A stretch of 49,013 nucleotides of DNA from Myxococcota bacterium (GTDB lineage: Bacteria > Myxococcota_A > Polyangia > Polyangiales > Sandaracinaceae): contig JAYZQJ010000107.1 of the NCBI GenBank assembly GCA_036149055.1, forward strand, positions 1-49,013. The letters run 5' to 3'. Within the stretch, counting starts at the first letter, position 1, and each line of letters opens with the position of its first letter. The notes under the pieces were generated by a model. It was not told where the DNA came from. It worked only from the letters and a program-made list of their open reading frames with translations, and did not search any database. The translations under genes were made by a program, and so were the position numbers. Shown one piece after another: positions 1 to 49,013 of this stretch.

Positions 1-102
1 GCGCGGGCTGGCCGCCCGCGGCCGGGGGATGGGACGTGCGAGGGGCGGCAGTCCTGGCCGCACCTCGCACCAGGGCGACGGTAGGGTGAGCCCCGCGATA
101 TA

Positions 103-2820
103 GTGAGCCGCGCGATGGCTCCGCGACGCCGCACGATCCCGCTCCAGCACCGCTTGCCCAACGCGACCGCGACGCACGTCGGGCGGGAGGCCGAGCGGGC
201 CTGGCTGGCGGACGCGCTCGAGCGGACCCCGCTGGTCGTGGTGCGCGGGCCGGGAGGAATCGGCAAGACCTCTCTCGTGCTCCATACGCTCGCCACCTGC
301 TTCAAGGACATGCGGCGGCGCACGCTCTACCTGCCGATCCCGCCGGACGAGCCCGCCGATCAGGTCCGTATCGATCTGGCGCACCTCCTGGCCGCGGCGA
401 GCGGCGCGCGGGACTCCGCGGAGATCGCCGGCCTCGGGGGCGATCCGGAGGAGCTGGTCGCGCTCGCCCTCGACCTGGCGGAGGAGGGCCCGTTCTGGGT
501 GGTGATCGACGATCTCCAGCACAGCGACCTGGACGAGATGGGGGAGCTCGCGCGGCAGCTCGCGTCGTACGCGCACGAGTCGCGCTGGATCGTCACGACG
601 CGCGCGCTCCGGGACGACGACGCGCTCGAGGGGAGGGTGCTGGACCTCGACCGGATGGCGCCCGGCGCGCTCGCGGAGCTCGCCCGCGCCCTCGCGCCGG
701 AGCACCCCGATCCGCACGCGGCGGTGGGCGCCTGCGCCGGCTCGCCCTGGCTGCTGAAGCAGTACCTCGCCACCGGCGCCTCGGGGCTGGCGCTCACCCG
801 CGCGGGCATCCTCGAGGGGCTCTCGGGCGCGGCGCGCGAGCTGCTGCGCACCCTGGTGATCCTCGGCGCGGCGACCCCCGCGGAGACCCTGGCCTCGCTC
901 GTCGCGCTTCCTCCGCCGCCCGAGCTCGAGGCCCTCGCGCGCCGCGGGCTGCTCCTCTCCAGCGGCGCGGGCTACGAGGTGCACGACCAGGTCGCCGAGC
1001 TGCTCTTCCCGCCCGCCGCGCGGCCCGAGGAGGCTCCGCTGCGGGAAAGGCTGGCGCGCGCGCTCGGCGCCCTCGGGGACCCGGACTCGGTGCTCCAGGC
1101 GGCGCGGCTCCTCCGGAGCAACGGCGCCGTGCCCGAGCTGGTCGATCTCCTGGACCAGCACGGGCACGAGCTGCTCGCGGCCGGGCAGGCGCCGCGCGTC
1201 TGGGCGGTGATCGCCGAGCTCACCGATCCGAGGCTCGGGCTGTGGAAGCTTCGTTGCGCGACCGAGCTCGGCAACTCCACCGTGCTCGCCGCGGTCAGCG
1301 CGCCCGCCGATCGCTCGCCATCCGACGCCCTCGCGTGGGCGACGGCGCAGCTGCTGCTCGGCGACGCGACCGAAGCGCAGCGGCTGGCCCAGGAGATCGC
1401 GGCCGAGACGGAGGACGAGGGCCTGCGCGTCGAGGCGGGGCTGCTCTCGGCGCGCGTCGACCTGATGATGGAGCGACCGGAGCGCGCGGCCGCGACGCTG
1501 GCGGGGCTGCGCCCGACGCCGGCCCACGCCTTCCGGGTGGAGGCGGCGCGCTGTCACCTCGAGGCGCGCACGTCGGTCCCCGGCGCGCACACCCGGATCG
1601 CCGGGCTGCTCGCCGCCGCCGGCGCCGACCCCGAGGGGCTGCTCGACCTCGCGCACGCGCAGCGGCTGCTCGGTGATCGAGAGGGCGCCGACCTGGTGGT
1701 GGGGCGCGTGCTGGCGAGCCCGCGCGGGGGGCGCACCTCGCTGCTGGTCGCGCGCCGGGCCGCGCTCCTCCGCGCGCGGCTGCGCCTCGACGCGGGCGAC
1801 CTCCCGGAGACCGAGCGGCAGCTCGAGCGGGTCCGCCCCTTCGTGCGCGGCCTCTCCGTGCTGCGGCCGTCGGTCATCGCGCTCGACGTGGAGCGGCGGC
1901 TCGCCCAGGGCGATCACGAGCACCTGGAGGCGGTCCTCGAGCGGGGCCTCGATCTGGCGCAGACCGCGGACCTCGGCGCGCACCGGGCGCTCGAGGCGCT
2001 CTCCGCCGAGCTGCGCCGCCGTCGCGGAGGAGGGGAGGGCGACCCGTCCGACCCGCTCGCGGAGGCGCGCGCCTGGACCGGCGCCGGGCAGGCCGAGCGC
2101 GCGGTCGACGCCGCCCAGACGCTCCGTCGCCGCGCCTCGAACGACGGGCTGCGGGTCCGAGCGCTCGAGGCGTCGATCGTGGTGGGCGAGGCGCTGCTCG
2201 CCTCCGGGCGACGGGCCGAGCTCGCCGAGGTCGTGGCCGCGCTCGAAACCCTCGCCGAGGCGCTCGGCTCGGCCCGCGCGGCGCAGCACGCGGCGTTCTT
2301 CGAGGGCTTCGACCGGGTGGCCACCCTCGAGCGTCTGGCCCGCGACGCGGAGATCGCCCCGGTCGTCGCCCGCCGCTGTCGCGCGCTCCTCGGGGCCGAG
2401 GCCCGGCTCGACGTGGTCGATCACGCGATCGTCCAGGCGGCGAGCGAGGCGTGGCGCGGGCGCGCGATCTCGATGGTGGTGACCGGAGCGGCGGTCGGCT
2501 GGTCCGCGGCGTGGGGGCTCGACGCCAGCCGACAGACGATCTGGTTGCCGGACGGTCGCGAGATCTCCCTGCAGCGCAAGCCGCTCCTCTGGCGGATCCT
2601 CGAGACGCTGGCGGCGCGCGGCGGCGCGGCGGGCAAGGAGGAGCTAGTGCTCGAGGCGTGGGGCGAGGCCGACTATCACCCCGGCCGGCACGACGGGAAG
2701 CTCCACGTCGCCATCCGCACCCTCCGTCGCGCCCTCGAAGAGGACGCCTCCCAGCCGACCCGGCTGCTCACCGTGGAGGACGGCTACCGCCTCGGGGGCA
2801 CCGTCCGGAGGGTCAGCTAA
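103..2820 (+). CDS. STAND/AAA ATPase transcriptional regulator with C-terminal OmpR-type winged helix
   Basis: VGREAE plus Walker A GPGGIGKT, Walker B VVIDD, helical middle region, C-terminal 'LWRILETLA...KEELVLEAWG...LHVAIRTLRRALE...DGYRL'. Start may be the ATG at 115. Confidence 0.8.
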   Translation: MSRAMAPRRRTIPLQHRLPNATATHVGREAERAWLADALERTPLVVVRGPGGIGKTSLVLHTLATCFKDMRRRTLYLPIPPDEPADQVRIDLAHLLAAASGARDSAEIAGLGGDPEELVALALDLAEEGPFWVVIDDLQHSDLDEMGELARQLASYAHESRWIVTTRALRDDDALEGRVLDLDRMAPGALAELARALAPEHPDPHAAVGACAGSPWLLKQYLATGASGLALTRAGILEGLSGAARELLRTLVILGAATPAETLASLVALPPPPELEALARRGLLLSSGAGYEVHDQVAELLFPPAARPEEAPLRERLARALGALGDPDSVLQAARLLRSNGAVPELVDLLDQHGHELLAAGQAPRVWAVIAELTDPRLGLWKLRCATELGNSTVLAAVSAPADRSPSDALAWATAQLLLGDATEAQRLAQEIAAETEDEGLRVEAGLLSARVDLMMERPERAAATLAGLRPTPAHAFRVEAARCHLEARTSVPGAHTRIAGLLAAAGADPEGLLDLAHAQRLLGDREGADLVVGRVLASPRGGRTSLLVARRAALLRARLRLDAGDLPETERQLERVRPFVRGLSVLRPSVIALDVERRLAQGDHEHLEAVLERGLDLAQTADLGAHRALEALSAELRRRRGGGEGDPSDPLAEARAWTGAGQAERAVDAAQTLRRRASNDGLRVRALEASIVVGEALLASGRRAELAEVVAALETLAEALGSARAAQHAAFFEGFDRVATLERLARDAEIAPVVARRCRALLGAEARLDVVDHAIVQAASEAWRGRAISMVVTGAAVGWSAAWGLDASRQTIWLPDGREISLQRKPLLWRILETLAARGGAAGKEELVLEAWGEADYHPGRHDGKLHVAIRTLRRALEEDASQPTRLLTVEDGYRLGGTVRRVS

Positions 2821-2886
2821 GCGCGCCTCAGCGGACCTCATGACGCTCGCCGCCGCGCCCGCGATAGGACGACGGTGGGAGGCCTC

Positions 2887-4380
2887 ATGAGAGCAGCGAC
2901 AGCGATCCTCTTCGTGTTCTTCGCCGGCTGCGTGGGCGAGCTCGCCGGGCCGGCGTCGAGCGGCGCGCCGGCGGACCTCGCGGTCGAGGCGATCACCGAC
3001 TCGAGCGCGCGCCTGCGATGGCGCGACACGAGCGACGACGAGGACGCGTTCCTCGTCGAGCTCCGGGGCCCGGACGACGCGCGCTGGATCGAGGTCGCGA
3101 CGGTGGAGGCCGGCGGCGTGACTCACCGGCTCACGGGCCTCGCGTCGGCCACCGAGTACCGCGGGCAGGTCCTGGCCCGGAGCGAGATGGGCGTCTCCCC
3201 GCCGAGCAACGTGGTGGTGTTCGTCACCGCCCCGGCGCCGCGTGTCGATCCCCCGCCGCCCCCCGGCCTGGAGCTGCCGAGCGCGCCCGAGGGCTTCGTG
3301 GTCGCCGACGTGACGCGCACCGGCGCGATCGCGACCTGGACCGACACGAGCGACGACGAGGACCGCTTCTCGATCGAAGCCTGGGACGGAGCGAGCGGCC
3401 GCTGGATCGAGGTCGCCGCGCCCGAGGCCGACGCGACGCGCTGGGTTCTCGACGGGCTGACGCCGGGCACCGAGCACGGGATGCGCGTCTCGGCATACAA
3501 CGCCGCCGGCCAGTCCGACGTCTCGAACGAGCAGTGGTTCACCACCCTCGCCGAGGGCCCGTCCTGCGGCGACGGAACCTGCGCCCCGGGTGAAGGCTGC
3601 GGCGACTGCGAGGCGGACTGTGGCGCCTGCCCGCCGACGGGCGGAGACTGGCTGCACCTCACCGGCGGGGCCGACTTCGAGGTCACCGACGACTTCGAGG
3701 GCGCCGCCGGCAGCTTCTGGGGGCACGGCGCCTGGACCCGGCGCGGGCCCTGCGAGTCGGACCCGGCCGCGGTCGGGAGCGCGCTCAACTTCCGCTTCCA
3801 GCCCGACCCCAGCGGCGACGCGATGAGCGAGCAGCGCTTCGGCTTCCCGCGCTCGGTGCAGGTCGAGATGCGATACCGCATCTTCGTGCCGCCGAACTAC
3901 CGCCACCGCGACGCCCGCGGATCCGACAACAACAAGGGCCTGTTCATGTTCTGGAGCGGGCCCTACACCGCGGCGAACTTCGCCTGCCACGCGGAGCACT
4001 GGCGCACCCCGGGGGGCAGCCAGCCGAGCCTCCACTGCTACTACGCGGGCCGCGACTACGGGCACAGCTACCCGGGCGGCCGCACCTTCGAGACCGAGGA
4101 CGGCGGCTGGCACGACGTGCGCGTCTTCTTCGAGCTCGCCGAGCGCGAGGGCGACTTCGGCCGGGTCATCGCCTACTGGGACGGCGCCGTGATCCTCGAC
4201 AACGAGACCGCGCCCGCCTCCGGAGGCCTCGACGACTGGCGCCGCGCCATCCCCCATCGAGGCGCGGTGAACTTCCTCGACCAGGGCTACCTGCTCGGCT
4301 GGTCCAACTCCGGCTACGACGAGCTCACCGTGTTCTGCGTCGACGACTTCGCGCTCCGGGCCAACGCCACCCACCGCTGA
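2887..4380 (+). CDS. Lipoprotein with two fibronectin type III domains, a Cys-rich linker and a C-terminal beta-sandwich (lectin/lyase-like) domain
   Basis: GGGAGG RBS before ATG 2887, lipobox FAGC, two FN3-like repeats (WxDTSDDEDxF...L.GL...TE), CGDGTC myxobacterial Cys motif, aromatic-rich C-terminal domain. Confidence 0.75.
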   Translation: MRAATAILFVFFAGCVGELAGPASSGAPADLAVEAITDSSARLRWRDTSDDEDAFLVELRGPDDARWIEVATVEAGGVTHRLTGLASATEYRGQVLARSEMGVSPPSNVVVFVTAPAPRVDPPPPPGLELPSAPEGFVVADVTRTGAIATWTDTSDDEDRFSIEAWDGASGRWIEVAAPEADATRWVLDGLTPGTEHGMRVSAYNAAGQSDVSNEQWFTTLAEGPSCGDGTCAPGEGCGDCEADCGACPPTGGDWLHLTGGADFEVTDDFEGAAGSFWGHGAWTRRGPCESDPAAVGSALNFRFQPDPSGDAMSEQRFGFPRSVQVEMRYRIFVPPNYRHRDARGSDNNKGLFMFWSGPYTAANFACHAEHWRTPGGSQPSLHCYYAGRDYGHSYPGGRTFETEDGGWHDVRVFFELAEREGDFGRVIAYWDGAVILDNETAPASGGLDDWRRAIPHRGAVNFLDQGYLLGWSNSGYDELTVFCVDDFALRANATHR

Positions 4381-4398
4381 TGGCGTACCCTGGGGGGC

Positions 4399-7300
4399 GT
4401 GAGCCGTCTGGTCGCCGATCGCTTCGAGGTGGAGGCGCAGGTCTCGGAGGGCGGAGGCATGGCCCACCTCGCGCGGGCGCTCGACCGGGAGACGGGGCGG
4501 AGGGTGGCGCTCAAGACCTCGCGCCGCGGGGCCCCGAAGCTCGAGGCGCGCCTGGAGCGCGAGGCGGAGCTGCTCGCCCAGCTCCGGCACCCGGGGATCG
4601 TCGCGCACGTGGCCCACGGTCGGACCGGGAGCGGGCGGCTCTTCCTCGCGATGGAGTGGCTCGAGGGCGAGGACCTCGCGACGCGGCTCGCGCGCGGCCG
4701 GCTCCCCCCGGGCGAGGCCCTCGTCATCGCGCGGCAGGCGGCGGAGGCGCTCGCGCACGTGCACGCGGCCGGCGTGATCCACCGCGACGTGAAGCCCGCG
4801 AACCTCTTCCTGCCGGGGCGCCGGGTCGACGCGGTGAAGCTGCTCGACTTCGGCGTCGCGACCACCGCCGGCGGCGGAGAGACGCCGGGCTTCGTGGGCA
4901 CGCCCGGCTACCTCGCCCCCGAGCAGGCGCGCAACGAGCCCGAGATCGACGCCGCCGCCGACGTCTTCGCGCTCGGCGTGGTGCTCTACGAGTGCCTCAC
5001 CGGCATGCCGGCCTACGCGGGCTCGAACGTGATGGCGCTGGTCGCGAAGGCCGCGCTCTCGGAGCCGCCGCGGCTCGAGGTCGAGCGCCCGGATCTGCCC
5101 GGCGTCGCCGCGGCGCTCGCCCGCATGCTCGCCCCCGATCCCACCGCGCGCTTCCGAGACGGGGACGAGGCGGCGCGGGCGCTGCGGTCCCTGGAGTCGG
5201 GCGAGGTGCGGCCCTCGCTGCGGCCGCCGAGCCCGCCGCCGCGGCTCGGCACGGATGAGCGCGCGATCACCAGCGTCATCGTCGTCGGGTCGGGGCTCGC
5301 GGAGCTCGGCTCGACCCTCGCCACCCGTCAGCTCGAGGTGCCGCCGGCGGTGTGGCCCGCGATCGAGGCGGCGGACGCGCGCGTGCAGGAGCTGGTGGAC
5401 GGATCGCTCCTGGTGACCGTGCGCTCTGCGCGGGCAGCGGAGGCGGCCGCGCGCCTCGCCCTCGATCTCCGGGGCGAGCTGCCGGGCGAGGCCATCGCCG
5501 TGGTGACCGGCATGGCGCCGGTCGGCGACCGGGGCGCGGTCGGGCCGCTCATCGACCGGGCGACCGGGCTGCTCGAGGGGGCGCCCCTCGAGGGCGTGCG
5601 GATCGACGCGCTGACCGCGGAGCTCGTCCGGTCGCGGGTGCGGGTGCGCGAGGGCGAGCACGGCCTGGAGCTGGTCGAGGGCGCGGTGACCGACGGAGGC
5701 CCGACCCTGCGGGGGCGCGACGCGGAGCTGCGCCGGCTCGAGGGCGCGCTCGCGGCGTGCGTCTCTCGGAGAGAGCCGGCGACGGTCTCGGTGGTCGGGC
5801 CCCCGGGCGCTGGCAAGTCCACCCTCGTCGACGCGCTCGCGAGCCGCGCCCGCGAGCGCTTCGGCGCCCGGGTGGTGCGCGTGCACGGCGACCCGATCGA
5901 GGGCGAGCAGCCCTTCCGCGTGCTCGCGGCCCTGCTGCGGGACGCGATCGGGGTCCGGCGGCGTGACCCTCCCTCCCGGCGCCGCGCCCGGCTGCGCGAC
6001 GCGCTCGCCGGCGACGTCGAGCCGGAAGACCTCGCGCCCGCGCTCGCGTTCGGCGCCGAGCTCATCGGGGCGCCGCTCGTGGACGGCGAGGCGACCGACT
6101 CGCTCCGGGCCGCGCGCATGGACGAGGCGCTGATGGCCGCGCCGATGCAGGAGACCTTCGAGCGCTGGCTGGCCGCGGAGTCGGCGCGCGCGCCGGTGCT
6201 GATCGTGGTCGACGACGCGCACCACGCCGATCGCGCGTCGCTCCGGGCGCTCGCGCACGCGGTCGGCGCGAGCCGCGGGCCCTGGCTCTTCGTGCCGGTC
6301 GCCCGCGCGCCGGCGCCCGATCCGGTGGCGCGCGAGGGCGCCGAGGTCCTCGCGCTCGGGCCGCTCGACGAGGCCTCGCCTGCGGGCGCGCTCGCCTCGA
6401 CCCAGGCGCGCCTCGCCTCCCTGCCAGGCGAGCTGCGCAGGGTCCTCCGCGCGGCGTCGGTGTTCGGCAACGCCTTCCGCGCGGAGGGGCTGAGCCCGCT
6501 CGTGCCCGACCTGGCCCCGGTCGACGGCGCGGCCCAGGCGCTGGTGGGCCTCGGCCTGATCGCGCCGCTCGAGCGCGACGGCGTGCGGGTCCGCGGCGCC
6601 TACGCCTTCGCCTCGGGGCTCGTGCGAGAGGCGGCCTACGACACGTTCACCGACGATGATCGACGCGCCGCCCACGGGCTGGCCGCGCGCTGGCTGGCGG
6701 AGCGCGAGGACGCGGGACCGCGGGCGCTCGCGGAGCACTGGGAGCGCGCCGGCGACGTGGGGCGCGCGCTCGAGCACCTGCTCGCCGCCGCGAGCCGCGC
6801 CCTCGAGGCGCACGACTACGAGCAGGTCCTCGCCCTCACGCGCCGCGGGGAGGCCTGGGGCGCGGAGGGCACGTTGGCCGGAGCCCTCGCGCGCCGGGCC
6901 GCGGACGCGCACCACGCCCGGGGGGAACTGCGCGAGAGCGTCGCGATGGCCCGGCGTGCGATGGAGTCGCTGCCGGAGCGCTCGGACGACTGGTTCGCCG
7001 CCGCCTCGGCGAGGATGCGCGCGGCCTGCGTGCTCGGGCTGCCGGAGGGCTTCGAGGTCGCCGAGCAGCTCGCGTCGATGGAGCCCGAGCCCCATCAGCG
7101 GGTGCCGCTCGTGCTCGCGCTCGCCGCCGGCTCTCGCTTCCTCACCGCGCGCGGCCGCTACGAGCTGTCGGCGGTGCTCTTCGAGCGGGTGGAGAGCCTC
7201 GCGTCCGCCCTGCACGCCCACGGGCCCTACGTCGACGCCTGGATCCAGAGCACCCGGGCGACCGCCTCGCACCGGGCCGGGGACCTCGACGCGTTCCGAC

Positions 7301-8019
7301 GTCACATGATCGAGGCGCTCGACGGCTTCACCGCGATCCGCGACCTCGAGTCCGAGGCGGTGCACCGGGTCAACCTCGCGCACGCCCACAATGAGCTCGG
7401 CGCGCCCGACGACGCGGAGCGGGAGCTGACCCGGGCGCTCGACCTCGCCGAGGCCCGGGGCATGGAGCGGCTCGCGGCCGCCGCCCTGATGAACCTCGGC
7501 GCCACCCACCTCCACAAGGGCCAGCCGGCGGACGCGATCCCGCTCCTCCTCTGGGCCGAGGAGCGCTTCGACGAGACCGGCGACGATCGGCTCGTGGGCG
7601 CCTGCCGGCACTATCGCTCCAAGGCGCTGCTGCGGGCCGGCCGCCACGACGACGCCGAGCGCGCCGCCGAGGCCGCGCTCGAGAGCCTCGCCGCCGTGCC
7701 GCCGCTCCGCGCCCCGGCCCGGGCTCAGCTCGCGGCGGTGCGGCTCGAGCGGGGCGACGTGGCGGCCGCGCGCGAGATCGCGGAGCGGGCGTTCGAGGAG
7801 CTGAAGGACCTCGGCCACGCGGAGCTCGACGAGGAGCTCGTGCTGCTCACCCGGGCCCGGGTCCTCGCGGCGTGCGGCGAGGCGCTGCTGGCCCGGCACA
7901 CCGTGCTCCTCGCGGTGAAGGAGCTCGAGGAGCGCGCGGCGCGGATCCGCGACGAGGCAGCGCGCGCCGCCTTCCTCTCGGCGCGCCCCGAGCGGGTCGC
8001 CCTCCTCGCGCTGCGGTGA
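4399..8019 (+). CDS. Ser/Thr protein kinase - degenerate cyclase-like region - AAA ATPase - TPR protein
   Basis: VALK, HRDVKPAN, DFG, GTPGYLAPE kinase motifs; Walker A GPPGAGKS; VVDD; TPR-like helices at the C-terminus. Confidence 0.9.
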   Translation: MSRLVADRFEVEAQVSEGGGMAHLARALDRETGRRVALKTSRRGAPKLEARLEREAELLAQLRHPGIVAHVAHGRTGSGRLFLAMEWLEGEDLATRLARGRLPPGEALVIARQAAEALAHVHAAGVIHRDVKPANLFLPGRRVDAVKLLDFGVATTAGGGETPGFVGTPGYLAPEQARNEPEIDAAADVFALGVVLYECLTGMPAYAGSNVMALVAKAALSEPPRLEVERPDLPGVAAALARMLAPDPTARFRDGDEAARALRSLESGEVRPSLRPPSPPPRLGTDERAITSVIVVGSGLAELGSTLATRQLEVPPAVWPAIEAADARVQELVDGSLLVTVRSARAAEAAARLALDLRGELPGEAIAVVTGMAPVGDRGAVGPLIDRATGLLEGAPLEGVRIDALTAELVRSRVRVREGEHGLELVEGAVTDGGPTLRGRDAELRRLEGALAACVSRREPATVSVVGPPGAGKSTLVDALASRARERFGARVVRVHGDPIEGEQPFRVLAALLRDAIGVRRRDPPSRRRARLRDALAGDVEPEDLAPALAFGAELIGAPLVDGEATDSLRAARMDEALMAAPMQETFERWLAAESARAPVLIVVDDAHHADRASLRALAHAVGASRGPWLFVPVARAPAPDPVAREGAEVLALGPLDEASPAGALASTQARLASLPGELRRVLRAASVFGNAFRAEGLSPLVPDLAPVDGAAQALVGLGLIAPLERDGVRVRGAYAFASGLVREAAYDTFTDDDRRAAHGLAARWLAEREDAGPRALAEHWERAGDVGRALEHLLAAASRALEAHDYEQVLALTRRGEAWGAEGTLAGALARRAADAHHARGELRESVAMARRAMESLPERSDDWFAAASARMRAACVLGLPEGFEVAEQLASMEPEPHQRVPLVLALAAGSRFLTARGRYELSAVLFERVESLASALHAHGPYVDAWIQSTRATASHRAGDLDAFRRHMIEALDGFTAIRDLESEAVHRVNLAHAHNELGAPDDAERELTRALDLAEARGMERLAAAALMNLGATHLHKGQPADAIPLLLWAEERFDETGDDRLVGACRHYRSKALLRAGRHDDAERAAEAALESLAAVPPLRAPARAQLAAVRLERGDVAAAREIAERAFEELKDLGHAELDEELVLLTRARVLAACGEALLARHTVLLAVKELEERAARIRDEAARAAFLSARPERVALLALR

Positions 8020-8210
8020 GAGCGTCGCGCCGACTCCTCGCCGCCCCTCGCGCTCGTCTCGAGGTGCATGCCGACCCAGGCGCACGCCCGGGCCTCCCCC
8101 CGCTCACAGCTCTCGGTGCACTGGGCGAGCGACTCGCGCCCCCGCTCGGGGCAGCCGTGGTCGCCGCACGCTCCGGCGAGCAGCGGCAGGAGGAGGAGCG
8201 CAGCCCTCAC
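7725..8210 (-). pseudogene. Possible truncated Sel1-like repeat lipoprotein
   Basis: GTG overlaps the stop of the upstream lipoprotein (GTGA). Lipobox LAGAC and 'CERGEARAC' Sel1-like motif, after which the frame runs antisense into the kinase 3' end. Confidence 0.35.
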
Positions 8211-8494
8211 GGGCAGCCGAACTGGTACGGGCAGCTCTCCATGACCTGGACCTCGCCGGGGCACTGGGCCGCCATCTCCTGGCACTGGGCGAAGGCGGTC
8301 TCGTTCATGCAGCCGTCGGTCGGGGCGTAGCCCTCGCAGGTCTCGGCCGCGGCGGGCGTCTCCTCGGCGGGGGTCTCCGCGGCGGGCGGCGCCTCGGCGC
8401 CGGTCGAGTCGGGCTCGCTGCTCGGCGGGGGATCCTCGCTCCCGCCGCACGCCATCAGGGTCACCAGCGCCAACGTCGTCAGGAAGCCACGCAT
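8207..8494 (-). CDS. Small Cys-containing lipoprotein
   Basis: MRGFLTTLALVTLMAC lipobox, Pro/Ala/Glu linker, six-Cys C-terminal domain. Confidence 0.75.
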   Translation of the reverse strand: MRGFLTTLALVTLMACGGSEDPPPSSEPDSTGAEAPPAAETPAEETPAAAETCEGYAPTDGCMNETAFAQCQEMAAQCPGEVQVMESCPYQFGCP

Positions 8495-8504
8495 CGGGAG
8501 CACC

Positions 8505-8828
8505 TCATTCGAAATGGACGATCTCGCCGCCCTCGACCACCCGGCCGGAGGCGATCATGGAGGTCATCACCATGACGCGGTCGGGCGCCGCGTCCAGCCC
8601 CTCCGCGAGCGCGCGCGCCAGGCCGAGCTGCAGGCGATCGACCGCCTCGTCCGACCACACGGTGGGCAGGCTCAGCCAGGCGATCGCGTCGTACGGGCGG
8701 CCCTGCTGGGCGTCGACCCGGACCAGCTGGAGCGTCATGTGCTCGGGGCCGACGCCGGCGTGGCGCGACCACGCGGTCACGAGATCGGCGTCCGGGAGGT
8801 GAGTGACGAGGCATCTCGCGATCGGCAT
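8505..8828 (-). CDS. Tautomerase/MIF-superfamily-like small protein
   Basis: Starts MPIARC (Pro-1), 107 aa, ends '...LARALAEGLDAAPDRVMVM' like tautomerase beta-alpha-beta units. Confidence 0.5.
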   Translation of the reverse strand: MPIARCLVTHLPDADLVTAWSRHAGVGPEHMTLQLVRVDAQQGRPYDAIAWLSLPTVWSDEAVDRLQLGLARALAEGLDAAPDRVMVMTSMIASGRVVEGGEIVHFE

Positions 8829-8871
8829 CGGCGAGACCGTACGCGGCGCGGGATGGTAGCGTCGAGGCGTC

Positions 8872-10041
8872 ATGCGTCCCTTCGTCGCGGCCTTGCTGCT
8901 GGCCGGGTGCGCCCCTGGCGGGCCGACCCTGCTGGTCGACGTGCGCACGGATCTGGTGCCCGGCCGCGAGTTCACGGCCGCGCGGGTCGAGGTCGCGGTG
9001 GAGGGCGAGGCGGGCTCTCGGTCGTTCGAGCGGGCGGCCGAGGAGAGCGACGACTACCTCGGCGGGCGGCGCGTGCTCGAGCTCGGGGTCGACCGCCCCG
9101 CGCCGCACGAGCTCGTCGCCACCCTGCTGGCCGCCGACGGTCGCCGGGTCGCGAGCCGCCGGGCCATCGTGGACGTCGACGCGGACATCGCCGTCACCCT
9201 CGTCTTGACCCGCAGCTGCCTCGGCGTCACCTGCCCGAGCGGGGGCGACCCGGCGGCGACCGAGTGCGTGGGCGGGGTGTGCGTGCGGCCGCGCTGCGTC
9301 GACGGCGGCGACGACTGCCCGGCCGCGGTCTGCGCCGACGACGGCGAGTGCGTGCCCGACCAGGACTGCGCGTCCGGGATCTGCGACGACAGCGGGGTGT
9401 GCTTCTTCGCCGAGCGCGCCGGCGCCTGCGGGCCCGAGGGCTGGTGTCACCCCGAGCTCGGCTGCCAGGGGACCGGCCCGGTCTGCGCCCCGATGACCGG
9501 CGACTGTGACGGCGAGCCGCTGAACGGCTGCGAGACGCCGCTCGACACCGAGGTGGACTGCGGTCGCTGCGGCGAGGCGTGTGCCCCGGATGGCGGGACC
9601 GGGGCGTGCCGCGGCGGCGACTGCGTGCTGTTCGCCTGCGACGCCGGCCGGAGCGACTGCGACGGCCTGGTGGAGAACGGCTGCGAGACCGAGGGCGACT
9701 GCGTGTGCATGGAGCCGCGGTGCACCTTCGACGGAAGCAGCGGCAATATTGCCGCAGCTTCCACGCGCGTGAGCGCGTGAGATGGGGTGGGAGCCCGAGC
9801 CGGCTTTGCCGGTCGGGCGGGAGGGGGCGCAGGCCCCCTCCGGAAATGCAGCGTCGGCTGCGACGTCTACTGCCCGGCCACCTCGAGCTGCACCCTCAAC
9901 TGCGCGGTCGGCGCGCCGTGCAGCATGACCGCCGAGCGGGACGCCCAGATCTCGGTCCGCTGCGGCGGCAACACCTTCTCCTCCCTCTGCGGCTCCGCGA
10001 CCTGCACCTACGCCTGCGACGACCGCTGCAACTGCGGTTGA
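8872..10041 (+). pseudogene. Cys-rich lipoprotein interrupted by an in-frame insertion carrying a TGA stop (9778-9780)
   Basis: Lipobox LLAGC, 'LLVDVRTDLVPGREF' N-terminal domain, GDCDG..NGCE repeats. ORFs 8872-9780 and 9787-10041 share a frame and both are Cys-rich; the intervening segment is Cys-free. Confidence 0.7.
9733..9846. repeat. Multi-hairpin REP/MITE-like insertion
   Basis: Palindrome GCGGCAATATTGCCGC; hairpins CACGCGC-GTGA-GCGCGTG, CCGGC-TTT-GCCGG and GGAGGGGGC-GCAG-GCCCCCTCC. Confidence 0.6.
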
Positions 10042-10144
10042 TCGAGCCGAGGGTGGGGTGGCGGATGGCGGTGGCGGGCGGTGGCGGATTCGCCGATCCC
10101 GCCACCCCTGACGGCGCGCTCGGTCCCGCCGCGGGGTCGGAACG

Positions 10145-11482
10145 ATGCTTGCGATGCGGCAGGTCATGCGCATCGTCTTCGACCGGGGCACCCTCCTCCT
10201 CACCCAGCGCGCGACCGACGCGCCGACCCTCCCCGGCACCGTCTGGGACCCGCGCGTGCGCGGCTGGCGGGCGCCGGCGTTCGCGTGGCGGGAGCTGCGC
10301 GACGGGCCCGATCCGATCGCGGCCCGGATCGGCGGGCGCAGACCGTGGCCGCCGCCGCCGCTCCGGCCCTATCAGGCGTCCGCGCTCGAGGCGTGGCGTC
10401 GGAACCGGGGCCGCGGGCTCGTCTGCCTGCCGACCGGCGCCGGCAAGACCCGGGTCGGGGTGGCCGCGATCGCGCACACCGGCTTGCCGGCGCTGGTGCT
10501 CGTGCCGACGCGGGTGCTGCTCCACCAGTGGGTCGCCTCCCTCGACGAGGTCTGCCCCGGCCGGGTCGGCGTGCTCGGCGACGGACACCGCGATCTCCGG
10601 CGGGTGACGGTGAGCACCTTCGCCTCGGCCTGGCGGCGCATGGACCGGATGGGCGACCGCTTCGGGCTGCTGGTGATCGACGAGGCGCACCACTTCGGGC
10701 ACGGCGAGCGGGACGAGGCGCTGGAGATGAGCGTCGCCCCGTTCCGGCTCGGGCTCACCGCCACCCCGCCCGAGGACCTCGGCAGCCTGCCGCTGCTCGT
10801 CGGCCCGGTGGTGACCCAGCTGCGCGTCGACGACCTCGCCGGGACCTGGCTCGCCGCGTACGATCGGGTGGAGCTCGCGCTCGATCTGACCGAGGCCGAG
10901 CGGATCGCCTACGAGCAGGACATGGCCACCTTCCGCCGGGTGCACGGCCCCTTCCGGGTCGGCTTCCCGAGCGCGACCTGGCCGGAGTTCGCGCGGGCCG
11001 CGAGCCGCACCGACGACGGCCGCCGGGCGCTCGCCGCCATCCGCCGCGCCAAGCGCCTGCTCGCCTACCCGACCGCCAAGGCCGAGGTGCTGCGGTCGCT
11101 GCTGGCCGAGCACCACGCGCAGCGCACGCTGATCTTCACCGCCAACAACGAGGCCGCCTACCGCATCGCGCGCGAGGAGCTGATCATGCCCATCACCTGC
11201 GACATCGGTCGCAAGGAGCGCGAGGTCGCGCTGCGGCGCTTCCGGGACGGAGAGCTCCGGGCGCTCGTCTCCTCGCGCGTCCTGAACGAGGGCCTCGACG
11301 TGCCCGACGCCGAGATCGCGATCGTCGTCGGCTCCACCCGCGGCGCCCGCGAGCACGTGCAGCGCATCGGTCGGGTGCTCCGGCCGGCCGAGGGCAAGCG
11401 CGCCCGCGTCTACGAGCTCGTCACCCGGCGGACCAGCGAGGTCTTCCAGGCGATGAAGAGGAGCCAGAGCTTTGCTGCCTGA
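10145..11482 (+). CDS. XPB/Ssl2-like SF2 DEAH helicase
   Basis: LRPYQ Q-motif, LPTGAGKT, IDEAHH, LGLTATP, EGLDVPDA, QRIGRVLR. Start may be 10166. Confidence 0.9.
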   Translation: MLAMRQVMRIVFDRGTLLLTQRATDAPTLPGTVWDPRVRGWRAPAFAWRELRDGPDPIAARIGGRRPWPPPPLRPYQASALEAWRRNRGRGLVCLPTGAGKTRVGVAAIAHTGLPALVLVPTRVLLHQWVASLDEVCPGRVGVLGDGHRDLRRVTVSTFASAWRRMDRMGDRFGLLVIDEAHHFGHGERDEALEMSVAPFRLGLTATPPEDLGSLPLLVGPVVTQLRVDDLAGTWLAAYDRVELALDLTEAERIAYEQDMATFRRVHGPFRVGFPSATWPEFARAASRTDDGRRALAAIRRAKRLLAYPTAKAEVLRSLLAEHHAQRTLIFTANNEAAYRIAREELIMPITCDIGRKEREVALRRFRDGELRALVSSRVLNEGLDVPDAEIAIVVGSTRGAREHVQRIGRVLRPAEGKRARVYELVTRRTSEVFQAMKRSQSFAA

Positions 11483-12653
11483 AGGACTCCTCCCGCGCCC
11501 GGACGACGGCCCGGCGCTGCGCCCGCGCTACCTGCGCGACGACGACCTGCCGTGGCTGCGCGCCCTGCTCGACGTCTTCCGCGCCCACGTCGGCCGCCCG
11601 CGCCGCGAGCTGATGGACCGGTTGCGCGAGCCGCTGCCGGTCGAGGGCCCGCCCGACAAGCGAAAGCGCGCCGTGCACGTGCTCGAGCGGCTGACCAGGC
11701 GGCGGGTGAAGGCGGCGGTGAAGCCCGGCGAGGCCCGGGCCGCGCTCTTCGGCGCCAGGGCGAAGGGGCTGACCCGGGACGAGGCCATCCGCGTCGCGGC
11801 GGAGGCGCTCGAGGTCGAGCCGACGGGGCTCCTCGAGAGCCTCTTCGCCGACCTGCCCGGCGAGCGCCGCCTCCTCGCGCTGCCCGCCGACCTCGGGCCC
11901 GATCAGCTCGCGCTCCGCACCAACCTCGCGATGGTGCAGGGCCTCGTCGCGCGCTCGCAGCGGGTGACCGTGCGCGCCCACGGCGGCGCCCGCGACCTGG
12001 TCCGCCACGCGCGGCTCATGGGGCTGCTCTGCGAGGCGCGGCCGCTGAAGGCGGGGGCGATCCTGGACCTGTCCGGGCCCTACGCGCTCTTCCGCCGGAC
12101 GCTCGTCTACGGCCGCGCGCTCGCGAGCCTGGTACCGCGCCTGCCGTGGTGCGACGACTTCGAGCTCCGGGCTGACTACCGGCTCGACGACGAGGCGCGC
12201 ACCCTGGTCGTGCAGCCGGGCGACCCGCTCTTCCCGTGCGCGGAGCCGCGGCGCTTCGACAGCAAGCTCGAGGCGCGCTTCGCCCGCGACTTCGCCCGCC
12301 TCGCGCCGGACTGGGATCTCGTGCGCGAGCCGCTCCCCCTCGAGGCGGAGGGCGCGCTGATCTTCCCCGACTTCGAGCTCGTGCACCGCCCGAGCGGGGA
12401 GCGGGTGCTGCTCGAGATCGTCGGCTTCTGGACCGAGGGCTACCTCGAGACGAAGCTCCGCCGGCTCCGGGCCGCGTCGATCGACCGGCTGGTGCTCTGC
12501 GTCGACGCCGAGCGCGCGTGCGGGCGGAGCGACTGGCCGGCGGGCGCGCGGGTGGTGCCCTACCGGCGCCGGGTCGACGTGGGCGAGGTGCTCGCGGCCA
12601 TCACTCCGCGGCCACCGGGGACTCGGCCGTGTCGTCCCCGGGAGGATCGTTGA
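11472..12653 (+). CDS. DUF790/Bax1-like endonuclease
   Basis: Overlaps the helicase stop; 'LFADL', 'SGP.ALF..T..YG..LA', 'FDSKLE..F', 'REP.P', 'IFPDF', 'LEIVGFWT..YL..K' PD-(D/E)xK-type motifs. Confidence 0.85.
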   Translation: MLPEGLLPRPDDGPALRPRYLRDDDLPWLRALLDVFRAHVGRPRRELMDRLREPLPVEGPPDKRKRAVHVLERLTRRRVKAAVKPGEARAALFGARAKGLTRDEAIRVAAEALEVEPTGLLESLFADLPGERRLLALPADLGPDQLALRTNLAMVQGLVARSQRVTVRAHGGARDLVRHARLMGLLCEARPLKAGAILDLSGPYALFRRTLVYGRALASLVPRLPWCDDFELRADYRLDDEARTLVVQPGDPLFPCAEPRRFDSKLEARFARDFARLAPDWDLVREPLPLEAEGALIFPDFELVHRPSGERVLLEIVGFWTEGYLETKLRRLRAASIDRLVLCVDAERACGRSDWPAGARVVPYRRRVDVGEVLAAITPRPPGTRPCRPREDR

Positions 12654-13593
12654 CCAGCCGATCGAGGAGCGCGCGCAGCTCCTCCGCGAACCCCTCGTAC
12701 TCGTCGATGCGCTGCGAGGCCGAGCCGCCGCGCCGGAGCAGCCGGGCGCGCTCGCGCATCATGCGCTGCGCCGCGTAGAGCGCGCGGGTCAGCTCCCGGT
12801 GCTGCGCCTCGCCGAGCCCGTCGAGCGTGTAGGCGTGGGCGATGTGGCAGCGGTAGCGCGGGTGATCGGGGTCGCCGACCTGCCACAGCGGGCCCCCGCA
12901 CTCCGGGCAGGCGAGCGGCACCTGGGCGCCGATCGGGTCCGGCAGCGGAGGGCAGCCGTGGCTCGCCTGGTGGGTCAGCTCCACCTCGTCGCGCAGCCCC
13001 GGCGGGCACGCGCCGCCCTCTTCGCGCTCGCGGTCGAGCTGCTCGACGATCAGCTTCGCAATGGCGGCCGGCTCGCCGACGAAGGCGTCGCTGATCACCC
13101 GCTGGGCGGCCCGCGGCATGCGCGGGAAGATCGTCTGCGCCGGGTCGCGCACCAGGGCCGCGCCCCCGCACTCGGCGATGATGCGCAGCCCGTCCGCGCC
13201 GTCGTCGTTCTGTCCGCTGAGCAGCACGCCCACGCAGCGGCCGGTGAAGGCGACCGCCGCCGAGCGGAAGAGCACGTCGATCGCGGGGCGGGTGTAGTTC
13301 TCGGTCGGCCCGCTCGAGAGCACCACCGCGCCGTCCCGGACCAGCATGTGGCGGTCGGGCGGCGCGAGGTAGACGGCGCCCGCGGCGACCCGCTCGCCGT
13401 CCTCGCCGAACTTCACCGGCAGGGCCGCGCGGCGCCCGAGCGCGCGGGGCAGCTGCGACTCCGCCCGCGGCTCGAGGTGCATCACCGCCATCACCGCCGC
13501 CGGCAGATCGGCCGGGAGCGCCTCGAGGATCTCGCGCAGCTCCTCGAAGGCGCCGGCGGAGCCGCCGATCACCACCACCTGTTCCGCGTCCAT
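12601..13593 (-). CDS. cheB: Stand-alone CheB-type methylesterase with C-terminal Cys/His domain
   Basis: VVIGGSAG, VMH, APPDRH, RPAIDVLFRSAA, LSGQNDDGADG; C-terminal CPECGG...YRCHIAH. True start is MDAEQ at 13593; the longer track ORF is an alternative-frame extension over the catalase gene. Confidence 0.88.
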   Translation of the reverse strand: MDAEQVVVIGGSAGAFEELREILEALPADLPAAVMAVMHLEPRAESQLPRALGRRAALPVKFGEDGERVAAGAVYLAPPDRHMLVRDGAVVLSSGPTENYTRPAIDVLFRSAAVAFTGRCVGVLLSGQNDDGADGLRIIAECGGAALVRDPAQTIFPRMPRAAQRVISDAFVGEPAAIAKLIVEQLDREREEGGACPPGLRDEVELTHQASHGCPPLPDPIGAQVPLACPECGGPLWQVGDPDHPRYRCHIAHAYTLDGLGEAQHRELTRALYAAQRMMRERARLLRRGGSASQRIDEYEGFAEELRALLDRLVNDPPGDDTAESPVAAE

Positions 13594-13595
13594 GC

Positions 13596-15650
13596 TCACC
13601 CCACGCTGTTGACCTTGGGCTCGCGATCCCAGATCCGGTACGTCTTGGCGGCGGCGACGAAGGCGTCGAGCCCGGACGCCACGCTGACCACGCCCTCGTC
13701 CTCCTCGACGTGCCCGGCCTCGAGCAGGGGCGCGGCCGCGTCCACGTGCCCGATGACCTTGAGGTGGGCGTAGGCGTCGGACACGAAGTCGAGGGCCGCC
13801 TTCTCCCGCCGCAGCTGCTTCGCGCCGTCGTCGGAGGGCGCGAGCACCACCGCGTCGAAGAGCACCGACGGGCCGCCCGAGAGCGCGAAGTCGGCGTCGC
13901 GGTGCTTGCCGTCCGCGTCGGTGAAGCCGCCGCGCGCCGGGGCGACCACCGCCAGCATCGCGCCCTCCTTCTCCGCCGCCTTCTTCAGCGCGTCGAGCAG
14001 GCCGCCGTCGGTGCCGTCGGTGGCGAGCACGCCGATCTTCTTGCCGGAGAGCGTCTCGGGCGCCTTGGCGACGAGGCTCAGGGCCGGCGACGGATCGACG
14101 TCCCGCGGCGCGACCGCCGGCTCGATGTCCTCGGCCTGCCCCTCCATGCCGAGCGCGCTCGCCACCTGGTCCGCGAGCGCCTCGTCGACGATCTTCAGGT
14201 GCCCGAGCATGCGCTGCCGCACGTGCACCGCGTCGCACTTGCCGAGCTCGAACGCGAAGGCGTTGGCGATGTGGCGCCGCTCCGGCTCGGTCTGCGAGCG
14301 GTAGAAGAGCCGCGCCTGCGTGTAGTGGTCGGCGAAGGTCTCCGCCCGCACCCGCCGATGCTCGCCGGTCTCCTTGGCCGGGAAGCTCGAGAACCCGGTC
14401 TTCGGATCCTCGCGGGGGACCTTCTCGAGGCTCTGCGGCTCGTAGGCCACCCGGCCCTTCGACACCCGGTGGCGCATGTGCCCGCCGCGCTGCAGGTTCG
14501 CGAACGGGCACCGCGGCGCGTTCACCGGGAGCTCGTGGAAGTTCGGCGACCCGAGGCGCGACAGCTGCGTGTCCAGGTACGAGAAGAGCCGCCCCTGGAG
14601 CAGCGGGTCGTTGGTGAAGTCCATGCCCGGCACCAGGTGCGACGGGCAGAACGCCACCTGCTCGGTCTCGGCGAAGAACTCGTCGACGTTCTGGTCGAGG
14701 GTCATCGTGCCGAGCACCCGCAGCGGCACCACCTCCTCGGGGATCAGCTTGGTCGGGTCGAGCACGTCGTAGTCGAGCGAGTCGGCCAGCGCGTCGTCGA
14801 ACGCCTGCACCGCGAGCTCCCACTGCGGGTAGTCGCCCGCCTCGATCGCGTCCCACAGATCGCGGCGGTGGAAGTCCGGATCCATGCCGCCCAGCTTCAG
14901 GGCCTCGTTCCAGACGAGCGAGAAGGAGCCCTGCTTCGGGCGCCAGTGCCACTTCACGTAGGTCGACTTCCCCTCCGCGTTGATCAGCCGGAAGGTGTGG
15001 ACCCCGAAGCCCTCCATCATGCGATAGCTCCGCGGGATCGCCCGGTCGCTCATCGCCCACATCAGCATGTGGATGGACTCGCTGTTGAGCCCCACGAAGT
15101 CCCAGAAGGTGTCGTGCGCCGACTGGGCCTGCGGGAAGGCACGGTCCTGCTCGGGCTTCACCGAGTGGATCAGGTCCGGGAACTTGATCGCGTCCTGGAT
15201 GAAGAAGACCGGGATGTTGTTCCCGACCAGGTCGAAGTTGCCCTCGGACGTGTAGAACTTGGTCGCGAAGCCGCGCACGTCGCGCGCGGTGTCGAGCGAG
15301 CCCTTGTTCCCGGCCACGGTGGAGAAGCGCACGAACACCGGCGTCTTCACCGACGGGTCGCTCAGGAACGCCGCCTTCGTCAGATCGGAGTGATCCCCGC
15401 TCGCCTGGAAGAAGCCCTTCGCGCCGTAGCCGCGCGCGTGCACCACCCGCTCGGGGATCCGCTCGTGATCGAAGTGCGTGATCTTCTCGCGGAGGATGAA
15501 GTCTTCGAGCAGCGTCGGGCCGCGGGCCCCGATCTTCAGCGAATTCTGATTGTCCGCGATCCGCACGCCTTGATTCGTGGTCAGTCGCGCCTCGTCGCCG
15601 GTGGCGGTCTGGTGCAGCTCGCCGCCTTCGCCGTGGATGTCTTTCGCCAT
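13596..15650 (-). CDS. katE: Large-subunit catalase (HPII type)
   Basis: [50 protein letters not shown]-terminal DJ-1-like domain; GGAGG RBS. Confidence 0.97.
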
Positions 15651-15733
15651 GCCTCGTCCTCCGTGGGTGGGGAAGAGGCCACTAGCCGCCGCAGCCCGGC
15701 CGCAACCGGACAACTTCGGTGTAGCGAATCAGC

Positions 15734-16549
15734 TCAGGTCCCGAGCGTGCCCGCCAGGTGCGTCCAGAGCACCGCGCCGCCGGCGTCGCCCACGACCGTG
15801 CGCCGCGCGTTGCCCAGGCGGGCCTCGAGCCGGGCGCCGTGATCGGGGGCGTGCACCGGGCTGCGATCGCGGGCGCCGTAGACGAGGTGCACCGGCGTGG
15901 TGATCGCGCCGAGGTCCAGCGGCCAGGGGCTCATCGCGATGATCGTGTCGCGCGCGTAGCCGCCGGCGCCCTGGGCGAAGCCCTCCTCGAGCGCGCGCCG
16001 GTAGGCCGCGTCGAACGCCGGCTCCAGGTAGACGGCGCGGTCGGCCTCGTCGCTCCCGTCGATGACCATGCGGCGCATCGCCTCGGCGGTCATGCCGGCG
16101 AAGAACGCCTCGGCCCCGGCCGGGTCGCTCGCCACCTGCGCGAGCAGCGGCGCGAGCTCCGGCGCCACGTCTTCCCGAGTGGCCAGCTCGTCGCTCCCCG
16201 CCGCGATCACCACCGACGAGGCCAGCTCGGCGCAGGCGAGGGCGAACGGCGCGCCCTGTGAGAAGCCGACCATCGTCGGCCGGCCGAGGTCGAGGGCCGC
16301 GATCAGCGCGGCCACGTCCGCCCGCACGTCGAGCAGCCCCCGCCCGGGCGCAGGGTCCGAGCGCCCCAGCCCGGGGCGGTCGAAGGCCACCAGCCGCCGC
16401 CCGCCCGCGTCGAACCCGAGCCAGCTGCTGCTCGCCGCGCCCTCGAAGAAGAGCAAGGCGTCTCCCGTCTCCGGCCCCCAGGCGGACCAGCCGAGCCGAC
16501 GACCGTCGGCAAGCGTGACCAGACCGCGTCGCGGCGGCGGGGTGGGCAT
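15734..16549 (-). CDS. Alpha/beta hydrolase
   Basis: LADGRRL, FDRPGLGRSD, nucleophile elbow GFSQG, PWPLDL..I..PV...YG..D. Confidence 0.85.
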   Translation of the reverse strand: MPTPPPRRGLVTLADGRRLGWSAWGPETGDALLFFEGAASSSWLGFDAGGRRLVAFDRPGLGRSDPAPGRGLLDVRADVAALIAALDLGRPTMVGFSQGAPFALACAELASSVVIAAGSDELATREDVAPELAPLLAQVASDPAGAEAFFAGMTAEAMRRMVIDGSDEADRAVYLEPAFDAAYRRALEEGFAQGAGGYARDTIIAMSPWPLDLGAITTPVHLVYGARDRSPVHAPDHGARLEARLGNARRTVVGDAGGAVLWTHLAGTLGT

Positions 16550-16604
16550 GGGCGCAGCATGACTCGCCCGCGGCCGTCGTCGAGGAGATGGATGGGGTCT
16601 GTGT

Positions 16605-16619
16605 TGTAATTGAGTTGCA
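16605..16619. promoter_or_regulatory. Putative Zur/Fur-family operator
   Basis: AT-rich imperfect inverted repeat TGTAAT-TGA-GTTGCA about 30 nt upstream of the DUF1826/COG0523 zinc-starvation pair. Confidence 0.6.
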
Positions 16620-16649
16620 GGTACAGTCTGCGTGCGGTAGTGAGCCGGC

Positions 16650-17339
16650 ATGGACGTTGAGCGTCAGCGGGGCGCCGTCGCCCGATGCCACGGATGTGAG
16701 GCGTGCGAGGCGGTGCTTCGGGCCCGCGAGCTCGCCGATCTGGCTCACCTCTACGACTCGCGCATCATGCTCGCCCTCGCGCCCGCGCGCCCCGACGCGA
16801 AGGCGCTCCGGCACGCGGCCACGCTGGTCGACGCGGGCGAGCGCCGGGCCCGGGTCGAGGTGGACACCCCCGGAGGCGCTCCGGCGCCTGGCGTGCTCGA
16901 TCGGCTCGCCATCCACGACGGCCCCGACGCGCAGGCCTGGACGTCCTACGTCGAGAAGATCACCGAGATCTTCGCGTGCCTCCTGGACGCGAAGACGGTC
17001 GGGGTCCGGCTCGTGGTCTCCGACGGGCCTCACTGCCCCCGCTTCCACGTCGACCAGGTGGTCGCCCGCGGGGTCCTGACCGTCATCGGCGCCGGCACCG
17101 AGTGGCTGGACGACGCGCACCTCGACCGCGCTCGCCTGGGCCACGCCGGGGGCCCCGGGGGCGACGACGTCTCCGGGCTCGTGCGCGACTGGGGGCAGCT
17201 GCGGCGCGCGGTCCCCGGGGAGCTGGCCGTGTTCAAAGGCGCTGCGTGGCCGGGCGCCGCCGGGCGCAGCGTCGTGCATCGCTTGCCGCCCGCCGATGGA
17301 GTCCGACGCGTCGTCTTGACGCTCGACTGGCTGGATTGA
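16650..17339 (+). CDS. DUF1826 family protein
   Basis: CPRFHVD, G.GTEWL, FKG..W, VHR.P, R..LTLD motifs; lies next to a COG0523 GTPase. Confidence 0.85.
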
Positions 17340-17368
17340 CTCACCCACACGCAGACCCACGGAGTCTC

Positions 17369-18595
17369 ATGGAACGCCCCGAATCGAAGCGTCTCCCCGT
17401 CACCGTTCTCTCCGGCTTCCTCGGGGCCGGCAAGACGACCCTGCTCAACCAGGTCCTCCACAACCGCGAGGGGCGGCGGGTCGCGGTCATCGTGAACGAC
17501 ATGAGCGAGGTCAACATCGACGCGGCGCTGGTCGAGCGCGGCGGCGCGGCGCTGTCGCGCACCGAGGAGCGCCTCGTCGAGATGTCCAACGGGTGCATCT
17601 GCTGCACGCTGCGCGACGACCTGCTCGCCGAGGTGTCGCGGCTCGCCCAGGAGGGCCGCTTCGACTACCTGCTCATCGAGTCCACCGGGATCTCCGAGCC
17701 GATTCCGGTCGCGCAGACCTTCACCTTCGAGGACGAGAACGGCGTGAGCCTCAGTCAGGTCTCGCGCCTCGACACGATGGTCACGGTGGTCGACGCGGCG
17801 AGCTTCCTCCGCGACTACGACGCCGCCGAGGCGCTCGCCGATCGCGGCGAGTCGCTGGGTGAAGGCGACCACCGGACGGTCACCGATCTGCTCATCGACC
17901 AGATCGAGTTCGCCGACGTCATCGTGCTCAACAAGCTCGACCTCGTGACCGAAGCCCAGGCGCGCGAGGTCGAGGCCATCGTGAAGGCGCTGAACCCCGG
18001 CGCGAGGACCGTCATGGCCACGCGCGCCCAGGTCCCCCTCGACCAGGTGATGGACACCGGCCTGTTCGACTACGAGAAGGCCGAGAGCTCCGCCGGCTGG
18101 ATCCGCGAGCTCGAGGGCGAGCACACCCCCGAGACCGAGGAGTACGGGATCTCGAGCTTCACCTACCGGACGTCGCACCCCTTCGACGCCGAGAAGCTGT
18201 GGGCGTACCTGGGCGACGACGAGAGCTGGCGCGGCGTCCTGCGATCGAAGGGCTTCTTCTGGGTCGCCGCGGACCACCGCGTCGCCTACGAGTGGGCGCA
18301 GGCGGGCGGCGTCAGCAACGTGAGCCCGGCCGGGATGTGGTGGGCGGCGGTGCCCCCCGAGAGCTGGTCGCACCCGGAGGGGCAGCGGCCGGACCAGCAG
18401 CCCAACTGGCACCCGCGCTTCGGCGACCGCGCTCAGCAGCTCGTGTTCATCGGTCAGAACATGGACGAGGCCGCGATGCGCGCCCGGCTCGACGCCTGCT
18501 TGCTCGAGGAGGCGCTCGTGTCGGCCGACAGCCAGACCTGGGCGTCGCTGCCCAACCCGTTCCCCGCGCTCGAGCTTGCGGAGGCTGAGCGGTGA
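17369..18595 (+). CDS. COG0523 (CobW/YciC/ZigA-type) zinc metallochaperone GTPase
   Basis: [71 protein letters not shown]. Confidence 0.95.
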
Positions 18596-18602
18596 GGCGC
18601 GG

Positions 18603-19394
18603 TCAGCGCGCGAGCATCCAGACCGCCATCGCCACCATCATCAGGTTCTCGGTCAGGGAGATGAAGCCGAGGGGCACGTCGCTGTCGCCGCCCACGCACG
18701 CGCACTTCAGCTCGCGGTTCTCCACGTACACGGCTTTGATCACGCTCACCGCGCCGACGGTCCCGATGAACAGCGCCACCGGGGCCACGAAGGGCACCAG
18801 CGCGCCGCCCGCGATCATGCCCACGCCCGCGATCGCCTCGGCGAACGGATAGACGTAGGCGTAGGGCACCCAGCGCCGCCCGAGCAGATCGTAGGTGATG
18901 AACTGGTTCGAGAAGCTGCGCAGGTCACGCAGCTTGAAGATGGCGAGCGTGCACATGCTGAACGCCACGAAGAGCTCGAGCGCGCGCATCGTGAGCAGCT
19001 CGCCCATGAACGCCCAGGTCGTGGCCAGCGCCATCAGCGTCGTCGTCGCGAACGTCGCGATCACCGGCTGATACGTCGTCCCCTCCTCCTCGCTGGGCAC
19101 GCTCATGTCGAAGTGTCGCCGCAGCGCCTCGTAGCCGCCGATGCGCTCGCCCCCGATGAACACCTGCGGCGTCGTCTCCACCCCATGCTCGCGCTTGAAC
19201 CGGTCGGTCTCCTCGCGGCTCTCGAGCGGATGGTCCTCCACCTCGTAGCCCTTCCGCCGCAGCAGATCCTTCGCCTTGATCCCGAACGGGCACACGTGCT
19301 CGTCGGTCACCATGCGATACAGCGCGGCGCGCTTCTCCCCCTCCTGGGCCCGGCTCGCGTCCCCGGGCCAGCTCATCTCGGTCGCGGAGCTCAT
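18603..19394 (-). CDS. Glutaredoxin - MauE/DoxX membrane fusion protein
   Basis: LYRM...HVCPFG, TTPQVFIGGERIGGY, TM helices, LKCACVGG..VPLGFISLTENLMM. Confidence 0.9.
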   Translation of the reverse strand: MSSATEMSWPGDASRAQEGEKRAALYRMVTDEHVCPFGIKAKDLLRRKGYEVEDHPLESREETDRFKREHGVETTPQVFIGGERIGGYEALRRHFDMSVPSEEEGTTYQPVIATFATTTLMALATTWAFMGELLTMRALELFVAFSMCTLAIFKLRDLRSFSNQFITYDLLGRRWVPYAYVYPFAEAIAGVGMIAGGALVPFVAPVALFIGTVGAVSVIKAVYVENRELKCACVGGDSDVPLGFISLTENLMMVAMAVWMLAR

Positions 19395-19513
19395 GCCCAC
19401 ACTCGCTGCAATCCCCGATCCGCCTCCGCGCCCGCGCCTCCGCCACTTCCGCGTGGCGCCTCGCCTCGCCCGGGGCAGGGGGCGACCGCTCGCGTGATCA
19501 GAACAAGATCGGA

Positions 19514-19756
19514 AACCTCCGGCGCGACCTGGCGATGTGATGGCCAACGCGTTCGGAGCCGGGACCGATGGTCGGGGCCGCTGCGAGCGCATCGCACCGG
19601 AGAAGCATCGTGAACATCGACCCCATCGAGCGCCCTCGTCCCTCCCGCCGCGTCCTCCGCGTCCACTTCAGGCCCCTCGATCTCGACGCGATCGAGAGGC
19701 GCGCCCTCAGCAACGTGCGCGAGTCGGTCCTCGCGGCCCTGCGCTTCGCCGAGGTG
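19514..19756 (+). repeat. 243-bp direct repeat, copy 1 (degenerate copy of the upstream region and 5' end of gene 22172)
   Basis: Aligns without gaps to 21544-21786, with 8 mismatches counted by eye. Confidence 0.95.
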
Positions 19757-21440
19757 CGCGCGACGCTCCGGCAGGAGGCTGCGAACGGGACGCAGGCTGC
19801 GCTCCGAGCACCTGCGCGACGTGCACCGCTCGCAGCGCGATCGGCGCCAGCACGCTGAGCCGCGCCGGCTCCTCGGCGAAGCGGGGCACGGTGTCGGCCC
19901 GAGCTCGGACACGCACGCCCCCGCGGTGCAGCTCGACGTCGAACCCGGCCTCGGAGAGCGCGTCGATCACCGGTCGCGCGGGCGGGAGCTTGGCCTCGCC
20001 GGCTGCGAGCGCGGGCAGCTCGGCGGCCACGACCACCTGAGCTCTGAGCTCCACGTCCTGGCGTCGGGCCCGGAAGCCCTGATCCGGCTCGACCGTCTCG
20101 GCCTCGATCGCGACCGGGAAGCCGGCGATCGACGTCACCACACACGCCTGCGACTCCCCGCCTGCGAGCCGCGCGAGCGGGAACGCGTCGTGCCACCACG
20201 TCCCGACGAACGACTCGAAGACGTCCACTTTCCCGAGCTGCGCAGCGCCGAGCTGCCGGGCGAGCAGCTCCCACCTCGCGCGCCAGCGCTTCGTCGACCG
20301 CGCTCGCTTCACGGCGAGCGCCGCGGCGCCCCCACCCATCATCGCGATCGGGATCCCGAGCACGGCGAGCGCGGGGATGGAGCGCGCGAGCCCGACCGCC
20401 GTCACTACGAGCACGAGGGGCAGCGCCAACACGGCGAGCATGGCGAGGCCGATCGCTCCTCGCTGCATCGACAGCGCGCGATCGATCTCGAGTCGCCGCG
20501 TCCGGACCTCGAGGTCGAGCTCCCCGGCACGCTGGACCGCGGCGCGCGCGGCCTCGAGCAGCCCGCGATCGAGCGCTCGACGCGGGGGGAGCAGCCCACC
20601 TCCGCACGACCCGCACCGGGGCGAGCGGGCGTGCGGGTCGTAACCGCTCGGCGCCCCGCAGTAGACGCAGGACAGCGCCAGCGTCCCGCTCACGTCGCCC
20701 TCCCAGAGCTTCGCTCCCTCCCATTCGACGTCGACGGCGCTCGCCATCGCGGCCAGATCCCTGCGGTGGCGTCGAAGGCGCTGGGCCACATCTGCTGGAA
20801 GCTCCTGCGCAGCTCCGCAGTACGCGCACTCCTCGTTGCCCATCAGCCCCACGAGGCTCTGCGGCGCCCCGCAGGCGCGGCACCTCCACACCTCCGATTC
20901 GATCGATTCGTTTGCCCTCGAGGGCGGCGGGGCATCGGACGCCGACGCCGGAAGGACCGGGTCGTCCACCTCGAGCATCGCGAAGCACGGACGTCCCCCG
21001 TGCCGCTCGATCACGGCGATGGCGTCGTCGAGCTTCTCGTCGAGCCCGCCGAAGTCCAGCTGCGCCGCGAAGCCGCCGAGGGAGAGGTGCGGTCCCTCGG
21101 GACGGGGCACGTAGGCGGCGACCAAGAGGCGCCGCTTGGTCCGCTCGTACGCCCACGCGTACCCGCGATGGACCCCGCTCTCGAAGCTGTCCACCCCACG
21201 GCGGGGCCCGAACGAGGGTGCCGGGCCGCCCCAGTGCCGCCGCAGCCAGGTGACCGTCTCGAGACCCGCGCCGTAGTCCGCGCCGAGGATCCCCAGCGCC
21301 GGATCCGGCCCCGCCCCCGGGTTCGTGTGGGCCGCCTCGCAGCGCGGGCAGAAGACCCAGGCCGCGCTCTCGGCCCCGTCGGTCGGCCAGAACCGATGCT
21401 GACAGCGCGCGCAGCAGAGCTCGGAGAGCAGGAGGGCCAT
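19707..21440 (-). CDS. Membrane protein with several CxxC zinc-ribbon motifs
   Basis: CARC/CPRC, CRAC/CAYC and CVYC/CGSC pairs, two TM helices; the 3' end reads into repeat copy 1. Confidence 0.65.
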   Translation of the reverse strand: MALLLSELCCARCQHRFWPTDGAESAAWVFCPRCEAAHTNPGAGPDPALGILGADYGAGLETVTWLRRHWGGPAPSFGPRRGVDSFESGVHRGYAWAYERTKRRLLVAAYVPRPEGPHLSLGGFAAQLDFGGLDEKLDDAIAVIERHGGRPCFAMLEVDDPVLPASASDAPPPSRANESIESEVWRCRACGAPQSLVGLMGNEECAYCGAAQELPADVAQRLRRHRRDLAAMASAVDVEWEGAKLWEGDVSGTLALSCVYCGAPSGYDPHARSPRCGSCGGGLLPPRRALDRGLLEAARAAVQRAGELDLEVRTRRLEIDRALSMQRGAIGLAMLAVLALPLVLVVTAVGLARSIPALAVLGIPIAMMGGGAAALAVKRARSTKRWRARWELLARQLGAAQLGKVDVFESFVGTWWHDAFPLARLAGGESQACVVTSIAGFPVAIEAETVEPDQGFRARRQDVELRAQVVVAAELPALAAGEAKLPPARPVIDALSEAGFDVELHRGGVRVRARADTVPRFAEEPARLSVLAPIALRAVHVAQVLGAQPASRSQPPAGASRAPRRSAGPRGPTRARC

Positions 21441-21543
21441 GTCTGGGCAAGAAGGCTATCAGGTGCACGCGCGCCTCGCGCGATCGGCCCGGCGTGGAGC
21501 GGCGTGCCTCGAGCTGACGCTCAAGAAATCGAATCGTGTGCGC

Positions 21544-21786
21544 AACCTCCGGCGCGACCCGGCGATGTGATGGCCAACGCGTTCGGGGCCGGGACCGATG
21601 GTCGGGGCCGCTGCGAGCGCATCGCACCGGAGAAGCATCGTGAACATCGACCCCATCGAGCGCCCCCGTCCCTCCCGCCGCGTCCTCCGCGTCCACTTCG
21701 CGCCCCTCGATCTCGCCGCGATCGAGAGGCGCGCCCTCAGCAACGTGCGCGAGTCGGTCCTCGCGGCGCTTCGCTTCGCCGAGGTG
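21544..21786 (+). repeat. 243-bp direct repeat, copy 2
   Basis: Near-identical to 19514-19756. Confidence 0.95.
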
Positions 21787-22171
21787 GAGGCGAGGATCGA
21801 GTCCTCCCTCGAGCCAGCGCCGAGGCGCGACGCGTCCCCAGCCGTGCTCCACGCCACGGCGCCGCTCCAACCGTGATGTCGCTCTCCCGTGCCCTCCGCC
21901 GTGGTGAGGGGATGACGAGCGTGCCGAGCACGAGCGTCGCGGTGATCGTCGGGAGGCTGCACGGCCTCCCGGCGATCATCCACGCGGACGTTCCCGAGTC
22001 GGCCAGACGTCGCGGAACCCCGACCTCGCGACCGCATCACGCGGCCGGTGAGAGTTTCTTCGCCGCCGCAGGAAACCTCCGGCGCGACGGCGCGATGAAG
22101 GTGGCCAAAGCACTCGGGGGTGGGGTCGACGGTCGGGTCCAGCTGCGGGTGCACCGCACTGGAGAGCCATC

Positions 22172-22978
22172 GTGACCATCGAGTTCATCGACTTCATCCG
22201 CCCGCCCCGCCTCAGCACCGAGACGGGCATCCTGCTCGCCATCCGTCTGCTCAACTCCAAGCCCGTCGACCTCGACGAGGCCGAGAAGCGCGCCCTGCGC
22301 AGCGTGCGCAAGACGGTCCTCGAGACGCAGAGCGTCGGCAAGGCCCGCGCGCGGCTGCGTCCCGAGAACCTCAAGGACGAGGACGAGCGCTTCGACGAGC
22401 GCTGGGGCGCCCTCTACTCTCACCTCGAGGGCTGGGCGCGGCTGGAGAACGACCCGCGCGGGGAGCTCGCGCGGGCGCTCCTCGCGACCCTCTTCCCGGA
22501 CGGGCTCGTCTTCTTGACACGGTCCTACGGCGACGAGTGGGTGCAGTCGCAGGAGCGGCTGCAGCGCATCGAGGAGGAGGGCCTCGAGGAGGACCTCGTC
22601 TCCCTCGTGCACCCCGAGCTCCTGCGCGAGGTCCGCAAGGCGCACGACGCGCTCGGCGACGGGCTGGGGGTCGGCGACGAGCCGCTGCCGCCGCTCGAGA
22701 GCCGCGCCATGCTCGACGCGCTCCGCAAGCTCTCGCTCGCCATCAGCGACTACGCGCGCGTCCTCGCTGGCCGCGTGGAGCGCGGCGACGCCGAGAGCGA
22801 GCGTCGCTTCCTCCAGGCGATGGCCCCGCTCGAGGTCCATCGCGCCACCCGCGGCCGCGGCAGCGGCGAGGACGAGGTCGACCCCTCGGTGCCCCCGGCC
22901 GACGACGGCCCCGTCGTCGACGACGATCCCGCCGTGGACCGGCCCGTGCTCGACGAGCCCGTGCCGCCGGTCGGCTGA
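22172..22978 (+). CDS. Hypothetical all-helical acidic protein
   Basis: GGAG RBS with GTG start, strong GC3 bias, acidic Pro-rich tail; its 5' region is homologous to the two repeats. Confidence 0.8.
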   Translation: MTIEFIDFIRPPRLSTETGILLAIRLLNSKPVDLDEAEKRALRSVRKTVLETQSVGKARARLRPENLKDEDERFDERWGALYSHLEGWARLENDPRGELARALLATLFPDGLVFLTRSYGDEWVQSQERLQRIEEEGLEEDLVSLVHPELLREVRKAHDALGDGLGVGDEPLPPLESRAMLDALRKLSLAISDYARVLAGRVERGDAESERRFLQAMAPLEVHRATRGRGSGEDEVDPSVPPADDGPVVDDDPAVDRPVLDEPVPPVG

Positions 22979-23373
22979 GCTCCGCGCGAGCCTCCGGGCT
23001 CGCCAAACGACAGCAGGCCCGAATCCCGCAGCCTCGGGGTCTCGCAGATCGCAGCTTCGAGCGATCTCCGGGGCCTCGAGGCTGCCCTCGTTCATCGAGA
23101 AGAGCGCTTCACCCGACCTGGAGGTCGACCCGAACGAGGATCGGGCCGCGTGATGGGGGCCTCGACGTCGACCCGATCGGGCTCCGGGGCGGACGCCGGC
23201 AGCCCCGAGGTCGGGACCCGGCGCCCCGCAGAGGTTTCGAGGGTACGTCGTGGCTCGCGAATCGAGCCCGCTCCGCGTTCGGGGCACCCCGATGCTCGGA
23301 GAACGAAGGGAAACTCGGTGGACAGACATCACGTGACGCTACATCGTGCATCGGAGCCCGACCGCCCACCTCA

Positions 23374-23406
23374 GACTTGACGAAACCGCAAGTCGCGAGC
23401 AAATCT
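23374..23406 (+). promoter_or_regulatory. TA operon promoter with overlapping operator palindrome
   Basis: TTGACG -35-like box at 23377 inside the inverted repeat GACTTG-N9-CAAGTC (23374-23394), just upstream of ATG 23410. Confidence 0.55.
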
Positions 23407-23409
23407 CTC

Positions 23410-23688
23410 ATGAATGCCCCTCGAGCTTCGGCTGAAGTCCTCTCTGACGCTGCGTCGGCGGCGAGGTGCGGGAACGTGTACACCACGGACCACGCCAGGC
23501 GCCGAATGGACGAACGCAACGTTTCGATGCGTGACGTCCTGACCGCATTGCGGTCGGCAACACAGGCAAGATACGACGACGAGCGCGCGACCTGGAAGCT
23601 CACGGGCGGACAGGACGTCGATGGCGATGGGCTGGACGTCGTGATCAAGACCCCCACCCCCGGGGTCGTGGTCGTGACGGTATTCTAG
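23410..23688 (+). CDS. DUF4258-family putative toxin (RelE-like)
   Basis: 92 aa, T.HARRRM.ER.VS..DV, W...G.D.DG..L.VV, ends VVVTVF. Confidence 0.8.
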   Translation: MNAPRASAEVLSDAASAARCGNVYTTDHARRRMDERNVSMRDVLTALRSATQARYDDERATWKLTGGQDVDGDGLDVVIKTPTPGVVVVTVF

Positions 23689-23696
23689 GAGGAACG

Positions 23697-24197
23697 ATGC
23701 TGAACCAAGGCGACCCGTGCCCGCTCTGCGAAGCGGGGAAGCTGCAGCTTCGAATCCCGGAGCACCGCATCACCATCGGCGGCGTAGATGTGAAGGACCG
23801 CACCGCGACCGCGCTCGTGTGCGATGCGTGCGGCGAGGCCCTCATCACGGCCGCGCAGCGCACCCGCTACGAGCTCCGCGCCGTCGCGCTCATCCTTCGG
23901 GACGGGCGAAAGGTGAGCCCGTCCGTGCTTCGGGCCGCGCGCCGCGCGCTCGGGCTGAAGCAGTCCGAGCTCGCGCAGCTGCTGGAGACCACCGACTCCA
24001 CCATCTCCCGCTGGGAGAACGGCAAGGAGCCCGCTCGGCGTCCCGTGCAAATGGCGCTCGCCCACCTCGCCTCCGATGTGGAGCGCGGGGTGCTCGACCT
24101 CGAGGCGGCGCTCGAGCTGGCGCGGACGAGCCAGCCGCCCGAGCCGCCGTGCCTCGAGGTCGTCAAGCCCGGTCCTGAGCACGACGAAGCCGCCTGA
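23697..24197 (+). CDS. MqsA-like antitoxin (zinc ribbon + XRE HTH)
   Basis: AGGAGG RBS; CPLC...CDACGE zinc ribbon; LRAARRALGLKQSELAQLL....STISRWENG HTH. Confidence 0.85.
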   Translation: MLNQGDPCPLCEAGKLQLRIPEHRITIGGVDVKDRTATALVCDACGEALITAAQRTRYELRAVALILRDGRKVSPSVLRAARRALGLKQSELAQLLETTDSTISRWENGKEPARRPVQMALAHLASDVERGVLDLEAALELARTSQPPEPPCLEVVKPGPEHDEAA

Positions 24198-24274
24198 TCC
24201 GACGGGCGAGTACGAGAAGGCCGGCGGCCGAATCGGGCTTCCAGCCGCCACCATGGCATGGGGAGGACGGTGGG

Positions 24275-24826
24275 ATGGAACAGAGATCGCGGGGGGCCCC
24301 GGGGGCGTGGAGGACCTGGCGGTCTCACCCACTCGCCGCGTGCTTGGCCCTGCTCGTCTCGGCGCCGTCCGCCGCGTCTGCGGACGTGGTCGGCCCGCAC
24401 AGCTGCCCGCCGGGGGCCGTCGCGGGCACCTTCCATCACGGTCGCTATTGCCGTCCGTGGGTATGCACGAGTGATGACGACTGCGGCGGGATCATCCTCA
24501 GCGCGCCGGTGGGCACGACGTTCTCCTGCCGCGCGCTGCCCACTTGCCAGGCCGAAGTCGAGATGGAGACGCGCGACCGCGCGGGCCAGCCCGTCGAGGG
24601 CAGCGTGCGGGTGGCCTATGGTCCGTGCGAGTCGGAAGGGGTGAGCTGTGCGCGCGGCAGCTGTGTGCCCGGCCGCGTCTGTGTCGCCGATTCGTCGGGC
24701 CTCGGCGCCGGTCCGCGCGGAGGGGCCTGTGGAGCGTGCCGCGCGACTGGGGGGAAACCGAGCGGCGCGTGGTCGGTGCTGCCGGTCCTGGTGGGGCTTC
24801 TCGTCGTGACGTCGAGGTCTCGGTGA
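24275..24826 (+). CDS. Secreted Cys-rich protein with MYXO-CTERM-like tail
   Basis: GGAGG RBS, signal peptide ending ASA-D, many Cys, 'GACGAC' followed by a TM helix and a basic end. Confidence 0.6.
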   Translation: MEQRSRGAPGAWRTWRSHPLAACLALLVSAPSAASADVVGPHSCPPGAVAGTFHHGRYCRPWVCTSDDDCGGIILSAPVGTTFSCRALPTCQAEVEMETRDRAGQPVEGSVRVAYGPCESEGVSCARGSCVPGRVCVADSSGLGAGPRGGACGACRATGGKPSGAWSVLPVLVGLLVVTSRSR

Positions 24827-24871
24827 GCATCAACCGGAATCTCACGAACCCTCTCATTATCGCGGCCGAGT

Positions 24872-26122
24872 CTATCCTGCCCTGCCGCCAGGTCCTCCCC
24901 GCCGTGGTCGGAGTCGCCGCACCGCGAGCGCGAGCAAGAAGCAGCCGGCCGCGAGCGCGAGGCCGCGGGTCGCGCTGTGGGTCGAGCTCACTCGCAGCCG
25001 CGGCCGCGCAGGCGAGGGCGCGAGCCGGGAGGCCGCGCTCCCCCAACCGAGCTCGAAGCAACGCGCGGTCGGGCTCAGTGCGCTCATCGGGGTGTCGTCC
25101 TCGTCGAGCGGGACGCACTCGACGTCGACGACCCGGTCACCCTGCAGCTCCCGCGGGGGGACGCGCTCACCCGGCCGGTAGAGGCGGCGGGTGAGGACCT
25201 GGATCCGCCGCGCGTCCGCGAGATGTGAGACGGTTTGCAGGGAGCTGGAGGAGCGGGTGGGCCAACCCAGGAAGAGATGGCCCGAGGTCTCCATCGCCCG
25301 GGCTGCGCCTGCGAGGTCGGCCACCGTCCCGCGGTCGCCCACGAGCAGGGTGGCGTCGTGACGCGCGTCTCCCGCCCACACGAGGCCGCCATCGGTCCAG
25401 GCGCCGACCGTGCCCGGCAGCGAGCCCCCACGTCCAGGCGAGGCCACCTCGAGGTTCAGTCCGGCGCGCTCGGCCACGCGCTCGAGCTGGCTCGCCCGGT
25501 GGCGCCGCTCGCTCGAGGCGAGCCCGGCGAGGGAGAGGGCGCTCAGGAGGAACACGCTCACCACCGGGAGCGCGACCTCACGCGCCCCGCGTTGGCGAAC
25601 GAGGAGCGCGCCGCCGCCGGCGAGGAGCACGCCGGCGAGGAGATCCGCCCCCTCGAGCAAGGGCGCCAGCACCTCGAGGCCGGTCGCGCCGCGCGCGAGG
25701 GCGAGATCGGTCGCGTCCGACGCGAGGCGCGCGAGCGGCCAGCCCGAGAGGCAAGCACAGGCCAACCGCAGCCGGCGGCTGACCGACCAAAGCAGCGCCG
25801 TGGCCAGGGCCGCGCCCGCGATGGGAGCCCAGATTCGTCCATGGTACTCCGCGAGCCAGCCGAGCTCGTCGTACGCATCGGGGGCGGGACCGAGTGGGAT
25901 CAGCAGCTCTCCGACGACCAGCGCCGCGGCGGCCGTGAGCAACAGCGTGAGGTCGCGCGCTGCGGCGCGCCGATCGAGCCAGGCACCGACGGCGCAGCCG
26001 AGTCCGGCCAGCGCTGGGGCCACGCCGTGCAGGAGCCACTCGGTCCACGGCCAGCTGGCGCGCTCGACGGACACGGCGCCGAGACACCACGCCGCGAGGA
26101 TGAGCCACGCGCCGAGCTTCAT
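24872..26122 (-). CDS. Hypothetical multi-pass membrane protein
   Basis: Several hydrophobic segments at the N-terminus and a C-terminal TM with an Arg tail; start uncertain. Confidence 0.5.
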   Translation of the reverse strand: MKLGAWLILAAWCLGAVSVERASWPWTEWLLHGVAPALAGLGCAVGAWLDRRAAARDLTLLLTAAAALVVGELLIPLGPAPDAYDELGWLAEYHGRIWAPIAGAALATALLWSVSRRLRLACACLSGWPLARLASDATDLALARGATGLEVLAPLLEGADLLAGVLLAGGGALLVRQRGAREVALPVVSVFLLSALSLAGLASSERRHRASQLERVAERAGLNLEVASPGRGGSLPGTVGAWTDGGLVWAGDARHDATLLVGDRGTVADLAGAARAMETSGHLFLGWPTRSSSSLQTVSHLADARRIQVLTRRLYRPGERVPPRELQGDRVVDVECVPLDEDDTPMSALSPTARCFELGWGSAASRLAPSPARPRLRVSSTHSATRGLALAAGCFLLALAVRRLRPRRGGPGGRAG

Positions 26123-26172
26123 GCCCAAGGGAGGCGACGGCCCGGCGGGTGCTGCGCTACCCTCGACGTCCG

Positions 26173-26832
26173 ATGTCAACGATTTGGGCACCATTCCGAG
26201 CAGAGGGCGTGGGGCGTTGGCAAACCGAAGCGTACTCCAGCGGCTGGAGTCACACGATCCACTTCAGCTCATTCGCCGGTCTCCTCGATACGATGCGCAC
26301 CCGCCACGGGCTCCGCGGCAACGTGTCGCGCCTCGGGATCGTCGCACACGGCGATCAGGACGGACAAGTGCAGCTGGAGCGCCCTCTCCGTCCCGGATCT
26401 GTGAGCCGGTTCGAGGGTGAGTGGAGGCGGCTGAGGGACTACTACCTCGAGCCGACGGCGCAACTCGTGTTTTTCAGCTGTATCGCCGGCGCTGGCACCG
26501 AGGGCAGTCGCCTGCTCGTCGAGATCTCTCGCCGTCTTCCCGGACGCACGATCATCGGGTTCACGGTCTCGGGCGAGACCTCAGCATCGGAGAACCTGTC
26601 CGCCCTGTCGGCTCAGACCCCGGGACAGGTTCGAGAAGCGCCCCACGGGCACGGCTCCGGCCGCCCGGGTCGCGCCGGTCTGCTCGCCCCTCATCACGTC
26701 GCGGCCAAGTGGGCGCGCAACGGCGCGGTCGTCCGCATACCACCGCTCGAACGCGCGCCGGGGAATCGCTGTGGCAATCCGGAGTGCCCTGGGCACGCGT
26801 TGCCCATCCACTTCTGCGAGGGGTGGGGGTGA
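26173..26832 (+). CDS. DUF4347-like protein (His-Gly...Ser-Cys motif)
   Basis: LGIVAHG...LVFFSCIAG.G..G..LL..IS..LPG..I.GF; C-terminal Cys/His cluster. Confidence 0.55.
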   Translation: MSTIWAPFRAEGVGRWQTEAYSSGWSHTIHFSSFAGLLDTMRTRHGLRGNVSRLGIVAHGDQDGQVQLERPLRPGSVSRFEGEWRRLRDYYLEPTAQLVFFSCIAGAGTEGSRLLVEISRRLPGRTIIGFTVSGETSASENLSALSAQTPGQVREAPHGHGSGRPGRAGLLAPHHVAAKWARNGAVVRIPPLERAPGNRCGNPECPGHALPIHFCEGWG

Positions 26833-26851
26833 CGGTCCTTCGACGGGCGTC

Positions 26852-29164
26852 CTACGCGTGGTCGCTCGTCTCCAGCTGCCTCTCCAGCCAGGCGAGGTCG
26901 GTCTCGAGCTTCTCGCGGCGCGCGCGCTCTCGCGCGAACAGCGCGTCGGTCTTGCGCAGCAGGAGGGTGTACGGCCTGCCCTCTCGTCGGGTCGTGTGGG
27001 TGACCGGGAGGTCGTGTTGGTCGCACTCCCGATGGATGTGCTGGCGCTTGGCCTTGGCGAGCGGCCAGGCGAGGAAGCGTGTCTCGCGGTCCGCGAGGAA
27101 CTCCCCGAGCTCACGGCAGAGCCCGCATCCACACGAGAGCTTCGCGTCGATCGCCCAGTCATCGGGATCACGAATCGGGACCGAGAGCACGCGACGGATC
27201 GCCTTGGCGAGCCCCCGGGTGGCTTTGGGGGCGCCAGCGCGTCTCCACTCGGCGGGGCTCGTCGCCTCGCGCGCCGCGCGCAGGACGTCGACGGCGAAGT
27301 GCAGGCCACCGGGCTCGCGGCTTCCCTCGACGAGGCCGTCGCGGACCGAGCGGGCGACATCCGAGGCGCCGGAGCGGGTCGCCGCGATCCAAACGGCGGC
27401 CTGCGTCTCGCGGTGGGACCCGAGCGCGTCGGTCGCTTGCTCGGCCGAGTGCGCACTATCGAGTGCGGAGCGGATCTCCTCGGCGACGTGCTCGACCTCG
27501 GCCGCGACGCGCGCGCGGAACCAGCCGACGACCGCGCGGTCCGCGGGGAGCGCGGCCGCGATCGCGGGGAGCGCGAGCTGCCACGTCGACCGGTCGCAGC
27601 GCGCCCAGCCTCCCCTCCGATCTCCCCACGCCGCGAAGCGCGCCTCGAGCCACTCCGTGCCGTAGCGCTCGAGCAGCTCGAACAGCGCGGATGGCACCGC
27701 CACGGCCTGGAGCGAGAGCGGCGCGACCCAGCTCGAGGCGAGCTCGGGGTCGTCGAGCGCGCTGGCGACGCGCAGCACGTCGGCGGCCCGCGCGTCGACC
27801 GCGGGCCCCGCGGACCAGTAGGGCAGGATCCGGCTCACCCGCCTGCGGAGCTCGGGGCGATCATCCAGCGCCTCCAACGCGGAGCGAACGGCGTAGAGGG
27901 GGTCTCGCTTCGCGCGCACGATGAAGTCGTTCGCGCGTGGCCAGAGCACGACGGCGGCGCGGCGATACCACCGATCGACGGTGTCGCCCCAGTTGCCCAT
28001 GTAGCCCTCGTGCTCGACCGCATAGGGGGTGAGCTCGTTCGTCGGGCGCGAATAGCAGAGCTCTCCCGGCTCGACGGCGGTCGGGGGAGCGTCCAGCGGG
28101 CGGTCGTCCACGTCGACCCACTCGTCGAGCGACACCGAGGCGTCGTGCAGCTCGATCAGCGGGGGGTGCTCGTCCGGCTCGACGGGGCGAGCGTACTCGG
28201 GGCCGCGCCATCCGCGGGAGTAGCTGTCGTACTCGGGCTCACAGCTCCACTTCTCGAACACCTCGGCGCTCGCGAGGCGCACCTCGAAGCCGCTGGCTGC
28301 GGACACGTCGCGGAGAAGCGCCGCGCGCTTGGCGTCCGCGCCCTTCAAGCGCCTCCAGCTCAGGCTCTGCGGCGTGTACTCGTGGTCGAGGAGAACCACG
28401 AGTCGGTCCGGACACGCCTCCCGCCCTCGCCAGTCGATGGGCACCGGCGTTTCGAAGTGATCTTTCAGGAGCTCGCGCAACGCGTCGGTCGTGCCTCCGT
28501 CGGGGGCGGCGTGCTCGGGGGCGCCTTCGAGGGTCAACGCGTAGGTCAGGGCTACGCGGTTGCCGCGCTCGACGGGGCGCACCTCGTGCTCACAGTCGGC
28601 GTAGAACGCGATGAACGTCAGCTCCCTCTTGGAGCCGCCGCCGACCGTCACCTCCTCCCCCTCGTGGCGGATGACCGAGGCGCCACCCTCGAAGGTCGAG
28701 GGCACGAGCACGACCATCGTCGCGACCATCCCGCTGACCTTCTCTGCATCCCGGTGTGGCAGAAAGAACTGACCCTTCTCGTAGACGAGCATGTCGTGGA
28801 GGTGGGCCTTCAGCCGCGTCCCCGCCGGGAGGCCCAGCTCGCGGTGAGCGCGCTCGAGTGCCGGGGCCATCGTCTTGCGCCACCGGTGCCCGAGCTTCAC
28901 GCGGCTCTTGGCGATCACCCAGGTGTCCCGCACGCTTCGATCGAGCAAGGTCTCTTCGCCGCGCCCGAATCGCGCGGGTCGAGCCACCGAGCGGAGCGTC
29001 CGGACCGTGGCCGCGGGTACCGGGAGCCGGAGAGCACCGACGCCGCGGATCTCCAGCGCGAGGTCACCCGCGGGCGCGCGCCAGTGCGCAGCGAAGGGGC
29101 CGCGCGCCGCGGAGCCGCCCAACAGATCGTGCAGCTCCTCGTGGATGACGGATTCGTCCTGCAT
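26852..29164 (-). CDS. Large 2OG-Fe(II) oxygenase-domain protein
   Basis: LVYEKGQFFLPHRD (HxD), AFYADCEHEVRPV..G.R, EGYMGNWG, C-terminal CGCGLC. Confidence 0.88.
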   Translation of the reverse strand: MQDESVIHEELHDLLGGSAARGPFAAHWRAPAGDLALEIRGVGALRLPVPAATVRTLRSVARPARFGRGEETLLDRSVRDTWVIAKSRVKLGHRWRKTMAPALERAHRELGLPAGTRLKAHLHDMLVYEKGQFFLPHRDAEKVSGMVATMVVLVPSTFEGGASVIRHEGEEVTVGGGSKRELTFIAFYADCEHEVRPVERGNRVALTYALTLEGAPEHAAPDGGTTDALRELLKDHFETPVPIDWRGREACPDRLVVLLDHEYTPQSLSWRRLKGADAKRAALLRDVSAASGFEVRLASAEVFEKWSCEPEYDSYSRGWRGPEYARPVEPDEHPPLIELHDASVSLDEWVDVDDRPLDAPPTAVEPGELCYSRPTNELTPYAVEHEGYMGNWGDTVDRWYRRAAVVLWPRANDFIVRAKRDPLYAVRSALEALDDRPELRRRVSRILPYWSAGPAVDARAADVLRVASALDDPELASSWVAPLSLQAVAVPSALFELLERYGTEWLEARFAAWGDRRGGWARCDRSTWQLALPAIAAALPADRAVVGWFRARVAAEVEHVAEEIRSALDSAHSAEQATDALGSHRETQAAVWIAATRSGASDVARSVRDGLVEGSREPGGLHFAVDVLRAAREATSPAEWRRAGAPKATRGLAKAIRRVLSVPIRDPDDWAIDAKLSCGCGLCRELGEFLADRETRFLAWPLAKAKRQHIHRECDQHDLPVTHTTRREGRPYTLLLRKTDALFARERARREKLETDLAWLERQLETSDHA

Positions 29165-29227
29165 CGCGGCGCAGCATAGCCGGGAGCCCCGTCGATGGAG
29201 CCTGCGTCCGCGCTATGCTCGCTCGCC

Positions 29228-29989
29228 ATGCGCGCTCGTGCCTACGTGACCGACCTCCAGCACTTTCTCGACGAGGAGGGCCGCCTGGTGGGCGGCGGGC
29301 CGGGCAAGCTCGGGGCGTACCTCGCGTGTGTCGCCGAGCTCGGCTCCTTGCTGCCCCTCGGGGCGGCCGGCACGACCGGAGCCCGCTGCGCGCTCCCGGG
29401 CCAGCGCGCGTGCGGCGCGCCACTGTGGCTGCACCGGCAAGCGCACGACACCCTCGCCTGGGAGTGCGGCGCGTGCGGCGCGCGCGGTCAGATCCGAGGC
29501 TGGGCCGGGACTCGGTTCGACCTGTCGGGGGTGGCGGCCGCCAGCGGCGACGACGAGGGCGACGTGATCTTGCCGCACGACGAGTGGCTCGCGGCGCGGC
29601 GCCGGATCGAGTGTGCGCCCGCCCTGCGCTTGCGGCTCGCCGCGATCCTCGACGTCGACGGAGGCTTCGTCGCGTTCACCGCCGACTACGGCGAGATGCT
29701 GGAGCTGGTCCGGCGGAGCCGGGAGGCCGCCGACGCAGCGCGGGGCAAGGACCGTCGCCTGCTCGATCGCTTCTCGGCGTTCGTCGAGGGCGCGTCCACC
29801 CACCGAAGCGGCTTCACCGACCCGGTGCTCGACCTGGCGGACGCGCTGGAGCTGGGAGCGTCCGAGGAGGTCTTCGAGCATGCGCGTCGGAGCGCGAGGA
29901 CCGCCGGCCGCGACGTCGTGCGTGAGTCCGACCTCGTGGACGCGCAGCTCGCGCTCGCGGCGCGCCGCGGCGGCCACACGCTGCACTGA
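29228..29989 (+). CDS. Hypothetical protein with N-terminal Cys zinc-binding motif
   Basis: TDLQHFLDEEG, C...C...WECGACG..G.I.GW; coherent coding-like composition. Confidence 0.65.
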   Translation: MRARAYVTDLQHFLDEEGRLVGGGPGKLGAYLACVAELGSLLPLGAAGTTGARCALPGQRACGAPLWLHRQAHDTLAWECGACGARGQIRGWAGTRFDLSGVAAASGDDEGDVILPHDEWLAARRRIECAPALRLRLAAILDVDGGFVAFTADYGEMLELVRRSREAADAARGKDRRLLDRFSAFVEGASTHRSGFTDPVLDLADALELGASEEVFEHARRSARTAGRDVVRESDLVDAQLALAARRGGHTLH

Positions 29990-29996
29990 GCTTTTT

Positions 29997-30223
29997 GGAG
30001 GGTTTGGTGCAAACCCTCCCCCCATGGGGCAAAGCGCCAATGGGGCCCCCCTCCCGACTCCGCCGGCGCTTCGCGCTCGCGCCGCGACCCCAGCGACGGG
30101 GCGCTGGGGGCCCTGCGGCTCGCGCTCGCGCTGCGCGCTCGCTGGCCGCTCGCTGCCGCGGGATCGAACACAGGTGGTGGTGGTCCGTGCGGCGACCTCG
30201 CTGCGCTCGTCGCTTGCCGTCAT
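29997..30223 (+). repeat. Palindromic intergenic repeat element (REP/MITE-like), copy A
   Basis: Perfect stem GGAGGGTTTG-GTG-CAAACCCTCC; 30128-30223 matches the reverse complement of 48918-49013. Confidence 0.8.
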
Positions 30224-30351
30224 CTCCGGTCGTGTGGTGGAGGCGGGGGTGCCTCGGCGCCATGACTTGCCACCTCTTGACCCCGGCGGCTGCGGAATCT
30301 CGCGCCGGGGCGGGGGGTTGTCCCGTGACGGCGGGCGGGGGCGTGGGCATG

Positions 30352-31248
30352 ATGAGCGGGATGGCTTGGGAGCCGGTGGAGCGGTGGCCGGGGGACGCGG
30401 GCGGCGAGGGGGCGTTTCGCTCCGGGGCGGAGCCGGCGCTCGCGTCGCGGGGGGCGCCTTCGCCGTGGGAGCGAGTGAGGCTCTTCTGGTTCTCCTCGCC
30501 GGAGCTGCCGCTCGAGCACGTGGCCCGGCGCGCGGTGCTGACGTCGTCGTTCGTCTACGTGGAGCGCATGACCGGGCGGCGGGAGCGGGTGCGGCGCGCG
30601 ATGCTGCGCGGGTTCCGGCGCGAGGGCGGGCGGCTGATCGTCGGGGTGGTCGACGGGGAGGATCTCGTCTTGCCCTTCCGCGTCGGCTGCGCGCTCCAGG
30701 CGCAGCTCCTCGCGCAGCTCGGGGGGAAGGCCGGCGAGCGCTGGGTCGGGTGGCAGCACGTCCGGCTCGGCGCGGCGTCCTCGGTCACGGCGGGGCTCGC
30801 CGCGTGGACCCTGCTCGCCGCGATCCGCCCGGAGATGGTCCGCGCGCACTGGGCGCTCGAGCTCTACACGTCCGAGACCTGCCTGCGCGCGTACTTCGGG
30901 GTCGGCCTGGCCCTCGTCGCGCTCGCCCTCCTGCTCTGGGTGCCGATGCGGGTGCGGGTCGACCCGCTCGGGGTGGAGGTGCGGCGCGGGCTGGTGCCCT
31001 GGCTGCCGTTCTTCCTCCCCGCCGAGCGCGTGGCCGCGGTCGTGGTGAACGAGCGGCGCAGCAAGGTCCGCGGACGGGAACAGTTCTTGTTCTACGCGGT
31101 GGAGCTGCGCTTCGATCCACCGACCCGCCTCGCCTCCCTCACCCGCCGCTCCGCGCTGCCGCTCCGCCGACACGACAACCGCGCGATGAAGTCGACGCCG
31201 AACGCCGAGGCCGCGCGGCTGCGCGAGCTGCTTCGACTCGACGTTTGA
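30352..31248 (+). CDS. Hypothetical membrane protein (PH-like domains possible)
   Basis: Two TM helices flanked by beta-rich segments; start uncertain (30349-30361). Confidence 0.6.
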   Translation: MSGMAWEPVERWPGDAGGEGAFRSGAEPALASRGAPSPWERVRLFWFSSPELPLEHVARRAVLTSSFVYVERMTGRRERVRRAMLRGFRREGGRLIVGVVDGEDLVLPFRVGCALQAQLLAQLGGKAGERWVGWQHVRLGAASSVTAGLAAWTLLAAIRPEMVRAHWALELYTSETCLRAYFGVGLALVALALLLWVPMRVRVDPLGVEVRRGLVPWLPFFLPAERVAAVVVNERRSKVRGREQFLFYAVELRFDPPTRLASLTRRSALPLRRHDNRAMKSTPNAEAARLRELLRLDV

Positions 31249-31275
31249 AGGGTTATCCCCGTTCGGGGACGCCTC

Positions 31276-31300
31276 GCCGCGCGGCGGTCGCGGCTTTTTT
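31276..31300 (+). terminator. Rho-independent terminator
   Basis: GCCGCG-N7-CGCGGC stem followed by TTTTTT, 28 nt after the stop at 31248. Confidence 0.65.
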
Positions 31301-31380
31301 GCTTTCCCGATCCGCGTGGGCATTCTCCCGACAACGCGACGCCGGGGGCGCTGGGGCGGCGCGGTGTGGGTGAGTAACAA

Positions 31381-32067
31381 GTGTTTACATCGAACGAGCA
31401 GAGTCAATCCTGGACCCTCTGGCGTCTCGACTGGGCGTCCCTCTGCCCCGTCGCGCTCGGCGGGGGAGTGACGGCGGCGCCGATCGGCGTGGAGGACGCC
31501 CTCGCGTTCATGGGGGCGCACTACGCCGAGGCGTTCCGGTCCGACGCCGCCGATCACCGCTTCTTGCCGGATCCGATGACGCCGGCGAAGCGGCGCTTCC
31601 TCGCGCAGTCGGACCGGATCGCGTTCCGCGACGGCGACCGGGTGGTCGGCCTCCTGGTCGGCAACCCGGTCGACTGGAGCACGTACTACTGGCGCACGGT
31701 CGCGTTCCTGCCCGAGTACCAGGGGCGGGGCCTGCTCGCGGCGCTGCTCGCGCACACCGACCGCCTGATGGCCGCCCACGGGGTGGTCCGGGTCGAGGGC
31801 GAGTGCGCGCCGACCAACTACCGGCAGCTCCGATTGCTGCTGCGACTGGGCTACGTGGTGACCAGCACGGTCACCAGCGAGCGCTGGGGCGCGATGCTGC
31901 GCCTCACGCGCTTTCTCGACGAACAGGCGGAGGAGGCGTTCGTGGATCGATACAGCAAGGACGCCGGCCTGCCGCGTGGACCATCCCCCGAACCCCAGCC
32001 CCGAGGAGGACGTCATGAAGAAGTTCGCGACCGCGTGTTTCTGAGCGCTGCGAGGAGCGCGCGATGA
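31381..32067 (+). CDS. GNAT-family N-acyltransferase
   Basis: AFLPEYQGRGL acetyl-CoA-binding motif, 'P.N...LLLRLGY'; the last ~30 aa are low-complexity and overlap the small ORF. Confidence 0.85.
   Translation: MFTSNEQSQSWTLWRLDWASLCPVALGGGVTAAPIGVEDALAFMGAHYAEAFRSDAADHRFLPDPMTPAKRRFLAQSDRIAFRDGDRVVGLLVGNPVDWSTYYWRTVAFLPEYQGRGLLAALLAHTDRLMAAHGVVRVEGECAPTNYRQLRLLLRLGYVVTSTVTSERWGAMLRLTRFLDEQAEEAFVDRYSKDAGLPRGPSPEPQPRGGRHEEVRDRVFLSAARSAR
32015..32044 (+). CDS. Putative 9-aa precursor peptide MKKFATACF
   Basis: GAGGAGG SD at 32003-32009, 5 nt before ATG AAG AAG TTC GCG ACC GCG TGT TTC TGA; in a different frame from the GNAT; directly upstream of the HO-like and YcaO genes. Confidence 0.6.
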   Translation: MKKFATACF

Positions 32068-32759
32068 TCGCCGCGGCCCTGAAGCGCGACATCGAGCGCT
32101 ACGCGGCGGGCATGCACCGCACCAACCCGCTCTACGTGGGGGCGGCCACCGGGCGGCTCACGCCCGAGGTGGTCGCCTACTACCTGAGCAACGTGCGACA
32201 CCTCGTGCAGCACACCCCGCTGCACCTCGAGCGGGCGCGTCGGCGCGCTCGCGCGCTCGGCCGGGACGACCTGGCCGCGCACTTCGCCGAGAAGCTCGTG
32301 GAGGAGCACGGCCACGATCGCTGGGCCGACCAGGATCTCGCGCTCCTCCGCGAGCGCTTCGGGAGCGAGGCGGTCGGCGCGCTCGCGCCCGCGCTGCTCA
32401 CCCAGCTGCGCTGGATCGAGGCGCTGATCGACCGCGATCCGGCGCTCTACCTCGCCTACATCCTCTTCGCCGAGTACCTCATCGTGCTGATGGGGCCGAC
32501 GTGGCTGGCGCTGATCGAGGAGCGCTGCGGCATCCCGCGGCGCATGTTCTCGGTGATCGGCAACCACGCCGAGCTCGACGCGGAGCACGCCGACGAGGGG
32601 CTCGACGCCATCGACGCGATGGTCACCGACCCCGCGCTGATGCGACCGATGCGCGAGACGACGGCGCGGGCGATCGCGCTCTTCGAGCGCTGGTCGGGCG
32701 AGGTCGTCGCCCACGGATACCGGGAGCCGGAGTCATGGACCGCCGCCTCCTGCGCCTGA
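32064..32759 (+). CDS. Heme-oxygenase-like diiron oxidase (HDO; PqqC/CADD/TenA-like fold)
   Basis: EEHGHDRW, AEY and HAELDAEH metal-ligand pattern; ATGA coupling to the GNAT stop. Confidence 0.82.
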   Translation: MIAAALKRDIERYAAGMHRTNPLYVGAATGRLTPEVVAYYLSNVRHLVQHTPLHLERARRRARALGRDDLAAHFAEKLVEEHGHDRWADQDLALLRERFGSEAVGALAPALLTQLRWIEALIDRDPALYLAYILFAEYLIVLMGPTWLALIEERCGIPRRMFSVIGNHAELDAEHADEGLDAIDAMVTDPALMRPMRETTARAIALFERWSGEVVAHGYREPESWTAASCA

Positions 32760-33766
32760 GCCGAGCGCTCCCGCTCCCCGCCGGGTGGAGCGCGCCCGAG
32801 CTCTTCGCCGACACCGTCGCCCTCGAGGGGGCGCGCGGGCGGGTGGAGGTGCGCCGGGCCGGCCTCCAGGCGCGCGGCCCCGACGGGACCGAGGCCACCG
32901 GCAGCGCGGCCGAGCTCGACGGGGATCCGCTGCCGCGGGCCTGGTACGAGCTGCTCGAGCGGGTGGCCATCGTCGAGGCGACCGGAGCCCCGCGGCCCCG
33001 GGTCGACGCGGGCGGCCACCCGACCGGCGCCTTCCACGTGTCGGCGCCGGCACGGGGTAAGGGCGCGCGGCGGGCGGCCCGCTCCAACGGGGTCGCGCTG
33101 CACCGCTCGTTCGAGGCGGCCCGCGACGCGGCTCGGCGCGAGCTGGTCGAGCGCGATCTGGTGCTCGGCAGCTGGTACGGGGAGCTCCCCCTGCGCCGCG
33201 GCGTCTGCCCGGCGCGGCTCGCGCCGTTCACCGGTCACGACTGGGAGGTCCGGCTGGTGCGGGACCCCGACGGGGTCGCCCCGGATCTCGTGGCCGCGGT
33301 GGTGGTCGGCTTCCCCCGGCGGAGCACCGTCCCCCTGGCCCGCGGGTTCGCCGCTGCCCCCGACGCCCACGCCGCGGCGGACGCGGCCGCGCGCGAGGCC
33401 CTCCAGAACCTGGCGTTCCTCTGGGACGAGCCGGTGCCCGTGGCCGCGCCGACCCCGTCGCCGACGCCGTTCTTCCACCTGGACTACTACCTGGTCCCCG
33501 CCCACCACGAGGCGCTGCGGGCCTGGCTCGACCGGGACGCCGCGTCGTCGCGACCGCGACCCCGAACCGGACCCCGAACCGGACCCCGAGCCGGGCGTCG
33601 ACCCGGGCGCACGGCGGGCGCGGTGAGCTACGTCGACTTGACGCCGGCCTGCCTCTCCGGGGCGGCGCGGGTGGTGCGGGCAGTGGCAACATCGACCCGG
33701 CCGCTGGTGTTCGGGCCGGCCGCGCCGCCCGTCGCCCCGACTTTCTGCGTGCATCCGATCGCCTGA
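32735..33766 (+). CDS. Compact YcaO-family protein
   Basis: GSAA...RAWYELLER, SNGVALH, A.RELVERD ATP-binding motifs, A.REALQ, C-terminal HPIA; GGAG RBS. Confidence 0.8.
   Translation: MDRRLLRLSRALPLPAGWSAPELFADTVALEGARGRVEVRRAGLQARGPDGTEATGSAAELDGDPLPRAWYELLERVAIVEATGAPRPRVDAGGHPTGAFHVSAPARGKGARRAARSNGVALHRSFEAARDAARRELVERDLVLGSWYGELPLRRGVCPARLAPFTGHDWEVRLVRDPDGVAPDLVAAVVVGFPRRSTVPLARGFAAAPDAHAAADAAAREALQNLAFLWDEPVPVAAPTPSPTPFFHLDYYLVPAHHEALRAWLDRDAASSRPRPRTGPRTGPRAGRRPGRTAGAVSYVDLTPACLSGAARVVRAVATSTRPLVFGPAAPPVAPTFCVHPIA
33558..33593 (+). repeat. 12-bp tandem repeat x3 within YcaO
   Basis: GACCCCGAACCG GACCCCGAACCG GACCCCGAGCCG. Confidence 0.85.
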
Positions 33767-33808
33767 CCCTCTTCAACCCCCTCGCGATCTGGTAGCTTCG
33801 CGTGGCCC

Positions 33809-36800
33809 GTGCAGGTAGGGGAGCCGCGCATCCGGATCGACGAGGTCGAGCTCCACGAGGAGCTCGGCTGGGGCGCGACCTCCGTCGTGCGTCGCGGCGT
33901 GCGCCGCGGGAGCTCGGTCGCGGTCAAGATCGCGCGCGGCGGCGGGCGGGCGGCGCGCTGGTTCCGTCGCGAGGCCGCGGCCCTCGCCCGCGTCGATCAC
34001 GAGGGCTTGCCGCGGGTGCTCGAGGTCGGCGAGTCGGACGGAGTCCCGTGGCTGGTCATGGAGCTCGTCCGGGGGCCGACGCTCGCCGAGCGGCTCGCCG
34101 AGGGGCGGCCGCCCGAGGGCGAGGCGCTCTCCCTGGCTGTCGCGATCGCCGACACGCTCGACGCGGTGCACCGGCGCGGCGTCGTGCACTGCGACGTCAA
34201 GCCGCAGAACGTGGTGCTCGACGGGGGCGACCGCGTGCGGCTGGTGGACTTCGGCTTCGCGACCCCCGAGCGGCTCTCGCCCGAGGGCGCCGGCACGCCG
34301 CCCTACGCGGCCCCCGAGCAGACGCGCGGCGCCCGCCTCGTCGACGCCCGCACCGATCTCCACGCGCTCGGCCGCGTGTTGCTGGAGTGCCTGACCGGCG
34401 ATCCGCTCGCCGACCTCGACTCGGTCCCCGCGCCGCTCGCGGTGGTCCTCGGGGGGTTGCTCGCGCCCGAGCCCGCCGATCGCTACCCGAGCGCCCGCGC
34501 GGTGGTCGGCGAGCTGGAGCGCCTGCGCGCCGGCGAGGCGCCGCTCGGCCCGGCGTCGCCGCTGCACCCCGCCGTCGAGGCGTTCGCGCTCGTCGGCCGG
34601 GACGCCGAGCTGGCCCGGCTCCGCGAGCTCTGGCGCGGCAGCAGCGCGGGCTGGGGCGAGGTGGTGCTGGTCGAGGGCCCGCGCGGCGCCGGCAAGAGCC
34701 GCCTCGTGCGCGAGCTGGTGCGGGAGATCGAGGCCGAGGGCGGCCGCGTCATTCACCATGCTTGCGCCGAGAACGACCCGCGGCCGCTCGCCGCGCTGCG
34801 CGCGATCTTCGAACAGGCGGCCGCCGCCCTCCGGCGCGACGAGGCCGCCCGGGCCGACCTGCGGGGGCGCCTCGGGCCCGACCTCGCGGCGTTCGCCGGG
34901 GTGCTCTGCCCGGAGCTGGCCGAGCTGCTCGGGGCCGACGCGAGCTACGACGCCGGGCTCGGGGCCGAGGCCTTCACCCAGGCGGTCGCCGACCTCGTGC
35001 TCGAGCTCGCCGCGTCCCTCGGCCCGCTCTGCGTGGTGGCCGACGACGGGCAGTGGATGGACCGCACCAGCGCCGAGGTGCTGACCCGGGTGGCCGATCG
35101 CATCGGCGCGACCCGTCTCCTGCTCGCGGTCGCGACCCGGGCCGGCGAGGGGCGCACGAGCCCCGCGCTGCCGCGGCTGGTGTTGACCCCGTTCGACGGC
35201 GGGCGGACGGCGGCGCTGGTCTCCGCCCACCTCGGGCACGCGGTGAGCGAGGAGCTGGTCGCCTGGGTGGCGCGGGTCTCCGACGGCACGCCGCTCGGCA
35301 TCGTCGAGGTGCTCGACGCGATGCTCGACGCGGCGACCCTCCGCCCGGTGGACGAGGTCTGGCGCTTCGACCGGGCGCGGGCTGAGCAGATGCACCTCCC
35401 GCGCGGCGCCCTCGCCCTGATGGAGCGCCGGGTGGGCGCGCTGCCCCCGGCGGCGCGGCGCGTGTTCGAGTCGGCGGCGCTGCTCGGGCGCCGCTTCGAC
35501 GCCGAGGTGCTGGCCGACCTGCACGCGCTCTCGCTCGACGATCTGGAGTTCGCGCTCGCCGACGCGCGCCGGGCCGGCCTGGTGGAGGCGGACGCGCCGG
35601 GCGGCCACCGCTTCGTGCACGACGCGGTGCGGGAGGCGCTGCTCGCGGGGCTGGACGACGAGACCCGCGCGACCCTCAACCAGCGCATCGCGCGCTGCCT
35701 CGACGGCCGCGGCGGCGCCTCGCCCTTCACCCTGGCCGCGCACTACGCGGCCGGGCGCCCGCGGGAGGATCGCGGCCGGCTGCTCGACGTGGCCGAGGAC
35801 GCGCTCGCGCAGCTCATCGAGGACCACGACGACGAGGCGGCGCTCCGGCTCTTCGACGCGATCGCGGCCTCGATGCCCGACGCGGTCTCCCGCCTCGAGG
35901 TCTTCGCGGGGGAGGCGGCGACCCGCCTCGGTGACGGCAAGCGCGCGCTCCGGCACTTCGAGAGCGCGCTCGACTCCACGCTCGCCCCCGATGAGCGGGC
36001 GCGGCTGCGCGGCCGCCGCGCCTGGGTGCACCAGCAGGCCGGGGACGCCGACGCGGCCTGGGCCGAGCTCGAGCGCGCCTTCTACGAGCTGGGCGAGCGC
36101 ATGCCGGTGGAGAGCCCCCGCGCGGTCGCCGGCTCGGCGTGGCGGCTCGCCCGGGCCGAGGCGGGCCCGCCGGCCAGCGGGCGCGAGGCGGAGCGGCTCT
36201 CGGTGCTCTGCGACCTCCACTACCAGAACGTCCGGCTCGGCGAGGAGTACGAGAAGCCGCTCCGGCTGATCCAGAGCACCGCCCGCGCCTACGCGCTCTC
36301 GCGCCGCCTGCCTCCGTCGGCCGCCCGGGCCCGGAGCGAGGCCCTGGTCGCGACCGCGCTCGCCATCCTCGGCCGGCGAGACGCGAGCACGCGGCACGCC
36401 GAGGAGGCGATGCGGATCGCGCGGGGGCTCGGGCGACCTCCGGTGCTCGCCTTCTGCGAGCAGATGCGCGCCATGGCCAGCTACTTCGGGGGCGACTTCG
36501 ACCGCGGCCTCGATCGGCTCCACGACGCCTTCGGGCGTCACGAGCGCTGGATGGAGGCGGCCGAGCTCTGCCTCTTCGCCGTTGGCGTCTACACCATCGA
36601 GGCGATCCGAGGTCAGTATCGCTACGCGCCGGCGATGCTCCGCCGCAGCCTCTCCCGGGCGCGCCGTCTGCACGCGCCGCCGCCGGCTCTGGTGCTCGCC
36701 GAGCACTGCGAGCGCGCCTCCGAAGCGACGCTCACCGGGGTGGCTGCGCTCGCGCCGCGCGCGGCCCTCTCGGGCTTCAACCGTACCGCGGCCTGGGGAC

Positions 36801-39001
36801 CGATCACTCACGCGTTCCTGGAGCTCGACGAGCTCGGGCCGGAGCTCGAGGCGCACCTGGCGGAGTTCGACGCCCTGGGCCTCTCGCCGCGCACCGCGCA
36901 CCCGGTCGTGTTCGAGCACTACGTCTCGCTCGCGTACATTCGCCTGCGCCAGGCCACCCGCGGCCCCGACCGACGCGCGCCGCTGCGGGCCCTGAAGCGG
37001 GCGCTGAAGGACGTGCGCGCCGCCGCGCGCTTCCCGCTCTTCCGCGCCCACGCGCTGGTGCTGGAGGGCGCGGTGCGCTGGCTCGAGGGCGACGCCGGCA
37101 AGGCGCGCGCGCTCCTCGCCGAGGCCGACGCGATCGCCGACGCGGAGAGCTGCCTCTGGGCGCGCTTCGAGGCGGAGCGCCTCCGGGCCCACATGCTGCG
37201 CGCCGAGGGGCGGCGAGACTCTGCCCGGCAGCGGGCCTCGCTCGCGCTCGCGATCGCGCGGGAGGCGAAGGCGGCGGCCTGGGAGCGGCTCGTGCGCGGC
37301 GAGTTCGAGCTGCCGCGCGCGTCGAGCGCCCGCGGCACCAGCATCGCCACCTCGCAGGCGTCGCATCGCCGGCAGCTGCAGACGCTCTTGCACATCTTCG
37401 AGGTCGCCACCCGGCAGCCGGCGGTGGAGGAGCAGGGGCGCCTCTTCCTCGACGAGGTGATGGACTCGCTCGCCGCGACGCGCGGCCTCCTCGTGTTCGA
37501 CGCGGAGTCCTCGCGGGACGCCACCCTCCTCACCGCGCGTCAGCGCGCGGCCGAGTGGCCCGATCCGCCCCCCGAGGTGCGCGCGCTGATCGACGGCGCG
37601 CGCGAGGCCGGCATGCCGCGGAGCAGCGGCGAGTCGGACGACGCGCCGCGCGCGGTGGCCGTCCCGCTCTGGCTCCGGGGCCGGGTGGTCGGCGGCGTCT
37701 ACCTCGAGCGCGACGGCGACGAGCCTCCCTTCGAGGAGGAGGACTTCGACGTCCTCTTCGCGCTCTCCTACCAGGTGTCGGTCGCGCTCCAGCTCGCGCG
37801 CACGATGCGGGACCGGGAGCGCCTCGAGCAGTCGCTGCGGCAGGCGCAGAAGATGGAGGCGATCGGCCGGCTCGCCGGAGGCATCGCCCACGACTTCAAC
37901 AACATGCTCACGGTGATGGTCGGCACGATCCAGCTCCTCTCGCGCAAGGTCGACTCGGCCGACGCGGGGCGCGAGGTGGACATGCTCGCGCAGGTCACCG
38001 ATCGCGCGAGCCGGCTGACCAACCAGCTCCTCGCCTTCTCGCGGCAGTCGAGCACCCAGCTCGAGGTCTTCGACGTCGACGACACCCTCGAGGCGCTCGC
38101 GCCGATGCTGCGCCGCCTGATCGGCGATCAGGTGCGCGTGGTGCACGAGCGCGGCGAGGGCGGAAAGCGCGTGCACCTCGACCGCGGGCTGCTCGACCAG
38201 GCGGTGGTCAACCTCGCCCTCAACGCGCGCGACGCGATGGAGGGCGGCGGCCGGCTCGTGCTGCGCAGCCGGGGCGAGGCGGGCCGGGTGCTGATCGAGG
38301 TGGAGGACGACGGCGCCGGCATGAGCCGCGAGGTCCGCGAGAACGCGCTCGAGCCGTTCTTCACCACCAAGGAGCGGGGCAAGGGCACGGGCCTCGGCCT
38401 GGCGATGGTCTACGGCTTCGTGGAGCAGTCGGGGGGCACGCTCGAGATCGACAGCGAGCTCGGGCGGGGCACCCTCATCCGCATCGCCTTCCCGGAGACC
38501 GAGGAGAAGCCGGCGCTCCGCTCGCTGGTGATCTCCAACTCCAAGGAGCCGGAGGCGTTCCGGGCGACCCGCTCCGGCGAGATGCTGCGCACGACGGTGC
38601 TCGTGGTCGACGACGACCCGCTGGTGCTCCAGACCCTCGCGCTCGGCCTCGAGCCCGAGGGCTACCGGGTGGTCGCCGCGGAGACGCCCGACCAGGCCCT
38701 CCGCCTGGCCGACGCGCTCGACCGGGTCGACGTCATCGTGAGCGACGTGATGATGCCCGACATGAACGGGCCGGAGCTGGTCGACGCCCTCGCCGAGGTG
38801 GTGCCCGAGGCGGCGGTGCTCTTCGTGTCCGGTTACGCGGACACCGAGCTCCGTGAGACCATGGACCTGAAATCACGGAGCTTTCTCCGGAAACCGTTCC
38901 GCCCGGAGCAGCTCTGCGAGGCGGTCCGGGACACGCTCAGGCGGCGCCGCGAGTCCGACGGAATCCAAGCTGAGCGGATTCCAGTCGAAAATGGGACTTA
39001 A
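33809..39001 (+). CDS. Hybrid Ser/Thr kinase - AAA ATPase - GAF - histidine kinase - receiver protein
   Basis: [25 protein letters not shown] '[16 protein letters not shown]'; H-box [48 protein letters not shown]. Confidence 0.92.
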
Positions 39002-39072
39002 GTCCGATACCGGTCGACGGCGGCTCTTGGCAGGGTGCTTCCCGAGGGGGGGGAGGGTCACCCGAGGCTGCC

Positions 39073-39684
39073 ATGAAGATCGAAGTGCAGGGCGTGTTGT
39101 TGGTCCACGAGGACTCGAGCTGGTGCCGCCGGGTGGCGCGCAAGCTCGGGGACGCCGACGTCGACGTGCACGTGGCCACGTCGATCGCGGGCGCGCTCCG
39201 CATCGTGGAGAGCGCGCGCCCCGAGGTCGCCCTCGTGGACCTCTCGACGCTGCCCACGCCGGACTGCTTCCGGCTGGTGCGCAGCCTGGCCACCGCGTCG
39301 CCGGCCCCCGCGATCGGGGTGTGGAGCCCGCGCCTGCTCGCTCACGAGGCCTTCCTCCTCGGGCAGCTCGGCGTGCGGCAGCTGCTCGCGGCGCGCCCGC
39401 AGCCGCAGGACGTCATGCGGCACGCGCACGCCCTGCACGAGACCCGGCTCGACCCGGTGCCGCACCTCCGGGCGTTCGCGCTGCACGCCGGCCCCGTCCC
39501 CGAGTCCGTCCAGGCGATCCGGGACATCATCCTCGACCAGGTGCTCGGCGCGGTGGACGAGAGCCACTCGGCGGCGGCCGAGATCCTCGGCGTGACCCGC
39601 CAGGCGGTGCGGCAGTCCAAGCGCGGCAAGACGGGCACGCTCACCCGCGCGCTCGACTCCGATAGCGACGCGGACGTCGGTTGA
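39073..39684 (+). CDS. Atypical response regulator with Fis-type HTH (RegA/PrrA-like)
   Basis: VLLVHED, ALVDL receiver-like region; 'SHSAAAEILGVTRQAV' HTH. Confidence 0.7.
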   Translation: MKIEVQGVLLVHEDSSWCRRVARKLGDADVDVHVATSIAGALRIVESARPEVALVDLSTLPTPDCFRLVRSLATASPAPAIGVWSPRLLAHEAFLLGQLGVRQLLAARPQPQDVMRHAHALHETRLDPVPHLRAFALHAGPVPESVQAIRDIILDQVLGAVDESHSAAAEILGVTRQAVRQSKRGKTGTLTRALDSDSDADVG

Positions 39685-39700
39685 CCGCTACCCTCGGAGG

Positions 39701-41671
39701 ATGCGCCGCGCCGCCGTCCTCCTCGCCTGCCTGACCCTGCTCGCCTGTGACGGCGAGCCCACCCCGGACGACGCGAGCGCCAGCGCCGACGCCGGCCGAG
39801 ACGCGGGCCCGCCTCCCCGGACCCGCGAGGAGCTGCCGGCGCCGGGGCCGCTCCGCGCCGGCGTGGCCGAGGCGCGCGTCCCGGCCCCGCTCGGCATCGG
39901 CACGATGGGCTACGGCGCCATCGACGTGGAGCCCTCGGTCACGCCCTTCGCCGAGCGCTTCCCGGGGACCACACGGATGCACGGCGAGCTGACCTTCCGC
40001 GCGGTCGCGATCTCGCGCGGCGAGGGGCACGAGGCGATCTTCGTGCGCATGGACACCGTCGGCGTGTTCCAGCAACTGCGCGAGGCGGTGCTCGACGCGC
40101 TCGAGGCCCGGACGGGCCGCCGCCTCGACGACGCGCTGGTGCTCGCGGGCAACCACACCCACTCCGGCCCCGGGCGCATGCTGATGACCACCGGCGCGCT
40201 GGTCGCCCTCGGCGACACGTTCTTCCCGGAGTTCTACGACGGCGTGGTCGAGGCGCTGGCCGACGTGATCGAGGCGGCGCTCGACGACCTCGCCCCGGCC
40301 GAGCTCGCCACCGACGTCGCCTCCACCAGCGACGCCCACGACGACCGCCGCTGCGAGAACGACATGTTGCCCCTACTCCAGGAGAGCCCCGCGCTGCCCT
40401 TCGTCGCCATCCGCCGCGAGGGCCGCATCGACGCGATCGTCGCGAGCTACGCCTACCACGGCACCGTGCTCGGCATCGACGAGCACACCCTGAGCGGCGA
40501 CATGGGCAGCGTGGTCGAGCACCGGGTGGAGGACCGCCTCGACTTCCCGACCCGGCTGCTCTTCTTCAACAGCTTCGGCGCCGACATGTCGCCGTCGCGC
40601 CCGGCGCCGGACCCGGGCGAGGTCGGCGCGCCCCAGCCCGAGAGCTACGACCGCATGGACCGCCTCGGCGACGTCATCGCCGACGCCCTCGTCCCGCGCC
40701 TCGACGCGCTGACCTGGGAGACCGATCCGGACGTCCGGGTGCGCACCTACCGCGTCCCGATCTCGACCGACGTGATCGGCTACGGCGCGGGCGAGTTCAA
40801 CTACCGCCACGGCGGCGCGTTCTGCGGCATCGGCTCCGACGGCAACTGCGACGACCTCACCCCGATCGACGGCCTCGACCGCCGCTGCGTGCCGATCTCG
40901 CCGGCCGAGCGGCTGCCCAAGCAGACGATGATCAGCGTCGGCCTCGTCGGCGGCCTCGCGCTCGTCACCGGCGCCGGCGAGTGGTCCACCTCGCTCGCCG
41001 ACGGAGTGCTGGAGCGGGCGCGCGAGCTGAGCGGCCGCGAGGCGATGTTCATCGGCTACGCCAACGACTACGTCGGCTACTCGATCACCGAGGAGGACTG
41101 GTTCATGGGCGGCTACGAGGCGTCCGGCGCCCTGTGGGGCCCGCGCCAGGGCGACTACCTCGCGGCGCGCAGCCGGGAGGCCTTCGAGACCTTCGACGAG
41201 GGCTGGAACGAGCCGCCGTGGATCGAGCCGGCGCGCGTCGAGCCGTTCGGCGGCTACACCTACGAGCCCTACGCGCCGGAGGCCGCGCGGGACGCGGGGA
41301 CCCTCCTCGCCGACGTGCCGGCCACGGTCGCCGAGACCGACCTCGTCCGCTTCACCGTCGCCGGCGCCGATCCCTGGCTCGGCCCCCCGGTCGCCACCCT
41401 GGAGCGCGCCGACGGCGCCGCGGTGACCCGCCCGAACGGCCGCCCGATCGACTCGCGCAGCTACGATCTCTGGGTCGATCTCGCGCCCGAGCCCTCCTAC
41501 GCGGAGACGGCGCGCGCGCCCGAGCGCAGCTTCGCCTGGACCTTCACCATGCCGGCCCGCCGCCGCGCCGGCGCGAGCGTGACCCTCTCCGGCGCCTACC
41601 GCTTCCGCGTCTCGGTGCCCACCGAGTCCGGCGCCCTCGAGGTCACCACCGGCGAATTCACGATCGAGTAG
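39701..41671 (+). CDS. Neutral/alkaline ceramidase-like lipoprotein
   Basis: Lipobox LLAC, LRAGVA, NHTHSGPG, YAYHGT, SGD, GYANDY.GY, GGYE. Confidence 0.85.
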   Translation: MRRAAVLLACLTLLACDGEPTPDDASASADAGRDAGPPPRTREELPAPGPLRAGVAEARVPAPLGIGTMGYGAIDVEPSVTPFAERFPGTTRMHGELTFRAVAISRGEGHEAIFVRMDTVGVFQQLREAVLDALEARTGRRLDDALVLAGNHTHSGPGRMLMTTGALVALGDTFFPEFYDGVVEALADVIEAALDDLAPAELATDVASTSDAHDDRRCENDMLPLLQESPALPFVAIRREGRIDAIVASYAYHGTVLGIDEHTLSGDMGSVVEHRVEDRLDFPTRLLFFNSFGADMSPSRPAPDPGEVGAPQPESYDRMDRLGDVIADALVPRLDALTWETDPDVRVRTYRVPISTDVIGYGAGEFNYRHGGAFCGIGSDGNCDDLTPIDGLDRRCVPISPAERLPKQTMISVGLVGGLALVTGAGEWSTSLADGVLERARELSGREAMFIGYANDYVGYSITEEDWFMGGYEASGALWGPRQGDYLAARSREAFETFDEGWNEPPWIEPARVEPFGGYTYEPYAPEAARDAGTLLADVPATVAETDLVRFTVAGADPWLGPPVATLERADGAAVTRPNGRPIDSRSYDLWVDLAPEPSYAETARAPERSFAWTFTMPARRRAGASVTLSGAYRFRVSVPTESGALEVTTGEFTIE

Positions 41672-41780
41672 GAACCTCCCGTGGCCGCCCGCGTGGACGC
41701 TCGGCGGGGGACTACCGCTCGAGAGCGGCGGCCGTAGATGGTCGGACATGGGCGAGGTGTCTCGCCCGAGGAGGTGCGTC

Positions 41781-42305
41781 ATGGAGACGCGTTTCACCGC
41801 GAAAGAGCGCGGCTTCGCCATCGACCCGGACACGGCCCACTGGCCGATGCGGCGCCGGGTGGGCTTCGGGATCCTCGCGCTCATGCCGACGACGCTGCTG
41901 CTCGCGGCGCTCACGCTCGGCGTGGCTCACTTCGCCATGCCCCGGACGGAGATCATCACCGACCTGGCGGCCATCCTGCTCTACGTGCACGTCGCCGCGC
42001 AGGGCATCGTGCTGCTCATCTTCGGCCACCTGCTCTTCGACCACGAGGGCTTCGACCTGACCGACAAGGTCTGGTGGGGGGCCGCGTTCCTCTTCGCCGC
42101 GCCGGTGTCGATCCCGGTCTTCTGGGTGCTGCACATCCTCGCCGAGGGGAAGACCCGGGAGGAGTCGAAGGTGCACGTGTACGACACCAGCTACGTGGAC
42201 GACGGCGAGGCGGACGGCGACCACGACCGCGAGGACGGCACCCGCATCCACAACGCGCACAGCGAGCCGCCGCAGCGCCCGTTCGGTCACCTGCTCGAGA
42301 CCTGA
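41781..42305 (+). CDS. Small three-TM membrane protein
   Basis: GAGGAGG RBS, three hydrophobic helices, 'DKVWW' motif. Confidence 0.75.
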   Translation: METRFTAKERGFAIDPDTAHWPMRRRVGFGILALMPTTLLLAALTLGVAHFAMPRTEIITDLAAILLYVHVAAQGIVLLIFGHLLFDHEGFDLTDKVWWGAAFLFAAPVSIPVFWVLHILAEGKTREESKVHVYDTSYVDDGEADGDHDREDGTRIHNAHSEPPQRPFGHLLET

Positions 42306-42323
42306 CCGCGATATCGTCGGTCG

Positions 42324-43259
42324 GTGACCGATGACGCCATCCGCTCGTTCCGCCGGGAGCATCGGCCCGGGGTGAGCCCGTGGTCGTGGTGGTGCGCGCA
42401 GCTGCTCGGCCTGGGGCTGGTGGGCGCCTTCGCGTGGTGCGCCTACCAGGGGCGCTGGTCGGGCACGGAGCTCGTCGTCGGCGCCGTCGTGACCGCCCCC
42501 GCCAACTTCGTCCTCTGGGGACTGTCGATGGTGTACTGGGTCCCGGCCATGCGCGACGAGTCGTGGCTCGAGGCGCGTCTGTCGCTGAGCGGCGAGACCC
42601 TCATGGTCCTCGGAGACGCGCCGATCGTCGTCGACCTCGCCCGGCCCCACGCGCTCGAGGTGGGCGGCGACGCCGTCGGGCGCTTCTCCTTGACGGTGTA
42701 CGTCGACGGGCGACGAGAGCGGGTCGTCCCGTTCTGGGCGCGGGGCTCCGCCGACTCCGTCCTGCTCGGCGCTCACCGCGATCCGTCTGCAGACCCGATG
42801 TCGCCGAGCGACGTGCCGTCGACGGAGTGGGACTTCGGAGACGCGTTGCTGGAGCGCCTGGAGGCGGCGGCGTCGAGGAACCGCTACGCCGAGGTTCGCC
42901 GCCAGCTCCGGCGTCACGCCCCGACGGCGGCCGATTCACCGTTCGTGGTGGAGGTGGCGGCCGGAGACGAGGCGCCCGTGTACCGCTCGGGGCGGCCCGC
43001 TCCGGATGGCTCCGGCTACGCGTCCTGGCTGGAGCGGAACGGGCTCCGTCTCGGGCCCGGGCTCGTGGTGGGCGCCGAGCACGTCGTGGTCGACACGGAG
43101 GGAGGGGCGCTCGCGTTTCCCATCGGGGCCACGGAGGTGGACGACGCCGGAGCAGGGACGCTTCACGGACGGCGGGCGTCTGGAGAGCGCGTCGAGGTCC
43201 CCTGCCCCGGAGACCCGATGACCACGGCCGCGCTCGCCGCGCATCTCCGCGAGCGGTGA
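42324..43259 (+). CDS. Hypothetical membrane protein
   Basis: Two N-terminal TM helices; operon-like position after the previous gene. Confidence 0.65.
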   Translation: MTDDAIRSFRREHRPGVSPWSWWCAQLLGLGLVGAFAWCAYQGRWSGTELVVGAVVTAPANFVLWGLSMVYWVPAMRDESWLEARLSLSGETLMVLGDAPIVVDLARPHALEVGGDAVGRFSLTVYVDGRRERVVPFWARGSADSVLLGAHRDPSADPMSPSDVPSTEWDFGDALLERLEAAASRNRYAEVRRQLRRHAPTAADSPFVVEVAAGDEAPVYRSGRPAPDGSGYASWLERNGLRLGPGLVVGAEHVVVDTEGGALAFPIGATEVDDAGAGTLHGRRASGERVEVPCPGDPMTTAALAAHLRER

Positions 43260-43277
43260 AGCGTCGGCCGGCTCTCC

Positions 43278-44735
43278 TCAGCCGTAGGCGCGGGTGGGGC
43301 TGCCGTCGGCGAGGGCTCGCTCGGCGGCGCCGCGCACGGCCGGGGACTCGTCTTCGGTGGAGGCGACGAGCGACGCGTCGAAGACGTGCGCGCCGATCTT
43401 GCCCATCGCGTCGACCGCGAGGAACCGGATGTGCGGGTCCTCGCTCAGGCGATCCTGCTCGAGGCGCCGCGCGATCGCCCGCTGGAGCTCGTCGTTGGTG
43501 GTGCTCTTGTAGCGGGTGACGAGCCGGGCGTAGACGGCGCGGTTCGCCGCGACCCGGCTGTCGCTCAGGTCGCGATCAGGCGCCGGGGTCGGCGTGGGCG
43601 CGCGAGGCTCCTCGACCCGCTTCGGGGCCACGTCGGAGACGCGCCGGGGGCGCTCGCGCTCGCTCGCGACGCCTTCGAGCTGCCCGAGGTCGAGCTCGGG
43701 GAGGCGCCGCGCCTTCTGCTTCAGGCCGAGCGCCTCGGACGCCGTCTCGGTCACGAGGTCTTCGACGCGGCGCGGGAGGGCCGCGGCCGACGCGATCACG
43801 CGGACGCGAGGCGGGGCGCCGTCCGGGGCCCGCCGCACCGCGACGTCGACGCACGCGCCGTGGGTCTCGGTGCGCCAGTGCTCGCGCAGGTGATCGAGGA
43901 GCCGCACCGGGGTGGACTCGAGGGTCGGCTTGTCCGCCTCGACGAAGATCGCGAGGTCGCTGACGTCGGCCGCGTCGACGCCCGAGGCGAGCACCGGGTT
44001 GTCGTCGAGCGCGTCCCGCACCGCCGCCTCGACGTCCTCGGCGCCGAGCCCGCGCAGGTCGGCGGCGCCGAACGAGACGAGGCCGCCCACGGTGAGCAGG
44101 TCGCGCAGCCGCTCGGGCGGCAGCCCGCGGAGCGTCGTGCCCGGCTCCGCCTCCCGCAGCAGCCCGTCGAGCGGCTCGAGGATGCGCTCGTTGGCGCGGT
44201 CGTGCAGGTCGAAGATCGACACGTCGCTCACCTGCTCCGAGACCCGCGCGCCGTCGACGAGGATCAGCCCGTCGGGCTCGACGTGGGTGAGCGCCCGGAG
44301 CGCGCGCAGGGCCTCGACCTTGCGCGCGACCGGCTCGCCGTCCGGCGGCAGGGTGGCGAGCACGATCACCGGCGTGCGCTTGTCGTCGAGGGCCTCGACC
44401 AGCGCGTCCACCGCCGAGCCGGTGCGCCCGCCGAGGCACGCCATCACGAGGATCGCGTCGGCGTCGCGGCTCTCCATGCGCACGAGATCGTCGACCCGGC
44501 GGGCGTGCTCGCGGACGAGGCGCCGCGCCTGATCGGGGCTCTCGGCCGCCTCCCGATCGTGCCCGAGCACGTGACAGCGCTCGCGCGGCAGCTGCGGCTG
44601 CGCGTCCGCGGCCTCCCGGCTCGCGTGGAGGGCGAGGGCGGGGTGACCCCGCCGGCTCCACTCGGCGGCGAGGCGCCCTCCGCCTTTGCCCCATCCCACC
44701 GCGACGACCTGCAGCACGTGCTCTCTGGATCCCAT
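43278..44735 (-). CDS. Divergent FtsZ/tubulin-fold protein with C-terminal HEAT-like domain
   Basis: VVAVGWGKGGGRLA (T1-like), ACLGGRTGS (GGGTGS-like), LATLP..GE, LILVDG, AN..I; C-terminal 'RFLAVDAMGKIG...DESPAVRGAAERAL'. Confidence 0.72.
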   Translation of the reverse strand: MGSREHVLQVVAVGWGKGGGRLAAEWSRRGHPALALHASREAADAQPQLPRERCHVLGHDREAAESPDQARRLVREHARRVDDLVRMESRDADAILVMACLGGRTGSAVDALVEALDDKRTPVIVLATLPPDGEPVARKVEALRALRALTHVEPDGLILVDGARVSEQVSDVSIFDLHDRANERILEPLDGLLREAEPGTTLRGLPPERLRDLLTVGGLVSFGAADLRGLGAEDVEAAVRDALDDNPVLASGVDAADVSDLAIFVEADKPTLESTPVRLLDHLREHWRTETHGACVDVAVRRAPDGAPPRVRVIASAAALPRRVEDLVTETASEALGLKQKARRLPELDLGQLEGVASERERPRRVSDVAPKRVEEPRAPTPTPAPDRDLSDSRVAANRAVYARLVTRYKSTTNDELQRAIARRLEQDRLSEDPHIRFLAVDAMGKIGAHVFDASLVASTEDESPAVRGAAERALADGSPTRAYG

Positions 44736-44877
44736 GCCCGGGTGCACAGCAATCGGCGATCCAGCCGCCGATCCCGTGGCGCGGGCCCCGATCGACGGAA
44801 CACGGCGCGCGCCTCGCTCCCCGCGCCGCGCGCGGTGCTCCGCTTCCGTGGGCGAGCGCCGTGCTACATCCACCCTC

Positions 44878-46389
44878 GTGACGCTCCGCGCCTCGCTGGC
44901 CCTCCTGCTCCTGTTGGCCCCCGGCCTCGCTCGCGCGCAGGGCGTGACCGAGGAGGTCGAGGCGGGCGGCATCTTCGTCCCCGAGCTCGAGGAAGAGGAG
45001 GAGACGCCCGAGCCCGAAGAGGAGGAGGAGGCGCGCCGACCGCTGGTCATCGAGCTGCCGCCGCCGCGCGAGCTCGACGGGCCCATCGCACCGGCGCCGA
45101 TCACGTTCACCCTGGAGAACGGCCTCCGGGTGATGCTCCAGCCGATCGAGGGGCGGCGGTTCAGCGCGGTGGCGATGACCTACCACGTCGGCTCCGCCGA
45201 TCAGCCGAGCGGCTGGACCGGCCTCGCGCACCTGACCGAGCACCTCATGTTCGCCGGCACCGACGTGCTGAACGAGGTCGAGGTGTTCATGCGGCTCGAG
45301 GCGGCCGGCGCGGTGGAGCGCAACGCCGAGACGAGCCCGGACCGCACCATCTACTACGAGGTGCTCCCGAGCGCGCAGCTCGAGTGGGCCTTCTGGATCG
45401 AGGCGGAGCGGCTGGCCCGCATGCTCGCCGGGCTGACCGAGGCGCGCCTCGACCGGCAGCGACAGATCGTGCTGCACGAGGGGTTCGAGCGAGGCATCTA
45501 CGGCTGGCGGGGGCTGCTCGCGCAGAGCCTCTTCCGCGGCGTCTTCCCAGACGGGCACCCCTACGCGCAGCCGGTGATCGAGCGCGAGGAGGACGTGCGC
45601 GCGGTGCGCCTGCGCCACGTGCAGAGCTTCTTCCAGCGGCACTACGCGCCGGACAACGCGACCCTCAGCGTGGTCGGCGGCTTCGACCCCGAGGTGATCC
45701 GCGCCTCGATCGAGCGCCACTTCGGGCCGATCCGGCGCAGCGCCCCCGCGCCCGACGCGCCCCGCCCCGACCCGGTCGCGCCCCTCGACCACGAGCGCCA
45801 GATCCTGCTCGAGGTGCAGCACGACCGCGACCAGGTCTACGTCGCCTGGCCGACGCCCGCGCTCTACGCCGCCGGGGACGCCGAGCTGGACGTGCTCTCC
45901 ACGCTGATGGGGCGGCGACGGACCGCGCCGGTGCGCGACGCGCTGGTGGAGAGCGGGCTCGCGCTCGAGGCGCTCGTGCAGCAGCGGAGCTACCGCGACG
46001 CGTCGCTCTTCACCATCCAGGCGGTGCCGGCCCCGGGGCACGACGCGGCCGAGCTGGTGCGGGCGATCGACGAGGCGCTGGCGCGGGTGCACGAGGCGCC
46101 GTTCGACGAGGAGGCGGTGCGGGAGGCCCGCGAGATCTGGGCGCGCCGCGAGCGGCTCCGGGTGGAGGACCTCGCCACCCGCGCGATCCACCTCGGCACG
46201 GCCACCGACGCCTACGTGCCGACCCTCGAGAACGAGCGGCAGCGCTACCTCGCGGTCGACGCCGAGGCGGTGCGGCGCACGGTGCAGCGCTGGCTCCCGC
46301 AGGGCCGGCGGCTGGTGATGATCGCCCGGGCGGAGCCGAGCGGCGCGCCCCAGGGCCGGGTCATCCTCGACCGACGGAGGCCCCAGTGA
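44878..46389 (+). CDS. M16 family zinc peptidase (catalytic subunit)
   Basis: Signal peptide, TLENGLRV, YHVGSAD, GLAHLTEHLMF (HxxEH), NAET..DRT.YY, HPY, Y.PDNA.L.VVG. Confidence 0.92.
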   Translation: MTLRASLALLLLLAPGLARAQGVTEEVEAGGIFVPELEEEEETPEPEEEEEARRPLVIELPPPRELDGPIAPAPITFTLENGLRVMLQPIEGRRFSAVAMTYHVGSADQPSGWTGLAHLTEHLMFAGTDVLNEVEVFMRLEAAGAVERNAETSPDRTIYYEVLPSAQLEWAFWIEAERLARMLAGLTEARLDRQRQIVLHEGFERGIYGWRGLLAQSLFRGVFPDGHPYAQPVIEREEDVRAVRLRHVQSFFQRHYAPDNATLSVVGGFDPEVIRASIERHFGPIRRSAPAPDAPRPDPVAPLDHERQILLEVQHDRDQVYVAWPTPALYAAGDAELDVLSTLMGRRRTAPVRDALVESGLALEALVQQRSYRDASLFTIQAVPAPGHDAAELVRAIDEALARVHEAPFDEEAVREAREIWARRERLRVEDLATRAIHLGTATDAYVPTLENERQRYLAVDAEAVRRTVQRWLPQGRRLVMIARAEPSGAPQGRVILDRRRPQ

Positions 46390-47858
46390 GGGCGGCCGCC
46401 GCGATCCTGCTCGCGCTCGGGATCACGGGCTGCACGCTGCGGGCGTCGCTCCCGCCGCCTCGTCACCCGCTCGCCGCCACCCCCCGCGACGCGCTCGCGG
46501 AGCCGCCCGGGGAGCCGCTGCCCGACCAGCCGTTCCGGATGCGCCTGGTGCGCCGGGAGCTCGACAACGGCTTCCGCGCCTTCATCTCGCGCGGTGAGCC
46601 GAACGGGGTGGTCAGCGTGGTGTTCGTCACCCGCGCGACGCCGCTCTGGGATCAGCGCGCGCCGCAGGACGTGACCAGCCTGATGGCCGGGCTGCTCACC
46701 CGCGCGACCCTGGACGAGCAGGGCGAGGTGGTCGAGGACCTGCTGCAGGCGCAGGGCTTCAGCCCGGAGATCGCGGTGCTGCCCGGCGGGATCCGGATCG
46801 CCGATCGCGTCCTGATGGAGGACCTCGGGCCTTACCTCGTGGCGCTCGAGCGGACGCTGCGGCACCCGGCTTACCGCGAGGCCGACCTCCGGCGCGCGCT
46901 CGACGCGCGGATCGAGCTGCTCGAGGGGCACCTCGGCGGGGTCGACGGCTTCATCGACGATCGCCTGCCGCAGCTGCTCTACGCGTCCGACGATCCGCGC
47001 GGCGCGGCGATGCAGGCGCGGCTCGAGGTGATGCGCGGGGTGACGGTCGAGACCCTGCGGGCGCGCCACGCCCAGCTCCTCGATCCGTCCCGCGGCGCGC
47101 TCATCGTCGCCGGCGACGTCGAGCCGCTCCCGCTCCTGCCGGTGATCGGGCAGCTCTTCAGCGCGTGGCCGCGCACCGAGGGGCAGCCGGAGCTGCGTGG
47201 CCCGCGCTACCCGGAGGCGGGCGAGGACCGCGGCATCGCGCTGGTGGAGCCTCTCTTGCGATCCTACGTGAAGGTGGTCGAGCAGGCGCCGCCGATCACC
47301 GATCCCGATCACGCCGCCTTCCTGGTGCTCGAGCAGCTCCTCGGCGCCATGTTCGCCTCGCGCCTCAACCTGGCCTTCCGGGAGGACGCGCGCGTCAGCT
47401 ACGGCTTCCACGCCGAGTACGCCGCGAGCGGCACCGAGGGCGAGCTCGCGCTGGCGACCTCGGTCGAGCCGGGCGCGACGCGTCAGGTGGTCGAGGAGGT
47501 GCTCTCCGAGCTGCGGCGCATGCGCGGGGAGGGCGAGGGCATCCGGGACCTCGAGCTCAGCCTCGCGCGCACCCGCGCACGGGAGTCGCTGATGGCGGCG
47601 CTCGACACCTCGCAGGGCCTCGCGCTCTCGATGGCGCAGCGCCTCCTCGCGGGCCTCGAGCCCGGCACTATCGGCGCGACGCTGCGGCGCATCGACCGGC
47701 TCTCGGCCGATGACGTAGAGGCGGCGGCGGCCCGCTGGGTCCGCCCCGATCGCGCCCCGCTGGTGGTCGTCGGGCGCGAGGACGTGATCGCCGACGTGCT
47801 CGGCTCCGACCAGATCCAGCTCCGCGCCCTGCGCCCGCCCCCGCGTCAGCGGCGGTGA
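46386..47858 (+). CDS. M16 family peptidase, non-catalytic partner lipoprotein
   Basis: GTGA overlap with the previous gene, lipobox ITGC, LDNG, LIVAGD, LG..FASRLN..RE....YG; no HxxEH. Confidence 0.85.
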   Translation: MRAAAAILLALGITGCTLRASLPPPRHPLAATPRDALAEPPGEPLPDQPFRMRLVRRELDNGFRAFISRGEPNGVVSVVFVTRATPLWDQRAPQDVTSLMAGLLTRATLDEQGEVVEDLLQAQGFSPEIAVLPGGIRIADRVLMEDLGPYLVALERTLRHPAYREADLRRALDARIELLEGHLGGVDGFIDDRLPQLLYASDDPRGAAMQARLEVMRGVTVETLRARHAQLLDPSRGALIVAGDVEPLPLLPVIGQLFSAWPRTEGQPELRGPRYPEAGEDRGIALVEPLLRSYVKVVEQAPPITDPDHAAFLVLEQLLGAMFASRLNLAFREDARVSYGFHAEYAASGTEGELALATSVEPGATRQVVEEVLSELRRMRGEGEGIRDLELSLARTRARESLMAALDTSQGLALSMAQRLLAGLEPGTIGATLRRIDRLSADDVEAAAARWVRPDRAPLVVVGREDVIADVLGSDQIQLRALRPPPRQRR

Positions 47859-48775
47859 GGCTTTCGGCCGCTCGCGAGGTACATGCAGAGGCCGCCGGTG
47901 AAGCGGTGGCGGCCGGCGCGCGTGTCCTCGATCAGGCGCCGGCGGCTGCGCTGCTCGAGATCCCAGAGCGCGTCGAACTCGCTCGGCTCTCCGCCGCCCG
48001 CCCGGTAGAGCGTGCGCGCGGTCGCCTCGTCCCCCCAGCGGGAGAGCGCCTCGTCGGCGTGCGCCTCGAGCTGCTCGACGGTCATGCGCTCGGCCGGCGT
48101 CGCGTAGGGCGGCGAGAGGACGGCGCAGCGGTCGTTCTTGTAGACGCGACGATCCTCGAGCCCGAGCGCCTCGAGCAGCTGCGGCAGGCGATCCCCGACC
48201 GCGCTGTCGCCCTGCCCGAGCGCGCGCTTGCCGTCGAGGCAGCGGCGCTCGAAGTCCAGCAGCGCGAGCGTCTCCTCGAAGGGCGGCGCCGGCTCGTGTC
48301 GACGGAAGGCCAGCGCGTTGAAGAGGTTGTCGGGCTCGGCCGCCGCGATGACCCCGCCGGGCTTCGTCACGCGCACCATCTCCCGCAGCGCGACCTCGGC
48401 GTCGGCCACGTGGATGAGCACGGTCTGGCAGGTGACGAGATCGAAGGTGTCGTCGTCAAAGGGCAGCGCCTCGGCCGCGCCCTCGACGTACGTGAAGGCG
48501 TGCGGGAAGCGCTCCGCCCGCGCCCGCGCGGCGTCGAGGAAGCCCGGCTCGTGATCGACCCCGGTGACCGTCGCGCCCTCCGGCAGCAGCGTGGAGAGCC
48601 GCTGCCCCCAGTGCCCGGCCCCGCACCCGACGTCCAGGGCGCGCCCGACCTCGGACAGCCGCAGCCGCGCGGCCATCAGCTCCAGCGTGTCCTGGTGCCA
48701 CCAGGTGTCCCGCCAGTCCGACTCGAAGCCCGCCAGCGAAGCGTACCGCTCGGCGTCGAAGCCCAGGTTCTTCAT
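47846..48775 (-). CDS. Class I SAM-dependent methyltransferase
   Basis: LDVGCGAG, GVD, AEALPFDDDTFDLV, EMVRVTKPGG; GGAGG RBS. Confidence 0.92.
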   Translation of the reverse strand: MKNLGFDAERYASLAGFESDWRDTWWHQDTLELMAARLRLSEVGRALDVGCGAGHWGQRLSTLLPEGATVTGVDHEPGFLDAARARAERFPHAFTYVEGAAEALPFDDDTFDLVTCQTVLIHVADAEVALREMVRVTKPGGVIAAAEPDNLFNALAFRRHEPAPPFEETLALLDFERRCLDGKRALGQGDSAVGDRLPQLLEALGLEDRRVYKNDRCAVLSPPYATPAERMTVEQLEAHADEALSRWGDEATARTLYRAGGGEPSEFDALWDLEQRSRRRLIEDTRAGRHRFTGGLCMYLASGRKPHRR

Positions 48776-48917
48776 CGTGCCTCCCCTCCGAGCGGGAGGT
48801 GGGGCGCCAAGACGGATCGGTCAAGCGCCCCGAGCCCGGAGGGAGATGTATGAAATGAATAGGATCGTCCCCGAGGTCGCGGACCACCCGTTCTCCAACC
48901 TCCCGAGGTCGCAAGCC

Positions 48918-49013
48918 ATCACGGCAGGCGACGAGCGAAGCGAGGTCGCCGCACGAACCACCCGGCCCCGTTCGATCCCGCGGCAGCGGGCGGCACGCGC
49001 TCGCGCGCAGCGC
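48918..49013 (-). repeat. Palindromic repeat element, copy B (runs off the window end)
   Basis: Reverse complement shares CGCTGCCGCGGGATCGAAC and CGTGCGGCGACCTCGCT.CGCTCGTCGC.TGCCGT with 30128-30223. Confidence 0.85.

Follow-up and report, generated by a model that had tools for sequence, protein, structure and literature searches.

A stretch of 49,013 nucleotides from a Myxococcota bacterium (contig JAYZQJ010000107.1), here called the window, contains a nine-codon ORF which, judged from comparison of homologous loci, is a real, translated gene selected for the peptide M-K-K-(x)-F-A-x-x-[C/S/T]-[hydrophobic], and which by the same comparison constantly accompanies one subfamily of YcaO enzymes. 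Its product is most likely the starting material from which enzymes make a new and very small modified peptide. The locus as a whole is probably a minimal YcaO-dependent RiPP system, in which an azoline would be formed at the penultimate residue, a heme-oxygenase-like diiron oxidase (HDO) and a GNAT would tailor the product, and a dedicated sensor would accompany them. The gene order is best explained as a five-part module of GNAT, nine-codon precursor gene, HDO, YcaO and a giant kinase/STAND/His-kinase protein (Table 1). An earlier note on this DNA had called the operon minimal; this left out the fifth component, since the conserved gene for the giant protein follows directly downstream.

Table 1. 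Features of the locus, numbered from the first nucleotide of the window
Feature	Position	Strand	Evidence
Intrinsic-terminator-like hairpin with T-run, ending the upstream gene; 5′ boundary of the operon	31276..31304	+	Terminator scan
GNAT-fold acyltransferase, 228 aa	31381..32067	+	Pfam Acetyltransf_1 (6e-10), alignment, AlphaFold2, Foldseek
Shine-Dalgarno GGAGGA of the small ORF	32004..32009	+	Direct reading; 5 nt upstream of ATG
Nine-codon ORF MKKFATACF with TGA, candidate precursor peptide	32015..32044	+	Conservation across homologous loci
Heme-oxygenase-like diiron oxidase (HDO), 231 aa	32064..32759	+	Pfam Haem_oxygenas_2 (3e-7), ligand alignment, PDB profile search
Compact stand-alone YcaO, 343 aa	32735..33766	+	Pfam YcaO (3e-11), motifs, AlphaFold2/Foldseek
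1730-aa Ser/Thr-kinase/STAND/GAF/His-kinase/receiver protein	33809..39001	+	Domain search, orthology across loci

The tight coupling of the three enzyme genes that the earlier note had described can be read directly from the sequence. The GNAT stop codon TGA (32065-32067) shares bases with the HDO start codon (32064-32066) as ATGA, and the YcaO start codon at 32735 produces a 25-nt overlap with the HDO gene. At the 5′ boundary there were 2 overlapping terminator-like sites, against 0.5 expected in shuffled sequences. No Rfam family reached its gathering score in positions 31000-34200; Guanidine-II and SAH matches were below threshold and inside coding sequence, and were taken as chance.

The 3′ tail of the GNAT gene contains the small ORF in a different frame, and relative to HDO the small ORF takes a third frame. 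In the window it thus overlaps the GNAT frame and ends only 19 nt before HDO, an arrangement that speaks against reading it as a precursor gene. The possibility that it forms an N-terminus of HDO by frameshift or read-through was ruled out, as the frames differ, the spacing is anything between 8 and 412 nt, and hairpins lie in the gap. It was likewise ruled out that the GNAT tail crossing it is the constrained element, because these last ~17 codons are unconserved and most GNATs stop at the ATGA of the small ORF.

Conservation of the nine-codon gene

The earlier note had pointed to the ORF MKKFATACF just before the oxidase gene, and it is found there with its Shine-Dalgarno sequence (Table 1). 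The check proposed there, a search of homologous loci for a Shine-Dalgarno sequence and a short MKK-type ORF, was carried out on 113 genomic and metagenomic loci. Such an ORF occurred in 106 of them, and the remaining 7 lose the region at a contig end. The outcome that the earlier note had named as a refutation, homologous loci lacking any conserved small ORF, was not observed. It was present in all 6 HDO-anchored loci, in 26 of 26 YcaO-anchored loci containing the region, and in every GNAT-anchored metagenome locus with room for it; 110 of 111 homologous small ORFs had a Shine-Dalgarno-like word at most 16 nt upstream. A six-frame search of the 9.9-Mb genome returned the motif M-K-K-(x)-[F/Y]-A-x-x-[C/S/T]-x-stop once, at this locus.

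The 88 distinct peptides are 9-10 aa long, except for one of 16, with the consensus M-K-K-(x)-F-A-x-x-[Cys/Ser/Thr]-[mostly Phe/Leu]. In the window peptide, MKKFA corresponds to the conserved head, residues 6-7 to the variable positions and Phe9 to the C-terminal hydrophobic residue. Although the penultimate position was left free in the search pattern, it was Thr (35), Cys (34) or Ser (19) in all 88 peptides; six background matches without a Shine-Dalgarno sequence had L, K, L, W, W and T there. Both the Thr and the Cys of this peptide had been proposed as cyclodehydration targets. The alignment agrees with this for Cys8, which takes the invariant penultimate position, but not for Thr6, where only 26 of the 88 peptides have Thr.

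Among 103 distinct DNA contexts, the penultimate residue was encoded by 11 different codons, the invariant Ala by GCA (32), GCT (25), GCC (23) and GCG (21), and Phe by TTC (66) and TTT (28), and all three types of stop codon were used. Such synonymous variation at invariant residues indicates selection on the peptide itself, not on the DNA. 'MKK' starts are frequent in small, well-translated ORFs, and part of the conserved head may therefore serve translation rather than recognition.

Near-identical strains differ mostly in the peptide core. Between the window and the locus of one such strain (L040), 15 of 95 differences fall within 31981-32080, and the allele pairs at positions 7-8 between close strains (Ala-Cys, Gly-Ser and Gly-Thr) always keep the Cys/Ser/Thr class. 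Tandem precursor copies with differing cores were found in loci L063 (3 copies), L105 (2) and L107 (3). The 70 nt 3′ of the small ORF were strongly structured (z below -2) in 58 of 99 cases, an arrangement known after precursor genes. RNA-seq contigs from four libraries of two studies span the small ORF, which is compatible with its transcription; contig depth in these libraries, being unfit for ranking genes or placing transcript ends, was not used for expression level or boundaries. Where a full HDO is lacking, 4 of 5 distinct peptides end in Ala or Val, compared to 8 of 61 where it is present, a trend that is a hint only because the former peptides come from about three lineages.

The enzymes and the giant sensor kinase

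The YcaO protein matched Pfam PF02624 with 43.5 bits against a cut-off of 25.7 (E = 3.4e-11), in agreement with the whole-genome search, and is the only copy in the genome; its match to TIGR03604 (SagD family; 1.5e-8) reached 34 bits and stayed below the cut-off of 219. The family of this YcaO is sizeable, with 465 YcaO clusters at 50% identity scoring at E ≤ 1e-30. A 515-aa homologue (P0123) was considered as a possible fused protein, and only a YcaO domain was found in it, so that its start was probably over-called. Thirty-four aligned sequences share the invariant motifs ELLER, RSNGVA, ELVERD and EAxQ, which we take to be ATP/Mg ligands, and a C-terminal HPI[P/A]. The acidic and SNG motifs align to those of the TruD and LynD heterocyclases.

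By its AlphaFold2 model (pLDDT 92) the protein is predicted with confidence to have a complete YcaO fold, and Foldseek ranks 1-40 were all YcaO structures, the best being the Methanopyrus kandleri YcaO (TM 0.60). Profile search gave the azoline-forming TruD, LynD and MusD at 2e-6 to 2.5e-4, compared to 5.5e-3 and 9.8e-3 for thioamide-forming YcaOs. MusD, whose entry is titled 'YcaO-mediated ATP-dependent peptidase activity', was among both the sequence and the fold matches. Since the nearest folds are thioamide-forming archaeal YcaOs, homology leaves the choice between azoline, thioamide and other chemistry undecided.

HDO matched Haem_oxygenas_2 (PF14518) with 30.7 bits, against a cut-off of 28.9. 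Its predicted ligand set, E80/E81-x2-H84, E137 and H168-x3-D172-x2-H175, is a full 3-His/3-carboxylate set in which each of these residues is invariant or at least 90% conserved in the alignment, and by analogy we assume them to be metal ligands. The closest solved structure was 3dde (9.5e-16), which carries no assigned function, and UndA and CADD were weak matches in the same PDB profile search.

The GNAT protein matched Acetyltransf_1 (PF00583) with 39.8 bits against a cut-off of 20.7. The 22 aligned orthologues have an extended, conserved N-terminus and, without exception, the motifs DWS[T/S]YYxR and SERWG, and the AlphaFold2 model (pLDDT 84) matched the N-alpha-acetyltransferases Ard1, RimI and RimJ, as well as SpeG, at a Foldseek probability of 1.00. 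At the acetyl-CoA pyrophosphate-binding loop (Q/R-x-x-G-x-G/A), the window protein reads Q-G-R-G-L-L, and many orthologues have R-x-R-x-[ILV] or another sequence; because of this degeneracy, acetyl transfer and the acyl donor are uncertain. Complex prediction of YcaO with GNAT (score 0.00, mark 0.32) was neutral on binding.

The GNAT gene is absent in L033 and L037, and HDO is absent in L083, L084 and L087 and a ligand-less remnant in L026, L032 and L058, while the peptide and YcaO are kept. The set of GNAT, HDO and YcaO named in the earlier note is present here, but the two tailoring enzymes are each dispensable in some lineages, which leaves peptide and YcaO as the constant core.

The 1730-aa protein consists of a Ser/Thr kinase domain, AAA_16 (STAND NTPase), a long helical region which is TPR in orthologues, GAF, HisKA-HATPase and a receiver. 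Full-length orthologues directly follow YcaO in 17 loci (36-45% identity, 452-702 bits), compared to 110 bits for the best paralogue in its own genome, and for the C-terminal GAF-HK-REC part the top match lay where expected in 4 of the 5 genomes examined. On these sequence comparisons we regard it as an orthologous neighbour, strictly co-inherited in Myxococcota, and from its gene neighbourhood we propose that it is a sensor or regulator of the peptide system.

The earlier note had listed an E1/RRE partner, TfuA, a flavin dehydrogenase, a protease and an exporter as lacking, and this holds in that none is conserved across homologous loci. Domain searches found no E1/RRE partner in the three enzymes or conserved neighbours, and no FMN-dependent azoline dehydrogenase (SagB type) occurred among the conserved neighbours or window genes. 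Neither a leader protease nor an exporter was conserved across the homologous loci, and no cytochrome P450 was present in the window or the loci. TfuA (PF07812) was not found anywhere in the 96%-complete genome, while a control genome gave a match.

Proposed pathway and alternative explanations

Every chemical step of the pathway is inferred. YcaO would directly recognise the short conserved head K-K-F-A without an RRE partner and, with ATP, activate the residue-7 carbonyl, i.e., the backbone amide before residue 8. The penultimate Cys/Ser/Thr would then attack through its side chain to give a thiazoline or (methyl)oxazoline (-18 Da) adjoining the C-terminal Phe/Leu. HDO, where present, may perform an O2-dependent oxidation near the C-terminus, either converting the azoline into an azole (-2 Da) or acting on the C-terminal residue by oxidation or oxidative decarboxylation. 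GNAT may acylate an amine, that of the peptide N-terminus or of Lys; alternatively, it could act on an amine of a processed fragment for self-protection. The co-inherited sensor, replaced by an unrelated two-component pair in Oligoflexia-type loci, would sense the product or control the operon.

This pathway draws on an encoded, co-located and co-inherited precursor peptide, as expected of a RiPP, and on its invariant penultimate residue, which has the expected look of a YcaO cyclodehydration target; free exchange among Cys, Ser and Thr classically marks the nucleophiles of cyclodehydration. Most azoline-forming YcaOs require an E1-like or RRE partner, however. Of the features expected of azoline TOMM/LAP systems, the core Cys/Ser/Thr is found, whereas the E1-like/RRE partner and the FMN dehydrogenase are not. 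The missing partner counts against the azoline reading, and the lack of a conserved dehydrogenase, protease and exporter likewise counts against the pathway proposed here.

An unlikely alternative is that YcaO activates the same amide and the azoline or ester intermediate is hydrolysed, releasing a [Cys/Ser/Thr]-[Phe/Leu] dipeptide which is oxidised by HDO and N-acylated by GNAT. The product would then be a small molecule derived from amino acids, with a ribosomal peptide as its place of synthesis, and the chemistry that of an ATP-dependent peptidase, as reported for a MusD-type YcaO. This accounts equally well for the invariant Cys/Ser/Thr, makes a dedicated protease unnecessary, and is consistent with MusD among the YcaO matches, with the alpha-amine acetylation by the nearest folds of GNAT, and with the free amino acids or small molecules taken by characterised HDOs in the available accounts. 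It would, however, reduce residues 6-7 and the head to mere scaffold, yet residue 7 lies in the strain-hypervariable spot, and since HDO and GNAT are each lost in some lineages, they cannot both be essential for the product. We consider it quite improbable that the small ORF is instead a regulatory leader peptide (uORF) controlling the hairpin and HDO/YcaO expression, with the enzymes acting on another substrate. Short conserved nascent peptides can regulate downstream genes, and both the structured element behind the ORF and the translational coupling of ORF and GNAT by ATGA overlap in most loci fit such a role. The clade of the window, with 8-19 nt to HDO, has no room for an attenuator, however, and tandem copies with different cores would be unexpected of one; a penultimate position open to three residues and 11 codons is easier to reconcile with enzyme chemistry than with stalling of the ribosome, and the Rfam scan gave no family at gathering score.

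Other readings keep the peptide and change what YcaO does. It could install a thioamide or amidine, the Cys/Ser/Thr serving otherwise, e.g., as the site of GNAT acylation or HDO oxidation. The Methanopyrus kandleri YcaO, the best fold match, forms thioamides and works without TfuA, so that the absence of TfuA here would not exclude thioamidation; the sequence profile favours TruD, LynD and MusD, however, and with the interchangeable Cys/Ser/Thr this makes such chemistry very improbable. YcaO enzymes are also known to have proteins as partners or substrates, among them ribosomal protein S12 and McrA, and the enzymes here might modify a protein, e.g., the neighbouring kinase, or a small molecule, with the nonapeptide as unmodified signal, inhibitor or accessory factor. 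Weak RimI-like matches of GNAT and the strict co-inheritance of the kinase in Myxococcota point in this direction. We give this reading very little weight too, as it leaves the invariant Cys/Ser/Thr unexplained, and unrelated sensors take the place of the kinase in Oligoflexia-type loci while peptide and YcaO persist.

Meaning and comparison with known systems

If the heterocyclised nonapeptide is confirmed, the locus would represent a new RiPP family. Its substrate of 9-10 residues, about five of them head, would be the shortest known for a YcaO, the YcaO would find its site without an RRE or E1-like partner, and heme-oxygenase-like diiron enzymes would enter ribosomal-peptide chemistry. The family has been overlooked because gene callers skip a 30-bp gene, here even one inside another ORF. 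Co-inheritance of the kinase offers a handle on what the orphan kinase/STAND proteins of myxobacteria sense, and with the simple rule x-x-[C/S/T]-[hydrophobic] behind K-K-F-A the system can be tested directly on synthetic peptides. A possible, though doubtful, extension is that the nonapeptides, heterocyclised by YcaO without a partner and then tailored by HDO and GNAT, act as strain-specific signals (pherotypes) in predatory Myxococcota and Oligoflexia. Each would be read by its own co-inherited sensor, either the cytoplasmic Ser/Thr-kinase/STAND/GAF/His-kinase protein or a two-component pair. If true, a RiPP would underlie self-recognition or a quorum system among social Gram-negative bacteria, and a heme-oxygenase-like diiron enzyme would for the first time have a role in a ribosomal-peptide system.

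The earlier note had not recognised the architecture as a described RiPP class, and our literature search likewise returned no description of this gene set or peptide motif. The locus shares with TOMM/linear azole peptides (microcin B17) and the cyanobactin enzymes TruD and LynD a YcaO domain with aligning ATP/Mg-site motifs, a ribosomal peptide gene in the operon and Cys/Ser/Thr at the presumed modification site; the stand-alone YcaOs of bottromycin are presumably another such system for comparison. The precursor here, of 9-10 aa with about five residues as its head, is shorter than theirs, which run to tens of residues. The locus also differs from them in having a single, always penultimate site with HDO and GNAT as partners, and in lacking an E1-like/RRE partner, FMN dehydrogenase, leader protease and exporter. 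HDO shares its fold family and six-ligand motif with UndA, CADD, BesC, SznF and AetD. The substrates of known HDOs, in the accounts available to us, are free amino acids, fatty acids and small molecules, and none acting in a ribosomal-peptide pathway was found in the literature.

Microcin C has a 7-aa MccA precursor and the MccE acetyltransferase. In trifolitoxin, the YcaO-like TfxE is the proposed thiazoline maker, and the neighbouring GNAT TfxH acetylates the processed peptide and protects the producer, according to the part of that report available to us (10.64898/2025.12.02.691738). The present loci resemble the Trojan-horse peptide systems trifolitoxin/tiarins and microcin C in a small modified peptide with a GNAT nearby, which serves self-immunity in those systems. 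They differ from tiarins, which that report defines by the nitroreductase-like pair TfxB/TfxC and by precursors of 23-65 aa with a conserved Gln, all absent here, and they contain no aminoacyl-tRNA synthetase gene or exporter. Biarylitides combine a 5-aa precursor with a P450, and one of them, myxarylin, occurs in myxobacteria (PMC13417212, PMC12951456, PMC12002111). According to the abstracts of those papers, they have in common with the present loci a minimal cluster, an occurrence in myxobacteria and a precursor gene so short that gene callers miss it. Their class enzyme is a P450 that makes a biaryl cross-link, in contrast to YcaO, HDO and GNAT here, and their 5-aa precursor with aromatic residues differs from the 9-10 aa and other motif of this peptide.

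The agr (AgrD/AgrB/AgrC), ComX/ComP and nisin NisRK systems are Firmicutes systems with membrane sensors and exporters. The Myxococcota sensor differs from theirs in being a cytoplasmic 1730-aa kinase/STAND/GAF/His-kinase whose peptide sensing is putative, and no exporter was seen in these loci. As in those systems, the gene for a small modified peptide is inherited along with its modifying enzyme and a sensor kinase of its own, and the peptide core varies between close strains like the pherotypes of pheromone systems.

Layout of the operon and occurrence of the small ORF in homologous loci

The three coupled genes and the small ORF before the HDO (heme-oxygenase-like diiron oxidase) gene, as claimed in the earlier note, were all present in the sequence: the GNAT, HDO and YcaO genes lie on the same strand at the coordinates listed in the table, the HDO start is located within the GNAT stop (ATGA), and the HDO and YcaO genes overlap by 25 nt. 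The G+C content of the window is 74%, and judged by what its close homologues are called it belongs to Sandaracinaceae (Myxococcota, class Polyangia). Since a terminator-like hairpin ends the upstream gene, the unit starts with GNAT, and the YcaO stop is separated from the next gene, which encodes a large putative sensor kinase, by only 42 nt. The nine-codon small ORF is located inside the final ~17 GNAT codons in another frame, and is in the third frame with respect to HDO.

Coordinates of features in the window and in homologous loci (L-numbers denote loci on genomes or metagenome contigs, each with its own coordinates)
Feature	Position	Strand	Remarks
Terminator-like hairpin and T-run	31276-31304		closes upstream gene
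GNAT ORF	31381-32067	+	Pfam Acetyltransf_1, 6e-10
Small ORF MKKFATACF	32015-32044	+	read in the sequence; GGAGGA 5 nt 5′ of ATG
HDO gene	32064-32759	+	Pfam Haem_oxygenas_2, 3e-7, marginally over cut-off
YcaO gene	32735 (ATG)-33766	+	Pfam YcaO, 3e-11
Putative sensor kinase, 1730 aa	33809-39001		gene after YcaO; Pkinase, AAA_16 (STAND), long helical region, GAF, HisKA-HATPase, receiver
Tandem small ORFs	L063:2086-2262; L105:2059-2184; L107:1887-2211		own SD for most copies
HDO remnants	L026:3565-4008; L032:438-878; L058:~4700-5110		
M16 (insulinase-type) peptidase, Oligoflexus locus	L037:7115-8524		after sensor kinase
Further M16 peptidase	44686-46389		11 kb downstream in window
nSTAND1 NTPase, 905 aa	103-2820		C-terminal OmpR-type DNA-binding domain
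Second Pkinase-AAA_16-TPR protein, 1206 aa	4399-8019		
XPB/ERCC3-like helicase with damage-recognition domain, then directly DUF790 protein	10145-12653		conserved-looking pair
Protein with MqsA-antitoxin and HTH_3 matches, 166 aa	23697-24197		
Region open on both strands over ~2.3 kb	26771-29179	both	plus 802 aa, minus 770 aa

Homologous loci were collected with three anchors. The HDO protein, searched in 41 related genomes including the window's own, had strong orthologues in 5 genomes beyond the window's own, and a 9-codon ORF with an SD was located between GNAT and HDO in 6 of 6 loci. An alignment of 34 YcaO sequences led to 27 loci from species-representative genomes (Sandaracinaceae, Polyangiaceae, Labilithrix, Polyangiales, and MAGs labelled Oligoflexia or Bdellovibrionales), and the small ORF was found in all 26 loci having an upstream region, the 27th starting within the YcaO gene. 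A GNAT alignment gave 116 relatives on metagenome contigs, and among the best 80 of the 116 the ORF was present in every locus with sufficient sequence 3′ of GNAT. In a joint scan of the window with L002-L006 and L013-L119 (113 loci, some of them one contig reached twice), 106 had the ORF. Each of the other 7 is cut by a contig end, with 1-94 nt remaining past GNAT or no upstream sequence. The SD and short MKK-type ORF that the earlier note proposed to look for at homologous loci were thus found wherever the contig extends far enough. No second match to the motif was found in the window's own genome.

In an even sample of 401 genomes from the whole phylum, 4 matched the GNAT profile, and of the 41 close relatives, own genome counted, 6 had a strong HDO orthologue. 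Among 1.84 billion representatives, the YcaO profile matched 465 clusters (50% identity, E ≤ 1e-30); nearly all of the best 150 of the 465 were 300-360 aa long. By these counts the module is accessory and has a patchy distribution, yet is not rare in environmental data.

Sequence and variation of the encoded peptides

A total of 111 ORFs in 103 distinct DNA contexts encoded 88 distinct peptides, of which 56 had 9 residues, 31 had 10, and one had 16. The scan pattern, devised after the first examples, fixed an M-[K/R/N]-[K/R/N/M] start and an [F/Y/H]-[A/V/S] pair followed by four more residues, and these fixed features hold by construction. Counted from the C-terminus in the 88 peptides, position -8 was Lys in 87, -7 was Lys in 74 and Arg in 9, -6 was Phe in 80 and Tyr in 7, and -5 was Ala in 86. 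The last four positions were left free. Positions -4 and -3 were variable, while position -2 was Cys, Ser or Thr in 88 of 88 peptides (Thr 35, Cys 34, Ser 19), these three residue types being encoded by 11 codons; in six SD-less background matches elsewhere in the same loci, this position was occupied by L, K, L, W, W and T. The last residue was mostly Phe (32) or Leu (26), followed by Val (9), Ile (7) and Ala (5), with S, M, W, T and N being rare.

All four codons of the invariant Ala were used near-equally (32, 25, 23, and 21) in genomes of ~70% G+C, Phe was encoded by TTC (66) and TTT (28), and Lys by both AAG and AAA. Starts were ATG (91) or GTG (12), and all three stop codons were in use. 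This codon use shows that the peptide itself is under selection. Tandem copies with different cores were present in L063 (three), L105 (two) and L107 (three), and the gene order in L063 is peptides-HDO-YcaO-GNAT.

An ATGA overlap joins the GNAT stop to the small-ORF start in most loci. The clade of the window differs in that GNAT continues through the small ORF in its own frame, with a tail that is not conserved. The distance from small ORF to HDO had a median of 75 nt (range 8-412 in 84 loci), with 19 nt in the window. The 70 nt 3′ of the ORF folded considerably more stably than mononucleotide shuffles, with z below -2 in 58 of 99 contexts (median -2.87), and GC-rich hairpins were evident by direct inspection of several loci.

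The metagenome contig L040 is close to the window, with amino-acid identities of 96% (GNAT), 99% (HDO) and 95% (YcaO) and 95 differing alignment columns over 2386 nt. Most of GNAT and HDO had 0-4 differences per 100 nt, while 15 were found in 31981-32080, comprising the peptide core and spacer, and 18 in 32981-33080, where YcaO has a loop of low conservation (residues ~83-115) which may be a substrate-contacting element co-varying with the peptide core. The last bin had 25 differences, possibly an alignment end effect. Two studies provided four RNA-seq libraries whose assembled contigs covered the small ORF with 95-99% identity, and had Gly-Ser or Gly-Thr at residues 7-8, compared to Ala-Cys in the window, according to alleles derived manually from difference tables. 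These contigs are compatible with transcription of the small ORF, without proving it.

Enzymes, sensor proteins and gene content

The YcaO alignment of 34 sequences showed the invariant motifs ELLER, RSNGVA, ELVERD, EAxQ and a C-terminal HPI[P/A]. The only NCBIfam match was a sub-threshold one to the SagD family. In a PDB profile search, azoline-forming TruD, LynD and MusD ranked over thioamide-forming archaeal YcaOs, and the closest folds to the AlphaFold2 model (pLDDT 92) were the compact Methanopyrus YcaO (TM 0.60), then E. coli YcaO, LynD and McbD. By homology the enzyme is a complete and probably active YcaO. TfuA and any other YcaO were not found in the genome. The putative HDO ligands E80/E81, H84, E137, H168, D172 and H175 were invariant or at least 90% conserved; the best solved relative in the PDB profile search was 3dde, to which no function is assigned, and UndA and CADD were weak matches. 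The GNAT model had a confident GNAT fold (pLDDT 84), nearest to the N-alpha-acetyltransferases Ard1, RimI and RimJ and also to SpeG. Two motifs specific to this family, DWS[T/S]YYxR and SERWG, were invariant, and the acetyl-CoA loop was degenerate.

Co-occurrence was counted in loci with a GNAT match and enough downstream room. HDO was present in 61 of 67 such loci, YcaO in 49 of 50, and the kinase in 34 of 41. The six HDO exceptions comprised three loci with none (L083, L084, L087) and three with a remnant of ~150 aa in open frame (L026, L032, L058), in which the N- and C-terminal helices are kept and both His-containing ligand motifs are gone; the remnant may have a non-catalytic structural role or be in early decay. 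Of the 5 distinct peptides in loci without full HDO (L026, L032, L058, L083/L084, L087), 4 ended in Ala or Val, versus 8 of 61 with it, a hint, from only about three independent lineages, that HDO acts on a bulky C-terminal residue. The single YcaO exception, L109, stops 756 nt upstream of GNAT, where YcaO is located in the alternative order of L035/L036; gene order also varied in L021 and L063. No GNAT was found within 4 kb in the Oligoflexia-type, YcaO-anchored loci L033 and L037, profile search included. Since small ORF and YcaO are kept while GNAT or HDO drop out, the constant core is peptide plus YcaO. Across loci, no exporter, protease, RRE protein or dehydrogenase was conserved among the neighbours, which extends to the homologues the absence claimed for this operon. 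A link of the M16 peptidases to peptide processing is unsupported, since their presence is not conserved across loci.

The first 1250 residues of the sensor kinase matched, over full length, the gene right after YcaO in 17 loci (36-45% identity, 452-702 bits), whereas the best paralogue in its own kinase-rich genome reached 110 bits in the kinase domain only. For the C-terminal GAF-HK-REC part, five genomes were checked: in 4 of them the top match was at the expected position, in a 1810-2330-codon open frame, and in the fifth the locus stops at the contig end. In place of this protein, the Oligoflexia-type loci had other sensors: a histidine kinase with an OmpR-type regulator in L033, L038 and L039, a 7TMR-DISM kinase in L037, and a PAS-HK-REC protein in L021. 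Elsewhere in the window, the proteins at 4399-8019 and 103-2820 are paralogous in architecture to the operon sensor and not its orthologues. At 26771-29179, the minus-strand gene is the likelier one by its codon-position G+C and by a match to 2OG-Fe(II) oxygenases, and the plus-strand ORF is probably a high-G+C artefact.

Interpretation and comparison with known systems

As far as comparison of sequences reaches, these data establish that the small ORF is translated, that its product is of consequence, and that it is a partner of this YcaO subfamily. They would fit a RiPP precursor with a cyclodehydrated penultimate residue, because Cys, Ser and Thr are invariant as a group but interchangeable one residue from the C-terminus, and because of the hypervariable positions before them, the tandem copies with different cores and the hairpin after the gene. 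What HDO, GNAT and sensor would do is deduced from family properties and gene neighbourhood.

Among the alternatives, cleavage of the peptide to a dipeptide which is then tailored by HDO and GNAT is unlikely but carries some weight. A regulatory leader peptide, to be set beside the codon use and the different cores, appears quite improbable. As to the YcaO reaction, the sequence ranking favours azoline enzymes and the fold favours Methanopyrus YcaO, and therefore homology cannot fix the chemistry; we give a very small chance to another modification of the backbone, for example to a thioamide. We consider it just as remote that the enzymes target a protein or small molecule and not the peptide that accompanies YcaO.

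In full-text searches of a collection with few subscription journals, neither a report on this set of genes nor an HDO belonging to a ribosomal-peptide pathway was found, in agreement with the earlier note, which did not recognise the architecture as a described RiPP class. Microcin C has an ultrashort precursor too. The biarylitide papers likewise describe ultrashort precursors (PMC13417212, PMC12951456, PMC12002111), and a trifolitoxin report describes a YcaO together with a GNAT serving immunity (10.64898/2025.12.02.691738). None of biarylitides, microcin C and trifolitoxin has the defining parts of the present system, which would be a variant of YcaO-dependent RiPPs with predicted chemistry.

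Follow-up and report, generated by a model that had tools for sequence, protein, structure and literature searches.

A nine-residue micro-ORF as a very probable RiPP precursor in a candidate pheromone cassette of Myxococcota

Genes and features of the locus

The window, the whole 49,013-nt stretch of Sandaracinaceae DNA analyzed here, carries a cassette in the order GNAT, peptide, heme-oxygenase-like diiron enzyme (HDO), stand-alone YcaO and hybrid kinase, with the following features.

31276..31304, + strand: terminator-like hairpin with a T run, closing the upstream gene (consensus scan only; two overlapping sites found, 0.5 expected)
31381..32067, + strand: GNAT acyltransferase, start uncertain (PF00583, E 6e-10), upstream of HDO in 50 of 54 loci
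32003..32009, + strand: Shine-Dalgarno (SD) sequence GAGGAGG of the putative precursor gene, read in the sequence; a loose SD-like word precedes 73 of the 78 distinct DNA versions of homologous ORFs
32015..32044, + strand: putative precursor peptide gene MKKFATACF, with basic leader M-K-K-F and presumed core A-x-x-[C/S/T]-hydrophobic
32064..32759, + strand: heme-oxygenase-like dimetal oxidase, HDO (PF14518, E 3e-7)
32735..33766, + strand: stand-alone YcaO of 343 aa with no fused E1 or RRE domain and the C-terminus HPIA (PF02624, E 4e-11)
33809..39001, + strand: hybrid kinase of 1730 aa with Ser/Thr kinase, AAA/STAND ATPase, TPR-like solenoid, GAF, His kinase and receiver parts, predicted cytoplasmic; candidate receptor
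36389..36814, + strand: variable segment (residues 861-1002) of the TPR-like region of the kinase, holding 18 of 26 strain differences
39073..39684, + strand: protein encoded behind the kinase, with a weak receiver-domain match (PF00072, E 5e-4, under the curated threshold), cassette membership uncertain

The micro-ORF (32015-32044; codons after ATG: AAG AAG TTC GCG ACC GCG TGT TTC TGA) sits inside the last 53 nt of the GNAT reading frame, the tail of which reads through the peptide gene in the +1 frame as GPSPEPQPRGGRHEEVRDRVF and ends in a stop at 32067 that overlaps the ATG of HDO at 32064. The initial annotation had described a strong SD with a 5-nt spacer before the ATG at 32015 and a G or C at the end of 7 of the 8 following codons, and these details are all present in the sequence. 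The cassette probably starts its own transcript behind the terminator-like hairpin; no sigma-70 promoter was found by a consensus scan. One metatranscriptome contig (run X17) spans 31300-32894, but strand is absent and DNA is possible in this library, so expression is not claimed. Farther upstream, 26852-29989 encodes a 770-aa protein with a 2OG-Fe(II) oxygenase-like N-terminus (judged by eye) and a divergent 264-aa protein without a Pfam match, and an AT-richer stretch at 14000-30000 suggests a variable island.

Conservation of the micro-ORF across loci

Homologous loci were collected by HDO searches of genome contigs (7 loci), of related genomes (9 of 61), of metagenomes (the best 80 of 109 loci) and of the phylum (4 of 401 genomes), and were counted if they had an HDO homolog at E<=1e-20 and at least 130 nt upstream. 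This excluded eight weak HDO matches (L006, L007, L014-L019; E above 1e-20) and 12 loci with less than 130 nt upstream, of which four still carry the motif; three duplicates (L008, L100, L101) were also removed. Named relatives of the cassette proteins belong to Sandaracinaceae and Polyangiaceae. A matching ORF of 9-13 residues was detected upstream of HDO in 78 of the 81 loci, far above the background of 31 motif matches in 19.77 Mb (own genome, both strands; 0.0008 per 500 nt), with a search motif that was composed after the first loci had been viewed and that fixes only K/R, F/Y and A/S, leaving the last four residues free. The three loci in which the motif is absent (L053, L076, and L096) have no YcaO downstream.

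Among the 71 distinct peptides the second-last residue (-2) is Cys in 34, Thr in 25 and Ser in 12, hence one of these three in 71 of 71, while Cys, Ser or Thr make up only 15% at -3 and 32% at -4, where 12 and 10 kinds of residue occur, respectively. The last residue is Phe (30), Leu (21), Ile (11), Val (5), Met (2), Ser (1) or Ala (1). On a quick tree of HDO with 72 rows, the -2 residue switches 24 times among Cys, Ser and Thr and never leaves this set. The 78 distinct DNA versions use all four Ala codons (GCA 21, GCT 20, GCC 19, GCG 15; Ser in 3), three stops (TGA 56, TAA 13, TAG 9) and two starts (ATG 63, GTG 15). Such synonymous variation in the peptide frame means that conservation acts at the level of the protein, and the micro-ORF is, on this comparative evidence, almost certainly a real gene, as had been proposed.

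An independent set was obtained from the class of the Oligoflexales genome G449, in which HDO was present in 15 of 131 genomes. The motif lies upstream in 10 of the 17 new Oligoflexia-class loci, with Cys, Ser or Thr at -2 in 10 of 10, and eight of these peptides are new. Misses in this later set include L124, with the peptide nowhere in the genome, L131, with only GNAT and HDO, and L126, where the upstream DNA is lacking. The invariance of Cys/Thr/Ser at -2 reads as the signature of a YcaO azoline substrate.

Relation to the GNAT reading frame

Alignment of GNAT homologs places the end of the conserved GNAT core near 31960, about 55 nt before the peptide, at an F-x-R-Q-F-C-like word. Searches with the GNAT returned generic acetyltransferases and no substrate class. 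The position of the GNAT stop was compared across 69 loci: 26 have it ahead of the peptide, 30 have it in a 4-nt overlap with the peptide start, and in only 13 does the GNAT frame read through the peptide. The expectation that this region is conserved in the peptide frame only was thus supported, and the nesting in the GNAT tail, on which the initial annotation laid stress, does occur here but is a secondary feature of the system.

Read-through is common in the closest relatives: of 42 further GNAT clusters from close relatives, 31 have a tail of this kind, with the word EEV(R/C) recurring in the GNAT frame. Its recurrence would favor an ORF that arose by chance, or a GNAT tail that is itself conserved and was viewed in the wrong frame, a reading that is refuted by the 56 of 69 loci in which the ORF lies outside the GNAT, by its presence where no GNAT exists at all, and by synonymous variation that follows the peptide frame; EEV(R/C) is best read as the shadow of MKKFA. 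Ten of the 13 nested loci show an overlap between GNAT stop and HDO start, across seven different spacings of 46 to 94 nt, which suggests that the open frame is perhaps kept for coupling: the closest clade may keep it for GNAT-HDO translational coupling and not for its residues. One GNAT record (protein P0332) ends in frame with the whole precursor peptide, either as a GNAT-precursor fusion or through a lost GNAT stop.

HDO and YcaO

Regarding HDO, the ligands E81, H84, E137, H168, D172, and H175 are invariant in 49 sequences and form the full 3His/3carboxylate set that, together with the heme-oxygenase fold, marks the HDO superfamily in the sections used of PMC13108848. These sections also list decarboxylation, desaturation and N-oxygenation as reactions of the class, with substrates binding directly to Fe1. 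The closest solved structure is 3DDE, the match to CADD is weak, and a search of the ESM Atlas returned PF14518 clusters only.

YcaO is encoded downstream of HDO in 58 of 63 loci. Its ATP-site motifs E78/E81/R82 and E142/E145/R146, which we take to be catalytic, are invariant and were placed by a computed alignment to TruD, LynD and MusD, its best sequence relatives. The model (pLDDT 92) has McbD as its best fold match (Z 21.5, rmsd 4.0, 292 aligned residues), aligned to the last residue, and the C-terminus aligns with LynD as well. Both enzymes look active from their sequences and models. A YcaO cyclodehydratase with an intact ATP site and a Cys, Ser or Thr in every core of both sets are features of linear azol(in)e-type peptides (LAPs). 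The C-terminal PxP motif ascribed to azoline-forming YcaO (PMC7136475, in part) is found in true form in 8 of 43 C-termini, which mostly end HP(I/V)A, with H at -4 in 43 and P at -3 in 42; the H-P-I-A end in place of P-x-P appears as a point against plain LAP membership. No E1/ThiF-like partner, RRE or flavin dehydrogenase was found in the cassette, E1/ThiF and dehydrogenase were also absent from the flanking genes scanned, and no TfuA was found among cassette and flanking genes scanned.

A peptide with Thr at -2 occurs without an adjacent YcaO at two loci, L068 and L094, which keep GNAT, peptide and HDO, and one genome has, besides a complete locus, a second one that lacks YcaO. Some lineages can dispense with GNAT: several Oligoflexia-class cassettes lack it, and it was not found in G449 (a genome whose completeness is not given) by a search that matched the controls G000 and G448. 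Over 33047-33060 and 33533-33600, the YcaO of the window differs in two ways: it is without four residues that are present in four other runs and in L020, and it has an R/P/G-rich repeat insert at about residues 273-300, modeled with low confidence, that varies between strains.

Copies and forms of the precursor

Tandem precursor genes were detected in L089 and L091 (three each) and in L139 (five). In three loci a precursor gene lies on the strand opposite to HDO, divergent or convergent; the search pattern for these copies fixed the -2 codon, so that they are no test of the -2 rule. L125 encodes a multi-core precursor, 57 aa long, in which S-P-E-A-like linkers separate six A-x-x-[CS]-F/S units; it lies directly before HDO and YcaO, and its six units point to a core of about five residues.

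A cis-acting leader or stalling peptide governing HDO translation through a downstream hairpin would account for the position of the peptide directly before HDO with a hairpin in between, a feature that 42 of 77 loci have 3' of the peptide stop, compared with 10 of 77 control segments. It is nevertheless extremely improbable, as tandem copies, opposite-strand and convergent copies and the multi-core form would be unable to act in cis and exclude a cis leader, and spacings range from 8 to 262 nt.

A gene-encoded precursor beside modifying enzymes, with a leader and a variable core, is what characterizes a RiPP, and this arrangement is found in the 78 of 81 loci and in the tandem and multi-core forms. 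From its conservation and context, MKKFATACF is very probably an ultrashort RiPP precursor for HDO and YcaO. The earlier reading as a real ORF is supported to this extent, although it missed the main point, namely that the peptide would be the substrate gene of the HDO-YcaO cassette behind it.

Two forms stand out. The multi-core precursor (L125, also L138:7270-7395 in G517) lies between a 7TMR-DISM histidine kinase and HDO-YcaO and is the best clue to the length of the mature product. In L139:8790-9301 (G523) and L089:2214-2407, five and three precursor copies, respectively, are followed by a hairpin, HDO, YcaO and a SAM methyltransferase with no adjacent GNAT or kinase, perhaps a methylated variant.

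Kinase neighbors

In 33 of 40 first-set loci, a hybrid kinase domain is encoded behind the cassette. This kinase shows a single hydrophobic stretch and no membrane domain, and its residues 690-1190 are modeled as a TPR-like solenoid (pLDDT 94) with fold matches to Rap-peptide (Z 15.8) and NprR (Z 14.0) amid many unrelated TPR proteins, a likeness that on the model appears generic. At L111 and L094 the hybrid kinase is absent and a 5-TM kinase with an OmpR-type regulator is found instead. In the Oligoflexia-class set, 7TMR-DISM kinases are present at L138, L141, L143, L144, and L140 (cut by the contig end), other kinases at L145-L147 and a receiver protein at L142, while L139, with its five precursor copies, has no kinase beside the cassette. 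These Oligoflexia-class partner kinases are membrane proteins with extracellular 7TMR-DISMED2 domains.

Histidine kinases occupy 7 of 20 slots adjoining Oligoflexia-class cassettes compared with 3 of 81 other genes of the same regions, a count in which kin are not independent and for which the profile missed one non-adjacent kinase-like protein. Together with the 33 of 40 first-set loci, this corresponds to the agr-type arrangement of a sensor histidine kinase beside precursor and maturase. In 11 of 34 loci, the genes closest upstream include one for a response regulator or of LuxR type, a figure that has no control set. No conserved transporter or exporter, protease or peptidase, or immunity gene was found among the flanking genes scanned (32 of 95 in the Oligoflexia-class set). 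The surroundings of the cassettes are otherwise unrelated between loci, and the sensor is what stays.

Alleles within species

A strain that is 97.7% identical in DNA encodes TGTF as compared with TACF here. Peptide alleles were also read from GNAT tails, which hold the peptide in another frame, and amount to four in 13 records of this species and three in 14 of a sister species. The 18 of 26 kinase differences in residues 861-1002 (a segment chosen after viewing the data) were counted against a 99%-identical strain, and the sister species is dimorphic in the stretch and helices that match this segment.

In this species the tail of the window type goes with one kinase allele (the window and a 15065-nt contig) and the TGTF tail with the other (61908- and 18767-nt contigs), a co-variation of two records against two in which two pairs are linked only through equally long contigs. 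The sister species has one and the same peptide tail with both kinase haplotypes, and a second tail as well with one of them, pairs being made via neighboring accession numbers, accession prefix or matching contig size; this uncoupling does not support a one-to-one lock-and-key at the variable segment there. In run X2, contig breaks fall at two places, the peptide core and the variable segment of the kinase. Run X8, which lacks the indel pattern of the TGTF allele, was considered as the contig of kinase P0106 and rejected, since it carries a letter absent from P0106.

Proposed pathway

The conservation of the micro-ORF suggests that the peptide is translated from its own SD. YcaO with ATP is then likely to cyclize the Cys, Ser or Thr at -2 onto the carbonyl before it, so that one thiazoline or (methyl)oxazoline is formed, in this strain a thiazoline, and an azol(in)e at -2 is the probable outcome given the residues accepted there. 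HDO may oxidize the C-terminal part, either by decarboxylating the last hydrophobic residue to an enamide or by converting azoline to azole in place of the missing flavin dehydrogenase. Decarboxylation has been suggested to help YcaO act at a C-terminus in daptides (10.1101/2025.07.11.664356, preprint, in part), and with this precedent and the two YcaO-less loci that keep GNAT, peptide and HDO, an order in which HDO acts before YcaO would fit. Housekeeping peptidases might trim the basic leader to about A-x-x-azol(in)e-hydrophobic, with GNAT, where present, acylating the new N-terminus; this is the weakest step.

The small hydrophobic product could pass membranes without a dedicated exporter and be read by the neighboring histidine kinase, here probably via the TPR-like region, with feedback on transcription, a step that we hold to be somewhat probable. 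Three unrelated types of sensor histidine kinase and at least four peptide alleles in one species suggest an agr-like pheromone in Myxococcota and Oligoflexia-class genomes. That the cassette makes and senses a peptide pheromone, with MKKFATACF as its ultrashort RiPP precursor, is favored to a modest degree, as is sensing of the product by the neighboring kinase in particular. The chances are evenly balanced for the broadest form of the proposal, a widespread peptide quorum sensing of Gram-negative predators (Myxococcota and Oligoflexia-class Bdellovibrionota) in which a YcaO without partner and a diiron HDO would convert a precursor of 9-10 residues to a penta- or hexapeptide pheromone with an azol(in)e cap and strain-specific alleles, to be read by interchangeable receptors that include the TPR region of giant Ser/Thr-His hybrid kinases, with a new HDO chemistry on a ribosomal peptide.

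Should the product prove to be a pheromone, myxobacteria and Oligoflexia would have a peptide signal akin to agr, and a candidate ligand would be at hand for large STAND/TPR hybrid kinases and some 7TMR-DISM kinases. As RiPPs, the peptides would define a family invisible to gene callers and rank among the shortest precursors for a YcaO, recognized without an RRE or E1 partner; the HDO reaction on a peptide is testable with a synthetic 9-mer, and about 80 natural precursor variants form a ready substrate panel.

Comparison with known systems

Azoline-forming YcaOs convert Cys, Ser and Thr to thiazoline, oxazoline and methyloxazoline, for which an E1/ThiF partner and a flavin dehydrogenase are usually required (PMC7136475, in part). 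The cassette resembles LAP pathways in its Cys/Ser/Thr precursor, in a YcaO of the McbD/LynD fold and in that no macrocycle is expected, and the LAP goadsporin is N-acetylated according to the same sections. It differs from them in a precursor of 9-10 residues with a single modifiable site, in having HDO instead of E1/ThiF, RRE and flavin dehydrogenase, and in a sensor kinase that replaces export and immunity genes. The thiovarsolins (varA, varY, varT, varO) offer the only pair of a YcaO with a heme-oxygenase-like enzyme found in the literature search, VarO being a precedent for such an enzyme in a YcaO RiPP, and, as portrayed in parts of PMC6511847, they share short cores from a repeating precursor, release without a dedicated protease and N-acetylation. 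However, VarY and TfuA make thioamides, while here TfuA is lacking and Cys/Ser/Thr is invariant, and VarO desaturates Arg, which is not conserved in the present cores.

The features compared for agr/AIP and RRNPP systems (Rap-Phr, NprR-NprX) are those of the families. In agr, AgrB is the processing enzyme and the thiolactone-forming Cys stands five residues from the end, and RRNPP receptors are stand-alone TPR peptide receptors with an HTH or three-helix N-domain. Both resemble the present cassette in that a single locus encodes a very small precursor, the enzymes that modify it and the sensor cognate to it, as well as in their allelic cores, and RRNPP also in the TPR fold of the candidate receptor. 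In contrast, the hosts here are Gram-negative, the chemistry would be that of azoline and HDO rather than an AgrB thiolactone or an unmodified peptide, AgrB, an exporter and an Opp link are lacking, the receptor type is exchangeable, and the TPR solenoid is embedded in a 1730-aa kinase. No match to AgrB was found in the cassette or the flanking genes scanned, and the nucleophile is second-last. Shp/Rgg features were taken from section 22 of PMC11002830.

Partial likenesses also exist to daptides with DapY, where YcaO acts near the C-terminus after decarboxylation, to bottromycin, with stand-alone YcaOs that have no partner, and to the Itf pathway, where ItfA ends in Ile-Thr-Phe as do some of the present peptides (PMC11002830, in part). 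As far as the sources used describe them, these pathways have other enzyme sets (NAD-dependent decarboxylase and transaminase; radical SAM; transporters) and much longer precursors. The cassette is thus one of azoline-RiPP-like chemistry in an agr-like layout, and a member of neither the usual LAPs, the thioamitides, agr nor RRNPP. A full-text literature search, with most subscription journals and all supplements outside its scope, found no description of it; the sections used of PMC13185094, PMC8719888 and PMC11002830 hold nothing on the present system, and the HDO list of PMC13185094 and the YcaO tables of genome-mining papers may contain these proteins.

Alternative explanations

Regarding the role of the product, the same biosynthesis could yield an effector, such as an antibacterial for predation, a metal binder or an enzyme inhibitor, with the kinase only switching the cassette on by another cue. 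Tandem copies and the multi-core precursor suggest that the product is required in quantity, the sister species shows no coupling of peptide and kinase alleles, and regulators are commonly found next to biosynthetic genes, yet there is no conserved exporter or immunity gene, one core has recruited three unrelated sensor types, and -3 and -4 vary freely even within a species, which fits a private signal better than a fixed target; an effector is unlikely, though it deserves consideration. Since HDO requires O2 and Fe(II) and YcaO requires ATP, the level of the mature product might also tell the kinase of the same cell about its oxygen, iron or energy state. The hybrid kinase without a membrane domain and the missing exporter agree with such an intracellular reporter, which is quite improbable in view of the Oligoflexia-class membrane kinases with their extracellular DISMED2 domains and of several alleles per species, unnecessary for this purpose.

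Regarding the chemistry, YcaO could catalyze a reaction other than azoline formation, such as amidine formation, MusD-like backbone cleavage or a daptide-like ring closure on a C-terminal group made by HDO, or it could be HDO that requires the beta-nucleophile. The non-canonical end of 35 of 43 YcaOs, MusD among the three best sequence matches, the Thr at -2 retained in YcaO-less loci and the cyclization of decarboxylated C-termini by daptide YcaOs (10.1101/2025.07.11.664356, in part) all lean this way. As Cys, Ser and Thr, which interchange freely here, are exactly the residues that azoline-forming YcaOs accept (PMC7136475, in part), and the model aligns with McbD and LynD through the C-terminus, these chemistries are very unlikely, and azoline formation is preferred.

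Variant cassettes

Three genomes contain two cassettes each, G504 (L118, L129), G515 (L115, L131), and G525 (L123, L130), which are unlike in make-up (with or without GNAT, YcaO or peptide) and have different kinases; two unlike cassettes in one genome suggest that parts may act in trans. At L053, HDO and a hybrid kinase occur without GNAT or YcaO, and a six-codon ORF, V-K-M-I-A-M, with a strong SD and no Cys, Ser or Thr lies ahead (L053:70-90), perhaps a derived system with HDO as the sole peptide-modifying enzyme. A second PF14518 enzyme is encoded upstream of the cassette at L082:1883-2500, and an extra GNAT together with an aminopeptidase P at L034:2616-3194; aminopeptidase P is also present in L030, and these are candidates for trimming of the leader.
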